A stretch of 59,984 nucleotides of DNA, the filler included, from Hausera hauseri (Eukaryota): the NCBI GenBank assembly GCA_046269625.1. It is 10 parts of 10 records of this genome, joined end to end, with 100 filler letters (N's around TTAATTAATTAA, not from the genome) between each part and the next. Parts side by side here need not be neighbours in the genome. Positions count along the whole stretch, not along the records: positions 23,614 to 27,886 come from JBJURY010664774.1; positions 27,987 to 32,356 come from JBJURY010613222.1; 8 more parts are not named here. One strand, given 5' to 3'. Below the pieces are notes generated by a model. That model was not told the origin of the DNA, did not search any database, and saw nothing but the letters and a program-made list of their open reading frames with translations. The translations under genes and the position numbers were made by a program. Shown here piece after piece: positions 1-59,984 of this stretch (its first letter is position 1; the number at the start of each line of letters is the position of its first letter).

Positions 1-540
1 AAAAGTGCATTGAATGCTTTTCAAAAAAAAGCGCCAACTCACCGCACGTCAGATCCATCCGGAGATTCTGTCATAGCCAAACATTTCTTTAATTCTTTGA
101 AACGACAGGGTCATATCGTTGGGGTTATTGAATTCGTTGCCACAGGTAGCAGACTCAGAATTTACATACCAAAAGAAACGAACATTTTGACCGTACTATG
201 TGCATGAATTAAATGTCCTCGACCACTGAGACGACTTCCAAACGGTAAAGCAGAACCTACAAATGCAGAAGGAAACTACGCTCGTAAATATACAGAAAAG
301 GTTTCCGAAAAACGTGTAGTAGAGGTTGAAATCGAGAATATGGATAAGGCCTGTAATTTCATCGGATGGCTCTATCTGGGATCACCAGAGGGCAGAGCCA
401 ACCATAATTTGAGTGTACTATTAGTCGAGTCTGAATTGTCCAGAATTCATGTCATTGCCGAAGGGTCAACTCAGTATAAATAGCTGTGTGAAGCCAAAAA
501 CCGGCCGAAAGAACGGAAACTCAATTTACAGACAACTGAA
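1..540 (+). pseudogene. SND1: Tudor-SN (staphylococcal nuclease domain-containing protein 1) fragment, SN4 domain, intronless, with premature stops
   Basis: Frame 1 reads ...VIEFVATGSRLRIYIPKETNILTVLCA*IKCPR...VEVEIENMDKACNFIGWL...NLSVLLVESELSRIH...YK*LCEA, matching the SND1 SN4 pattern (VEYVFSGSRLKLYLPKET...VEVEVESMDKAGNFIGWL...NLSVLLVE); stops at 205-207 and 481-483. Confidence 0.88.
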
Positions 541-879
541 GGCCAGTTGAGTCACCTTGACGAATCAGTGAAACGATTTAGTAATTCGAGTAATCCCATT
601 CGAAAAGCATTTGATACCATGTCGAAACTTCTGAATCGACAAGCCATTCACACAATGTTGTTGATAAACCAAGAAAATGTTACCAAAGCATCAGATGATG
701 CCATAACTAACGAAAGAAAATCAATAATTGACCTTATTAAAACCTATATTGCTGCCATTCTAAATTTACTCCCTTCATATATGAATACATCTGAGATTGT
801 CGATTTACTCTCAATTTCGAAGATTCAAAGTGACGAGGATAGGCGAATCACACCCAATCAGGCTTGGCGACATAAATTA

Positions 880-1505
880 CCTTTGTCGACAACTACATCG
901 TTACCTTTGTAGATTGTATACACGATTTCACATGGGACAACTACCATTGTCATACCGATGTTCCTTAGAACGTTTTTGGGCAAGGTTGTTGTTTTCGGTC
1001 GTCTCTATTATATTTATATGGAGATGTTGGCCATTTCCCGTACAAATTCCATCATTATCTACGCCGGTATAAAGAAAATCGAGGCTGGCAAAAGTTCGGT
1101 TATTACTGTTTCTATTAGCTGCATCAATTTTATTGAATTTGTTACCAGCCCGTTTTGGCAGTATCTCCTGTTCTCTTTGTTTTTATGATTCCATTCGTTT
1201 CCTATTGTCTGAAATTTTGAAATACATCTGGTACCTAGTGAAGATGTTTGCTGGTGATACATGTTGCTGTTATTTCGGCATGATTTCTGACGTCCTTGGA
1301 ATTCTAGATCATTTCAGCAAACCACTTCTTCTTTTCCTTATTTCTCGGATCATAAATTTCCTCTATTCTTTTCCACAGTGTTTACACTTTAGCACTTGCC
1401 CACGACATAGTCTTCCGAGACATCTTGCAACTGTTAATAAAGTTACTCAATCCACAGTGAAATTTAAATTGGCTTCAATGGACAAAATTGGTAAACTATA
1501 CTTTT
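880..1505 (-). pseudogene. Possible degraded rhodopsin-family (peptide) GPCR fragment, TM3-TM6 region
   Basis: Minus strand gives FTVD*VTLLTVARCLG (TM3/ERY-like), IETVITELLPASIFFIPA*IMM (TM5-like) and NIGMTMVVVPCEIVYNL (TM6-like), with stops and frameshifts. Confidence 0.35.
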
Positions 1506-2039
1506 AAGTTCTGAGGTATTTGACTCTCGTAGGAATGCGTGAATTCGATGATGGCCACGTAGAAATTAAGGAAATAGCCCAGTCAGTCTGCGGCATTGTT
1601 AATTGTACATCACCTGTACCTTATTTTGCCAAACCTACAAAACTCGACAACGAAACATATATGAAATTTGATGAATCTGTAATGAGAAGAGATAAAAGTA
1701 AAGCACCTTATCATAAGTCGGTCCGATTTATTATTCTGATTACAGCGAGTACCTGACTAGAGCTTCTGACAATGGACAGAATCCGTCCACTTCTAGTTAT
1801 TGTCGATATTTTTCAATACGCTTCGGTTATAAGTGCAATAAACCCATTATTCATAGTGAGTCCACAGATCGGACATATTCTTCAAAAGACACAGCAACTC
1901 TCTTACCTTCGAAGGACCACATCGATATACCACACTACCCGGTTTACAGTACATCACAGTCATTTCCCCTCTACCTTTATGTTAACAATAATCTAATACA
2001 AATAGTACATGTCAGACAACGTATCGAAACATCAAAACT

Positions 2040-4160
2040 ATGTGCTCTCATTCACAATACCTCCACCTACAGCGATTACTTTCTGACTCACAACGTTTTC
2101 ATTTTAGTCGACCTTCCACACATTATGGCCTTACATAACTATCTGTGTATACATATCAATCCTAGAATCCGCAGCGGGATGATTTCTCCATCAACCAGTG
2201 ACATCACCGATAAGGTGACCACAAAACCTAAATCCATTCTTTACTACCTCATATCAAGCCATCCACCTACTTCAACCGATACAAACTCTTCTCACAAAAA
2301 TCATACCAGTACTTCACCACATGGTTCTGAATATTTTATAGACAAAGAGAAGTCTAGCAAAACTTGGCTCCGCTTCCATCAACTCTGGTTACAGTCTAAG
2401 GGTATTACAGACTCGTTATTCAAAGCCCATAATCTACTTTACCTTCTACAAAATTCCATAAAGGCCTCAATCCACAACTTACTGGACATCTTTCAACACT
2501 CTGACATTTATATCCAATTGTTCGATGTTGTGTTAAAACTGACAGAACCACAAATTGACTCTATAATTCAACGCTTCTTTAACGAAAACGCAATGGGGAC
2601 ACAAAAACCTAGTAATTTCCTACGTACCTCGTTTTCTCACTTACGTACTTTAGGCGTCACCAAGGAACAATATCCAGATCTACTTCGACGATATTTCCTT
2701 AATGTTTTACCCATTCAAATTAGGGCTTTACTTACCGTTGTTGGAGATTCTGGCTAAACTGGCAGATAAAGCACACGAAGTCTTACAAATCCATTCACAA
2801 CCCATCATATCATCCGCTATTACGACCGATGACAATCAATGCCATACATCCATCAAACACCAATTGAACCAATTACGTGCCGAAAATGCGGCACTCCAAC
2901 ACACAATCAACACCATCAATGGTAAGCTGAATGACCTTTCTTTACATCGACGGAATGCTCCCTCGCCTCTTCGAACACGTTCTCCTTCCAGAAATTGAAC
3001 ACCGTCGTCAACGCGGTCATTCATATGTTATTACCACAACAGATTTAACAACAAAGCAAATAAATTATGTTTAGGGTGTAGCTATTATTTATCGACTTTA
3101 CACTCTGATAACATAATTTGCATATATCATGCAAAATTCAGACATAATTCACGCAAATGCATTTCAGGTTGCACGTTTAAAAACAAATCCCATCATGCAG
3201 ATGACGAACGCACAACTTTCGTTTCTAACAGTTGCTCAGGTTCCCCGTTTTCAAAAAACTAACTTCGCCGCCAGAGTTTTCGGTAAGCACTGGCGAAAGC
3301 CACTCTTCACTTCCTAATAGCCGAAAAATTTCTTTCGCTGTGTTCACATTAAAAGTCTCCACCATCGCACCGACACCTCAACACATAGATTTCCTTATCG
3401 ATTCAGGCGCAGCGATTTCTTTACTACAGCTCACCTTTCCAATTCAACAGACCGTCGAAAATTAAACCTTTATTTAAAGCTTCCGGACAACCGCTACATG
3501 TTTCCGATAAATGTAGGCTTTCTTTTATCCTTCCGAAATTTACTCAAACGTTCCACTGGACATTTACTGTTGCAAACGTCCAAACAACCATTTTAGGATC
3601 CGATTTTCTTTCGCACTATAACCTGTTTGTCGATTGAAAACAACGCTGCTTAACAAGTGGTCGCAATAAGGAGCGATTCAATCACGACCATACAATTTCG
3701 GCTGTCGTACGGGTGAATGCAACTCGAAAGCCGATATTAAAAATATCTTTTAACAGACCTTTTACTTACAACCATAGCACCTTGTTTTATAAATCACTAA
3801 AGAACAGTGTTACTGCCGATTGGGGTTTGCACATCGACGAAAGTGATTCTGTTACCACTGTCAATTCATTAGACAAAACCACTAGTTAAAATACCATCTT
3901 CAGTGCTACCATTCTGCATCGAATACCACTTCATTCTCGATCAACAAATAACACCCGAATTGCTACTGTTACTAATACAACCAAAGTTACCGGTAAGACT
4001 TCCTCGCTCCCACCAAACTTTTTACAATTACCTGCAAGTCTGCAGCAATTCATCCACGTATCTTGTTCTAGAATTATTCAAAAAGATAGGTCTCTTACAC
4101 AAGCAAATACCACTTTTCATCATATTGTGACACAACATCAAAAACCTATCCGCCAGTAAT
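2040..4160 (+). mobile_element. Degraded CsRn1-clade Ty3/gypsy retrotransposon: Ubl-like leader, gag, protease; breaks off at the start of RT
   Basis: Gag motifs MGTQKPSNFLR, LLRRYFLNVLPIQIRALL, LAKLADK; CHCC knuckle CYYHNRFNNKANKLCLGC (3026-3079); protease FLIDSGAAISLL (3391) and WTFTVANVQTTILGSDFLSHYNLFVD; pre-RT HHIVTQHQKPIRQ* near 4120-4160; homologous to 50650-51388. Confidence 0.85.
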
Positions 4161-4424
4161 GGAGCAGCAAAAATAAATAATAAGCAAATTGTTATTTATT
4201 TTAATTTGTTTAAATAATGGATAAATAAACACTTTAAAAACTCTTTGGACTTATTCAATTATGATGGAAAACAACGCAGATGAACTCAAGGATTTCGATC
4301 CTCCGACTTTGCCGAGCAAAGTCTTCTTTACTGGCGATCCAACCAGAACAATGGGACAAGGTCATTCAAGTTCTCCGGACTATCATGAACACTTCCGGAA
4401 ATACTACGATGCTTCCCTTCGGCA

Positions 4425-4524
4425 NNNNNNNNNNNNNNNNNNNNNNNNNNNNNNNNNNNNNNNNNNNNTTAATTAATTAANNNNNNNNNNNNNNNNNNNN
4501 NNNNNNNNNNNNNNNNNNNNNNNN
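4425..4524. other. Artificial contig spacer (44N-TTAATTAATTAA-44N)
   Basis: Identical 100-bp spacer with stops in all six frames; recurs 9 times in the window. Confidence 0.98.
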
Positions 4525-4610
4525 TTTGGAGGGCGGAGTTAATGTTAACAGATATTGGAGGGCGGAGTTAATGTTAACAGATTTTGGAGGGCGGAGTTAA
4601 TGTTAACAGA
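4525..4610. repeat. 29-bp minisatellite, 3 copies, cut by the contig end
   Basis: ttggagggcggagttaatgttaacaga(ta/tt) repeated three times. Confidence 0.9.
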
Positions 4611-7600
4611 GCTCATTATCATAAACAGCTCGCTCTGAACAGAAGTCAGAGGAAGCAGAACTAGAAAAGGTGAAATTTCATTATCTGAGAATTATTTTGT
4701 GTATTAAATCGAATGAACATGATGTGGATAGTCCAGACATACCATAACATTTTCTTCCAATCCACAGGTCTTTTGAGCCCTATTTTATAGAGTCCTACGC
4801 GTCTTGACTCTCACACATTCTTTCTTTTAAAGAGAAAACTACTCACCCCCTGTGTCTCTGCTCTCCGCCTCGGCTCTGCCGTCACTCGTTGGGAGCAGCC
4901 GAAGGAAAAGGAGTTGGGCCCTTTAACAGGTCTGGAGAGCTGTGGCCACAGTCTTACACCGAGGTCCTTTTGTTCCTGCTGGGAACAAGAGATGTTGGCA
5001 TCTGGCTTTTCAAAGGACCAAATTATGATTGGTCTTTTTGCACCTAGATCCTTTTAAACAAACACAGGCCAAGAAGAGAGACACAGTCAACATTAAGTTT
5101 TATCAAGAGTGAGGAGAACGCGGGGCAGGGAGCCTTCATTCGACCTCCGACCCGACGCTCTGAAGGCTTCCTGCAGTTCACCTCTCTTTTATTTAGTTTT
5201 CACGCCCCTGAATACATGGACACGAGACAGCCTAAGGGAGGGGGAAGAGCTGCTGTCTCAGCTCAAACAATGATACATGCTTAGTTATAAATCAAAGTGG
5301 ATTGTGCAACTCTCAGTTCTGCTCGCCACAGGAACCGGTCAACTGTTGTTCAGCCCGAGCAGGTCATAAAACAGTCACCGTGACCTTATTCTGTCTGCAT
5401 CAGCACATCCCGTGTGTGGAGAAAGAGAAACCACAGTGGATTACAGAAGTCCATTAAAGGCCATGGGTGAGAAACAGAGCTTCAGAACAGTCAGGAACAA
5501 AAGAGAGCGCTCCAAATCAAAGTAGGATTAGCTTGATTAGTTTCTGAAGAAATCATTATAAACAGATTGAGTATTTAAATGATAACACATTATTTACTCC
5601 TATCAGATGGCAAAATAATTGGTATCGGCCTTCAAAAACCTGGGCTCTTTTCATCTGTGGTCAGGGGTCCGGTGGACGTGACGTGCCCCAATTTTTATTG
5701 TACATCCTAGACATTCACATATAGGAATTTGGGGTGGGCACTCTACAGCTATGGGTGGCAGGACTGTTCTCTCGTACCCTGTACCTGTGCCCACTTCCAA
5801 AGGTTGCATGTAGACAGTCCACATGGTTTTTAACTTGTTTAATTTACTTACTTTCACTTTAAGTTGATTTGATGCTGCACTTTGACTTTTAATACTATTT
5901 TACAGCTTTTCTGCTACTTTTGCATTGGATATTTTTAGGTTTTAAAAGTTTTTAGGGACACAAGATCCTTCCTAGAAGAACCAGAATGTGAATCTTTTTT
6001 CCTAAAACTTCATGTTGATATTTTTGATCAAGTTATGAGTAAAAACATAACAAGAAGGTGAAATGATCACAGATTGGTTCTGCTGTGAACTGCAGCAAGA
6101 AAACATGAGCTGATTTCACCCAAACATCAATAACTTCCCTCATACTGGAGATAATCCCATGATTTTGGTGGTATTTAGTTTGTTTATTGTTCTTTTATAA
6201 CCTGCTGTCAGATTTAATATTGGTGTAGGATTAAAAATGTATCCACATCCCTACTGGATGCTGCTGCTGTCAGTCTGACAGCTGTTTACTGACTGTGTTC
6301 ATTAAATGACTCAGAATTTGCCTCCGTCTGCCTGCAGCTAACATTATGTAGAACTGAACAGCTGAGCTGAATGCTTGCTTTACTGCAGCAAGAACACAAC
6401 AAACTTGTGCCTCAAATCTGATTCCTTCTGCTTCTGTCCGTCAATTTGCTTCCGTGCTGCAGTTTAGAGCAAAACCTTCAGTTCCTGATGAGTTGCTCTT
6501 CTTTTCTTGGACTCTGCACACGTTTCCATCTGCTTCATGTTGATCCACACATAGTAATGGCGGCCTTCTTTAGTCCAGCTGAGTCTCATCCACTTCTATA
6601 TCTCCATGCTCACATTTAGCTCATCGCTTCTTGCTAAAGCCGTTAGCTAGCTAAAGCTACAGCTAGCTAACATGGTCGTAGGCCGAATGAAAACAACACC
6701 AACCTGAGCTCATTTCCTCTCCAACGCTCCAGTTCTTCTTGGAAATGTTTCCTCCACACATTCATCCAGTCTGTCTGAGCCTCTGTCTCCACTTTCTACA
6801 CCTCGATACACATTTAGCTCGCTCGGTATAACGAGAGACACGGTGTCTCGCGCTGCTTGTGCCTCCGTGATCACGTGTCTCCTCTGAAGGAGGCGTCGTG
6901 ACGTCACATCGGTGTGATGTTATTTCTAAAACATGAATGAGTTGCAGAATAAATGACAAGAATCTGTTTCTGTTTTTTTATTCAGATAAAACAGGTTCTG
7001 AGACATCCATTATAGAAAAACTGTTTTTATATAAAATAACAGAAGATTCAGTCCTGATGTAGAATTAAATTTACAGAAAAATGAAGTTTTGATTTTCACA
7101 AAAGATTAATTTTCTCTTAAATAAAACTTTAAAATATTGAGTTTTATAAAAACAGACATGTCAGAGTTGGAGCTTTAATTTAATGACAGAAACATAAAAA
7201 GAACAGAAATAAATTAATTTATATTTAAAAATCAGTTTTCCTACAAAGTAAGCAAAGTGCAACTTTAACAAAAGGGGAAAAAGTGCAGAAAGTTTGTTAC
7301 AAACACCCTGACTGTAGCTTTAGTTTCCACTGATAAACAGAAAAACATGAAGCATTATTGCTGTACGACTGGTAGTGATGGACAGTTTACTGGTTCAAAG
7401 CAAAAACTGCTTTTATTTTCATTATTAGCTACAGAGCAGCACAAGCTGGTTTTCTTTAGCTGATGGTGTCAGTGAAGCCAAACTGTGTTCAAATCAAAGG
7501 AAAATGTGCTTGAATAGAAGCAGAAATCTTCCTATAACTGAGTAAAGAAGCAGCAAGATGAAAATAAGGCTGAGCTTCACAGAAACAGCTTCCTTCTCTC

Positions 7601-8103
7601 CTTTTGAAATGTTGTAAAAAGAGTTGGATGGGTAGAATCTTGGCTCCATGCTGCCCTCGTGTGTCCAGAATATGTGACTACTGTCTCCAAGCAGGCAGAG
7701 AAGAGACAGAGAGGAGGGAAACTCTAACCCTGAGCACTGACTGAGCTACAGAGAAAGAAATAAGAAAGAGGAACTTCAGCTGATCATCAAACACTGTTTG
7801 TTCATTTTAACATCAGCTGAGCTGTGAGGAAAAGAAAAATACCATCAAACACCAGCAGAGTTGGTGAAAATATGGCTCATACCCCCCCGCACTAGTGACA
7901 CTACTGAGAACACAACCTGTCTAAAATAATACAGCAGCATACAGGAAGTGTTCTGACCATCTGACAGAATGCAGGAGTTCAGTGGTTAGAATTATTTCAA
8001 TACAACAAATGAAGAAGCAGGAAAGTGACAGAATAAAATGTGGGTCTGGTAGGAGGCTGCTGCAGCCCTGCCCCCCCTCCCCCAACTCTCACTCAGTCTC
8101 ACA

Positions 8104-8472
8104 CACTTCAACGCTCACGTGGACAATGACAGGTAGACCTGGAGGGATGTGGTTGGGAGGAGTGCCCCCCCCGATGTGAACCTGAGTGGTGTTTTGTCAT
8201 TGGACTTGTGTGCTCGTCATGGATGGTCCAGAACAAACACCATGTTCAAACATCAGGGTCCACATGTGCTCTTGGCACCAGGACACCTCAGACTGCACTT
8301 CAATGTTTCATCTGATCTGTGGCTGCATGTCTTGGACACTCGGGTGAAGAGAGGGGCGGAGCTTCAACTGACCACTACCTGCTGGTCAGTTGGCTCCGGT
8401 GGTGGGGGAGGATGCCGCTCAGACCTGGCACACACAAACGTATAGTGAGGGTCTGCTGGGAACGTCTGGCAG
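8104..8472 (+). mobile_element. Rex3/Expander (RTE-clade) LINE remnant, AP-endonuclease region, teleost type
   Basis: FNAHV, PDVNLSGVLSLDLCARHGWSRTNTMFKHQG, SSDLWLHVLDTRVKRGAELSTDHYLLVSWLRW and RIVRVCWERLA across frameshifts. Confidence 0.85.
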
Positions 8473-8998
8473 ACACTTCTTTTTTTTCTTTTTTTGTGTC
8501 ACCTCAGTAGAAAAAAGACTGAATATTAGTTTTTTTATTTCTTCATCATCAGTGACTTTTTTAATAAAGAAGAAAACAACATGTTTTCTAGTTTCCCTGC
8601 TCAACCACAGCTGATTTACATGACTGGATGATTAACAGGCTTCTACAGACTTCTAAGAGGTAACTGAATCACTGAATCAGGTGTGTTGGAGCAGAGAAAC
8701 CAGGAAAACATGCAGGTGGAGGAGAACCTCTGATTCAAACCAAAACAATGATTCCAATCAAGAGCGCTCCACCTGCTTCTTTGCTTCTCCTTTATACTGA
8801 AAACTATTCAGTCATCAAGACACAGAAAACACACGTAACTTTATTTTTGGCCAGTTAAAGACAAACTGACTTTTATTAAAAGGATAACATTAAACCATTA
8901 ACAGGTGATTACAACAACACAACAAATGAGCTCTCAGGATTATGATTTAAGATAAACTAGGTAACTAATTAAGCAGGTTATTTTATCTACATTTAGGG

Positions 8999-9000
<2 letters not shown>

Positions 9001-9049
<49 letters not shown>
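9001..9049. repeat. (GT)n microsatellite
   Basis: About 24 perfect GT units. Confidence 0.97.
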
Positions 9050-9051
<2 letters not shown>

Positions 9052-9678
9052 ATGAAGAAAGAAAGACAGAGAGAAGAGACAAAGAAGGACAAACAAACAC
9101 AAACAAATCTCAACTGAGGCTAAGGTTCTAAATGATGTTTCTGAGCCCGTGAGTCAGCCAGCTGAGCTCGTCAGGCTGAAGAGGCTAAAAAAGCCCGTTT
9201 TTACCGTGTCAGGAGCCAAACCAACGAGGGGACTGGACAAGACGCCTCGCAGGAACCAGCCAGTTTGGACAGCAGGACTCCGGGCCTTCTTGATGGGTCG
9301 AGGGCAGCGCTCTCTTGGACGGCTCACAACACCCAGGCCCGATGAGAGCTTCCACCCACAGCAAGGAAGAGAACTCCTTAACTACTCGCAAACTCATCGC
9401 AGCCCAAAACCAAGCTTTATTCCTCCAGCCAAAAAGAAGACTTTTAAAAAAAGAAGAAAGAGCTCGCTGCAACCCACAGAGGACTAGCTGAAAGGTGATT
9501 TGGCCATCAGGGCTCTCCTCAGCCAGCAGGACCTCAAGTCAGGACATCAGACGAGGACAAGACAAGAACACTCTCTGAGACCAACGCTAAGACAAAGATT
9601 CTGACCAATGAAATGACAGAAGCAGATAAGAACCTGAGAGGAATGTGTGTTGTCTCGCAGGTGCAGCTCGTGACAATG

Positions 9679-9681
<3 letters not shown>

Positions 9682-9720
<39 letters not shown>

Positions 9721-9781
9721 AGGCTGATGTGTGTGTGTGTGAATGAGGCTGATGTGTGTGTGTGTGTGTGTGTGTGAATGA
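9682..9781. repeat. Compound (GT)n / gaatgaggctgat minisatellite
   Basis: GT runs separated by repeated gaatgaggctgat. Confidence 0.9.
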
Positions 9782-9881
9782 NNNNNNNNNNNNNNNNNNN
9801 NNNNNNNNNNNNNNNNNNNNNNNNNTTAATTAATTAANNNNNNNNNNNNNNNNNNNNNNNNNNNNNNNNNNNNNNNNNNNN
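9782..9881. other. Artificial contig spacer
   Basis: Same 44N-TTAATTAATTAA-44N structure. Confidence 0.98.
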
Positions 9882-10845
9882 GCAAAATAGAGTCGAGGTT
9901 TAACTTCTGATTTATCAATCTTCCTCTTGGATCTTGTTAATTCCGTCGTGGATAAGAATATTTCTTTGTAATTTGTTCAAAACACTGTGTGATCACATCT
10001 CCGAGTATCACTTTCCAATTTAAATCTCATTCAATCTTGCGGATTTGCTGAATATACTATGGTAGGAGTCTCGATCATATCCGATACTCGATCTAATCTA
10101 CTTTTGGATATCACCTCCTTATACATTCGCCCTTTCGTTTCGTTAAATTTTCCTACTTTTAATAAAGCTAATTGACACTGATCCCTATCAACTTCGTATG
10201 ACATAATTGATTCACCAGTGTCGCATTCTTTATTGTAATAGTCACATTCAGGGAATTGCATCATCTTTCCTGAAGATAACTCGAAGAGGGCATCATATTC
10301 TCTCGGCTCGATTTGATAATCTTCAATAGCCACTATATTATCTAAAATCTCGCCATTGATATTATAAGACTCATCCTTACAGTATCCCGTCTTATCAACT
10401 ATTCCAGCTACAAAAATCCTTTTGTTGATAATTTTTCCTTTCTGAGCTTTCAGTCTAATATTTTCAATATTAATCTGCTTTGTCATAAAAGACTCTGTGC
10501 ACATTCGTTTGCTTATGGGAAGTAGCTCTAATGCGGTAATTGGTTCGACTATTGCTGAATTTCAATACCAATATCCACAAATGAAATGAAAGTGATTTTT
10601 TCGATCAAAGCATTCTTTCACCTTAGTTTTCACAAACTCTGACTCTTGACAAACATAGTACTCCTTTTCCGATATGGTAGTCAATGAGGCTGGATTGGCA
10701 AATGTGCATGTTTTTAAGTCTAATAAGGAATATATTAGACCTTCCTTAGCTTGACTACAGTCGTAAGCAGTGATTGAAAGTGCTTTTGGAATTAGGCTAA
10801 ATAGAAGTAGTATAGGTATAACTTTAGTTAGCCATGATAAATTGA
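9882..10845 (-). pseudogene. Chuvirus/Jingchuvirales-type class III fusion glycoprotein, N-terminal half, with premature stops, truncated by the contig end
   Basis: One frame: signal-like WLTKVIPILLLFSLIPKALS, then ITAYDCSQ..IYSLLDLKTC..KVKEC..FICGYWY*NSA..MC..GYC..ECDYYNKECD..DQC..RCDHTVF*TNYKEIFL; the AYDC, SLLD-C and CG motifs and Cys spacing resemble chuviral G. Confidence 0.75.
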
Positions 10846-10876
10846 GATCTGTTTGTGGGTTTCGTTGGGTTTCTGC

Positions 10877-12590
10877 TTATTGTGGTGTACGATATTCTAT
10901 TCGTTGTTGTGCAATTGGAGCCGATTCACGTATTGCTGTACAAACTAAACTAGTGATCCATCCACCTCTACATTTTACCCATCCCTCAACATTGGACTTT
11001 AACGCTCTTATAGCAATTTTTATATTTCTCTCTATCTCTTCCCGGTTCGGATTTACACCATTCATCACCATTATCTTATATAAGAGATAGGATATTACTG
11101 TCACAATTTTATTTCGGGATATACCAGTTCCCATCATTCTTGAAAGAATATCCCTTTCCTGTATTTCATTTATCCTCTCATCTGTAGGAATATCCGCAAA
11201 TTGTTCACTAATCTTTGCGACTTCATTCCTTACAGCTTGCATTAGTGAATCCGGTATTTGTAAATTGGTATTAAACTCAACGAATGCATTATGCGTTCTT
11301 GCTAACAAGGTTTGTATTAGTGTTACTAATGATACATTATCTAGGTGGTATTCATCTTCCGTTGTTAGCAATCTTAGAATTATTTCGTCATTTCTGGCTT
11401 TCCTGCCTTTCAACTGATAAAGTTTCGTCGTTCCTTTTGGTCTGCCACGGTTTCTTTTATCCGTTTGCATTTGTTCTGATATAGGTATATTCGCTCCCAT
11501 CTCCACCTGTTAAACTTGATATTGATGTTCTGGTTCTTATACTTCTTTTCGTCTAACATCAGCAATAATTTCATCAATTACGTCTTGTTCAGTCTGTTTA
11601 TAAATAATACACACAGGGTTGTATCGATTTTCCCAGATACCTACTTCATACAAAGTTTCATGATCCAGCAGAGGGCGTCCATAGAAACGCAACTCTATTT
11701 CTCCTCGAGGCTGAATAATTCCATTGATATTATTTTTCAATGTAATTATCGTATCTGATGACTTCATTCTTAGAACGTGGAAATCTTGGTTATACTGTTG
11801 TAGCGTAACCATTACTTCAGGGTTTTCTCCAACTGTCCTCACTCTATCCGCATAACGATAAATTATGTATCGTACAATATCCTGATATGGGCTTGTACCC
11901 GCAGCATACATTAACAGCAAATCCAGTAAATTAGCAAATTGTTGATGGCTGATTGTTGGCGATAGTAGCATAGACAAATCTTGCCTAAACCGAGTGCCGT
12001 CGATCAGTTCTTGGTTGGCATAATTAGATATTTTCCGAACTATTTCGACGCAATCCTGATCTAAAGCCAAAGATGAAGACTCATAACTTGGGGATTTTTC
12101 CTTTATTTTCTTTCTCCTTGTTCTTTTTATCTTTTCTTTAGGTTCACTTTTTTGCTTGACTCACTCTTCTCACTTTCAGAAGGTAAATTGGGTTCCGGAG
12201 TCTTCAGTTCTTCTTGTGTCAGTGGTTTATCCTTTTTCTTGACCCTTTTCTTTTCGATATCCGATTCTGATGTAGGAGTCTTTTTGAGTTTACCAATAGG
12301 AGCCATGACTGAACTTTCGTCCTTCATTTTCTGTCTTTTCTCAGAAATTTGTTGTTCCTTTAATTCCAGGTGCAGCTGTTTTAATTCAGCTATCTTATCT
12401 TCCTCCTCTATTGTATTGGTTTTACTTTCTTTTAATTTAGATCTGATCTTCTGCTGTAACTTTTCAATTGTTTCTTCGGGCTCTGTATCCGTGGTTTGGT
12501 GTTCATTATCCGTATCAGATATATTGCCTACTGTGGTGCCGCGGACTCGTGCGCCTCCATCGGTCCAATTGCAATGCTCAAATTTCTTAG
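10877..12590 (-). pseudogene. Unknown coiled-coil/helical protein in frame with the glycoprotein (gag- or nucleocapsid-like?)
   Basis: ORFs 11537-12070, 10877-11506 and the glycoprotein share one frame, separated by single TAA codons; the upstream K/E-rich coiled coil (12127-12590) is joined by one frameshift. Confidence 0.55.
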
Positions 12591-13445
12591 TCTATTATTG
12601 TTGATTAAATGATTGCAGAAAATGCCGAACAATTGTTGAAAAATGTTGATAAAAACGAGGTCAAAGAAGCGAAATTGAGATGTTGTTTTGAGATTTCATA
12701 AGACCTATCGTCCAATTTATTTCATTTTGACGGACTTTTATTCGGAACCACGTACGTTAGAAATGCCGTAGTACAAAAGTAACATGAAGGGGAACCATAA
12801 TAAATTTTGAAAATGGAATTAAAAGTATTAGAAGTTAATTGGGCATATTTGAAAGTGATGACTAAGCTTAAATTTTGTACAAATTCATATGCAGTACTAA
12901 ACTTTTATCCACTATCTTCGAAGTTTGATATTACAGATTATATTGATGAATATCTTATACTGAGTCTATACCGACATTTTCCACATATAACATATCAGAT
13001 CGCCAGAAGTGCAGCGACTTTACTCCTATGCATGCTAACAAGCAAACTGCTTACGATACGATAATATGCACCTACTACAACATAACTTTGATCCTTGTTG
13101 TCAAAAAGGAAAGAAAGTTGATAATAATTAGAGATCAAACAACTACCTTATATTGACGATTATATTTGGAGAAACGAATTGTGTTGAATTAAACTGTTGA
13201 AAAATATAATCATCCATAATATTCTATTTTACATTGCAGTTTATTACAATTAAAATTGCCAAAATCTAAGACACTGGATTCAAATGAAATTAATTTTATT
13301 ACAACTAATGCACAGCAATTATTGTGCATTACCAAACAAACGAAAACAAATTGCAATGGTATAAACAGTTATGCAGTTAAAATTCAAGTCCAATTAGTCC
13401 GGCAGTGATAAACAGCGATTAGTCAATGAATAATCAATTTGTAAA

Positions 13446-13820
13446 TTGCAAAGGAGAGACAAGTGTGAACCGAGTCATACAGCTCATAAGAAAGTATCTG
13501 TATCACCAATATTTCCATTGATCATTGTATTGGCCATGTGTACCCTGTTCCTCATTTCACAAATTCCCATAACTGTTTACATCATTTTGGAAAATGTGAA
13601 TATTATTCAGATTGACAGCATTGAAATGTATATTTGGATGTGTACGATTTCTCTTTTAGATTATTCAACGAAATTCTATATCTGCACTTTGTTTACTGGT
13701 CATACCAGAAAAATAGCATTCAATATTGTCAGACGATATTTTGGTAAACTGGGAATACGTATTAATGGAGGAAAGGTTGCGACAGTAACGGTACATAGTA
13801 TTTCACTGAATAATGTGTAG
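13446..13820 (+). CDS. Rhodopsin-like peptide GPCR, C-terminal part (TM6-TM7-helix 8); partial gene or last exon
   Basis: IIVLAMCTLFLISQIPITV (FxxxQxP, TM6) and ISLLDYSTKFYICTLF (NxSxNFYIY-like TM7) followed by a basic tail. Confidence 0.65.
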   Translation: MQRRDKCEPSHTAHKKVSVSPIFPLIIVLAMCTLFLISQIPITVYIILENVNIIQIDSIEMYIWMCTISLLDYSTKFYICTLFTGHTRKIAFNIVRRYFGKLGIRINGGKVATVTVHSISLNNV

Positions 13821-13846
13821 TTTTTCAAATCATATAACAATGAGCA

Positions 13847-13946
13847 NNNNNNNNNNNNNNNNNNNNNNNNNNNNNNNNNNNNNNNNNNNNTTAATTAATT
13901 AANNNNNNNNNNNNNNNNNNNNNNNNNNNNNNNNNNNNNNNNNNNN
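13847..13946. other. Artificial contig spacer
   Basis: Same structure. Confidence 0.98.
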
Positions 13947-15779
13947 TAAAACTAATATCATTGTAGAGTCCTGACTTAAGGTCAAAACATTTTAACAAAG
14001 TCCGTGACCTATACCAGTAACACAAAGGAAGGAAGATCTTGTCATTAAAGCCATTTCATAGACAAGTTCCTTGGCATTCAATAACTGTTGTTGCTTGTAA
14101 CAAATATGCAGGGTTGGTTCTGCCCCACTTTATGATAATCGATCAAAGTCACCAGAGTGCAAGAGACGACAAACAGTATTTGTCACGGATAACACGAAAG
14201 AATAAGGACAAAATGCAACTTGCCTGTACGCAGATTTTCTCACAGAACATCACTCCTGACGAGTTTTGAAATACACTCACGTAACACCAACGGGCTTGAC
14301 CGCAGGCTGTAGACCCCGACTTCTTTTCTTCGCCTACGACACAAAGCCCATATCTGTAGATTTTCATTTAAGCTTAATTGGAAACTTTCCTTCGTTCCTG
14401 GCTGAACAAACCGTTTCAGTTGCTCGGGACTCGTCTGACACCTGGTTTATACCATGGATGCCGTTAGGATTTCGTCACGGTTTGAAAATGGTGGCAGGAT
14501 TTTTACAACCCCATCACGCTGGTTGACCGTCCAAATCAGTCTACGCCTGGTAACCATCACCATGTAAGACAGATGTAGACAACGGACTCAACTATCAGTT
14601 GTTACAGCATGACGTATTCATCAACAAGCCCGTCGAGGGGGAGGGGCTTTCTTTGTCCTCTCCAGACATCCTCTCTCTTGATAGATTTTTGTATTGCCAA
14701 CAGGAGTATAAGGATCATATATTCGTTCTCCTGGACAGCAATTATCGTTGCCGGTTGGATAGATGGATGGATAGATGGATATTGATCTCCACATCGTCGA
14801 GCGTAAGCCCTTGTGATGGGCCCTGAGTAAGTGCCGTAGTCCTAAAAAAGGACTACAGGAGTGGTTTTGTGAACGCTTTGATGCATCCTGGTCCCCATAT
14901 TGGAGCATGGGTCCCACCTTCACGGAGATTCGCAGAGTTCATCTTCCGTCCCGGGGCGATGATGTTGGCTTGACAATCTCCATCACGGCTCCACTACTGC
15001 AAGTGACCATGTCGATCCTCCCACCGTCGGCCAGAATTTCTTCTGTTTCCAGGGCACACTGCGAAGAAGTGGTGAGAGGTCTTGGCCAGTGTGTTTCCTG
15101 GCCCTGACAAGGACCGCGAAGCGGCTTGTCTCCGTGACGAGTGAGACATATGAGATAACACGACACTGGACTAAGTCCAGTAAAAAGTGTTAAAAGACAA
15201 AAAGAAAAGACTTAATTGTATGCCTGGTTACAGTCGAAATACCAACTGTGTGGCGTCAAAAAAAGACTGGGAGAGACAAACCATGGTTACTCTTTTGCAT
15301 TGAGGCGAGCATCGCCTTTTGGGCTGTGGTTCGACCATAGATCTTACTTGTTGCGCGTTGTTGCTCTTGCTCAATCTCCACATTACAGAGTGTCAGAGCT
15401 CTTGTAGATGAGCCATGGAAAGGGCTGATGCAAATCTAAGAAAGCCTATAAGGTAGCTAAGCTTTCCTGCTGTCCCGGTGGTGTCTAGGAGGGGGACCAA
15501 GGTCCTCCGAATTTGGTTCAATGCTAAGCCCCCTAGAAGTGATCCGCTACTCAACTAGGGACCATACAACTTGGAATTTAAACCCCGTACGTTCAGTATC
15601 GAGGCGAACTGCTTACATCGAGACCACTCAGTTCTCTGACCGTAGTTTAGTTATTATTTAAATTATCAACACTACTATCAGATCAATTCCGTGAGTACTC
15701 CGCTATACTTGTCAACAATCAGTGCAATCACAAAGTTTGAAAGTTACATTTAAAACATAAATGTGGAAACTGATGACAA

Positions 15780-15861
15780 GTCGTCGTGGCCGAGTGGTTA
15801 AGGCGATAGACTAGAAATCTATTGGGATCTTCCCGCGTAGGTTCGAATCCTACCGACGACG
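15780..15861 (+). tRNA. tRNA-Ser(AGA)
   Basis: GTCGTCG/CGACGAC acceptor stem, TGGCCGAGTGG A box, ATAGA-CTAGAAA-TCTAT anticodon arm, long variable arm, GTTCGAATCC B box, downstream T tract. Confidence 0.96.
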
Positions 15862-16519
15862 TTATTTTATTTATTTATTTATTTGTTTATTTTTGTCAAG
15901 ACTGCCTCCCCCAGTTCGTTCCTGGCCGTTATTTTATCCGCTATAGTCTATGATCGTGGGTTCAATCCCAGGAGTGGACATTGGATTTTTCGACCGAAAC
16001 AGGTCCAACTGGAAAAGGAAAGGCGGCCTGGCTTTATGCTGATAACATAACCCAGTTATTTACTGGTGTCAAGGAAAATTGTGGACACTAACTCCACATT
16101 GCCTATACGCCTGCCCTTATGCGTCAATGGACTTTCCTTACAATCTGCGAAAAGCCTTTCATTCTGTTTTTTTTTTTTTTATGTGAGGTATCCATGTTAG
16201 TTTTTGTCATATTTTACTCCCAATTACACTGGGTTTTCTCCTTTGGTTTTTCTCCTTTTTCTCCTTTTCTCCTTTCTCCAGTGTGAGTGTGTAGCTTTCA
16301 GTTTTTGTGGAAAGGGAGAAAAGTGTCGTGGTTGTTTTGTTTTTTCTTTATTTGAACACCCCGAGTTTTGGTCTTTTCGTCTACATTGTCTATTGTCTTT
16401 TGCATTCTTGCATCCTAAGGATTCGGACTGTGTCCATATAGCTAGGTCATTTGCATGCAGTTCGTTGTGGATATAAAGTGCGAACTACATTGGAAGGTCG
16501 TCAATGAAGATAATGACCA

Positions 16520-16830
16520 GTGATGGTATAGTACTCCTCTTTGTGGGACTCCTTCTGGTATCATAACCATTCTGTTCCTGCTATTTAATTCTTAGGTCAC
16601 TTTCATAAAAACTATTTCTAATCCATTTCAGCGTGTTGTCTCTGATTTCTTTTTGATCCATTTTCTAGTATTAGAACCTTGTACCAGACTTTATCAACGG
16701 CCGTTTTTGGATCAAAGACGATGGCCAAGAATGTTGCTTTTTGCGGAAGGCGTCTGCTATTTCTGAGCGAGATATGCTGTTTGTTCATCTGTGTTCCTGT
16801 ACTTTCTAAATCCTGACTAGCAGTCATCCA
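16520..16830 (-). mobile_element. Degraded non-LTR retrotransposon RT fragment
   Basis: FLAIVFDPKTAVDKVWYKVLI resembles the AxFLDxxKAFDKVWH motif of LINE RT. Confidence 0.5.
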
Positions 16831-17057
16831 GTAGATGGTTTTCTTCCAGGTATTTAAGAAGCCTGATGCTACATATGCATATTAAATCATGTGTATCTAC
16901 ATCTACATGTTGACCAGAGAATGTGTGGGATCAATCCAAGATGCAGAGATGATAAATGCAAATCACCTAGCGTAAGGTGTGTGTACAATGTTAGGCGAAA
17001 TAGTACTTCAGAACGATGGGTCCTGTACACAAAAAAATAAAAAAACCAAAACAATCG

Positions 17058-17139
17058 CGTCGTCGGCAGGATTCGAACCTACGCGGGAAGATCCCAATGG
17101 ATTTCAAGTCCATCGCCTTAACCACTCGGCCACGACGAC
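17058..17139 (-). tRNA. tRNA-Ser(TGA)
   Basis: Reverse complement GTCGTCGTGGCCGAGTGGTTAAGGCGATGGACTTGAAATCCATTGGGATCTTCCCGCGTAGGTTCGAATCCTGCCGACGACG, followed by T tracts. Confidence 0.96.
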
Positions 17140-18317
17140 TTGGTAACAGTAACCAAGTTCGTGCTTAAATATTAATACCTCACAATTTGCAGATGTTGCA
17201 GTTAATCTCTATTGATTTGGAGACATGGATTACATTGTTTTATGTAGTATTTCTATACTTATGCCTAGCATTTCTTTTCACATAATACAGATGTGTCCTT
17301 TCAGCATCATAAATGCCAGGTTGTGAAGCGTGGGTCGTTAAAGATTTGCATGTCTCGCGATTCCTGTTGTTCCCAATCATCTCTGCCATTGACACACTTC
17401 CAAACCATTCACGAAGCCATTCATCCATTAATTCCATTTGGTGGTATTTTGTATGTGGTGCACAAGTTCTCAAAACCGTTCCTTCATAAAACATAGCCAA
17501 TCATAGATGTTTACATCATTCTGATCTTATTAATAAGCGTTCAATCTGCATCTGCTTCATGTAAAACATCTTCTTTTTTCCTTTTCGATTTTCAGCATTG
17601 TTCTGAGGACCTACCTGTGAGGTGCGTATATGTTGTATACCATGAAGGCCTCATCAGCTGTATGTAAGATGTCTACAAAGAAGAAATCGAAGTTATAAGT
17701 GAATCATCTTGATTTTGTCCTTCTGCAGTTCCCTTGTATACTATACGGACTGCTCTACATTGAACTAAATGTGTTTTGTCTTCCTGTCTAGAATATCTGT
17801 ACACTTCCTTGCCACATTATCAGGAATCTCTTCCGTAGTTAGTGCATTTTTAAAAATACGTTATCGGCAATGTTACTGAGACCGCTACTGTGGTAGGATA
17901 AGAAGTTGGAGACGGGAAAGAGAAAAAAGGGAAAATAGATAACTCGGTTGTATTTCGTGAACTGAGTGAACTTTTCCTTCCTTCTAGTAAGTTCTAGCTT
18001 GTTCGACAAAGTTAGACACTGAGCTGAATTCTCATGCTTCTCACGTGGACCAACCGGTGAACACGGAAGCCATTTTTGGGCGCAATGAGTTAAGAAATCA
18101 GTTTTTGTTGAGAACGCCGACCGGACGGGTCGACATTACAATTTGAGTTTGTTTAAGCAACTCTGTACAAGTTTGAAAGGCAAGTCGTTTTGACAAGCAG
18201 TAGATTCTTGTTGTGTGTTAAACAAGACGTGTCTCTTGGTGTGAGACTAACCTGATAATGCAGTTGTATTTCGGCTATCTACGAAGCATTGTCTAGATTT
18301 TTCCAGAATTATTCTGT

Positions 18318-18417
18318 NNNNNNNNNNNNNNNNNNNNNNNNNNNNNNNNNNNNNNNNNNNNTTAATTAATTAANNNNNNNNNNNNNNNNNNNNNNNNNNN
18401 NNNNNNNNNNNNNNNNN
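18318..18417. other. Artificial contig spacer
   Basis: Same structure. Confidence 0.98.
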
Positions 18418-18418
18418 A

Positions 18419-18790
18419 ATGAATTTTAGTATAGTACATGTAATGTATGCTATTTTTAGGCCTACACTACATTGTTGTACAAACAAGGCTCAAGCAACAA
18501 ATGATTATTTGACAAACCATCATCACAAACTGGCTTGGGAAGAATATAATACCCAGTTTTGCACAGATTGCCTTATGCGAGATATTGGGAATATGTGTGA
18601 CATAAATGAATCCACGTTTTATGTCAAAGATCATGATGATTGGCGGAAGAAGAATACATTTAATAGCATATTTCGAGAATTGCGAATATGTGCATATGAA
18701 TGTAACAAATTGGTAATTATACCAAAGAACAATACATGTATTTATCGTGAACATGGTTCACATTGTGCTTATAAAAAGTGTTTAGCGTAA
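18419..18790 (+). CDS. Small Cys/His-rich hypothetical protein convergent with PolB
   Basis: 123-aa ORF with CC, CxxC (twice) and HCxxxxC; starts at the contig edge; no family recognised. Confidence 0.45.
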   Translation: MNFSIVHVMYAIFRPTLHCCTNKAQATNDYLTNHHHKLAWEEYNTQFCTDCLMRDIGNMCDINESTFYVKDHDDWRKKNTFNSIFRELRICAYECNKLVIIPKNNTCIYREHGSHCAYKKCLA

Positions 18791-18959
18791 TGTCAAAGTT
18801 ATATTATTACTAAGTAAATGTGTTATTAAATTATTTTGTCTTAAACTATATAGTAGTTACTTAGTTTTACTTTGCCTTATCCTATATCACACATTACTTG
18901 ATCAAGAAGACAACACGGTATTTCGATACAACATTTATTAAGCAAAAAGAATAACAATA

Positions 18960-21900
18960 TTTACAATGCCACATATCTTTGAGGTTGTGTGTGGATTTCA
19001 TCTTCACGAATGTGCCTTTTTCATCGAACCAATCGAGGTTTTTCTTCCGCAGCGCAACCTTGGCAATCTGATGTTCCCGGGACTGGATCCTCTTCATCTC
19101 CCTGACGATGTAAGTTTGTTCCCACAACACTCTCATAATCTACAAAGCCTATGTCTTTAGCTAATGTGGCCCTTTGAACTCCCTTAGCCCGCTTCTTTAC
19201 CTAACCACTTACATTGATGGCGTACATTTTTGATCTCAACGCAACGAAACGGGTGGTGATCTGCCCATTCACCTTGTCTTTAAACTTCCCGAGGACCTTC
19301 TTGTTGACGGTTAAGTAATTTGGATGATCCTTCGGATAGTTCGAGGTATCTATATACTGCGCCAATTTTGCAAACTTTCAAAGACATCATCTGTGTGGAT
19401 CTGGTATATGAAACTGTCCGTGTCCATTTACATTAGGTGGAGCTCCTTTAATGTGGGACCATAATATTGTAATGAAAGTCATACGTCAAGGTCTTGGATA
19501 GATCCAATATGGGCATGCCCACATATATAGGCTTGTTAAACTCAAATGATGTCTTGAGCATATGAATGCTCACCAGGTTCTCTGTGTAGATTGTACTGCT
19601 GTGGAAGTTGGGCTTAGCGATAAGTATTTTTGCCCTCTTCCAGTTACATACCAGCTCGATGTTTATCCGGTTCCGGATGTTCTCCATAGTTTTGCCAAAG
19701 ACCGAGTTGTTATGCAGCTTGAATTGGTTCTTTACAAACTCGTTCTTGGCATTGGCCCTTAACTGAGTATTGAGGTCTATGTATGGATTCAGCCATTTGT
19801 ACTGGCTGAACGGCAGGGCCTGATGAATCCTGATTACTCGGAGTCCATTTTAGATGGCCTGTTGGAGATTTATGTAGTGGCCAACATACCTCTCCCTGTT
19901 TTCGAGGTGATATAGCAGCTTCTTATGCTTACCATTTGGCGTCCTCTTGCTCTTCGGGAGAAAAGGCAGCTGCTCATACCTTGTGTGGATGCTATGTGGG
20001 TATTCCACGTCCACCTCCCGTATGTAGCCCATATCTCCATTGGGATCAATACCTTTAGTATCCAAGACATGCGGCTGCTCCTCCCATTGAAAGTTATGAT
20101 AGGGCAATGGGTTGCTCATTGTCCATCCATACAGATTGTTGGAATCCAAGTATGATATATATAAGTACTTCTTGGATGGATCATAATCTACCATGTATTT
20201 TTTGTTGGCCTCGCCGTGCATGTGAATGGCCTGGCAGATTACGCCCTTGATGTCTCTCTCAATCATGAGGGCCACATTGTTATCCTTTAAAATCTGGAGC
20301 CTTATGCCGGTATAGCGCAGCATAGCTGCTCAACTCATTCCTGGAGTTGTAAAGAAATAAACTGGATCAAACTTGTGGCTTTTAAGGGTCACATCCCGGA
20401 AGCTTTAAAAGACATCAGTAAGCAACACCACATTTGTGAGGAGAAAGATATCACTGTATTCCCCTATTGCCCTGCACTGGAAGGTTTCCCATACTCTTTC
20501 GGCGTGCTCATAGTCAGAAACGCTAATATGACTGTATGAAAACCGACTATAGACGTCCGCTTTGTCCGGTAATGCATCTTCATCCAGTGCTCTCCATAAC
20601 GTTATATAGTCATAAAGGAACACTCCTTTCCGCTTCATCAGGTCAGATGTATCCGGGAAGAACCTCTTCGTCTCCTTGAGTTCATCACCTGGATGGTTCT
20701 TCACTAGGCCGTCGAGTGATGAGCTCATGAAGTAAAAGCTATCAATGAAGTAAAGTCTGATGCGGCCCATATGCTTCGTGAAGGTAAATTACTTCTCCTC
20801 ACTATTTGGAATCACATAAATGTTCCACTCAATATTACCCAATTCTCGAACAATGAGGTGGGAATCATATCCACTAAGATTGTGGAATATCACGGGAACA
20901 TATATGCATGTCTTGCAGCGTATGTTGCAATTGTTGTACACTGCGCCTCGGTATATGCTTGTAAAATGGCAGTGATCCTTGACTTTGTGATTGTCCCATG
21001 TGAGTGGCTTTCGGCATAAGTAGCATGTTGATGCATTGCGCCATTCACATTTTTCTTGCTGCGACATCACCATGTAGTCTTTATGTTGCTGCAACATGTT
21101 TTCATGTTTGTGGGCATACTGTTTTAGATGCTGCATAAAATGTGGTGCTGCATTTATACCCCTGTATAGGTAGGGTTCTTTGTCCAGTCCTTTGGCATAG
21201 ATGCAGTATGATGATAACTCATGGTACTGATATGCTGTAGTACTGCTTTGCTGTGGATTGGGACTGCAGCTGTGAACTGGACTGAGCATGGCCTCAAAGT
21301 CACAATATATGGCAATCGGCATCTTCTGTATCTTCTCAAACTCCTTGAATTCCACGTAATCCTCCTGGGGGAATTCTGCTCAGATACAATAGTTTGTATT
21401 GCAGTAGGTATTGTGCTCCACCAACTTTTCTACGGCTGTCTCCATTAAAATGGGTAAAGCCTCTTTCGCATATTTTCAGCCTTGATTTATGCTTGGATAT
21501 TTGCAATCCTATGAGGTGCTCAAAATTCTTGATCCAGAAGAAATTCCTCGTTTCTCCATCATCTAGCAGGAGCAGATTCCTATGATCCTCCAATTCCTCC
21601 TTGCACACATGAAAGGTATAAAATTTGTCCTCCTCCAATCCGAAGATGTTGATGGGAATTTTGTTCACGCTTTCAAATTTCACGACTCCATCTAGGCTCG
21701 GCTGGAATGAAATACAGCTGAAGTCTTATGTGTGCTGCACTTTGTCATATATCCAAACTCGGGAAGCATTATGTTCATCCTGGACTACTTTTGACAAAAT
21801 AGAATACATTAAACACATGCTGTCCTCATTATGGATATTGATGCATGCCTTTTTCTTAATTATTTATTCAGGAAGCGGTATGTAGGACCTACCTCTCATG

Positions 21901-22420
21901 GGAGAATACTTGTGCACATGCACAAGTAACCCCTTTATTGTAGTTAAAGTCCAACCGCTCTTCTTTTCCTGGCATTCCTCGGCTTCGCGGATGAGCCTTG
22001 CATAGTCCTCTGTAATGAAATCCTTAATGTTAAAGGATTTCAGTAGTGCCTTGTTCTTCGTTTTGAAGGCTCTATTATACAGCTCTCTTTTGATATTGGT
22101 GAATGTGGCTTCCAATTTGAAATTCACTTTCAGGGTCTTCAGGTCCAACAAGTTGTCCTGGAGAATTCCTGCTGCCTCCTCCTTTAAATATTCCAGGAAT
22201 TCATGGAGTAATACCTGCCCCACTTCTGCTATGAAGTATCGCCGCACTTTGCTCTTCAATGCAGATACATCAATTGGTCGCTGTCTTTGACTTTTTGTTG
22301 GAGCTGCTATGTCTGATGCGCCTGATGCGCCCCATGCGTCCGATGCGCGTTTTAGTCCCGCATCAGGCTGTACTGAAGGCTGTGGTACTGCAGGCCGTTG
22401 CACTGCAGGTTGTGCAACTG
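18960..22420 (-). pseudogene. Protein-primed family B DNA polymerase (Polinton/Maverick, adintovirus-like), copy A, frameshifted
   Basis: SGWTL..RGRSYIPLP; ExoI IYCDFEA; EndoVII-like CYLC..VKDHCHFTS.YRGA..NNCN; FHNLSGYDSHLI; FIDSFYFMSSSLDGLV; KGVFLYDY; YLDSNNLYG; KLHNNSVFGKTMENIRNR; KPIYVG; MDTDSF; many stops and frameshifts. Confidence 0.92.
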
Positions 22421-22421
22421 G

Positions 22422-22646
22422 CTAATGTTCATTAAAGATCATCTTCTTTGACTTTGATGCGAAGTCAGTCAAATGATGTTTGTGATCATAATAAACTGTA
22501 TGTATGCTCCACCACATACAGCCTGAAATCCTGGGCAGGTATAATAAATGATCGTGTTGAATTTGTATCCATAATAGCTCCTCATGGCATTGTGGCAATT
22601 CTGAGGGTTGTGCATTGCACATGTGCAATACACATATGAACTTCAT
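22422..22646 (-). pseudogene. Uncharacterised ~70-aa domain immediately upstream of PolB copy A
   Basis: YYDHKHHLTDFASKSKK matches FYNVHKQHLISFIKSK (22827-23036) and FYEFHKTHFCDFMAKS (~55860-55910). Confidence 0.45.
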
Positions 22647-22736
22647 ATTTGATTTTCCTTTGGCACGAAAGTTGTTATTGGCATATTGGTACTGAATATT
22701 TGTTTTTTAATGAACTTTTGTTTTAATGCATCAATT

Positions 22737-23036
22737 AAATTAAATACATGTCGGCTCCAACTTCGAATAGGTTTTTGACCATGGGGGATCGAATGCAATC
22801 ATCTGATTCTTCGAATAATGCATTCTTTATCGAGTTTTCGACTTGATGAATGAAATCAAGTGCTGTTTGTGGACATTGTAAAAGTCTTCATAATTGGTTT
22901 GGCACACAACCTCACATGTAGGTAATATATAATACTTACCCTGTTGTACATATGTACTGAAATACTTCTTCATAACACTGTGGTAATTTTCAGGCTCATG
23001 GATTTGAGCCAACCATTCGATATAAATCTTGCACAT
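22737..23036 (-). pseudogene. Stand-alone paralog of the PolB N-terminal domain
   Basis: MCKIYIEW..HEPENYH..MKKY..YYILPTC..VC..FYNVHKQH..; its 3' end (~22705-22828) is duplicated at ~23155-23276. Confidence 0.45.
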
Positions 23037-23513
23037 CTAAAAATGAACCAATTATTTGAGGAGCACAATTAAAAAACTCACCATTTGTTGAAGTGATTTT
23101 GGAAACAGTGAAACATATAGCCATATCATTATGTAGTGCCCCGATTATTGATTGGTTTTAATGCACTTTTGTTTTAATGCACCAATTAAATTAAATATAA
23201 TGCTGCGCCAAATTTAAGAATTTCGACCGTGGGGAATCGAATAACGTCATAAGAATCTTCGAATAATACATTTTTGACCGAATATTCGAGTTCGAATAGC
23301 TGATGCCATATTCCGATTCGGAATATATGACTTCCTATCCCGCCCCGCTTATATATTTATCGATTTCCGCTTCACTGTGCTTTAAATTCACATTTTGCTT
23401 AATTAGAAATATTGATTTCTTACCTATATAGTACATTTTCATGGAATAATTTTTATGTATAAGGCGGTTTTCGTATATGAGGATTTTTCAGGTTTTCGAA
23501 TTTCGAATATTTG

Positions 23514-23613
23514 NNNNNNNNNNNNNNNNNNNNNNNNNNNNNNNNNNNNNNNNNNNNTTAATTAATTAANNNNNNNNNNNNNNNNNNNNNNNNNNNNNNN
23601 NNNNNNNNNNNNN
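23514..23613. other. Artificial contig spacer
   Basis: Same structure. Confidence 0.98.
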
Positions 23614-23748
23614 ACGTTTATTCTCATTATATTAATTGCGATCTTTCAATTAGTTACCAAAAATTGTTATTCTAAGTGCCATAAAAATTCAGAATGGGAA
23701 TTAATGGAATTGGAAAACCATGTAGATCCGTATGATAAAATAACCTGA
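23614..23748 (+). pseudogene. C-terminal TM anchor and tail of an env-like protein (same family as 31100-32356)
   Basis: TFILIILIAIFQLVTKNCY versus TFVLIICLETFQLVTKNCQY at 32296-32356 (13/18 identical). Confidence 0.7.
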
Positions 23749-24303
23749 CAATTACAGACCAGGTTATTCTGTCACCAAACAATGAATTGGGTTTGGTTTA
23801 AAGCCATCCTTTGTTTTAAGATTAATATTTATGTTTTCTTTTTTAGATTGGTAAGTAGTCAGACTCAAATGAACTCGAGCCGGCTTAGCATCGACGAATT
23901 CTTGCAACGGTATGTAACCGTACGCATCCCGAACTAAAAAGCCATCTATCAACAAATCAATACAGAATTACAAGGGCGAAACTTCCTTCAGTACCCGAGA
24001 ATCGACGAAATACTAAACCACTTGAAAGGAACAACTGAAGAAACTATAGCCGTATATCTATACGCTTGGAAAGAGGCTAAAGATGCCAGAGCATACACTT
24101 TGAAACAGATCACCCAACACCAAGCGGATAAGGAACAGAGAATATATGTACATTTGGCCGACGGAGAATTCTATTATCGATTGAAGGACCAAAAATGGGA
24201 TTCGTTTCAAGGTAGACAAAGCCCGTTCAGCACATTTGTATTTAACAGTAGGAATTTCCACAATTGCTAGCTGGAATTCCGTATCGCAGTCTTACCTGTA
24301 AAG

Positions 24304-24945
24304 ATGATGGTCAAGAAAACTGAAGAGGAAACAATGCCCGTCTCATTGCCGCCCCTAGGATTTAGGCAAAGGCCCACTGAAAAAGAACAAGACGAGCATC
24401 TACATTCATTCAGACTAGTAACCGATGACAGGAATATTAGGATTGCCGCAATAAATTATGGAGAAGGAGAAGAAGGGAACTATATCCCAATTGAAATATC
24501 GATACGAGAAGAGAAAGGGGCCAAAATCTATTCAAAGATCATTAACCCAAGAAAGAAGGTACAAGAAACCTATGCCGAAGTGACTGGAATTAGAAGAGAA
24601 CAATTAATCCACGGAAAGGATTCCAAATTAGTGCAAGAGGAAGTAGCACAATATCTGTACGGATACGTCTTAGTGGGGTATCGAGTACAAAGAATGATAA
24701 AGAAATTAAACCTATCAGTAACTCACATAGCCAGAATAAGAGAGATAGAGACTCACCCAACTGTAATGGGACAAATGGAAATCAGGATCAAAGAGAAAAA
24801 GGACCACCTACCACCGACCGTGGAAGGCCGATTTAAGTTAATGGTAGAGGCCATGACTGGAGTGAATATAAAAATAAGCCGGCTGCTGACCGCTAGTCAG
24901 CGATCCCAGTACCTAACAGACATAAATGCCGGATTAAAATGTTAA
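24304..24945 (+). CDS. REX4/ISG20-like DEDDh 3'-5' exonuclease fold, probably catalytically inactive; part of an interrupted accessory ORF starting at ATG 23869
   Basis: EISIREEKGAKIYSKIINP..EVTGIRREQLIHGKDSKLVQEEVAQYLYGYVLVG aligns with the REX4 pattern RVSIVN..G..VYDKYVKP..AVSGIRPENL..G..VQKEVAEMLKGRILVGH; ExoI DCE reads NYG and the ExoII Asp is absent. Confidence 0.72.
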   Translation: MMVKKTEEETMPVSLPPLGFRQRPTEKEQDEHLHSFRLVTDDRNIRIAAINYGEGEEGNYIPIEISIREEKGAKIYSKIINPRKKVQETYAEVTGIRREQLIHGKDSKLVQEEVAQYLYGYVLVGYRVQRMIKKLNLSVTHIARIREIETHPTVMGQMEIRIKEKKDHLPPTVEGRFKLMVEAMTGVNIKISRLLTASQRSQYLTDINAGLKC

Positions 24946-25895
24946 AAGGTAATCCCAGACAGAACCTACGGAGCTTTCCTAAATTCGAAGGAGTTAGTAC
25001 ACGATATAGGAAACATTTCCGTTCATATTCTCCACCAAGGAATGTCGAGATCATGCCAAAGTGGAACTATCAGATAACGATACAAGGGTTAAAACCCGAG
25101 AAAATGGAAGAAAAAATGTCCACGAACGAGAAGCCTAGCACTAATTTTGCAGCCAAGGCAACCGAAAATTGTAGCAAATTTAAGGTACCAGAGATTCCTA
25201 AAAAGCGCATTAAAAAGGAAGAAAAGAACCAAGGCGACAACAAGGAGAAAATGATAAAGAAAAATTTCCGTCTTCGATTATTTATTCAAGAAAAAAATAA
25301 AGGAGAGGAAAAGGGACCGGAGGAAAAACATCATTTGGACAAAAAAGATTCAAGACTTAAGTCAACCGACAAGCCAAGAATACAAGACGAAGGATCAGCG
25401 AAATCAACTGCACAATCCTATATTGAGAAGTCTACAAAGATACCGAACAAACGGAAGGAGCAGATAACGGGAATAAATATATTACGTAAGAAGAACTCTA
25501 TGGATGACATACATTATGCCACTGCGGAGGATTATCCTAGAATGCCAGTAGCGACAGAGTACTACAGTAAACAAAAGATTAAGGAGGCGATGTTTTTCAT
25601 CAGATTAATGCCCGCAAGACAGGTATACGAGAACACTTACGTCTGGGAGAATCCTAAGGTCGGAAAATACATTGCACCGATATTTCAGTCGAAAAGAAAT
25701 GGCAAGTTTCTAGTTCCCGTGGATAAATCTGTAAAATTGCTACTCAAGAAACAATATCACGAATACCGATCGACTGGTGAAGTTCCCGATTTAGATCGAG
25801 ATACTATAAGCGATTGGACTCTAATACCTGTAGGATGCGATCCTAACAAAAGTTCCATAAATCCGAAGCAAAAAAGAATATATGCCTATTTATAG
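24939..25895 (+). CDS. Lys-rich linker plus unknown globular domain, in frame with the downstream RING
   Basis: 318-aa ORF; same frame as 25911-26360, separated by one TAG. Confidence 0.5.
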   Translation: MLKGNPRQNLRSFPKFEGVSTRYRKHFRSYSPPRNVEIMPKWNYQITIQGLKPEKMEEKMSTNEKPSTNFAAKATENCSKFKVPEIPKKRIKKEEKNQGDNKEKMIKKNFRLRLFIQEKNKGEEKGPEEKHHLDKKDSRLKSTDKPRIQDEGSAKSTAQSYIEKSTKIPNKRKEQITGINILRKKNSMDDIHYATAEDYPRMPVATEYYSKQKIKEAMFFIRLMPARQVYENTYVWENPKVGKYIAPIFQSKRNGKFLVPVDKSVKLLLKKQYHEYRSTGEVPDLDRDTISDWTLIPVGCDPNKSSINPKQKRIYAYL

Positions 25896-25910
25896 CAGGA
25901 TAAGGAAGGA

Positions 25911-26360
25911 TTGATAATAGAACCTATCGAGATTATGATAAGGGTTGACTTGGACGACGAAAATTGTGAGAAAGAAAAGAATGAATGCCCGGTATGCGAG
26001 ACAAATTTGAAACAAGGACATGTAGTACTAAATTACCCTGATTGCCGACACAAATATTGCAGAGACTGCTCAGAGAAATGGACATTGGATGATGGAAAAA
26101 CCACATGTCCCGTATGCAGAGCTGAGGCCACCGACTTGAAATACTACTCAAATGGTAGTTATACCAGAGTGGTTAGAATAAAACCCTATCATAGTTACGA
26201 ATTGGAAACAAATCCAAGAGAAACCCAGCCGAGTACCAGTTCTGGACCCAGTTTGAGACAACGTATGGAACTATTACGTTCACCCCATTCTCACGGCACC
26301 TTTCCTGACGCAAAGGGCAATCCGAGAATGCCGCTCAAGGAGGAGAAATGTTGTAAATAG
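25911..26360 (+). CDS. C3HC4 RING finger protein (putative E3 ligase)
   Basis: CPVC-x15-CRH-KYCRDC-SEKW-x8-CPVCR. Confidence 0.85.
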   Translation: MIIEPIEIMIRVDLDDENCEKEKNECPVCETNLKQGHVVLNYPDCRHKYCRDCSEKWTLDDGKTTCPVCRAEATDLKYYSNGSYTRVVRIKPYHSYELETNPRETQPSTSSGPSLRQRMELLRSPHSHGTFPDAKGNPRMPLKEEKCCK

Positions 26361-27886
26361 CCGCAAACGGAACCGACAGTGGACTAACGCTGTAAATAAT
26401 TGATTAGAATTTAAATAAATTATGCATTATATCATTGTAATTAGACTGCGAAGTTGCTGTATTAGAAATATATTATTGTAGAACTAGCCGTAAAAAGAAT
26501 GAATTATATATAGCCAAAAAGGAAATTTAATTCTAAAGTAATGTATAGAATAAAGAAAAATGGAATGTCAAATTAATAAATCATTGCACCTGGAGATATA
26601 TAAGGAGAGAAGATTGGCAGAAAGTTGAAGTTGAAATTGTTTGAGAACGTTACGAAAATTTGCTTTAGACCAGCGAATCGTATTGCTGAATTAGCCTGAG
26701 ACGTCAGAATTGTTCTTACATTGGAAACGCTGACTATTGATTTCGTGAAAAACTTTCTTATAAAGACTTTATTCGTGATCATCGATATCTGAGACTTGGT
26801 AATTGTTATTCAATATATTTTTGTTTGTATAAACTTTTCTCAGTTTTTCTTCGCCCCTTAAGTGTGATTTGACGACATTAAGGTTAATTTTGTTACTTAA
26901 CTTATATAGTTAAGAGAGGGCATTAATAATTATCGCACAGGACCACAAGAAATTACCCGCATAGTAATTAAAAATCGTTAAGGTACATTTTGTCTATTCG
27001 ATAACGGTAGACCTTACGTGCATTAAGGTACTCAAATTTCAAGTGCAATTATTTTTATATAGAGGGAGTTGAATAAGGGCCACCCCAATATATAACATGT
27101 TGTTCCATATTACCTTTATTTATAGTTGTTATATACATCTATATTTTCCCCACCATTAAGGCAGAAGGACTAAAAATGCAATAAAAAATTTAAAAAATAA
27201 ATTGAAAAAGTGTATTTTTCAAAGACCATGTGGAGTACATTGACAACACAAATTACAACAATCAAACGGATTACAACATTGGCATTGGATAGAGCAGAAA
27301 CATTTAAGGCAGCAGCAAAATACAGGACAAGAAACACAGCAGTATATAGCACAAATGAGTCCGAATATGATGAGAAACATGGCGCCTAAAATACGAAATT
27401 TATTTCATAAAAAGTTTCGAAAAGAATACCGGATTGTAGAAAAATTAGTAAAAAATTAATAATAATCAAAATTGTTGATGTGATGCTTACGTCGGATGAA
27501 ACAACTTCGGTGACGTTTGAAAAAACTTGAACGCATTGACCGGCCGTACTTGTTATTGTGTCAATATCCATGTTGACGAGTATGGTCTAGTAGAATTTGT
27601 GGAGCTATTTATTCAATGCATTGCATCATTTGATAAAATTGAGGAAATAGTCATATTAAAATTATTTGTCATTGATATTGAACTCCTTGCAAAATTCTGG
27701 TTCCATTCCAGGGAACATCACTATCAAAATGTAATGAATTAAAATTTTTCCAACGAATCCGTAATAACTCAACTGGGGCTTTAAAATGTGACAGTTTTTC
27801 ACACTTGTTCAAATTTCTCCCACTATGTTTAGAAATTTTAAACTTTGACGAAATTTGACGAAATATTCGATTTATGGTTCAGTTGT

Positions 27887-27986
27887 NNNNNNNNNNNNNN
27901 NNNNNNNNNNNNNNNNNNNNNNNNNNNNNNTTAATTAATTAANNNNNNNNNNNNNNNNNNNNNNNNNNNNNNNNNNNNNNNNNNNN
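27887..27986. other. Artificial contig spacer
   Basis: Same structure. Confidence 0.98.
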
Positions 27987-30900
27987 TCCGGAGAAGTATG
28001 GATCCCGGTCGATGAAAACATTCCGCCTAGAACGGAATTGTTAATATTTGCACAGATTTATCAAGACGGCAATATACCAGTATACCTTGAACCAAAAGAA
28101 ACGTTAAACCCGAATATAATATTGAGCAATAAATTAACCCTGGTAGCATTCGGTCGAATACCTGTAAGAATAGTGAACAATGCTCAGACTCCAGTGAAGT
28201 TATATGCTAACACGACTCTAGGACATACTTATAAAGTATCAGCAATAACGGTTGAAGAGAAACCGTATAAGTATGCTGAATTTCCACCACACGTCGATAC
28301 GAAGTTTTCACCAGAAGCTTATTGCCAGTTGTACGAATTGTTATGTCGATATAAATCGATCATTGCGAAAAACGAAGAAGACATAGGCAGAGCAAAAACG
28401 TTAAAATTAACTATACCACTTAAGAAAAAACCTGGTTCCAATGATGAAATCAATCTAGAGGAACAGAAAATGCCAAAATGATATCCGCCGCCGCATTCCC
28501 TAAGGCCGGAAATAACCAAGGAGGTTGAATGTATGTTAAAGGCTGATATAATTCGACAAAGTTTTAGATCTTGGTATTCACCTATTCTAATGGTCAAAAA
28601 GAAAGGTACAACGAAACATCGATTTTGTATCGATTATAGAGCATTAAATACTCTCATGATAAAGGATTCTTTGCCCTTACCATCTGTGAAAGAGGCCCTA
28701 GATAGGCTGTCAGGAGCAAAATGGTTTACCACTCTGGACTTACAATCTGGATATTGGCGAGTAGAAGGTGAAGATGAAGATCGTTACAAAACAATGTTTA
28801 AAACCAGCCATATTTACCAGGATGACAAATAAAATGCTAATAGGACTCAAACATGCATTTGCGTACTTAGATGACGTAACTATCGCATCGAAAGACAAAA
28901 AGGAACATCTGACGGACATTGAGGACACACTTGTGAGATTAGAACATACTGGGTTGAAACTAAACCCGAAGAAATGCAAATGGGCTCAGAATTTCTTATC
29001 CTACCTTGGCCATATAGTTGAAGAGAAAGGATCGAAGCCAGACAAATCATTGTTGAACAAATTTTCAGACTGCATGGAACCCTAGAACCAAAAAAAACAA
29101 AGACATTGGTTAGGCTTATGCAGGTACGCCGCTTACGTACCGAACAACTCAAAAATGAATGCGCCAATATACCGATTATTAAAAAAGGGTACAAAATGGA
29201 GATGCACCGACTTTGAACGAAAGGCGTTCGATGAAGTGAATATACAAATCAGAGAACCAGTACTGAGATACCCTGACTTTAGTTTACCGTTTATTATTAA
29301 AACAGATGCAAGTAAAGAAGGTATCGGATATGAAATGTCACAAAAAAGCGAGGACGAAGAACTCGGACATCCAATAACTTATGGGGGACGTTCCCTAAAG
29401 AAATCTGAGAAAAACTATTCAATGACAGAATTAGAAACGTTAGCAGTAAAAGAAGCCTTGAAACATTTGAACGTCTATGTATATGGAGAGAGGATAATAA
29501 TAGTTACAGACCACAAAGCTGTTACAACTTTAAAGAGACGAGCAAATAACCCTACTCGTAGGTTAAATAGATGGATCGAAGAAATCTCAAGGTATAATAT
29601 TAAATTCAAATATAAGCCTGGTGCGAAGCATGTTGGTGCGGATGCGTTGTCAAGACTGAAGAAAAGAACAAGTGCTATAATGACAATGAAGAAAAACCAG
29701 CTCGAAGAGTTAATAAACCGATAACGAACTTTAGCGTTAGATGAAGCAATTACAATTACGACCGAGCAAAAGAGGGATCAAGTTATCCAACAAATCATTG
29801 AATATGCTGAAGCAAACGTAATGCCAAAATGACACCAATTAATAAAACATTTACAACGACATGGACATAAATATCGTGTCTACGAGAGAAAAAATAATGA
29901 GAAAGTACTGTATTACGAACGAAAAGGAAGGAAGTTAGTATTTATACCCAAAAACTTACGAACAGAGGTTTTAATGGTCGAGCACGATTCATATTTGGCT
30001 TGACACATGTCCTGAAAGAAAACGTTAAATAGGACGCTAAACAAATTCTATTGGCCTAGTACATATATATTGATGTGAAAATTGGGTAAGCGCTTACAAA
30101 GTATATGCAAACAAGCAATGCGGAATTACATAGCAGAGCTGAAGCCGATCACTGTACCAGCCAGGCCGATGCAAGCTATATCAATGAACATCGTAGGACC
30201 GCTACCCACGTCGCATAGAAACAACAGATACATACTAACATACGTCGACCATTTAACTCACTTCGTGAAGTTAGTGGCATTATATGATCGAAAAGCAGAA
30301 GCCTTAACCGAAGCTGTGGTAAGAAAATTTTTTTGTAGATACGGACCTCCATATCAGATACTCACTGGTCAATAGAAAAATTTTACCAGTGAATTATTCG
30401 ATAAGATCACAAAAATATTCAAAATTGAAAGAATGACTACAACAGCCTACCATCCTTAATGTAACAGAATGGTTGAACGAATGAATGCTACCGTTAAACG
30501 GATATTATCAACCGTAGTCGCAAAAGATCAAAAGGATTGGGACAAATTCCTAGAAGGCATGCAATTTTCCATAAATACGACGCCTCATCCCGCGACATAG
30601 TTCACACCATTTTTTATGATGTTTGGACGAGAAGCAATATTACTTACGTTCTTAGGAATGATTCAGTATGAAGTAAACTTCGAAGAGTTAGAACCGAATT
30701 TTGTAGAAGTCCTACAAATTAGATTGCAAAAATGTTGGGATATAGCGAAGATATTATCCCAAGAATATCAAGAAGGATTCAAAAGACAATTTGACCAAAA
30801 GGCAAAACCGCACGATTTAAGAAACGGAGATTGAGTTTACGTGCACTATCACGTAGATAAGAAAGGTACATTGTTAAAACTCACGCGCATTAGAAGAGGA

Positions 30901-31000
30901 CCTTACGAAGTTGTCAGAACAACCCCCACTACCGTTTATGTCAATAAAAATGGAAAGGAAGAGGTCATATCAATACAGCGAGTCGTGAAAACGGAAACAA
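27987..31000 (+). mobile_element. Ty3/gypsy pol pseudogene (RT, RNase H, integrase, GPY/F)
   Basis: SPILMVKKK..RFCIDYRALN, FTTLDLQSGYW, AYLDD, KLNPKKC, YLGH; TDASKEGIG, NYSMTELETLAV, TDHKA, RLNRW, ADALSR; integrase IVGPLP, YVDHLT, TTAYHP, VERMN; GPYEVV; stops and frameshifts. Confidence 0.95.
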
Positions 31001-31099
31001 GGCCAGATAAGCGAAACCAATTTTATTTAAGGGACGTGAAAACGAACCAAAAACCGAATTGCGGAAAAGTCAAAACCTCGTCTATAGTTACCAGGCCCA

Positions 31100-32356
31100 T
31101 ATCGTACATACCGATAGTCTTAGCACTATCACTTATAGGTTCATATATTCCGGAAACCAAGGGTCAAGGAGGATTGATTCAAGGACTAAACAAATGGATG
31201 AAGCATGAATTGATAAGAATAAAAAGGAACGACTTAAGCACCTTAGACTGTTTCAAAGTTCAAAGTAGAGATCAAAGACGAAATTGTGTGCTATTTAAGA
31301 CGGACGGAACCGTTAGAAAATAAGTAAAATATCAAGTAGTTCTATGGAACGCGAATAAACAAGTAACGAGCCATTGTGATCTTCCTTGTGGGTCCCAGAA
31401 GGATGTTGTGTCATAAATTATGGGAACATTTATATCTTCGCAATACGAATGTACTACAAAAACTACGAAAGCACACAAGGAACGATAAGACCGCATGGAA
31501 AATTAGTAATAACCACCAGAGTACGGTTCAATGCAACAGAAATCAGTGGCATAGTACAGTCAACCGATACAATAAAATGGGTGTTGAATGAAAACATAAT
31601 TGTTATTTCAAAAAATAAGTAAAACAAATGTATCCAAATAGATACAAAATGGAAATTGCCAAGCCACCAAGACATCTCAACCCAGTTTACCAAAATAAAA
31701 GAGTTAAGTCCAATTCCCAATTATTGTAGAGTAAAGAACACAGATCTTAGGATCTGTTGTAAAATCTCAAAAGGCTATGAATATAGGATTCATTTTGACC
31801 TTTACGGAACTCAGGAAGATATTATCAGGACAATAGAATCTGGAAAATTGCGATCGAAACGACGACGACGAGACAGACTGTTCCATTAAGCACCACTCTC
31901 ATATTTACTACAACAAAGAAATTATAAAAAGAAAATTACTTAAGATTCCTGTAAAATTTTGGGTACAGAAACATAAAATAGTATTTTCGGTAGAAGAAAA
32001 GCGCCAATATGACGTCGAAATAAATTGCCGTATGATGTATAGACACATAAAAACAACCCTACTGAAATACACATACCACACAGAATGCAACTCATTAATA
32101 TCAAAGACCGACTATATAATACAAATATATGCAAAATACCTACAGAGTCAAACCTTCACAATACAAACTCTCTAGGAAATACAAGTAGCATCACATGCAA
32201 ACAAAGACATGAGACATGATACAACTATAGATATAGTTACTAGAAAACCCAAAGACCTGACTACTTTGCCTATTATAATGATTGCAAACCTGTCAACATT
32301 CGTACTTATAATATGTCTTGAGACTTTTCAATTAGTCACAAAAAATTGTCAGTATA
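31100..32356 (+). pseudogene. Env-like region in frame after integrase: signal-like segment, furin-type sites, Cys-rich domains, C-terminal TM
   Basis: YIPIVLALSLIGSYIPETKG is in the same ORF as GPYEVV; RIKR (31216) and RSKRRRR (31851); TM PIIMIANLSTFVLIICLETF. Confidence 0.6.
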
Positions 32357-32456
32357 NNNNNNNNNNNNNNNNNNNNNNNNNNNNNNNNNNNNNNNNNNNN
32401 TTAATTAATTAANNNNNNNNNNNNNNNNNNNNNNNNNNNNNNNNNNNNNNNNNNNN
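32357..32456. other. Artificial contig spacer
   Basis: Same structure. Confidence 0.98.
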
Positions 32457-33432
32457 CTTTTTTATTTATATCGTATTTTTGTGCTTCGTATTTGTAGGAT
32501 ATTACCACTTTACCTCCCATTAAAATATTTTTACACAGAAATTTAGGCAGTACATGGTTAACGCCGAAGATTCAAATATTTTTAATATTTACTAAGACGT
32601 TTGGCATTTTAAATTTTGCACAATACGTGTATTAACTGTCCGGGGAATTATTCTTGTGTATTTATGATATTGTATAACTGGGACGAAATTTTGGTTGAAA
32701 AAAGAAACCAAAATTTTATGAAATTTCAAAATTTCTCTAAACATTAGGAGGAAAATTGAAGAAGTGCAAAATGACATAACATTTAGAAGCCCATATTTCA
32801 TAATCATAAAATTGTTTCCAAAAATTGTTTCTAAAACACCTTTTGAATTAAAAGGGACAAATGAGTAAACACGTCATTTATGATGTTTAAATATTGATGT
32901 ATGAATTAGTATGTTATGAAAAATGATACACATTCAAAACTATTGCTAAGTTAATATTTGTATGTATTCTGCAATGAAATCTACCGAATAAATTGACAAA
33001 ATCAATCGATATACACACAAACAAATTTGTAAGCGGTACCTTTAGTGCACACTTAAATCATATACAAACATAATTGCCGAATTTTGGGTTTAACTAAATT
33101 GATAAGACTATTCAGCATTTCAAATTATGTTAACGGTAAACTCAAACACGAAGGTGAGTTTCTACGTAAAGAAGACTTATTTACACGTAGTTTTAAGTTA
33201 GCAAACTGTCCTTAATTCCCAATTCCAAATGGAGCTACTCGTACTAAGTAATTAGTCTGTTGAGTCACGTGAGCAGACACACAGTCACCTTACGAACTCA
33301 AATTACGTTACAATGGACATCACTGCAGAGACGTGAAGTAATATTCTACTGACTGTAAACAGCAATATATTTCAAATTATTTTCTTATTTCTATGCAGTA
33401 AATGTTATTACGGTTACAAATAACTGGTCTAG

Positions 33433-36400
33433 TCAGTACGAGAATGCAGAGACAAGATATTCATCGGTCTTATCGGAATGGAGCATATGATGTCTGATCA
33501 ACGGCAACGAATCGACGCGGTCCCCGGAAAACGTCTTAATAGAACTTACCGAATCCAGTGTTCTATTGGACTGGGATTGATCGGTGGCATTACTGTTGAG
33601 ATACTGCAGAGCTTTGACGATTACTTTCAACGTATCTTTGCTCGAGCTTGGGCATGTGTCGAGAACTTGAATAATTTTCTCTAAAGACTCGCTATGTACA
33701 CTTTGTAAATTGCGATCCATTTTCTTCAGAACTTCAATGCAAAGCAAATTGAGATCGTTAGTGTAGTTTTCATTAAGATTAGTACAGGTGAACGGACTCT
33801 CATCTGTCGAGAATGTTGTCGTTGTATTGGTCGTTTCATTGTAGGGAATTAGAGGTTCACTCACCCAACGTTTCTCCACATGTTCATATCCTGTGAAATT
33901 ATCACCAGCCGACGTTGTTTGAACATACGTTGAACTCTTACTCAGCACACTTGTTCGTGATGCGTTACTCAACACTGTCATTACAGATGTGGGACAGCGG
34001 CAGGTGGACACGGATTTGTCTGACTCATCTAACGGACTTGTTGCAATTAACGGTGGTTTATGTTTGGCAGAACTTTTGCATTTCTTAATCAGACCCATAA
34101 TTCGACCTTTTAATTCCATTAGGAACACAGCCCGCTGATCGTTTTGTTTAGTTCGTTGGTGATTGTCGTTTGATGATTTGCGATGCTTGAATGATTTGAA
34201 CAATCTTCCTAATCGGCTTTTCTTTTTTGGCAATCGTTTTAGTGAAATCGGCAGCTGGACCGTGGCTTTCTCGGGTGCCTCAAGAACAATTCGGTGGGGT
34301 CGTGAGAAGCAGAAAGAATTGTCGTTTTGAGTTTGAATCGTTGCTACTGCCTCCATACTGTTTGAGAATTCTTGCAACTGGCAATTTTCGAATTGATCAA
34401 ATAGCAACGGGAGCAGTCGGATCAGCCCGTGTTTTACTTGGCGAGCTTGAGAATCGGTGAGGAATAAAATTCCATATTTGCTAAGTGCATACTGTTTGTT
34501 TTTGACTGGACAACCATATGGGAATTCCGATAGGGGTATGATCTTCACCATAAGGTGCTCTGCTTGTTTGTTGGATGCTGAATTGTTAAGGCAATTGTTT
34601 CCGTGGTTTTCTATGAATATGGGCATGTTCTGAGTAGACTCAGAAATTGGAGAACATCGTTGGGAAAAAAATCCTTGATTGTTCTTTGATTGCCATTTTG
34701 ACGATTTGCTCCTTACTCTATGCAATGATTCGGTGAATGGATTCGAGATAGATGGTCTTGTATCCATTGATGAATCGATTTTCCTAGTTTCTCTATCCTT
34801 ACTAGCGGAAAGTCGTATATCATTTTCTGCTTCATTGAATTCTAGTTCATCGTCTCTCTTAGACAAAAACACTATGTCATTTACTTCGTCATCTTGTCTC
34901 TTATCTGCTGCTTTTTCTTCAACTTTGTCAGAGTGGGAAGCTAACCCCAAACTCTGTCGTTTCACAGAAGTAACATAAGCATCCATATCCGACGGTGTTC
35001 GGTAGTTTCTTCGTAATTCTGATTCAGTTTGATCAGCAGTACGAACTTTAACCTTTTTACTAGACTTTCTGGAAGATCCGCTTTTGCTAGAATGAATTTT
35101 CACAGAACAGGGTTCCTTTTCTTTGGATGTATTACTTATGATTGCACTTTCGGCTTTTGGAATATCATCTTCAAAACCATCAGAAGCATTACTTACGAAC
35201 GATTCGGTATTTCTTGGTATTACTGAAAACTTCCTTCGTCTATCAATAAAGCTTTTATTATGCGGCTTCTTCGGATTTTTCACCGCTCCGGATTGTAATG
35301 AAAACGTGCCAACTGGGTCCGCTATATCATCTTGGTTATCGTCAAGATCGATTAAGTTTTGACTGCCACTTACACTTCTTACTGATCTGCTTTCTTGGAT
35401 TTTATGTTGACTCTTTCTACCCTCCGATAGGGAATGACGATCTTTCACAGGTGGGACAGAACTGCGTTCATTGGGCAAATCAAACGGACTAGGACCTGCT
35501 TGGTAGGTTAAATCCTTCATTATTAGGCTGGCTCTGTTATCGGCAGTTGTTCGTGAAGTAACAGATGGATGTTTAGTATCATCAAATACATTCAGACCGA
35601 TCATTTGTGGCTCCTGTGGAATACTTTTTCTACTTTCATGAACCGATCCGCGGGGTTCTTCTTCTAAAAGAAAATTATGTAGTTCGGGCCCGTTTGTCCT
35701 CATGCTACCCACGTTTTTAGTTTCATTGATTGATTTTCTACTTTCTTCCACAAGAAACTGATCTAATCCCTGCTCGTTAGTTCTTATGCTGGTAACGTTT
35801 ATAATTTCATTGATTGATTGCCTTTGTTCTCCTGGTACAAACGGATCTGGTTCAAACCCGCTCGGTCTTAAACTACCCATTTTTCTTAGTTCGTCCATCG
35901 ACTTTCTAGTTTCTTCGGAAATTAATTGATCTGACCCACGCCCACTAGTTCGTATACTACCCATTTTTCTTAGTTCATCCAGTGATTTTCGAGATTCCTG
36001 TGAAATCAATTGATCCAATGCTTGAGCACTAGTTCTCACACTGCCCCCTGGTCTCGTTTCGTCTATAACAACTGGTTCTAATCCATACCCGCTAGTTCTT
36101 GTACTACTCGATTTTCGTTCTTCTGGGGCGAGATTCTGGAGCTGATCAAATTCGATTTGCCTACTTTGCCTCACTTTACTTTCAGCAATTGAATGTCGAA
36201 CGTCTTGTGATGTTTCTCTTGCTAAACGACTTATCTTATTCGCAATAGAACGCTGGTCACTTTGCCGCACATCGCCAATTCGACTGTTGAGAATCGATTG
36301 TTTTTCGTAAGCATTTTGGTCTTCTGACGCGATAATATTATGCCTATCTAATTCGACTTTTCTTTGACTCATTTTACTTTCAACTGTTGAATGTCGAATG

Positions 36401-39400
36401 TCATGGATACCGGATAAAGCCTTTTCTCTAACTTTGATACTCTCCACCGAATGATGATCCTTTCTATTACTTTGTCGCACATCTCCAATTATACTACCAG
36501 AAATTGAGTGATTTTCACTGTTGTGCCTTTCTAACTCCATCTGTCCGCGACTCAATTTATGTTCAGCCATTGAATGTCGAATGTCACGCATACTAGGCGA
36601 ATAAGGCTGTTCCCTGGCGATACTTTGAACTGAACGCGGTTCTTGTCGATCACTGTATCTCACTCCACTACCTCTACTGTCAGCCATCGAGCGCCTTATA
36701 CTCGATTGATCGGAGTCATTGTAACTCGATAGAATATACCTCATACTTGCAATTGCTTGCTCGCCTTCTTTCACGTTTTCTAATATTTCGTCAACTATTC
36801 GATCAGCTAAAAATCTCATACTCTCCGTAACAACTGGTGAAGGAGAAGGAGAAGGAGATTTACTCGTCTGGCTAGTTCTCAGACTGCCGACATTATGTCC
36901 CGGACTCGTGTTGTTTCTCATTGACATGCTCGACTTTTTCTGACTCGTCCTAATATCAGCCATCGAATGGCGAACGTCATGTAGACTAGGAGATTTAAAT
37001 CGCTCTCCAGATAAACTTTGACGTATTTCACTGATGTGTCTATTGTCATCAGAATTTTCACTCACATTCATATCAGGTGAAGCCGACCAGTCTCGACTTG
37101 AACTATGACTTATTTTTAATGTACTTCTTGATTTCAATGGTCTAATATCAACAGCCGAATCTCTCATTACACCACCCTTATTATGTGACATAGATCGATT
37201 ACTAGCAATACTCTTCCTGCTAGGTGACATCGATCGTTCTCGAGATAAACTACTCTTCTTACTCCCGATAGAACGCTGACTTTGTCTACTGCTTTGCCGC
37301 ATTTCACTCATTATTCTGTCGGCATTTGACGTCCTGGTGCTATGTATACTAGGGGGAATACTACCAACTGAGTGGCTAGCTCTCAAACTTGTGGCAGGTC
37401 TCTCGTCTAGGGTTTCGACAATTTCATTTAGAATAGAGTCAGCTACTGATTGAAAACTCGCTTCGGCAGCAGGGGTAGCAGAGTGGATACTTATACGTTG
37501 ACTTCCTCTATGAAGATTTGGATCAATATTTGGTTCTATTAAATCTTCATTCATATGAGACAATCTGCTGTCGGCCATCGAATGTTGAATACTTCCGCCC
37601 ATTGATTTCTGTTCATGTCGACTGCTTCGTCGAACTCCCGATTTTCTACTTCCTTGTGAACTTATAGAAATCGATCTGCGATCGAGAGATCTTTCACTCT
37701 TTCTATGGCTTTTACTGCTATCAACCTTCGACTGTCTAACATCAGATGTAATTGATCTAAGCTCACTAGCTTTTCTACTTCCACTTCGATGACTCAATCT
37801 ACTGTCGGCCATCGACTGTCTAACTTCAGGTGAAATTGATCTAAGCTCACTAGCTTTTCTACTTCCACTTCGATGACTCACTCTGCTGTCGGCCATTGAC
37901 TGTCTAACTTCAGGTGAAATTGATCTATGCTCACTAGCTTTTCTACTTCCACTTCGATGACTTACTCTGCTGTCGGTCATGGAATGCCTAAATTCAGGTG
38001 AAATTGATCTATGCTCACTTGATTTTCTACTTCCACTTCGTTGACTTCTCCTACTCTCGGCATTTGAATGTCGAATGTCATGTAAACTGGGGAATGAACT
38101 TTGCTCTCTAGTTATCATACTTCTCACACTTGCCTCGGATGTATGATCTGGTCTAACGCTTTGTTTAAATCCACTTGATCTTCTCTCTGCTGCTGATATT
38201 CTATTTCGATCTACATCTGAGATCACTTCCGATGTTCGATCACTTGCCCTAATACTTTGTAAAACTTGTTCTTCTGGTATGTTTCTCTGACTATTCATTG
38301 ATCGTTTACTTCTCTGACTCATTCTGGAAGACTTCTCTCTAGACATACTATGTTTCATACTTCCGATTGATCGTTGATCTTGCATCAAACTTTTTCGCAT
38401 TCCACTTGATCTTCTCTGAGATGCTGATCTTCGGCTTCCTTCTCCATCTGACGAATGTAGTTCGTTAGCTTGAAAACCTTCCTGTGAAATCTGACTCCGA
38501 CGCCCTGATGAACGACCTTTCATTTGGCTCATCCTTTGACTTGGAGACATGGACATATCTATGGCTGAGCCACCTTTTATGCTTTCCACCGCTTCATGAA
38601 CCTGACTCATACTTTGTCGTACTTCATCTAACATTTGATCCGCCATAGAGTGCATTGTGCCTTCTGCTCCCGTGGATATTGATCTACTTAGTCTTGGTTC
38701 AGTAGGTGCTGTGGACTTGCGTAAAGAAAAATTTCTTTTTGAACTCTTTTTACTATCTGACATTGAATTTAAGCTATGTGATGCAGATCTATCTAGCACT
38801 GCACTACTTCTCATACTACCAATGGATTGTGGATATTGCGGTTTTTCACTATTTCTTCTATTAGCTGACGATTTTCGACTTGCACGAGAACTTGGTGATG
38901 ACGAATGATCTCTTCTACTCCCACTAGATCTTGTACTTCCACCAATGCGCTGACTCTGTCTCATGCTCTGTCGCATTGATGCATCTTTTTTCTCGCTCAT
39001 CTTTTTATCGGCCATAGAATGTCGCATTTCATGAATACTCTGGACTGTAGATCCATCTCTTGCCACACTGCTTCTACTTGAAATCTTTCCACTAACAACT
39101 CTGTTTCCTAACGACTTTTTACTACTTCGAACACTAGGTGAAGTTGATCGATCTCTTTTGAGTTCACTGGATCTCACGCTCACTAGAAATGGTTCTTGTT
39201 TACCCAAACTGCGCCGTGATGACATTCCCGATTTCCTATGGCTCATTTTACTATCATGAATGCTGGGGGAGTGCTCTCTCGATTCACTACCTCTGATACT
39301 TCCCATAACCTGTTCAACATGGCTCAAGCTTTGTCTTAATTGACTTCCTATGGATTGTTTAACGCTGTCTTGAGCAGGTGATGTTGATCTATCTCTTCTG

Positions 39401-42400
39401 CTTCCGGTTGATTTTCTATTTTGACTCATACTTTCTCTCATATTACTACTTCGTCTGTCTGGGGTCGATCTTCTACTTTCAGAAGTACCCGATCTTTTAC
39501 TTTCACGCATAGTTGATACTTTTGAATGACGACTTGATCTCATACTTCCTGCGCCTCCTTGGTCATGAATTTGGCTTTGTCGAACCGACGTATTCACTGT
39601 TCTACTGCTTGGTCTTTTACTTTCGGCGTGTGAGCTCAACACGCTTGGGCGATATTCTTCAAATGGCACTTCCTGAGTAGTTTCAAAGACTTGCTCTGCT
39701 GGAGCTATAATTCGTGATTCAACCACCGATCGTCTAACTTCATGCCCACTTCCACTTTGCCTCACTGATGAACGCAAGCTCTGCTCTCTTACGCTATGTC
39801 CTGATGTTCTTTGCAAGACACTCGAACCTTCTCTGGGTTTATTACTGATTCGTGAACTTTTTCTAGAATGCTGAAATGAACCCATATCATCAATAACGCT
39901 GGGAACTGCTTCTACTTCGTCTGATGCTTCTATTATCATGTTACTACTAACAGATCTTCTCTCAACTTCAACAACTCCTCCATCGCTTGTTCTCTGACCA
40001 GAAAGTACAATGTGTTCTTCTTGTATGCCTACTGAGACTTTTGAATCACTTTCATGATCAACGTCTTTATCATGTCCATCATACAGATCATCAAAATTCT
40101 CTTCTTCATCCGAACTTTCGCTACTAACAGATCTTATAGTTGTTTCGATTAAACTTTTTTTAATGTAAGTCTCGCCGTCTTCTGTTTCCACGGATTCCTC
40201 AGAATATTCTGTATGGGTAATTTCAATTTCCTCTGCTTCGGGTTCACTTTTAGCGCTTTGCCTCACACTTTCTTTCACGGAGGGATCCCGAGTTACAAGG
40301 AATTGTGGAACACAGCAATCAGTGGAACATGCAACATCAAAACATTGTAGTGAATGGGCATTAGGTGCCAGTATACCTGGATGACATAATCTTTGGCAAC
40401 ATGTTATTTGAGGACATGGTTTTGGTACTGGACACTCTCGTTGACTACTACCACGACCTGTAACTAAGCTCACCAACGGTCGCTTAACTTCGTTTTTCAA
40501 TTCCGATATTCTAATGGTTTCAACAGGTCTTGAATCATCATTGTCACAAAATCGGTTGTCGTAGATAATAATATGACTGTCCTTTGGACAACTTCGTCTA
40601 GCAGATAACCTCAAGTCACCATCGGATCTGCGTATAGAAACCACGTCTTCACCTGGACCAGTACCTACACCGGATTCCATTCTATATTTAACTGGTTCAT
40701 CCTCGTCATAATATTCCTCATCCATATTATCAACTTCATCATACTGTTGTTGAAATTCATAAACTTGTTTTTTACTGCTTGGAGGTCTCGCGTACTCTTC
40801 ATAATCGAACATCTCTGTAGTTTCCAACTGTTCATTAGGTGTTAAACTTGATTTTCGAATTGATGCTATTTTCCTGTCTGTACACTCTGCGCTACTGCTT
40901 ATTTCAGATACCGGGATGTCCAAATCATGGTTTGAGTGGTAGCTTAAATGAGAAGTTTGGCTTCCACCACGTTTGTAAATGGAATTAACTTGAGTGCTTT
41001 TCCTTTGTGATGATCTAACAGATGAGTTTGGGGTGCCATGTTCAATGATTGATGGATTATCATTTTCTGATTGCTGTATATACGAGTGGCATTCTACTTC
41101 TGCATCAATCATCGGTGATTCAACATAAGTTTGACAACATACGTTACATGGAGGAGGAGACTCTCCTCCACAACATGGAGGCAGTCCTGTGGTTGATAGA
41201 TTTCTACATCCTGGAACTGGGCACATTTGAAGGGGTACTTGAAAGTTCATGCCGCAAGGTTGACTATTACAGTATGGATCACTGATCAATCTAGGTACAC
41301 TGTCAAACATTACCCTTCCGTCAATACATTGAGTTTGACATCCACAGCTTTCAAAGGATACTGATTGTGCAACACTGGGACGACAACAATCACAACCAGT
41401 GACATGAGGCATATTTTCTTGAATTTGAACGCATTGTACATTTTGGGGACTGCACGCAACGGGAAGAGTTGACACGGTACCAGGACAGCAAGGAACGTGG
41501 ACGTTTGGAACTGTTTCATGGACTTGAACACGGCATACTCCTCCTGTGCAGCATGGAGATGGAACACTTTGTATAGTTTCTTGAATTTGAACATGAGGTA
41601 CATTAACTGTGCAACAAGGAGATGGAACACTTTGGACTGTCTCTTGAATTTGTACACGAGAAACATTTCCTGTACAACAAGGAGATGGAACACTTTGGAC
41701 GGTTTCTTGAATTTGAACACGAGAAACATTTCCTGTAGAACAAGGAGATGGAACAGTTTGGACAGTCTCTTGAATTTGAACACGAGAAACATTTCCTGTA
41801 AAACAAGGAGATGGAACACTTTGGACAGTTTCTTGAATGGCAAAACGAGAAACATTACCAACAGAACAAGGGGATGGGGAAGTTGGCAAAATTTCTTTAA
41901 TTTGAACATGAGGCATATTTCCGGCACAATAAGGAGATTGGGGACTTGGTACCATTTCTTGAATTTGAACACGCGAAACATTTCCAGTATAACAGGGTGC
42001 TGATACATTTGGTACAATTTCTTGGATTTGAATACGAGATAGAGTTTCTGGACAGCAAGGAGCTTGAAACTTTGGTAAATCGTCGTGAAACTGAACACGA
42101 GGAACATTTCTTGAACACGATGACACTTGAACATTGGGCACAAATTCTGGAATTAGAATTCGAGGCATATTTCCTGTACAACATGGAGCATAAGTATTGG
42201 GTACAGTTTCTTGGATTTTAACATGTGAAACGCTTCCTATAGAGCATTGTGGTTGGACGTTTGCTACTACTTCTTCAAATTGCATATGAGGTAAATATCC
42301 TGCAAAACAAGGAGGCTGAATATTTGACACAACTTCTTGAATTTGCATATGAGGTAAATTTCCTGGACAACAAGGAGTCTGAACGTTTGATATGACTTCT

Positions 42401-45400
42401 TGAAATTGTACGTGAGGGACATTTCCAGTACAGGATGGAGTCGGAATGTTTGATACTACTTCTTGATATTGTACATGAGGGACACTTCCACCACAACAAG
42501 GAGTCTGAATGTCTCGATATTGCATATACCCACCACAACAAGGAGTCTGAACGTTTGGTGCAACTTCTTGAATTTTCACACGAGGTAAAGCATCTGGACA
42601 ATAAGGAACTTGGACGTTTGGCATAATTTCCTGGATCTGAATTCGTGGCACATTTCCATTGAAACAAGGCGGCTGAACTTTGTGTATAGTGTCACGTATT
42701 CGAAGACGTGGTAACTTCTCTGCCCAACAAGGCGTTTGGATTTTGATTATAGTTTGGTGGCAGGTTTGGAAATTTGCATGAGGTGGTTCGATAATTATGC
42801 TTACTGGGTTGTGGACAGTGCATCCATGTGGATCGCTGCTAACCTGCAGTGTAATAAGTGGTTGGGTTGCTTCTGATAATGAGGGTGAAAAACAGCCACC
42901 TGCATAATCTACGGGCGAAAAGATTTGATAAGGACACCCAATAGGCGTACAAGGTTCACATTCTTGGTAAAGGTGTTTAACAAGTCTCGGTGATGAAAAT
43001 TGCATCGGTTGTTGTCCACAGACAATTTTTTCTTTAATAGTCTCACATGGTGACAAAGTCAAATTGCAAAATCGTCGATCGGGATCCTTGATAATGGAAA
43101 CTAAATGGTTACAATGGTGAATAGATGTACTGTGTTCTACACATGGTGGATGGGGATCACGAATGTATACATCTCTCACAGCCGCACAACATTCCGCCTC
43201 ATTGTAAGGTCCAAATAGAGCCTTTTTTAAAACGTTTACTTTCTTGGATTTTTGATGAGGAGATGTAGGCTTTGAAAAAAGCTGCTGATTGATAGTGGCG
43301 ATACATGATAGGCGACTTAAGCACCTGTCAGGAGTACAATAGCATTGACCCATTTGTCTACAATTGTCAACATCCGGATGTCCAAACGCGTCTGTATGGT
43401 ACTGCGTGAACGTCATTACTGGTTGGTAAGGATCGCTTTCTTGACTTGAGTACTTGAGTGACCTTGACGCATTACCGGATACTGTGACGGATCTGACCGA
43501 ATTTCCAAAACTTGGAATGCTGGTGTATGAAATTGTCCTGTCCGATTCAAAATATGGATTAATGGAATAGTTGTTTTCATTAGTATTACAAATCTTTTCA
43601 AATTTATGACCTTTATACAATATTACATTTCGATGTTCGGGTTCAACGAAAACTGAAGAAATTAGATCTGTGCCATTATCAATTTCCACTATTTGGGAAT
43701 TACGACTGCTTTCCGAACGAGCTAATGAATGATTATTGACATTTCGATTTGCTTGAATGACCGAGGCCAATGAATTTCTCTTCCTCTTTGATCTTCCACT
43801 GTCCATAGGCGATGGATAGTATTGTAGATCTCTTTGAATTGAATTTGAATTCATTTGTTGTGCTTCTCTTTGAATGGCCATTGAGTTCTTACAATGGATG
43901 AATGGAAACGGTTCGACGGCAATCTCATGAGGCACTTCTCCCTGATGAGTGACTCTCATTATATGGGATTCTATTCCACTAGTAAATGCATCAGTTTGCA
44001 CGGATTGTGTCTTAAAAACCTTCTGTGGTACAGCATCGCGAATTTTATTAGGGGAGGTATCAATACTGTTGTTCATGTTGGATCCAAGACATTTGTTTTG
44101 ACAAAGAACACTATCGGACATGGCTTTATTGAAACACAATTTAGCTGGATTATTTGCTGCATCGGATGGAGAGGACGTTTGGGTACAACAATCAACATTA
44201 GGATCAGCATTAGTCGTAATGGGTACGATGATGTTTGGATTACGACTATGTTCAGTATTGACGGAATTGCTGGAATTATTTTTGTTACTAACAAGTCTAA
44301 ATGTCCTCTGTTTTGTGGAAATTGTCGGCTGACTTGACGCTCGTCGTCGTCCATTGGGTTCCAGTCTAAATGGTGAACTGCAGCCTTTCAGCATCTCTAT
44401 GGACGGCCGTCGACAATGTTTAGGTTTATTAATAATATTGATGTTTTGTCTAATGTGGTCCCCATCATCGTACGATGTGTCAATGTTATTGATCATTGAT
44501 GTTGGTAGGCTTACTTCGTTTTCAAAGAAATCACCTTGTCGAATATAGTCGTAATACATTCGTGGATCGTATTCATCTTCCTCAAATGACTCATCAGAAC
44601 ACTCATCAATATACAATGAACCTTGGCTTCGTTTTTTACCGATTTGTTTGACAAAATTTCCTTTTTCGAATTGATTTTCAAATAAATCATATTCGGGATC
44701 ATCTAAATCCATATTTAGCGATGGACGGCGTCGATGAGGTTTCAGGGTCATCGGGTGACTTCGTTCGTTGTGACAATAATAATCATTTTCATTGCACGAA
44801 CTGCTGGACACCGATATACGTGGCTTCTGTTTCCCATCGGGCGACCATAAGTTATCATCGTGCAGTTTTTGAATGGGTGACATGCTAAAACATTTACATC
44901 GTACAATTTCTGTTTGAGTTTCATTCTGTATACCACGATTCGTTTGGGTTTTCTTTTCGATTGGCTTTTGGTTCACTTTGAGACACACCTTTTGACTGGC
45001 CTTTTGAGCAGGTTTCTGATATGACTTTGGACAAGACTTCATCGTACTGAAATGGCATTTGTTACTATCACTTTTGTTTTTCTTCAGTATGGTTGATTTA
45101 TCTAACACGCAATCGTCACTAGCAGAATCTGATGAAGACGATTTACATGATTGTGAAGTTGTGGCACAGGTCGGCTCAGATTCTGATGAGGATGACGAAC
45201 TACTACTACACATAAACGCCCTTTCTTTCTTACTTTTCCTTACTTTTTCTTTCTTGGAGCTATTTGCAAATCGATTTTTAATACAAACAACAGGATCAGG
45301 CTGCATCGGATCAATGGCAGCCACGTGTTTGATGAGATCAGCAATTTCCCTGGCAGATAGTTTGTAGTGCATACAAACATCCATAAGCCGACCATAATCA

Positions 45401-45753
45401 AACCAACACCTATTGGAGTCCCTTGAGTAAACACAAATCTGAGATAGATCAGTTGGCATGGAACCTTTACTTGCCATTTCTCGAGCAATTTCTCGAACAC
45501 AGTCCTTGAACACCGTTGCCTTAGTACTCATTGAATTGTTTATTCCAGAACCATCGCCGTCTAACCAAGTCGAATGATCCAAGATTTTAAACAGTCGTAA
45601 CAAACAATTTTTTGGTCTGTTGTCCACGAGATTTTTCTTTGAAATAGGTCTTTTCGATTTGGCTGATGTGTTCAATATTTTTAGCTTTTCATTAGGTCCT
45701 TTCTTTGATTTGGTCAATTCACAAACGAACAAACTGGCATGAGCATGGTCCAA
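33433..45753 (-). CDS. Giant intronless low-complexity protein (~4,030-4,100 aa) with Cys/Pro/Val/Gln repeats and a long Ser/Arg-rich repeat region; function unknown
   Basis: 12.3 kb with no stop codon in AT-rich DNA; first ATG at 45531 (MSTKATV); internal repeats are codon-phased (63 bp and 84 bp). Confidence 0.85.
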   Translation of the reverse strand: MDHAHASLFVCELTKSKKGPNEKLKILNTSAKSKRPISKKNLVDNRPKNCLLRLFKILDHSTWLDGDGSGINNSMSTKATVFKDCVREIAREMASKGSMPTDLSQICVYSRDSNRCWFDYGRLMDVCMHYKLSAREIADLIKHVAAIDPMQPDPVVCIKNRFANSSKKEKVRKSKKERAFMCSSSSSSSSESEPTCATTSQSCKSSSSDSASDDCVLDKSTILKKNKSDSNKCHFSTMKSCPKSYQKPAQKASQKVCLKVNQKPIEKKTQTNRGIQNETQTEIVRCKCFSMSPIQKLHDDNLWSPDGKQKPRISVSSSSCNENDYYCHNERSHPMTLKPHRRRPSLNMDLDDPEYDLFENQFEKGNFVKQIGKKRSQGSLYIDECSDESFEEDEYDPRMYYDYIRQGDFFENEVSLPTSMINNIDTSYDDGDHIRQNINIINKPKHCRRPSIEMLKGCSSPFRLEPNGRRRASSQPTISTKQRTFRLVSNKNNSSNSVNTEHSRNPNIIVPITTNADPNVDCCTQTSSPSDAANNPAKLCFNKAMSDSVLCQNKCLGSNMNNSIDTSPNKIRDAVPQKVFKTQSVQTDAFTSGIESHIMRVTHQGEVPHEIAVEPFPFIHCKNSMAIQREAQQMNSNSIQRDLQYYPSPMDSGRSKRKRNSLASVIQANRNVNNHSLARSESSRNSQIVEIDNGTDLISSVFVEPEHRNVILYKGHKFEKICNTNENNYSINPYFESDRTISYTSIPSFGNSVRSVTVSGNASRSLKYSSQESDPYQPVMTFTQYHTDAFGHPDVDNCRQMGQCYCTPDRCLSRLSCIATINQQLFSKPTSPHQKSKKVNVLKKALFGPYNEAECCAAVRDVYIRDPHPPCVEHSTSIHHCNHLVSIIKDPDRRFCNLTLSPCETIKEKIVCGQQPMQFSSPRLVKHLYQECEPCTPIGCPYQIFSPVDYAGGCFSPSLSEATQPLITLQVSSDPHGCTVHNPVSIIIEPPHANFQTCHQTIIKIQTPCWAEKLPRLRIRDTIHKVQPPCFNGNVPRIQIQEIMPNVQVPYCPDALPRVKIQEVAPNVQTPCCGGYMQYRDIQTPCCGGSVPHVQYQEVVSNIPTPSCTGNVPHVQFQEVISNVQTPCCPGNLPHMQIQEVVSNIQPPCFAGYLPHMQFEEVVANVQPQCSIGSVSHVKIQETVPNTYAPCCTGNMPRILIPEFVPNVQVSSCSRNVPRVQFHDDLPKFQAPCCPETLSRIQIQEIVPNVSAPCYTGNVSRVQIQEMVPSPQSPYCAGNMPHVQIKEILPTSPSPCSVGNVSRFAIQETVQSVPSPCFTGNVSRVQIQETVQTVPSPCSTGNVSRVQIQETVQSVPSPCCTGNVSRVQIQETVQSVPSPCCTVNVPHVQIQETIQSVPSPCCTGGVCRVQVHETVPNVHVPCCPGTVSTLPVACSPQNVQCVQIQENMPHVTGCDCCRPSVAQSVSFESCGCQTQCIDGRVMFDSVPRLISDPYCNSQPCGMNFQVPLQMCPVPGCRNLSTTGLPPCCGGESPPPCNVCCQTYVESPMIDAEVECHSYIQQSENDNPSIIEHGTPNSSVRSSQRKSTQVNSIYKRGGSQTSHLSYHSNHDLDIPVSEISSSAECTDRKIASIRKSSLTPNEQLETTEMFDYEEYARPPSSKKQVYEFQQQYDEVDNMDEEYYDEDEPVKYRMESGVGTGPGEDVVSIRRSDGDLRLSARRSCPKDSHIIIYDNRFCDNDDSRPVETIRISELKNEVKRPLVSLVTGRGSSQRECPVPKPCPQITCCQRLCHPGILAPNAHSLQCFDVACSTDCCVPQFLVTRDPSVKESVRQSAKSEPEAEEIEITHTEYSEESVETEDGETYIKKSLIETTIRSVSSESSDEEENFDDLYDGHDKDVDHESDSKVSVGIQEEHIVLSGQRTSDGGVVEVERRSVSSNMIIEASDEVEAVPSVIDDMGSFQHSRKSSRISNKPREGSSVLQRTSGHSVREQSLRSSVRQSGSGHEVRRSVVESRIIAPAEQVFETTQEVPFEEYRPSVLSSHAESKRPSSRTVNTSVRQSQIHDQGGAGSMRSSRHSKVSTMRESKRSGTSESRRSTPDRRSSNMRESMSQNRKSTGSRRDRSTSPAQDSVKQSIGSQLRQSLSHVEQVMGSIRGSESREHSPSIHDSKMSHRKSGMSSRRSLGKQEPFLVSVRSSELKRDRSTSPSVRSSKKSLGNRVVSGKISSRSSVARDGSTVQSIHEMRHSMADKKMSEKKDASMRQSMRQSQRIGGSTRSSGSRRDHSSSPSSRASRKSSANRRNSEKPQYPQSIGSMRSSAVLDRSASHSLNSMSDSKKSSKRNFSLRKSTAPTEPRLSRSISTGAEGTMHSMADQMLDEVRQSMSQVHEAVESIKGGSAIDMSMSPSQRMSQMKGRSSGRRSQISQEGFQANELHSSDGEGSRRSASQRRSSGMRKSLMQDQRSIGSMKHSMSREKSSRMSQRSKRSMNSQRNIPEEQVLQSIRASDRTSEVISDVDRNRISAAERRSSGFKQSVRPDHTSEASVRSMITREQSSFPSLHDIRHSNAESRRSQRSGSRKSSEHRSISPEFRHSMTDSRVSHRSGSRKASEHRSISPEVRQSMADSRVSHRSGSRKASELRSISPEVRQSMADSRLSHRSGSRKASELRSITSDVRQSKVDSSKSHRKSERSLDRRSISISSQGSRKSGVRRSSRHEQKSMGGSIQHSMADSRLSHMNEDLIEPNIDPNLHRGSQRISIHSATPAAEASFQSVADSILNEIVETLDERPATSLRASHSVGSIPPSIHSTRTSNADRIMSEMRQSSRQSQRSIGSKKSSLSRERSMSPSRKSIASNRSMSHNKGGVMRDSAVDIRPLKSRSTLKISHSSSRDWSASPDMNVSENSDDNRHISEIRQSLSGERFKSPSLHDVRHSMADIRTSQKKSSMSMRNNTSPGHNVGSLRTSQTSKSPSPSPSPVVTESMRFLADRIVDEILENVKEGEQAIASMRYILSSYNDSDQSSIRRSMADSRGSGVRYSDRQEPRSVQSIAREQPYSPSMRDIRHSMAEHKLSRGQMELERHNSENHSISGSIIGDVRQSNRKDHHSVESIKVREKALSGIHDIRHSTVESKMSQRKVELDRHNIIASEDQNAYEKQSILNSRIGDVRQSDQRSIANKISRLARETSQDVRHSIAESKVRQSRQIEFDQLQNLAPEERKSSSTRTSGYGLEPVVIDETRPGGSVRTSAQALDQLISQESRKSLDELRKMGSIRTSGRGSDQLISEETRKSMDELRKMGSLRPSGFEPDPFVPGEQRQSINEIINVTSIRTNEQGLDQFLVEESRKSINETKNVGSMRTNGPELHNFLLEEEPRGSVHESRKSIPQEPQMIGLNVFDDTKHPSVTSRTTADNRASLIMKDLTYQAGPSPFDLPNERSSVPPVKDRHSLSEGRKSQHKIQESRSVRSVSGSQNLIDLDDNQDDIADPVGTFSLQSGAVKNPKKPHNKSFIDRRRKFSVIPRNTESFVSNASDGFEDDIPKAESAIISNTSKEKEPCSVKIHSSKSGSSRKSSKKVKVRTADQTESELRRNYRTPSDMDAYVTSVKRQSLGLASHSDKVEEKAADKRQDDEVNDIVFLSKRDDELEFNEAENDIRLSASKDRETRKIDSSMDTRPSISNPFTESLHRVRSKSSKWQSKNNQGFFSQRCSPISESTQNMPIFIENHGNNCLNNSASNKQAEHLMVKIIPLSEFPYGCPVKNKQYALSKYGILFLTDSQARQVKHGLIRLLPLLFDQFENCQLQEFSNSMEAVATIQTQNDNSFCFSRPHRIVLEAPEKATVQLPISLKRLPKKKSRLGRLFKSFKHRKSSNDNHQRTKQNDQRAVFLMELKGRIMGLIKKCKSSAKHKPPLIATSPLDESDKSVSTCRCPTSVMTVLSNASRTSVLSKSSTYVQTTSAGDNFTGYEHVEKRWVSEPLIPYNETTNTTTTFSTDESPFTCTNLNENYTNDLNLLCIEVLKKMDRNLQSVHSESLEKIIQVLDTCPSSSKDTLKVIVKALQYLNSNATDQSQSNRTLDSVSSIKTFSGDRVDSLPLIRHHMLHSDKTDEYLVSAFSY
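37730..38060 (-). repeat. 84-bp (28-aa) coding tandem repeat SISPEVRQSMADSRVSHRSGSRKASELR
   Basis: gcttttctacttccacttcgatgact recurs at an 84-bp period; degenerate 84-bp units also at ~35620-36100. Confidence 0.9.
41480..42720 (-). repeat. 63-bp (21-aa) coding tandem repeat VQIQETVQSVPSPCCTGNVSR
   Basis: ttgaattt..acacgagaaacatttcctgt recurs at a 63-bp period (e.g. ~41645, 41708, 41771). Confidence 0.92.
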
Positions 45754-46018
45754 TTCAAGTAATTCGATCGGAATAATGACTTTCTCAAATGTCTTTAGTT
45801 TTGTGGAGAGTTTGACGCATCCATCACGAATAATTTCGTTGCAATTACATTAAGAATTGTTGAAGGCTTTGTGCGACACGATTTTCAACTCTTTGCAAAA
45901 TACTTCATCGTCCGATCGAGCATCTTTCATAAGAATATTGAATAATTCGACAGAATTTGCACAGATGTACGCTTTAAATCCATTAAATGAAAATACAAAC
46001 GTTTTTGGAAGTCATTCT

Positions 46019-46444
46019 TCTGACACCAATTTGTTATTTATTGAGTAAAAATGTCCGTAGGAGCAGAATTAGATTAATCTACAATTTTTTTCCTGAAATT
46101 GAATACGAGAACAAGAAATTAAATTTTTAAGTGAAAATGTATAAACTGATATAACTTAAAAATTAAAACGGATGATAAAATCGATTTATAGATGCATTTA
46201 TTTTGATATCATCATTACTTTCAAACTGATTTTTTCTATTTTTGTCAATTTTTTTCAGTGCTTCATTTATCAAATTCTGATGTAATTCATTTTCTTTCGA
46301 GGTGGAAAATTGGGGCCCGCCTATGCGTTCGGCGCGCCGGCAGCGGAAGTCCGGCCGTGCCCAACCGAATGGGCCGGAGGGCGACGATCGACGCGGGCAC
46401 TACATCACCCCCCCCGTGGCAAAGTTAAAACTACAAAGAATAAA
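46019..46444 (+). repeat. Left arm of a ~425-bp inverted repeat
   Basis: Reverse complement of 46947-47374 with scattered substitutions and indels; GC-rich core at 46311-46420. Confidence 0.95.
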
Positions 46445-46946
46445 AGATAGAGAGAAAAAATCACAAAACGAAAAGTGTGTGTTAGCTGAGCTTAGTGTGA
46501 ATAAGACGCTGAATATCTTCGACTGATTTTTCCCTACTATACTGGCTGAATGTGACTCTGCATGTTGTGTGCTTATGCAATGTGTTTTTTTGCAGAGATT
46601 GAGATTGTGGAAAGAAATTGGTAGATTTTGGTGTAGGTATTGTGTTGTGCGAAGATGAGACAGAATAAAAAGAAGACAAAGAAGGAAGAGGGATTGTTGA
46701 AGACGGATGGTTAAAGGCGTTGCAAAGAGTGTTAGAAGACGAAGGAGCAATGAAAGGTGTATTGACGGATAAAGGAAGAGAGGAAAGTGTTGGAGTAAAG
46801 ATTGGAATTGTGTTGAGTGGAAGAGTTGAAGAGGAAGATGAAACAGAAGTAGTGGTAGGAATAAAAGTATAAAGTGTAGAAAATGATGGAGCAAGACTAG
46901 GCGCGGAAGGGGAAGGTGGAAATAGTGTAGCAATAGATGTAGTGAT

Positions 46947-47374
46947 TTATTCTTTATAGTTTTAACTTTACCACGAGGGGGAGGGTGATGTGGTGGCCGC
47001 GTCGATCGTCGCCCTCCGGCCTATTCGGTTGGGCACGGCCGGACTTCCGCTGCCGGCGCGCCGGGCGCATAGGCGGGCCCCGATTTTTTACCTCGAAAGA
47101 AAATGAATTACAGCAGAATTTGATAAATGAAGCACTGAAAAAAATTGACAAAAAATAGAAAAAATCCGCTTGAAAGTAATGATGAAATCAAAATAAATGC
47201 ATCTATAAATCGATTTTATCATCCATTTTAATTTTTAAGTTATATCAGTTTATACATTTTCACTTAGAAATTTAATTCTGGTTCTCGTATTCAATTTCAG
47301 GAAAAAAATTGTAGATTAATCTAATTCTGCTCCTACGGATATTTTTACTCAATAAATAACAAATTGGTGTCAGA
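46947..47374 (-). repeat. Right arm of a ~425-bp inverted repeat
   Basis: Ends ...caataaataacaaattggtgtcaga, the reverse complement of tctgacaccaatttgttatttattg at 46019. Confidence 0.95.
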
Positions 47375-47441
47375 TCTACTTGCAGACTTCTTTTGAATTG
47401 TACGAATTTTCATTTCAACTTCAACATTTAAATGAATATAA

Positions 47442-50340
47442 ATGACTAAATTTAAAGATATTGGTTTTGAAATAATTTATCCAAAAGGATGTAAAGAATT
47501 GTCCGAATGATTAAAAGAAGAAGAATTGAAAAGAAGACACAATGATTTAATTCGAACATTAGATGCCCTTAGTAACGAAAATCCCTTGAACCAGGATTCT
47601 TTACTGTATGGTGGTACAATTGATAGTGAAAACAATCTGCTGATGAACAATACAAAGGACTCCTCTATCATTTATGTAATGAACAGTTTCTGTATCAGAG
47701 CGACTCTGAAGTTCAACTTCGAGTAGGTAATTGTATTTGTTTTTAGAAAATATGTACTGCTGAGAAACTATTTAATTTATTTACTGAACCTCAGGTTTTA
47801 TTAAGGCAGTTTTAAATTTCTTGTTGAAATGTCTAAATCATTTCGTCTCAATAAAGTCTGTTCATGACAAACATTACATCAATTTACATAAGATTTTTTC
47901 GATTTGTTGTCAAACGGACATATTTAACCTACATGTAAATCTTGATTCATCCGATGGCGTGTTAGCCGACGTTGTTCGTGTTTTTTAAAACATCGTTAGA
48001 AAATTTTCCCAATGGGGCATTGATAAACCATCAAACGATATAGCGCATGACTTTATTATTCATTTACTTGATCAAAGAGATGATATTATACACAAAAAAT
48101 TGCTATCGTTTATACTTAATTGTCTTGCTGACAGAAGTGCATCGAAAGTTCAAAAAACGTGTACTGAAATTTTATCTCGTTGCTACTATAAATTGGAAGA
48201 CCAAATTCTAATGTTGTTTCAAGGTTATCTGATTAAAAACGTTTTGGATGACGATGAGTCCGATTATTCTGAATGTAATAATGACAATGCGAATGATGAT
48301 GATGACGACCTTTGTTCACTTGACTCATATAAATTGAAACATACTCGTCAAAAAAGAAATGAATCGCAAAAACAAAAGAAAGCCAAAATTTTAAAAAATA
48401 CTCTGGATAACTGCTTAGAGTATTCATGCGATCATACATTTCAGTTGATATTTGAAATGTTAAAAATCAAGGAATCCATAGTCGGGCCGTTGCTTCCGTT
48501 GATCGGTGACAAATTAACTTCAACCTATGTTACTGATCGCAAACGGACGTGTCGTTTGCTCGGAAAATTATTTATCCAATCGAAACAAGTTTTCACAAAC
48601 AACCAGGCATCGTTATGGGAATCATTTCTCGGCCGGTTTTCCGACATTGAAACCGATGTCCGTGAAATCTGTGTTCGAATAGCATGTGATCTGTTGAAAA
48701 TCATCGTATCAGGCAGTACGAATATCGGCTGTTTGCTGATACCAAATTTCCAAGACGATTTAGTGAAAGCCCTTTGTAAAAGATCACACGATCAAGACGA
48801 GGGTATCAAATTGCATGTCATCGTGACCACTTTCCAAATTTTCAACTCCAATTCTCATTTTGTCAAGAGCAATGAATTGAATTTCATCCATGAAACTCTT
48901 TTCCGACTGCTCATTGATCGATCGCGTGATCGTGTCATATCTATCAGAACTGAAGCGAACATGTCCCTAGCTAAACTCTATCGAAAATTGATCGGTTCGG
49001 TTGAATCCATGTCCGGTGATGCACCGGATTTATCGCTTGGGCTTCGATACTTTAACAAATGACAGCTTGATCGTATTCAATTGTTGATCGGTACAGTAAT
49101 GCGGCTTGATTTTCGATCGGAAGTCGATGACAAAGTCATTATGGAACGGTTATTCAATACAAGTTTCGTGCCATATGGAACGTCATTAGGAAATCGAATG
49201 AAAGCCTTGGTGCAGTGGTTTACACTATGCGACGATGTGTGCATTAAAGCTATTCATGATGTTCAAAAACCAAGTCGTAATAATGAATTTACTGCGTGAA
49301 CCAGCCCAATTATTGAAGGAGGCATCTTCATCAAAGAAAGCACTACCCAACGCACTCACTATTAAACTGCGAGAAAAAACCAAACGCATATCAGAATTTT
49401 TGCCCAACAAAGATAAAATCGAGAATCTGATGAATTTTTGGACTATTACGTAGCGACCAAAAACTTCTATCCCAATTGGATACATTTGTCGATTCAAATT
49501 CCAGCCGACTCGTGGTGGTCAAAATAATTGCTGAGGTCAAAAAGACCATTTCTGGTCATCTGGTAAAATTGAACTTTGATGCTACTAAAAATAAAAGTAT
49601 CATACAAACGTCGAAATGCTTATTGGAACTAGCTGCACCTGTTGTTATTGACGCTGAAATCGGTGTGGAACTTATTTCTCATTTCGTTTCCGCCAAAGAG
49701 GCAGCAGAAACGTCATCAGAACTGCAGGAACATTTAATTTCAATTCCGAGAGCGTTGACTATTTTACACGGTCTGCCGATTCTTTACCGAAACTATATGC
49801 CCATTCGTGACGTGTACGAGTACGTACTGTCTGTGGTTAATCAAGTGCGTATGATTGCTGCTGATGATGATCAGCTTACAGAGAACCATGATGAGAAGTA
49901 TCAATTTTTGATAGAAGTTGAAGAATTGTATTTGCTGATATTTGGCAAATTATACGGTGATCTACCAGTTGAAAGTACTGATCACGATGATAACATTGAT
50001 TGTAAAGCACAAGACCCTAATCTGTTTTCTGAAAGAGTCCAGATGGTGGTGGAAGATACGATGAGAGTTGTGCCGTATTTTGCATCTTGTTGTCTCAAAG
50101 GAACGCAGTATCACTGGTAGCAGATAAGACCATTTTTATGATGTCAAAGGGGCCGTTATAAACAAGGCGACACCCAAAACCTTCCACGATTACACCGCAA
50201 TTGCCATTGGTCGATTAGGTTTCGCCTAACCCGATGATATTGCTCCCCATTTGAATTTGTTCATTTGCAACTGGTACATCCTCTTCCGCAATATCCGCGA
50301 TAACGATGTTTTTCTCAGTTTCAACTAACAGATGCATATA
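47442..50340 (+). pseudogene. PDS5: Sister chromatid cohesion protein PDS5, N-terminal HEAT region, intronless, with stops and frameshifts
   Basis: IYPKGCKELSE*LKEEELKRR; PLLPLIGDKL..DRKRTCRLLGKLF..LWESFLGRFSDIETDVREICV; RSHDQDEGIK; DRSRDRVISIRTEANMSLAKLY; LLELAAPVVID. Confidence 0.88.
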
Positions 50341-50649
50341 AAGGTAATCCAATAGTTGTTGCAATATATATTAAACGGTATATGGACGCTCTAATGACAT
50401 TCGCCTATACAAATTATTTAGTTTGTCTTCCACTGTTCCAGTCATTTGCAAACATGCCTGGTGAAACCCAGCAACGCGTCTTTAGAACCACAGACTACAA
50501 CGAACAGCCAGAGAGATCATCGGCCACCCTGCAATTTGGTGCCCGCCCCGCCGAGGCGGAAGTCCCCACCGCCAACCCTGCGCCGGTCGGTCGGACGGCG
50601 CCTTCGGTGTCGGCCCCACATCACGCTTTCAGGCGCACCACTCCTTCCC

Positions 50650-51388
50650 CTTCTATTTTTTTCAACAAGACATATTTACATCCTCACTACACCACATCTA
50701 CAAATTCCCACCCTTCGGACCTCCATGTCTTTCCTATTAATTCTTCTGATTTTTATCTCACCCGTAACGGCGCTATGATATCTCTCAACGGACCCCTACC
50801 ATTTTTCTCAAGCCACGTTTGCCTGCACATACATCTCCGTATCCGTGGTGGCATGATCTCTTCGCCAACTATTATCACCATGAATAAAACCACCGCAAAA
50901 CCAATACCTGTTATAGTACTCCCAAAATGCACTCCTACATTTGCTGGCAGCCTCTCACCTATTACCTCTTCCGCTCCTTTCCCCAATTGCACCGACTTCT
51001 TCATCGACAACCAAAGCTCCAGCAAAACATGGTCGCAATTCCACCAACTTTGGCTGCAAGCAAATAACATCACCGACTCTTTAACTGGAGCCCATAACCT
51101 TCTTTTCCTACTGCCTAATAATATCAAAACCCGCAGCCACAACATTGAAATCTTTGAACTTCCTGATCTACATACCCAACTTTCTAACGCAGTCCTTAAA
51201 ATCACCGAGCCTTCCCTGGACATGATCATATAGCGTTTCTTCCACGACAACGTTATAGGCACCCAACGGCCATCAGAATTCTTACGCACCTCCTTAGCAC
51301 ACCTACATACTCTCGGCGTCACTAAAGAGCACAACCCAGAACTACTGCGCCACTATTTTCTTAATGCGCTACCTATCCAAATCCGGGC
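50650..51388 (+). mobile_element. CsRn1-clade gypsy gag with a putative N-terminal ubiquitin-like domain, copy 2, truncated by the contig end
   Basis: DFYLTRNG..HVCLHIHLRIRGG|MISSP (GG at 50847-50852), then FFIDNQSSSKTWSQFHQLWLQANNITDSL..GTQRPSEFLRTS..ELLRHYFLNALPIQIR, homologous to 2125-2757. Confidence 0.82.
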
Positions 51389-51488
51389 NNNNNNNNNNNN
51401 NNNNNNNNNNNNNNNNNNNNNNNNNNNNNNNNTTAATTAATTAANNNNNNNNNNNNNNNNNNNNNNNNNNNNNNNNNNNNNNNNNNNN
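51389..51488. other. Artificial contig spacer
   Basis: Same structure. Confidence 0.98.
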
Positions 51489-51533
51489 TCGATGTCAGTA
51501 CCCAGAGTGATCCGGAGGACCGAATCCTTTTTC

Positions 51534-51560
51534 AAAAGGGGGAGAAATGTTAGGATTGAT
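51534..51560 (+). mobile_element. Polypurine tract and start of a 3' LTR
   Basis: gaggaccgaatcctttttc-AAAAGGGGGAGAAA followed directly by TGTTAGG (51548); LTR end not located. Confidence 0.55.
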
Positions 51561-52037
51561 TATCCCGATTGGATCCTGATTGGCAACCCCTTAAACACCT
51601 TAAACATTTGACAGATATTTTTGATCGAAAACAGAACAGTTAAAGATTATGAAACATTTGACAGAGGCAATATTTAATTGACAATTGATTCCCAGATTCG
51701 GAAACAATTTGACATCAACATTTGCAATACAAACAAATTTTCTTTGAATTTTGTAAATAAAATTTTCTTTTTCTTATGTTGTTTTGTAAAACCCACTGAT
51801 GGGTATCTATTATTATGACTGACCTGTGTAATTACGTTGTTAACCCTTTCGACAGTCATTTGTAAAAAATGAATTTAAAAATGAATTTAAAATAAATTGC
51901 ATTTTGCATTAACAAGTAGCATGTACAGTGAAAACAAGAAAGTCCAAAATGAAAATTAATCAGAAGTCTATTTTTATAAAATTAGTCATTCGAATATTTG
52001 ACGTCAAACGACGGATTATTATTATTATGGAATTAGT

Positions 52038-52180
52038 CATGAAATGATGAATTGTAAGGACTAAATGTAAATATTCGTCATCATATGATTGCACTAGAAG
52101 AAAATGTTTATCGACATGAAATAATAAATTGTAAGAATTAAATTTAAATATTCGTCATCATATGATGACGTCAAATGAAA
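52038..52180. repeat. ~75-bp imperfect direct repeat, possibly within the LTR
   Basis: catgaaat..aattgtaag..aaatattcgtcatcatatgat occurs twice. Confidence 0.7.
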
Positions 52181-55100
52181 AATTAAATTTAGAAAATTGC
52201 ACTAGAATGAAATGTATATATACCCACACGAAAAACTTAACATTAACATTAGAAAACAAATTTTATTCCCGATAAAGTATCGTGTCAACAATAGAAACCT
52301 TCGATTTGGTCGTAAGTAAGTTGGCTACAGATAAATTAACGATTAAAGGAATAGACATTCAGAAAGATTCAATTATATTTCCGATCGTAGAAAGCATACA
52401 GTGGTAAAGAAAATACATTCTGCCAAACCTGAAGATTGAAATACCGAGTATAAAACCATGACCGATAATCATGCAGTTAATTCCCATGAAGCATCAGAAC
52501 TAGGTAAATACTTAGTAGTGATTGATCACCGATAATGAAGGAAAATTTTATATATATTCATAAACTTTATTTAATTATTATAAATACTGTCGACCTTATT
52601 CTAATTGACTGTACGATTTGTAATTTAATAAATTTGTTTGAAAATAAAATTCGCAAGGTGGTAGTGAGATACTCTATATTAATGAGCTGGGAGAAGTGGC
52701 CACACAAAGAATGAGGTGGAACGACGGACATGGGAATTCCGAGAATGAATGGAGCTGCTTCGGGGAACAGTCAGACTACCCTATCGATTGCAGAGTTCGT
52801 GTCGGACACATCTAATCGGAACAGCACTGGTACGTCAGCAAGATCTTTATGTGTCTTGGCTGGTGGATGTCCACATAACTTCCAATGTTACAAAAATAAA
52901 TAACAATGAAGTAATGTCTACAGGAATCTCTTCAAGGAGATAACGTTTGCCATTAGTTATTATTGGAATGAATGGTTTAGATTTCTGGGTGGTTTTGATC
53001 GTCTAATTATGGTTATAAATTATTAGCGTTTATTTGAGTATGCAATAACTAGTGTATCCTATCTTTGCAAGGTACCCTTATAACGGATAATCTATTAGCA
53101 GATGATGTATACTAGGTCCGCGTAGTAGATGTTGAATAATGTATGGATAAAATTTTGAAATTACGCGATGATGTTTGAGATTGACAGGAGAAGGAATGGT
53201 AAAAGGAAAGTGATCAGATTATTCTGTTCTTAACGATTACAATTGGAGGAAAGAGTCCGGATCAATGCTTTACGGTTGGAGACGGATTATAGGAGAGGGA
53301 GATAACAACCAATATTTTACCTATTTTAACATAATTTGTTGATAAGTGTGATAGTTATAATATTGAGATTATGGCGAATATTCTGGAATGGTGTAATAAA
53401 TTTAGTAGGGTGTTGCAGACAAATGCGAGTGTTTGAGTAGTGTATAATGTTGGGTACCTTGGATTTTGAGTGGATTCATTGGTTATTAGTAATCCTATTT
53501 TGATTTATGAATATAGTCCATTGATATTGATACTTGTTACTGGGATTACATAATATACTTTGAATTTTATATTTATAGAAACGAATATAATTTGCTATCA
53601 TCGAATACCAGATGGATCGGAATGCTATCTTGGTTTATGAACATTTAAGGCCTTATATGTGCACCGGATTTTATTCTCTAAATGTTCTCTCGTAAGATAA
53701 GGGTATTTTTAGTAAAATGATGGCACTAGACTTATGATTGTTATGCTAGTATATGCGCAGATAACACCCACTCTTAATATTGGATAATCAAACAGGACCA
53801 AACTTCTTAAAGTCTATGCTAAGCGTGAAAATATAATGTCATATAAATCCGGGGTTTTGACCGATAATATTGAAGATATGATGAATGGTTTTGATATATA
53901 ATCGAACAACAATTATTAATTGACTGAACTGAAGCCTTGAAAATGGATACCCCAGCATCATTGGTCATCGATAACCTATCCTTTATCTCGTCTTAATATA
54001 AAATGGTAAAGTGTTCTCTGATTATCATTAACCTACTTGGATTATTACAAGTGACGAGCTAGACTATCAGTCGTTGCATGAGTTGATTGCTGGCGAAATA
54101 CCGGTGAGTGTGTGAGGATCGGCGGGGTTGATTGGACATAGTATTAGATAGATCCGACTTATAAAGAGACCATATTACTAAGAAGATTCATTGAAAGATG
54201 ATGTTAAAGGAAAATTTGATTACAATATGATTTTGAAGGATACTTATAAGTATTGCAAATAAATAAACAATAGGTGCTGGATGGTTATCTCCATCAAACC
54301 GCCAGGACTCAACCTTCAGGTAAATACGGCCTAGATTTATATGTTGGTGGAATTATAATCCGTTATAAAGGGAGCAAAATGGAACTGACTAGTAGTTGTT
54401 TAGTTACCGAGTACAATTACATATATCAGGACATGTATAACTTCATCATATAGATTCTGAGTCAGCATTTGGTTTTATTAATTCATGTATTACCCGATAC
54501 CCAACAATAGTACATCAGGTACTCTACCCGCCAGTATATGTGCCAAATTGATATTATTGATTTTCATCTTATAACGGAAAGGCCAATACGTATTTGCCGT
54601 CGGTTGGCAATTATTCGAAAACCAATCAATATATTTAAATTCTAACTTCATATTCACATAGTGCATCATATGTGCTTTCGATTTTATCCGGCGCCATCTT
54701 CTAATCATCAATATTGGAATTATCGGAAATCCCATATTTTTGATTTTTCACACTTTCACATGTGCTGTGCACCTGCACTGTGTACGAATCGATGTGCACT
54801 AATATGCACTGTCGATTAGCACTTTGTCCCGATCGACCAATTGCGCAATGTGCAACGATCGATTTGTAAAATGTGCAAAAATGTGCATATCAGCGGTGCC
54901 TAGCGGCATCGTCGCCTAGCTCACTAGTGCACCATGTGCACTATCGATTGACACATGGGCAAAATTGATTTATCGATTATCCCGACCCCTAGGAGGAGAG
55001 GGTGAGAGCGAACGCCCAATTTCTGCCTACTCACAAGTTCGTCTGTTTTCCGTTTTTTTCTGCTTTTTACGGTTTTTGGTTGCTTTTTACAACTTTGTGA

Positions 55101-55546
55101 AATTTTTACTGACAAATCCTACCAGTGGTATTTATTTTCTTAGCGGATATCTTAGCCATTTTGTACAAGGATACAATCAAAAATATATTCTAATACCCAT
55201 TCAAGTTTATTTTTTTATTTCAACACCTTTCGAAAAGATTCAATAAAAATCCCCTTCTTGGACATTATCAGATGATGCAGGGATGTTTTCCACTGTTTTC
55301 GGGGTCGACTGAAACTCCCACAAAGCTCTGGTAATATTTAATCCTATACTGCCTTAAATTATACCAGATAAAAACGTGATGACATTGAAATATCACAACT
55401 ATGACTATGTAAATATTGATGTATAAGTATTAAATCCCAGTATGTCTTCTTGTTTTGATCATGTTAAAGCCCCTGATGAGTATCCTCACCATTTCAGAAG
55501 AATTGTAAATTGTTGTTGGCCAAGGTGGCGAACTAAATAATTAAAT

Positions 55547-55646
55547 NNNNNNNNNNNNNNNNNNNNNNNNNNNNNNNNNNNNNNNNNNNNTTAATTAATT
55601 AANNNNNNNNNNNNNNNNNNNNNNNNNNNNNNNNNNNNNNNNNNNN
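55547..55646. other. Artificial contig spacer
   Basis: Same structure. Confidence 0.98.
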
Positions 55647-55699
55647 TTTGCTAAATTAATTATTTATTCAGTTGTCAACTTTATCAAATGCTCCCCAAC

Positions 55700-58600
55700 A
55701 GAACATTGAAAAATGTGAAATATACACATTGTATATTAAATGGTTCACATGATGCCCAGAAATGCCATGAAAATATGAGAAATATTATGGTCAGATCTGG
55801 AACATAGAAAAATATTTTATATGCCCAAATGTGAAACTGTCAGCGCAGGAGAATAATGTAAGTTTTATGAATTTCATAAAACCCACTTTTGCGATTTCAT
55901 GGCTAAGTCCATAAAGGCCGTATTTAAGACAGGCATTTTTCCCATTATGCCTTCAACATCTGCACAGATGGGAAGTATTGTTCCAGTTATATCAACACTA
56001 TCTTCACAGACGGGAGGCATTGTTCCGGTTATGCCTTGTACATCTGCAGCGCTACCAGTCTCCGCAGCATCAACCTCGGCACAGCGTCCTGGATCCCCGG
56101 CGCAGCATAATGGATCCTCAGCGCAGCGTAAACGAGGCGCAGCGACAACGAATGATGTATCACGAAAAGTCAACGGCAGCGAGCAGTTGATGTCGCTGTA
56201 CTGAAGAGCAAAGTGCGGCGATACTCCATAACCGCAGTGGAGCAGACATCGCTCCACGAATTTCTGGAATATTCAAAGGAGGAGTTAGCTGGAATTCTTC
56301 AGGACAACTTGTCGAAGCTGAAGGCCCTTAAGGTGAACTTCAAATTGGAAGCCATCTTTACCAGTGTCGAAAGAGGGCTATCTAGTAGAGCCTTCAAGAC
56401 AAAGAACAGGCCTCTTGAAACCCTCTAACATTAAAGATTTCATTATTGAGGACTATGCAAGGCTCATCCGCGAAGGCGAAGAAAGCCAGGACAAGAAGAT
56501 CGGCTGGACTCTAGGAGCAACAAAGGGGTTATTTGTGTATCTACATAAGTATTCTGCCATGAGAGGCAGCTCCTACATACCGCTTCCTGAATGGATAGTT
56601 ACGAAAAAGGCATGCATCAATATCCATAATGAGGACAGAATGTGTTTCATGTATGCTATTTTGTCAAAACTGGTCCAGGATCAACATAATGCTTCCCGAG
56701 TTTGGATATATGACAAAGTGCAGCATACATAGGACTTCAGCTGTATTTCATTCCCACCGAGCCTAGATGAAGTCGCGAAATTTGAAAGCGTCAACATCTC
56801 CATCAACATTTTTGGATTGAAGGAGGACAAATTTTATCCATTACATGTGCGCAAGGAGGAATTGGAGGATCATTGGGATTTGCTCCTGCTAGATGATGGA
56901 GAAACGAAGCATTTTATCTGGATCAAGAACTTTGAGCGCCTTGTAGAATCCCAAATATCCAAGCATAAGTCAAGGTTGGAAATCTGCAAACGATGTCTAT
57001 CCCACTTCGGTTGTGACATGGCCGCGGAGAAGCTCGAGGAGCATAAGACCTATTGCAATACAAACTATTTTATCCGAGCAGAATTCCTCAAGGAGGAATA
57101 CCTGAAATTCAAAGAGTTTGAAAAGATGTTGAAGATGCCGATTGTCATATTGTGACTTTGAGGCCATCCTCAGACCAGTTCTCAACTGCACTCCGAATCC
57201 GCAGCAAAGCAGCGCGACAGCTTACCAATATCATGAGCTGTCATCATACTGCATGCATGCATTAGGAATGGACAAGGAGCCATTCCTGTACCAGGGTTCA
57301 GATGCAGCACATCATTTCATGAAGCGCTAGGAGGAAATTGCACATAAGATCGAAAATATGCAGCAGCATTGTAAGAATACTATGAAAATGTCGCAAAAGG
57401 AGAAATGTGAATGGGAAAATGCAACACAGTGTTACTTGTGTGAAAAAGCCTTCACATTAGACAATCACAAAGTCCGAGATCATTATCATACAACAGGCAT
57501 GTATCGATGCGCAGCGTGCAATGATTGCAACGTAGGCTGCAAAACATGCACATATATCCCTGTGGTATTCCACAACCTCAGCGGCAATGATTCGCATTTT
57601 ACAGTTCGGCAATTGGGGGCTATTGAAGGAAACATCGATGTGATCCCAAACAGTGAGGAGAAATATGCCACATTCACGAAACATGCGGGGGAGAATCCGG
57701 CTTCGTTTCATAGACATCTTCCGCTTTATGAGTTCATCCCTTGACAGCCTGGTCAAGAATCTTCCAGCTGATGAGCTGAAGGAAACGAAGCGGTTCTTCC
57801 CGGCAACATTTGACTTAGTCAAAAGGAAAGGAGTATTCCCCTATGACTACATAACGTCATGGAGAACTATTGGCGAAACGGAATTGCCTGCTAAGAAGGA
57901 TTTTTACAGTAGGCTTTCAGACACGAATATCAGCGATTCGGACTATGAGCATGTTCAATATGTCTGGAAAGCATTTAAATGTACGATAATAGGGAATATA
58001 GTGATATCAATCTCCTCACAGATGTGCTGCTGCTGACGGATGCATTTGAAAGCTTCCGGGATGTCACACTTAAGAGCTACAAATTGGATCCAGCTCATTT
58101 TTTTCACAGCTCCGGGAATGAGCTGGGCAGCGATGCTACGCGATACAGGCATACGGCTCCAGATCTTGAAGGACTATAATATGATCCTAATGATCAAGCG
58201 AGGTATTCGGGGAAGAATCTGCCAGGCCATTCACAGGTATAGTGAGCTAAACAATAAATACATGACAGAATATGATACATTCAAGCAATCATCATATATA
58301 ACATACCTGGATGCAAATAAGTTATATAGATGGGCAATGAGTGCCCCATTGCCCTATGACAATTTTAAATGGGTGAAGCATCCCGGAGCTCTTACTACAA
58401 GATACGGACCCCAATGGAGATACGGGATACATATTGGAAGTGGACGTAGAATATCCCCATAGCAGCCATTCAAGGCATGAACAACTGCTTTTTCTCCCGG
58501 AGAGCAAGCAACCACCAAATAGGAAACACAAGAAGTTGCTTTGGCACTTGGATGATCGGGGGAGGTATGTAGCCGACGACAAATCTCCAGCAGGCTATGA

Positions 58601-59491
58601 TGAATGGTGTCAAAGTCACAAGGATCCATCGTGCTATATCATTTAACCAGTCTATGTGGTTGCAGCCCTACAGACGTCAACACGCAGCTGAGGGCCAGTG
58701 CCAAAAATGACTTCGAAAATGACCAATTCAAGTTGTATAACAACTCGGTCTGTGGCAAGCCGATGGATAACATCCGCAACAGGATAAATATTGAGTTGGT
58801 GTGTGACTGGAAGCGGGCAAAGAAACTCATTGCCAAGTCCAACTTCCATTCCAGCACAATATATACATAAAACCTGGTGAGCATACATATGCTTAAGATA
58901 TCCCTGGAGTTTAACAAGCCGATCTATGTCGGGATATCAATCCCGGATTTGTCAAAGACCCTGATATATGATTTTCATTACAACATCATGGTCCCCACAT
59001 TCGAGTCCATGCAGCTGATGTATATGGATACTGATAGTTTCATCTATCAGGTCCATACGGAGGACATTTATGAAGACTTTTCTAAGTTGGCTCTGCATAT
59101 GGATACATCGGATTATCCAAAGGATTATCCCAAAGTATTCAATTATCAACAACAGGGTCCTTGGGAAATTCAAAAATGAGGTGAATGGGGCAATCATCGC
59201 GAGATTTGTGGCTCTTAGGTCCAAAATGTATACGATTGATGTATGTGGTCAAGTAAAGAAGCGGCCTAAAGGGGTTCACAGGGCGACCTTAGCCAAGAAG
59301 ATTGGCTTCAATGACTATGTGAGAGTTTTGCACTAGCAAACTCATTATATCAGAGATGCGAAGGATCCAGTCTAGGGCTCATACCATTGAGACAGTAACA
59401 TTACAGAAAAGCCTAGATTGGATGGATGACAAATGCAGATCCTGGGTGACGGAATAAGCACACTACCTTACGGGAATGTTACATTAATGTA
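55700..59491 (+). pseudogene. Protein-primed family B DNA polymerase (Polinton/adintovirus-like), copy B, frameshifted
   Basis: Collinear paralog of copy A: LKVNFKLEA, RGSSYIPLP, YCDFEA, CYLC..VRDHYH..CNDCN, KGVFPYDY, YLDANKLY, KLYNNSVCGK, YMDTDSF, LGKFKNE, LPYG. Confidence 0.92.
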
Positions 59492-59675
59492 AATATCTTT
59501 GTTATGACGTGCTGTATTTTTTGTATTAATAAACCTTATAAAAATATCGTGTTGTTTTCTTGATCAAGTAATGTGGGATATAGGATAAAGCCAAGTAAAT
59601 AAATCAAAAATTTGAAATTCAAATAAAAAATCAATGCAGTGTAATTTACTTGTATTAACCCGTCATTATTTCTAA

Positions 59676-59830
59676 ATGGCAAAAACGTGTCCAATTTGTC
59701 TGGAGGAGATGATAGAAAAGACGATGCGTATGGCTACTTGCAACACACTTTTTGTGTAGGATGTCTTCAGAAATAGCTGTGTCGTAAAATGTCATGCCCA
59801 ATATGCAGGACATATTGCAATTATGTCGTT
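59676..59830 (+). pseudogene. C3HC4 RING finger pseudogene downstream of PolB copy B (not in the ORF track)
   Basis: MAKTCPICLEEMIEKTMRMATC(frameshift)HTFCVGCLQK*LCRKMSCPICRT; the conserved Trp codon is TAG. Confidence 0.8.
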
Positions 59831-59984
59831 ATACAATATTCAGAAGACAAGTGTCTGTACGTGTCGTGGATAGGGTGTTTGATAAAGATCCTACATGATC
59901 TCTGGCCTGACAGAAATTGAATGTGACAGTGGCGAAACCATTATGTGATTATTTGTTTAATACATGTTTTTACTGTATTTTCTG

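Follow-up and report, generated by a model that had tools for sequence, protein, structure and literature searches.

The long minus-strand reading frame in contig JBJURY010852855.1 is a decayed internal piece of a high-copy Ty3/Gypsy LTR element. Very probably, intact copies of this element encode Gag, a ubiquitin-like (Ubl) and Bcl-2-like cargo, a class III envelope glycoprotein (Env) and Pol in one frame, and the element is likely a compact relative of Burro and likely enveloped and retrovirus-like. The window denotes the whole stretch of DNA analysed, 59,984 nucleotides from the Hausera hauseri assembly GCA_046269625.1, which is a string of separate contigs.

A decayed fragment in the window

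Consistent with an earlier note on this DNA, which had followed the frame from about 12150, a single minus-strand frame extends from 12160 to 9882, where the contig stops and an N spacer begins, and it passes through RGRPKG, a hydrophobic signal-like segment and AYDC..SLLDLKTC..CG in the succession described there (Table 1). Isolated stops interrupt it, six rather than the five reported (TAA 11539, TAA 11512, TAA 10879, TGA 10564, TGA 10033 and TGA 9979; that at 11512 had been overlooked), and 114 homologous codons at 12531-12196 (-) sit in a different frame, so the fragment also carries a frameshift. The part before the glycoprotein, previously read as a helical region of more than 500 aa, comprises ~435 codons in the main frame and is helical only in part; Pfam places in it a ubiquitin-like domain at E 1.5e-4 and a Bcl-2-like one at E 1.4e-3. 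Within the contig, no RT, integrase or RdRp lies upstream, as had been noted.

A first look at the same assembly yielded 5,123 and 3,297 candidates for the two fragment pieces; 150 candidates of each piece were scored, all at E < 1e-75, and the frame is thus more than chance. The alignment of the window with the intact copy on contig C22230 stops at 12528, and the junction with the adjacent repeat is spanned by none of the 39 other scored candidates. The window's contig lacks the 5' LTR, the Gag capsid and the zinc knuckle because another repeat interrupts this particular copy, and it lacks the 3' part because the contig ends there.

Table 1 Features of the element fragment, in window positions.
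Feature	Position	Strand	Basis
Unrelated repeat at edge of element homology	12529..12698		Other contigs match at 87-89%
Charged (K/E-rich) linker, after the Gag zinc knuckle in intact copies	12196..12531	-	tblastn, 75% identity, residues 295-408 of C22230 ORF
Small helical domain preceding Ubl	11819..12061	-	70% identity, residues 455-535 of C22230 ORF
Ubiquitin-like domain without C-terminal di-glycine	11582..11818	-	Pfam ubiquitin E 1.5e-4, below cut-off
Six in-frame stops, decayed copy	9977..11539	-	Translation; not conserved in other copies
AT-hook-like motif RGRPKG	11432..11449	-	Sequence
Bcl-2-like domain, apparently nearest BOK	10955..11350	-	Pfam Bcl-2 E 8e-4
Internal hydrophobic stretch, predicted Env signal and putative C-terminal anchor of the Gag-cargo part	10772..10855	-	Hydropathy
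First ~295 residues of putative class III Env, cut by contig end	9884..10768	-	80% identity, residues 882-1176 of C22230 ORF

Intact copies carry Gag, cargo, Env and Pol in one frame

Unbroken frames of 3,763, 2,699 and 1,995 codons were found in the same assembly (contigs C22230, C775424 and C766539). The ORF is ordered Gag, helical domain, ubiquitin-like domain, AT-hook, Bcl-2-like domain, signal peptide, class III Env, transmembrane segment (TM), PR, RT, RNase H, IN, a second predicted membrane protein, a cupin-like domain and an ISG20-like nuclease. Pfam returned RVP, RVT_1, RT_RNaseH and Integrase_H2C2 on the intact ORF and placed zf-CCHC at residues 266-280 of C22230, Env at 864-1506, RVP at 1592-1688, RVT_1 at 1960-2118, RT_RNaseH at 2207-2311, an IN zinc finger at 2421-2479 and rve at 2496-2593; the Ty3_capsid match was weak (E 0.005). 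The Pol motifs DTG, YVDD and D-D-E are all present, and Gag with a CCHC knuckle is followed by PR-RT-RNase H-IN in order, which is the Ty3/Gypsy arrangement. A spacer of ~150 residues between PR and RT matches relative P0007 weakly and has no Pfam match at E 1.

The Bcl-2/signal peptide/Env junction was open in 23 of 30 top-hit contigs (one entry per contig), with scattered stops, in agreement with the earlier proposal of an in-frame fusion to an upstream polyprotein. The Env/PR junction was open in 5 of 10 contigs (8 of 14 including contigs picked for long frames) and the IN/second-signal junction in 3 of 3, with breaks at scattered sites. A programmed frameshift in the charged linker, where the window copy and C766539 are shifted, was set aside because the frame reads through in 8 of 10 contigs that span the linker. 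Over the first 1.2 kb at its 5' end, C22230 is thinly covered and its primer site is worn, and its 5' flank is not a typical family LTR; near-identical copies may have been merged in this contig into an assembly mosaic.

The earlier note had envisaged either an endogenised N-G fusion of chuvirus-like origin or an enveloped element that lacks Pol and is non-autonomous, and both would fit the lack of Pol and Gag capsid in the window's contig and the match of Env to the Monjiviricetes fusion family. We hold both to be extremely improbable, since copies 74-90% identical to the fragment start with Gag and run in frame into PR-RT-RNase H-IN, and the losses at the two ends of the fragment are those of a single interrupted copy and of a contig end. 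Env had been supposed to end the polyprotein, but the contig holds only the first ~295 residues of Env, and ~2,250 residues follow it in unbroken copies, with Pol 3' of Env, past the contig end. Gag does stand at the N-terminus, as surmised, and the upstream part consists of Gag and cargo, with no nucleoprotein of an undescribed virus; the L gene sought beside the element was not found, retroelement Pol lying downstream instead. A Polinton/Maverick fusogen, an idea drawn from neighbouring contigs, was likewise dismissed on account of Pol and the LTRs.

LTRs, primer site and selection

The search for LTRs that the earlier note had suggested, alongside that for intact copies, recovered 15 whole LTRs of 642-807 bp and one of 630 bp, with a TG start in 14 of 15 and a CA end in 15 of 15 after a purine tract. 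A polypurine tract is present, and the primer-binding site (PBS) is complementary at 18 of 18 positions to a tRNA-Met(CAT) of the assembly; a tRNA pattern derived from the worn primer site of C22230 gave no match in the search. One solo LTR (L138) has the 4-bp TTAT on both sides, a possible target-site duplication within the 4-6 bp of Ty3/Gypsy elements, though a single case in AT-rich DNA. Gag starts ~150-170 bp past the primer site and the 11.3 kb ORF ends where the 3' LTR begins, from which we infer a full length of about 13 kb; no contig holds both whole LTRs. Head-to-tail LTR-PBS-gag joins at 7 loci were not read as tandem arrays, since two identical LTRs may be merged into one when short reads are assembled.

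Purifying selection acts on every domain tested. Median pairwise dN/dS was 0.040 for the Bcl-2-like domain, 0.047 for PR, 0.052-0.058 for Env and 0.053 for the hydrophobic stretch, and reached 0.10 for the small helical domain, 0.105 for Ubl and 0.13-0.20 for the tail domains. Selection constrains the Bcl-2-like domain no less than the protease, which shows that this domain is not passenger DNA.

Env resembles class III fusion proteins

The whole Env of the intact copy matches PF24664 at 286 bits (cut-off 27; positions 5-636 of 653), contains 16 cysteines and has a signal and a C-terminal TM by hydropathy, the peak at residues 855-877 of the intact ORF being the predicted signal. Its neighbours in the Atlas are gp64, rhabdovirus G and gB, and a sequence search of the PDB gave no match. 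Judged from these matches, Env is probably a class III (Monjiviricetes-type/gB-like) fusion protein, in line with the earlier class assignment; the chuvirus-type label did not hold, as this Env comes closest to Envs of other retroelements, at 33-37% identity, and the database matches include no named chuvirus G.

The same element might use its Env and cargo only within the cell, localising assembly on the ER or keeping the host cell alive while it transposes, with no extracellular particle. This reading, which we find rather unlikely, draws on the lack of any IMG/VR viral contig match, on an Env without a basic furin-type site and on the fused 1:1 stoichiometry; Env is nonetheless full-length, retains its cysteines and TM and is as strongly constrained as the protease, and gB-type Env does not always retain a furin site, according to the portion of PMC13524379 available.

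A Ubl and Bcl-2-like cargo between Gag and Env

The small helical domain (residues 1-80 of the modelled region) gave VIA Z scores of 6.5-8.0 to HEAT and TND/LW domains, not above background; a HEAT-like/TFIIS-N-like bundle is a weak lead. Ubl showed weak matches to the RAD23A UBL among PDB sequences, and its profile search returned the polyubiquitin-like proteins P0004 and P0005. RGRPKG, which we take to be an AT-hook, is invariant in 11 of 11 aligned copies, and RGRP also occurs in relative P0003.

In the Bcl-2-like domain, the BH2-like GGW is retained and SRNK stands at the position of BH1 NWGR, a canonical Bcl-2 family motif. The sister subfamily has TREK, TWEK or THEK there and BOK has TWGK; NWGR, the mark of the BH3-binding pro-survival type, is thus absent from both subfamilies. 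Own-subfamily Bcl-2 and Ubl scores lie below the Pfam cut-offs, whereas the sister subfamily, at 40-47% identity, passes the curated Bcl-2 cut-off (L177, 34 bits). In a sequence search of the PDB, the best match was BOK (E 0.006) and 17 of 20 rows belonged to the Bcl-2 family, which suggests that the domain is nearest to BOK; its likely effect on cell death in the host is to dampen or redirect it. No usable match to the domain came from the ESM Atlas. An AlphaFold model of the Ubl/Bcl-2 region, built from 11 close copies, came out poorly (pLDDT 40), and Foldseek with that model found no match at E <= 0.001.

Among more distant relatives, the Bcl-2 profile did not score on P0006, P0007 or P0008, and BLAST of the Bcl-2 region against P0008 gave no match; P0007 and P0008 have a BH2-like GG motif, by eye only. 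P0006 has the signal stretch and no visible Bcl-2 domain, so the anchor need not derive from Bcl-2.

A tail beyond the integrase

About 1,000 residues past the integrase hold the second predicted membrane protein, the cupin-like domain and the ISG20-like domain; Pfam found no match for the second ectodomain or the cupin-like domain. The ISG20-like domain matched ISG20L2 (E 1.2e-6) and ISG20 (E 2e-5) in Foldseek and ISG20 by profile (E 1.3e-7), and RNase_T scored in 1 of 20 tail copies in Pfam. Active DEDDh exonucleases (ISG20/REX4) have four catalytic acidic residues. In a by-eye register of 20 copies, the first catalytic Asp is Asn and the Glu is Ala, Ile or Val in all 20, the third Asp is retained in 2, and the last is Lys or Arg in all 20. 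The nuclease is thus likely dead, to judge from these residues, and the domain probably serves without catalysis, as an RNA-binding or decoy module. Our literature search found no description of a post-integrase membrane protein with an ISG20-like domain; Grohme 2018, Jurka 2007, Sacco 2022 or Repbase may hold one.

Comparison with known elements

The N-terminal half that the earlier note had called unknown is the Ubl/Bcl-2-like cargo known from Burro/GYPSM1 of Schmidtea mediterranea and Dugesia tigrina, giant gypsy-like LTR elements with in-frame Gag-Ubl-Bcl2-Env-Pol, as the available sections of Arkhipova and Yushenova 2019 (PMC6431247) describe them; Env fused behind such cargo is therefore already in print. 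As far as those sections go, the two elements share a single polyprotein with N-terminal Gag and CCHC knuckle, PR-RT-RH-IN, thousands of copies, a ubiquitin/SUMO-like domain followed by a BCL2-like one, and Env in frame between BCL2 and protease; the host of the present element is likely a planarian as well. By the same account, the present polyprotein is shorter (3,763 aa versus 4,873-5,140 aa) and the element smaller (about 13 kb, inferred, with LTRs of 0.6-0.8 kb, versus > 30 kb with an internal part of up to 25 kb), with one CCHC knuckle instead of two or three. MATH, BIR, ankyrin and Smc, all Burro cargo, had no Pfam match at E 0.1 over the whole ORF or pieces. Burro has a dUTPase-like region between PR and RT, where our spacer has no Pfam match, and section 7 of that account, in the part available, makes no mention of a tail like our ~1,000 post-integrase residues. 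What appears new on sequence grounds is an element about half Burro's size, without MATH/BIR/ankyrin, with a strongly constrained BOK-like Bcl-2 domain and a post-integrase tail.

Gag-Env-Pol order is reported for HSV/gB-type errantiviruses of Platyhelminthes, Nematoda and Bryozoa (Chary and Hayashi 2026, PMC13524379, in part), which share with our element a Ty3/gypsy Pol, a gB-type Env before Pol and multiple copies. By eye, the present Env has motifs (YQES, (R/K)EC, EL(R/E/K)(E/K), C.TG.(S/A) and TNY.G) in common with six Schmidtea rows (Smed_errantivirus_1-6) in the available portion of its supplement 2. In the available text, the flatworm genera are Macrostomum, Prostheceraeus and Schmidtea only, no tRNA primer is given for the Schmidtea elements, and the words 'exonuclease' and 'polyprotein' and any Bcl-2 passage are absent from the main text. 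The bdelloid elements Juno and Vesta likewise have a DEDD-superfamily domain downstream of pol (Rodriguez 2017, PMC5408684, in part), but in a separate ORF3 that is RNase D-like DEDDy with intact catalytic residues; ours resembles ISG20, continues the polyprotein frame after membrane segments and lacks the acidic residues.

Chuvirus-derived glycoproteins occur in arthropod BEL/Pao and gypsy elements, as stated in the available part of PMC13524379 (section 14), and belong to the same class III fold family, PF24664; the present Env differs in lying in frame between the Gag cargo and Pol of a Ty3/Gypsy element. The BEL/Pao example offered earlier does not apply: the Pfam scan of the intact ORF returned no Pao families, and Env precedes Pol. 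BEL/Pao elements are marked by Pao-type protease and Gag families and an Env after the integrase. The layout is also not that of an endogenous chuvirus, with Gag and cargo upstream, Pol downstream and no chuviral N or L neighbour.

Host and distribution

One mitogenome in the assembly uses table 9, has the gene orders cox2-nad3-nad2 and nad6-nad5, and shows nad4L and nad4 overlapping by 32 bp. Such features have been reported in Tricladida (PMC7706869; bioRxiv 2025.07.01.662465), the overlap also in Prolecithophora (bioRxiv 2025.07.01.662465). Over four runs, the depth of this triclad-type mitogenome (64-75, ~5, not covered, not covered) tracks that of the element (629-1,041, ~30, 5-9, ~5). 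In the other DNA runs the same letters appear at much lower depth; these runs may reflect cross-contamination and were not counted as independent. The assembly is mixed, with at least seven animal COX1 types, which we take to include fish, mollusc-like and arthropod-like ones, and this makes the link to the host an indirect one. The host is likely a planarian flatworm, which fits the earlier suggestion of a non-arthropod host.

The same COX1 contigs lend something to a different origin, in which a Gag-Env-Pol Gypsy element of a non-triclad host in this assembly gained Ubl and Bcl-2 cargo independently of Burro. Burro's MATH, BIR, ankyrin and giant size are indeed missing, and Gag-Env-Pol elements are not monophyletic (PMC13524379, section 5, in part); set against this are a Ubl - Bcl-2 - Env - PR order identical to that given for Burro in the sections available, the Env motifs common by eye with the Schmidtea elements, and the co-varying depth of the triclad-type mitogenome. 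We judge an independent gain quite improbable and favour kinship with Burro in a planarian.

The layout is kept in the distant relatives P0007/L197, P0006 and P0003; P0007/L197 has Gag-Ubl-Env-Pol-signal-TM in 3,181 aa, followed by an in-frame ORF with a nuclease-like domain. Relatives were present in 2 of 355 pattern stretches from metagenome contigs and in 0 of 79 from IMG/VR viral contigs.

Proposed mechanism and implications

One mRNA would yield one polyprotein that threads through the ER membrane, with its topology predicted from hydropathy. The cytosolic part would comprise Gag, the helical domain, Ubl, the AT-hook and the Bcl-2-like domain; the first hydrophobic stretch would translocate Env, and signal peptidase would cut after it. 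The cleaved stretch could then stay as a C-terminal anchor, keeping the Gag-cargo precursor on Env's membrane as a built-in substitute for a matrix domain. Cellular Bcl-2 proteins have a tail anchor at the corresponding position. The Env TM would bring the chain back to the cytosol for PR-RT-RNase H-IN, to be separated by the element protease, and the second signal and TM would display a further ectodomain at the membrane. Env-bearing particles would bud, pass between cells, and undergo reverse transcription from tRNA-Met and integration. For a retroelement, Gag, Env and Pol in a 1:1:1 ratio would be odd; splicing may alter the ratio, and the LTR contains a donor-like site.

More speculatively, and in our estimate distinctly unlikely as a whole, such elements could be infectious planarian retroviruses independent of the vertebrate ones, with a flavivirus/alphavirus-like polyprotein. 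The BOK-derived domain would hold Gag on the ER, with its tail serving as the Env signal peptide; the post-integrase protein would be an attachment factor; and the dead ISG20-like domain, Ubl and the possible TFIIS-N-like and AT-hook module would counter host defence and steer integration. Herpes- and paramyxoviruses carry attachment proteins (gD/G) beside their fusogen.

Collectively, the element presents a minimal core, Gag - helical - Ubl - AT-hook - Bcl-2-like - Env - Pol, without MATH, BIR, ankyrin or giant size, and at 13 kb it is easier to study than one of 30 kb. The relatives in metagenome contigs, at 33-37% Env identity, indicate an old design that extends beyond Schmidtea. Three questions are thereby sharpened: how a single frame can deliver Gag, Env and Pol in workable ratios and with a workable topology, what use a BOK-like domain is to a retroelement of a stem-cell-rich animal, and what roles the post-integrase membrane protein and the pseudo-nuclease play.

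A decayed copy of a Gag-Env-Pol retrotransposon

The sequence motifs that had led an earlier note to describe a chuvirus-type glycoprotein are present on the minus strand of one of the small contigs that, with N spacers between them, are strung together in the window, and the feature is real. The single minus-strand frame reported there runs from position 12160 down to the contig end and is interrupted by six stops; at 12531-12196, homology extends over 114 further codons in a different frame. Pfam searches of the fragment pieces returned weak matches to ubiquitin, Bcl-2 and Monjiviricetes_fusion. Over the aligned stretch 9884-12528, the window copy is 74% identical in nucleotides to contig C22230, which carries the intact copy used for numbering. 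An unrelated repeat starts upstream of this stretch, and since this junction recurs in none of the other candidates scored, the absence of Gag reflects damage specific to this copy; the missing Pol lies past the contig end. The proposal that the glycoprotein forms the C-terminal part of a polyprotein did not hold, because the intact C22230 ORF continues after Env into protease-RT-RNase H-integrase and a tail. The fragment is very probably a piece of a Ty3/Gypsy Gag-Env-Pol element.

Features of the window copy and of the intact ORF (residues of the C22230 ORF unless stated)
Feature	Position	Remark
Contig carrying element fragment	window 9882-13846	G000:C852855, 3,965 bp
Gag capsid	144-190	weak Ty3_capsid match
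Gag CCHC knuckle	266-280	followed by charged linker
Helical domain	455-535	
Ubiquitin-like domain (Ubl)	536-612	
RGRP motif	between ubiquitin-like and Bcl-2-like domains	
Bcl-2-like domain	690-822	
First hydrophobic stretch	855-877	
Class III Env	864-1506	286 bits, cut-off 27
Env TM segments	1424-1473	
Protease	1592-1688	
RT	1960-2118	
RNase H	2207-2311	
Integrase	2421-2593	extends further
Second hydrophobic stretch	2782-2803	
Post-integrase ectodomain	after 2782-2803	~330 residues; no family match in Pfam
TM of predicted post-integrase membrane protein	3133-3164	
Third hydrophobic stretch	3257-3278	
ORF tail		cupin-like beta domain, then ISG20-like domain; ORF end coincides with 3′ LTR start

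Intact copies and open junctions

A first look at the same assembly yielded 5,123 candidates for the glycoprotein piece and 3,297 for the Bcl-2-like piece; 150 per query were scored, and 18 contigs, picked for long frames or length, were taken for reading frames. Unbroken frames and whole LTRs, both of which the earlier note had suggested looking for, are present. Several natural copies run without breaks across long stretches, including C22230 (a single frame of 3,763 codons), C775424 (2,699 codons, both ends open) and C766539 (1,995 codons, followed by a frameshift and another long frame). No conserved stop separates the two halves, and one there was part of what that note had named as refuting its reading: the Bcl-2/signal/Env junction is open in 23 of the 30 top-hit contigs spanning it, and the seven broken ones comprise six with stops (one position common to two) and one with a frameshift. 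Across the Env/protease junction, 5 of 10 top-hit contigs keep an open frame, and the breaks in the rest fall at differing positions. In X1, one of four DNA sequencing runs, depth was 629-1,041 for contigs identical to the C22230 interior versus 6-7 for the adjoining 5′ pieces, although read depth here does not equal copy number; the contrast hints at near-identical copies from a recent burst, and C22230 may be an assembly mosaic.

LTRs and priming signals

We recovered 15 whole LTRs of 642-807 bp and one of 630 bp, preceded by a purine tract and terminated by CA. The primer site is complementary at 18/18 positions to a tRNA-Met(CAT) gene within the assembly, and a 4-bp duplication flanks one solo LTR. 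All retrotransposition signals and one ORF are present. The 15 LTRs compared for this (L053/L067, L106, L107, L112, L116, L118, L120, L124, L126, L129, L130, L134, L143, L146, L151) are otherwise divergent, yet by raw count 14 carry a splice-donor-like GT(A/G/T)AG at LTR position 286-354, ~70-105 bp past a TATA-like box, a motif that may yield spliced mRNAs. Beyond the 3′ LTR of C766539, the last ~46 ORF codons are duplicated (L067:1253-1390). In X1, summed depth is very high over a GC-rich repeat (L050:1-400) that has no relation to the element LTR.

Cargo domains, tail and selection

The Bcl-2-like domain falls under the Pfam cut-off in the element's own subfamily and over it in a sister subfamily, with 40-47% identity in the alignment. 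A joint profile searched against PDB placed BOK on top (E 0.006), with the Bcl-2 family filling 17 of 20 rows; BH2 is retained, and BH1 reads SRNK or TREK versus TWGK of BOK. From these sequence matches, we infer a Bcl-2 fold. The sister subfamily, found in L177, L179, L188, L193 and L196 (37-47% identity), shares the order Ubl-Bcl-2-signal-Env, and some of these copies exceed the Pfam Bcl-2 cut-off. The Ubl matches ubiquitin and RAD23A weakly, and its sequence lacks a di-glycine.

In the tail, the predicted structure of the nuclease-like domain (pLDDT 77) matches ISG20L2/ISG20. By-eye register indicates that three of the four catalytic acids are gone in 20/20 copies and the remaining one in 18/20, and the domain looks dead as a nuclease; its frame is held open, with a stop in 1/30 contigs. 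Elsewhere in the window, 23938-26360 (+) holds the tail of another element, in which an ISG20-like domain (37 bits to the tail profile), also with Asn at the first catalytic position, precedes a RING finger. At 27987-32356 (+), behind a decayed pol of Gypsy type (RT, RNase H, IN), come a signal-like stretch and a region containing cysteines, so this is a further family in which a membrane protein follows integrase.

Selection acts on all modules. Median dN/dS over pairs with dS 0.2-2, which are non-independent and have dS near saturation, was 0.040 for the Bcl-2-like domain, 0.047 for protease, 0.052-0.058 for Env, 0.10 for the helical domain, 0.105 for the Ubl and 0.13-0.20 for the tail domains; the RT value (0.136) comes from six pairs only.

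Database relatives

When 1.84 billion representatives were searched by profile, four proteins emerged: P0002 (79% identical), P0003 (Gag-helical-Ubl-RGRP-Bcl-2-like) and two that resemble polyubiquitin. Searching with Env brought in P0006, P0007 and P0008 at 33-37% identity. The Bcl-2 profile scored P0003 at 33 bits and matched none of these three. P0007 is encoded on a metagenome contig, L197, as one 3,181-aa frame (Gag-Ubl-Env-Pol-signal-TM), after which an in-frame ORF carries tail domains. At L197:9952-9960, the long ORF stops at TGA with CGG next, ahead of this 607-codon ORF, which encodes a cupin-like domain and a nuclease-like domain; stops in a UGA-C context are prone to read-through. 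The L197 primer site, which we take to be Trp-like, is unlike the element's tRNA-Met site.

Host

The assembly is mixed, with at least seven animal COX1 types and bacterial ones besides, so the window contigs need not share one organism. Among seven COX1 frames compared, only locus L099 supports a table 9 reading (AAA at Asn-type columns 2/2; ATA at Ile/Val columns 7/9). The matching 14-kb mitogenome contig contains cox2-nad3-nad2, nad6-nad5 and a 32-bp nad4L/nad4 overlap. This near-complete table-9 mitogenome, G000:C722101 (L199, L200), has the order nad6-nad5-cob-(gap)-cox3-atp6-nad1-cox2-nad3-nad2-nad4L-nad4-cox1, the gap likely holding the rRNAs; cob is separate from nad4L-nad4, presumably a departure from the usual triclad order. 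The cox2-nad3-nad2 arrangement is described as specific to Tricladida (PMC7706869), and the accessible part of one preprint assigns the 32-bp overlap to Tricladida and Prolecithophora (bioRxiv 2025.07.01.662465). Table-9 mitogenome depth tracks element depth across the four runs. A triclad is the likely host; a neodermatan parasite fits this gene order less well.

Other features of the window

The repeats at 19123-22421 (-) and 56162-59330 (+) are decayed and related to each other (71-89% alike), and they match Endonuclease_7 weakly; we guess a Polinton-like polymerase. An uninterrupted 4,138-codon ORF at 33433-45849 (-) contains Cys/Pro repeats of 21 residues as well as repeats rich in Ser/Arg and had no match in Pfam; a divergent PDS5 gene occupies 47989-50120 (+).

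Proposed mechanism and relation to known elements

We propose that the polyprotein would be threaded co-translationally through the ER, its hydrophobic stretches cut by host signal peptidase while the element protease would work in the cytosol. The retained first signal would tether Gag to the Env-bearing membrane; particles would bud, Env would mediate entry, and tRNA-Met would prime reverse transcription before integration. Extracellular spread is somewhat favoured, and a role of the Bcl-2-like domain in cell death we regard as evenly balanced. The model does not account for the Gag:Env:Pol ratio. Nor does it account for the third hydrophobic stretch: if this is a signal, it would place the nuclease-like domain and its basic tail in the ER lumen.

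As described in the accessible text of PMC6431247, the planarian Burro/GYPSM1 is one 4,873-aa polyprotein with Gag, MATH, Ubi/SUMO-like, BCL2-like, Env, protease, dUTPase-like, RT, RNase H, integrase, BIR and ankyrin domains, in which gag, Env and pol follow one another in a shared frame. Elements of Gag-Env-Pol order whose Env is of gB type are known from Nematoda, Bryozoa and Platyhelminthes, six being listed from Schmidtea, whose Env rows share motifs with the element's Env by eye (PMC13524379, in part). The core layout was therefore already known. BURRO1 is transcribed in planarians under PIWI control, according to the portion of PMC8532177 available. Tested for two Burro marks, giant size and MATH/BIR/ankyrin, the element showed neither and is therefore classed as a compact relative that resembles Burro without being counted as one; kinship with Burro is likely. 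Rotifer elements carry DEDD nucleases downstream of pol, but in the available sections of PMC5408684 these are separate, intact DEDDy ORFs, unlike the fused ISG20-like domain. The literature searched (Grohme 2018, Jurka 2007, Sacco 2022 and Repbase lie outside it) contained no description of a post-integrase membrane protein with an apparently dead ISG20-like domain. The headline layout was in print before; this analysis adds, modestly, a compact form and the tail.

Follow-up and report, generated by a model that had tools for sequence, protein, structure and literature searches.

LTR retrotransposons are known to carry extra genes, the jobs of which are mostly open. A stretch of 59,984 nucleotides from Hausera hauseri (hereafter the window), which consists of 10 contigs joined by spacers, contains two separate records, contig A (23614-27886) and contig B (27987-32356). 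Contig A carries a decayed gene that combines an exonuclease fold with a RING finger and contig B carries the pol of a gypsy element. Do these two contigs represent one kind of element, and what could a protein of such composition do for it? The reading that we prefer, with a probability of about 0.6 for the whole explanation, is that the two contigs come from diverged, dead copies of a single gypsy LTR-retrotransposon lineage, contig A from the 3' end of one copy and contig B from the middle of another, and that the last gene of this lineage encodes a RING protein fused to a pseudo-nuclease and a predicted dioxygenase fold. The features are collected in Table 1.

Table 1. Features identified in contigs A and B (positions in the window).
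Feature	Position	Strand	Basis
Shared peptide, contig A copy, and short cytoplasmic-type tail to stop	23614..23748	+	Peptide match, hydropathy
Putative splice-acceptor-like pyrimidine tract and AG ahead of accessory gene	23834..23846	+	Best tract score
Accessory gene, formerly a single ORF of about 830 codons	23869..26360	+	Stops at 23935, 24268 and 25893, one frameshift near 24945
N-domain, predicted 2OG-Fe(II) dioxygenase fold without conserved HxD/E	23884..24330	+	40% identical to P0121 56-205; P0121 model
ISG20/REX4-like DEDDh fold without catalytic residues	24427..24939	+	Family profile, P0121 model, motif table
Lys-rich, poorly conserved linker	24951..25523	+	27% identical to P0121; at most 9 Lys in 30 residues
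Conserved domain of unknown fold	25524..25961	+	48% identical to P0121 599-742
C3HC4 RING finger with a complete set of eight ligand positions	25977..26132	+	PF13639 E 7e-9, PF00097 E 1e-7
Polypurine-tract-like run	26337..26348	+	At least 11 purines (at least 4 G), then TGT
Likely 3' LTR; start well placed, several candidate ends	26349..27097	+	Starts TGTTGTA; TATATAA at 26597
Pol spacer ahead of reverse transcriptase; contig B begins inside it	27987..28478	+	tblastn match to the corresponding part of gypsy pol P0116 (E 1e-9)
Reverse transcriptase, frameshift-broken	28482..29082	+	PF00078 E 5e-11 and 1e-13 in two frames; YLDD motif
Gypsy-type RNase H	29086..29721	+	PF17917 E 2e-30, PF17919 E 5e-26
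Integrase, broken	29960..30950	+	PF00665 E 9e-5, under the cut-off; gypsy pol matched by tblastn as far as 30950; GPY motif at 30898
Broken post-integrase frame for type I membrane protein	31084..32356	+	Hydropathy, motifs, frame openness
Shared peptide, contig B copy	32296..32349	+	13/18 identical to start of contig A

Contig B contains a gypsy pol followed by a membrane-protein gene

The order reverse transcriptase - RNase H - integrase, together with a gypsy-type RNase H, assigns contig B to Ty3/gypsy (Metaviridae). A tree of the reverse transcriptase and RNase H was built with 102 of the 120 listed pol relatives, and in this tree, which has no named clade, the contig B sequence was placed among gypsy pols on a long branch; it has the GPY motif and is 35-38% identical to its best relative, the best relatives of the RNase H among the 120 listed being at most 45% identical. 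The pol spacer was matched by three of the 120 listed pol proteins in tblastn, and by eye it has a dUTPase-like look.

The frame downstream of the integrase has 5 breaks compared with a null mean of 16, and none of 200 resamplings was as open. It starts with a signal-like stretch (31084-31140) in phase with pol, followed by RIKR at 31216, a Cys-rich middle and a hydrophobic anchor (32263-32340), and the hydropathy values of the signal-like stretch and the anchor were 1.7 and 2.3, respectively. A signal peptide, a basic cleavage site and a C-terminal membrane anchor, though broad features, are those that characterize errantiviruses, in which gypsy pol is likewise followed by a signal-peptide-bearing, Cys-rich, C-terminally anchored protein (accessible text of PMC13524379). 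No hydrophobic fusion peptide was seen by eye after RIKR, and the frame was matched by none of the 120 listed pol relatives in tblastn. The initial annotation had called this an env-like region, and its position after pol and its membrane topology agree with that description, whereas the three pieces of the broken frame (116-173 aa each) gave no Pfam, PHROG or PDB match to an env family or structure. In the same pieces no homology to the F-type or gB-type proteins of errantiviruses was detected. For flatworms, the accessible part of the errantivirus survey describes only gag-env-pol elements with gB-type env, and the words "exonuclease" and "RING" do not occur in that part (PMC13524379).

A shared peptide links the two contigs

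The putative link of the accessory gene to gypsy pol is a bridge of 18 residues, or 61 bases at 72% identity, between two separate records. As first noticed in the initial annotation, the last peptide of contig B matches the first peptide of contig A, and the match is also seen in the DNA, where 44 of the 61 bases are identical (B 32296-32356 against A 23614-23674) and 6 of the 13 codons that differ are synonymous. The bridge score was 69, which none of 2000 shuffles reached (null maximum 46), and the A/B pair was the best among 190 contig-end pairs (runner-up score 44). Given the base composition, the exact string FQLVTKNC is expected 4e-6 times in the window. The peptide occupies the membrane-anchor position in contig A as well as in contig B. 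A metagenome search with the shared-peptide pattern gave 44 matches, none of which had other similarity to A or B, and in context scans of viral contigs, prokaryote genomes and phage records no molecule with both pol and the accessory gene was found. Judged by eye, none of the listed pol relatives comes from a contig that equals in length those of P0121 (16,242 bases) and P0122 (12,445 bases), two relatives of the accessory protein described below. That the contigs are overlapping parts of two diverged family members is thus upheld as far as a similarity beyond chance is concerned, whereas it stays likely only that they are of one lineage; the element in contig A probably belongs to the same lineage as the pol of contig B.

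The accessory gene ends at a putative 3' LTR

The purine run followed by TGT is unique in contig A on either strand and has 6 sites in the whole window, with a criterion that was chosen after seeing the site. The accessory ORF ends 12 bases into this junction, which is the putative start of the LTR. Candidate inverted ends of the LTR are present at 27097 (8/10) and at 27248-27278 (8-9/10), and no second copy of the putative LTR was found in the window. On the plus strand the accessory ORF has 39% A and an AT skew of 0.30, compared with 38% and 0.23 for the pol of contig B, 39% and 0.22 for a Burro-like contig, and 32% and 0.03 for the host gene PDS5. The skew falls from 0.30 to 0.03-0.06 in the putative LTR, and there was no coding signal past 26360. 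The purine tract and TGT at the end of the ORF and the A-rich plus strand support an LTR-element setting for the accessory gene, and contig A is probably the tail of an LTR element.

Ahead of the gene, the acceptor-like tract had the top score (11.5) between 23630 and 26400, the next score being 8.0; at the equivalent place P0122 has FFFRLVS and P0121 a similar Phe-rich run. The expected layout would begin with an LTR, gag and a pol that continues in phase into the type I membrane protein; a splice acceptor would then precede the accessory gene, and a purine tract the second LTR, with gag outside the window and a whole-element size of roughly 10 kb. The large size assumed for the element at the outset was not borne out, nor was a Burro-like size, and nothing seen makes it unusually large.

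The accessory gene was a single open reading frame

In the accessory region 4 breaks were counted, compared with a null mean of 28 and a minimum of 20 in 200 resamplings. From the N to the C terminus the protein comprises the N-domain, the ISG20/REX4-like DEDDh fold, the Lys-rich linker, a conserved domain of unknown fold and the C3HC4 RING. The same domains are found in a natural relative, P0121 (870 aa; 36-40% identical), which is collinear with the window copy (residues 43-412 at 40%, 421-842 at 36%) and uninterrupted, and therefore intron-free. Introns as the cause of the stops were rejected, because there are only weak splice-site pairs and the P0121 frame is open at all four break sites of the window copy. 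The uninterrupted relative and the presence of only three stops and one frameshift support the earlier proposal that 23869-26360 was once a single ORF.

The three close members (the window copy, P0121 and P0122) are about 40-50% identical to one another. Between the window copy and P0121 the domains are kept at 40-60% identity compared with 27% for the linker, and this points to selection having acted on the accessory protein after the loss of its catalytic residues (see below). Among the 16 of 45 relatives that were scanned, the RING was found in P0121 only. Word-index searches gave no related protein among 705 candidates for the exonuclease piece and among 3430 candidates for the C-terminal half, the length range of the latter search leaving out the 870-aa P0121. 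In the ESM Atlas there was no usable match for P0121, and for P0126 only RNase_T clusters below 0.9.

A nuclease fold and a predicted dioxygenase fold lack catalytic residues and the RING is intact

The first domain, described as unknown in the initial annotation, can now be extended to a predicted fold. In the P0121 model, residues 51-209 were similar to Ofd2 (5yl6; Z 9.6, rmsd 3.7, 134 aligned) and to prolyl 4-hydroxylase (2jij; Z 9.4, rmsd 3.8, 144 aligned), and Foldseek with the same model returned AusE, PHD2, ALKBH7 and Ofd2 at E 2e-4 to 1e-3. The assignment comes from a single AlphaFold model of P0121 (21-row alignment) at 6-7% identity, with N-domain pLDDT mostly 70-88, and the sequence profile of the N-domain found no dioxygenase in PDB or Pfam. 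The HxD/E iron ligands are absent in 6 of 7 aligned rows and present, not conserved, in one; one His column is kept in 5/7 rows and one Arg column in 7/7. The N-domain is therefore predicted, as a new result of this analysis, to have a 2-oxoglutarate dioxygenase (AlkB/prolyl-hydroxylase) fold, i.e. a double-stranded beta-helix, without the iron ligands, and the model does not allow assignment to the AlkB or the prolyl-hydroxylase type.

The second domain alone gave a PF00929 match below the cut-off (E 0.0086), and a single-sequence fold of this piece was unusable (pLDDT 35.5). The family profile matched ISG20L2 (E 1e-14) and the P0121 model matched ISG20 (1wlj; Z 19.9, rmsd 2.0, 160 aligned), so that the DnaQ-like fold is firm through the relatives. 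Catalytic D, E, D, H and D are absent in the window copy and in P0121, and the first motif is absent in the partial P0122, in agreement with the catalytically dead REX4/ISG20-like fold first proposed. Because the residues are also missing in both close relatives, their loss is, at the sequence level, a family trait, which is new here. The set D-E-E-H-D is kept in the distant relatives P0126, P0166, P0143 and P0165, which share the N-domain, and the dead form is therefore likely to derive from an active one.

The domain ahead of the RING had no significant Pfam, PHROG or PDB match, and the C-terminal half of the P0121 model, including this domain, is below pLDDT 50. A decayed reverse transcriptase (MMLV RT, E 0.6) was considered for it and rejected; with a gypsy RT profile (62 of the 120 listed RTs) its score was at null level and reached by 388 of 723 scored shuffles (1000 made). 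The RING was above the Pfam cut-offs in both the window copy and P0121 and aligned to RNF38, and its PDB matches were the RNF38 and RLIM RINGs. It is the best-kept domain (60% identical to P0121), and its eight zinc ligands have RING spacing, as expected for the intact C3HC4 finger first described. Judging from these residues, there is good reason to expect that it is active as an E3 ubiquitin ligase.

Possible function and alternative explanations

The protein was kept after catalytic residues had disappeared from both enzyme folds, and the RING is its best conserved part, which suggests a binding-and-ubiquitination function. Most likely, as far as the domains tell, the accessory protein is an LTR retrotransposon ubiquitin ligase with two pseudo-enzyme binding modules. 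Its message would be a spliced subgenomic RNA. The basic linker, together with the two pseudo-enzyme domains, would hold on to RNA, to the ends of RNA or to a host protein that is itself bound to RNA, and the RING would recruit an E2 and ubiquitinate whatever is held there, for which a host silencing or RNA-decay factor seems the most likely substrate. That the target is a host defence factor, and the role counter-defence, is a tentative proposal with somewhat less than even odds. If the target were a PIWI-pathway or RNA-decay protein, an invertebrate retrotransposon would have a counter-defence ligase that is self-contained; the uninterrupted natural relative P0121 makes the function assayable. 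A bolder version, which we regard as improbable, combines a complex-retrovirus layout, in which pol is fused with a membrane protein outside the known env classes and a spliced accessory gene further downstream overlaps with the 3' LTR, with an RNA-guided degrader that would consist of two captured, disarmed RNA enzymes (the dioxygenase/demethylase fold and the ISG20-like nuclease fold) and its own RING, and would remove host silencing factors from the element RNA.

With the same architecture the protein could serve the life cycle of the element itself: it could bind, protect or localise the RNA or the particle of the element, with the RING regulating the turnover of the protein or of Gag, and no host-defence target would exist. 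The linker is basic, the present data name no target, and in the accessible text on the rotifer elements DEDD cargo is proposed to act in 3'-end processing or to help in replication, and inactive DEDD derivatives are stated to retain RNA binding (PMC5408684). However, processing as such is unlikely since both enzyme folds are without catalytic residues, and the RING being the best-kept domain would fit a surface that contacts conserved E2 enzymes of the host; we consider a role confined to the element's own cycle rather unlikely, though a serious competitor.

Other alternatives concern the origin of contig A. It would come from the end of some other LTR element (a second gypsy lineage, BEL/Pao or non-autonomous) if the membrane-protein gene were all that is shared and the accessory gene had never been together with the pol of contig B. 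This would be compatible with the 72% likeness of the two copies over 61 bases, with the end of contig B before any accessory sequence could show, and with the movement of extra ORFs between unrelated retroelements in rotifers (accessible text of PMC5408684), but it is unlikely given that errantivirus env is reported to diverge with pol and to recombine rarely (accessible text of PMC13524379) and that A and B are alike in base composition. Still less probable is a host gene, a retrocopy or the cargo of a non-LTR or DNA element that lies by chance behind a scrap of a membrane-protein gene. A DEDDh domain, active or dead, does occur in host proteins together with a RING-containing module (PML; PMC10123124, in part), and DEDDh nucleases are carried by KolobokD DNA transposons (PMC9587614, in part). 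Against such an origin are the absence of introns from P0121 and of strong splice pairs at the stops, the decay of the window copy (4 breaks), the lack of a named host orthologue with the N-domain among 18 clusters looked up, and the purine tract/TGT junction with its retroelement-like skew.

Comparison with known systems

Compared with published elements, the gypsy element with a dead-enzyme RING accessory gene is most likely a variant of known cargo-bearing gypsy elements. By analogy, and within the accessible parts of the sources, each module of the accessory gene has a precedent as LTR cargo: DEDDy exonucleases in rotifers, AlkB in orchids and a RING-type motif in Burro. The two precedents named at the outset, planarian giant gypsy elements with extra ORFs (PMC6431247) and rotifer LTR elements with DEDD exonucleases (PMC5408684), both stand in these parts, the rotifer case as an analogy and not as the same gene. 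The published LTR-cargo cases compared are, as far as these parts describe them, single active enzymes, and here a four-domain protein is found. The active relatives are the likely ancestral state and offer a route to trace the assembly of the modules.

In the bdelloid rotifer LTR retrotransposons Juno and Vesta, a DEDDy exonuclease ORF3 is reported to be expressed from spliced messages. As here, a DnaQ-superfamily fold is carried as cargo downstream of pol, and the DEDD-to-DEED change that the rotifer authors note is also found in the distant relatives P0126, P0143 and P0165. ORF3 is RNase D-like, catalytically intact and replaces env, and the accessible text has no mention of a RING (PMC5408684), whereas the fold in contig A resembles ISG20/REX4 (DEDDh), has none of the catalytic residues and shares its chain with three other domains, the gene being located downstream of one for a membrane protein. 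Orchid (Phalaenopsis) Ty3/gypsy elements likewise encode a 2OG-dioxygenase domain, an AlkB, in a second ORF of its own. According to the accessible text these belong to the plant Tat/Ogre lineage and encode an active m6A demethylase (PMC9289625), in contrast to the N-domain here, for which the fold is predicted, HxD/E is not conserved and fusion to nuclease and RING domains is seen. In PML/TRIM19, too, a RING-containing module and a DEDDh domain occur in one chain, with a nuclease that is dead in amniotes and an action on retrotransposons, but PML is a restriction factor of vertebrate hosts, it has a TREX1-like domain and its domain order is opposite, and no homology is implied (PMC10123124, in part).

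Planarian Burro has RING-type, BIR, BCL2 and ubiquitin-like motifs, and Burro/GYPSM1 is thus also a gypsy with ubiquitin-system cargo, including the RING-containing AIR1 motif. Given the Burro-like contig described below, its host and the flatworm-like host here are likely of one kind. Burro is >30 kb, with cargo and a mononegavirus-like env in a 4,900-5,100-aa polyprotein between gag and protease, and an exonuclease or dioxygenase is not among the cargo described in the accessible text (PMC6431247); in the elements here the membrane protein follows the integrase, and the cargo has a gene of its own in last position. Contigs A and B were rejected as Burro members on this layout, the membrane-protein frame lying after the integrase and PF24664 being absent from B. 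Elsewhere in the window, the contig at 9882-13846 looks like a piece of Burro and has a PF24664 match.

The accessory gene and its relatives

The accessory gene of contig A (23614-27886) can be read through with four breaks (200 resamplings gave a null mean of 28 and a minimum of 20). Word-index protein searches found no relatives, and phmmer, run with the accessory sequence across 1.84 billion representative proteins in full, gave 45 matches. Two were strong: P0121 (870 aa, E 2e-75), from one 16.2-kb ENA contig, and P0122 (partial, 333 aa, E 2e-63), from one 12.4-kb ENA contig. P0121 is a single uninterrupted ORF, collinear with both halves of the accessory gene (40% and 36% identity) and including the RING, and therefore a natural sequence settles that the gene was one ORF, as the initial annotation had proposed. 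Identity to P0121 was 40% in the N-domain, 42% in the nuclease fold, 27% in the linker, 48% in the third domain and 60% in the RING.

The family profile of the nuclease region matched ISG20L2 (E 1e-14) and the AlphaFold model of P0121 matched ISG20 (Z 19.9, rmsd 2.0, 160 aligned), so that on profile and model the fold is ISG20/REX4-like. The window copy and P0121 lack the DEDDh catalytic residues, and P0122 lacks the first motif, which places their loss, as judged from these sequences, before the decay of the window copy. The annotated dead exonuclease was thus upheld, as was the C3HC4 RING, in which all eight ligand positions are present in the window. In five distant relatives (P0126, P0166, P0143, P0165 and P0135, all on short ENA, JGI or Logan contigs) the N-domain, common to them and the accessory protein, lies ahead of the DEDDh domain; the first four retain D-E-E-H-D, and P0135 has lost it. 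Pfam scans of four of them (P0126, P0135, P0143 and P0165) detected no RING. Three other proteins (P0123, P0124, from the spittlebug Clastoptera arizonana, and P0136; 730-800 aa) have several tandem REX4-like exonuclease domains, several of them degenerate.

Two domains had been annotated as unknown, and the first of these is now predicted to have a 2OG-Fe(II) dioxygenase fold. An N-domain profile built from four distant members gave the three close members scores of 12-23 bits, which exceeded those of all 500 shuffles of each and of all 40 control regions. In the P0121 model the domain (residues 56-205, pLDDT mostly 70-88) matched Ofd2 (Z 9.6) and a prolyl 4-hydroxylase (Z 9.4); no other of the 50 structure-match rows spans the whole domain. 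Its Foldseek matches include AusE, PHD2, ALKBH7 and proteins of viruses that are AlkB-like or of the 2OG type; several plant-virus replicases among them presumably bear AlkB domains. Given an identity to 2OG-Fe(II) dioxygenases of 6-7%, no link detected by sequence profiles and no conserved HxD/E in the N-domain alignment, the fold can only be called predicted, and the domain is probably inactive. The other of the two, the third domain, has no assignment; its resemblance to a reverse transcriptase failed a direct test.

Contigs A and B as probable parts of an LTR element

Contig B (27987-32356), annotated as carrying gypsy pol, codes for RT, RNase H and integrase in the order typical of gypsy, plus a GPY motif. 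The closest identity of its pol was at most 45% among the 120 relatives listed, and the RT phylogeny proposed earlier placed it on a long branch among 102 of these gypsy pol relatives, in a tree that held no named clade. The post-integrase frame continues in phase with a signal-like stretch, RIKR, a Cys-rich part and a hydrophobic anchor, and its 5 breaks, where the null mean is 16, show that it was formerly coding. It gave no match to an env family or structure, and none of the 120 listed pol relatives matched it; the term env-like therefore stands for position and topology only.

The annotated peptide match between the end of B and the start of A was confirmed (13/18 residues, 44/61 bases identical): its score was reached by 0 of 2000 shuffles, it was the top pair among 190 contig-end pairs, and the expected number of occurrences of its exact 8-residue core across the window is 4e-6. 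The 72% identity rules out an assembly overlap. The peptide sits at the very first bases of A (23614) and in the last 61 bases of B (32356), and the two are neighbours in the record among the 10 contigs that, with spacers between them, make up the window. Searches for the genomic context of A/B features and relatives in viral contigs, phage records, prokaryote genomes and metagenome peptide matches gave nothing or chance matches only.

Using purine-tract, skew and acceptor tests chosen after the sequence was seen, we found that contig A has a single long run of purines with TGT behind it, 12 bases before the end of the accessory ORF, and that both the coding signal and the A-rich skew end at this junction. 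The ORF strand is A-rich like the pol of B and the Burro-like contig and unlike PDS5, the host control. Neither a second copy of the putative 3' LTR nor a definite LTR end was found. The top-scoring acceptor-like tract precedes the accessory ATG by 23 bases, and P0122 reads the same at this place. A donor-like GTAAGT (within 23847-23856) begins 4 bases past the acceptor-like AG, possibly reflecting a regulated site or an exon of four bases; the translated RLVS is also conserved in P0122.

The element had been called large. Contig B (4.4 kb) and about 3.5 kb of A that would belong to the element, together with a usual gag and 5' LTR, would add up to an estimated size of roughly 10 kb, which gives no support for the scale of Burro, the giant planarian gypsy element.

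Possible function and comparison with known elements

The domains and catalytic-residue losses of the accessory protein are established, and the protein is most likely a ubiquitin ligase in which two pseudo-enzymes serve as binding modules. It would be translated from a spliced RNA, the pseudo-enzyme modules may bind RNA and the RING would act as an E3. Its target may be a host-defence factor (probability roughly 0.35-0.4); the main functional rival, in which the protein serves the element's own particle or RNA, is plausible but less likely.

The nuclease, dioxygenase and RING modules each have precedent as retroelement cargo. Rotifer elements carry intact DEDDy nucleases (PMC5408684), orchid elements an active AlkB ORF (PMC9289625) and Burro, whose layout differs from that of the proposed A/B element, RING-type and other ubiquitin motifs (PMC6431247). 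DEDDh is carried by KolobokD DNA transposons (PMC9587614), the host protein PML unites a RING-containing module with DEDDh (PMC10123124), and the flatworm elements of an errantivirus survey are all gag-env-pol (PMC13524379). A literature search found no published report of AlkB, LTR retrotransposon, DEDD and RING combined; the family may already have an entry in a repeat database such as Repbase.

Other contents of the window

The order of pieces in the Burro-like contig is the Ub - BCL2 - mononegavirus-env order of Burro (PMC6431247), and its env piece is by eye akin to Smed_errantivirus_1 (PMC13524379). From this contig alone the host is likely a flatworm. The two decayed copies have, by eye, the look of a Polinton/adintovirus-type DNA polymerase B. 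No Pfam match was found for the two C-rich frames, which likely represent another repeat family.

Features of the window and their supporting matches
Feature	Position	Strand	Evidence
Accessory gene	23869-26360
Lys-rich, ubiquitin-like, Bcl-2-like and Monjiviricetes fusion-like pieces	9882-13846 (ORF pieces 12130-12591, 11540-12160, 10880-11509, 10034-10561)	minus	Pfam, all below cut-offs: PF00240 E 1.5e-4, PF00452 E 1.4e-3, PF24664 E 1.6e-3
Two decayed copies	18418-23513 and 55647-59984		PF02945 E 4e-4 (endonuclease VII-like zinc motif); copies 76% alike across 3.4 kb
Open frame of 4138 codons with internal repeats, Ser-, Arg-, Cys- and Pro-rich	33436-45849	minus
PDS5 cohesin-regulator coding sequence, long open stretches	47989-50117		PF20168 E 3e-28
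Two related C-rich open frames	1717-2754 and 50304-51230		tblastx 47-63% identity
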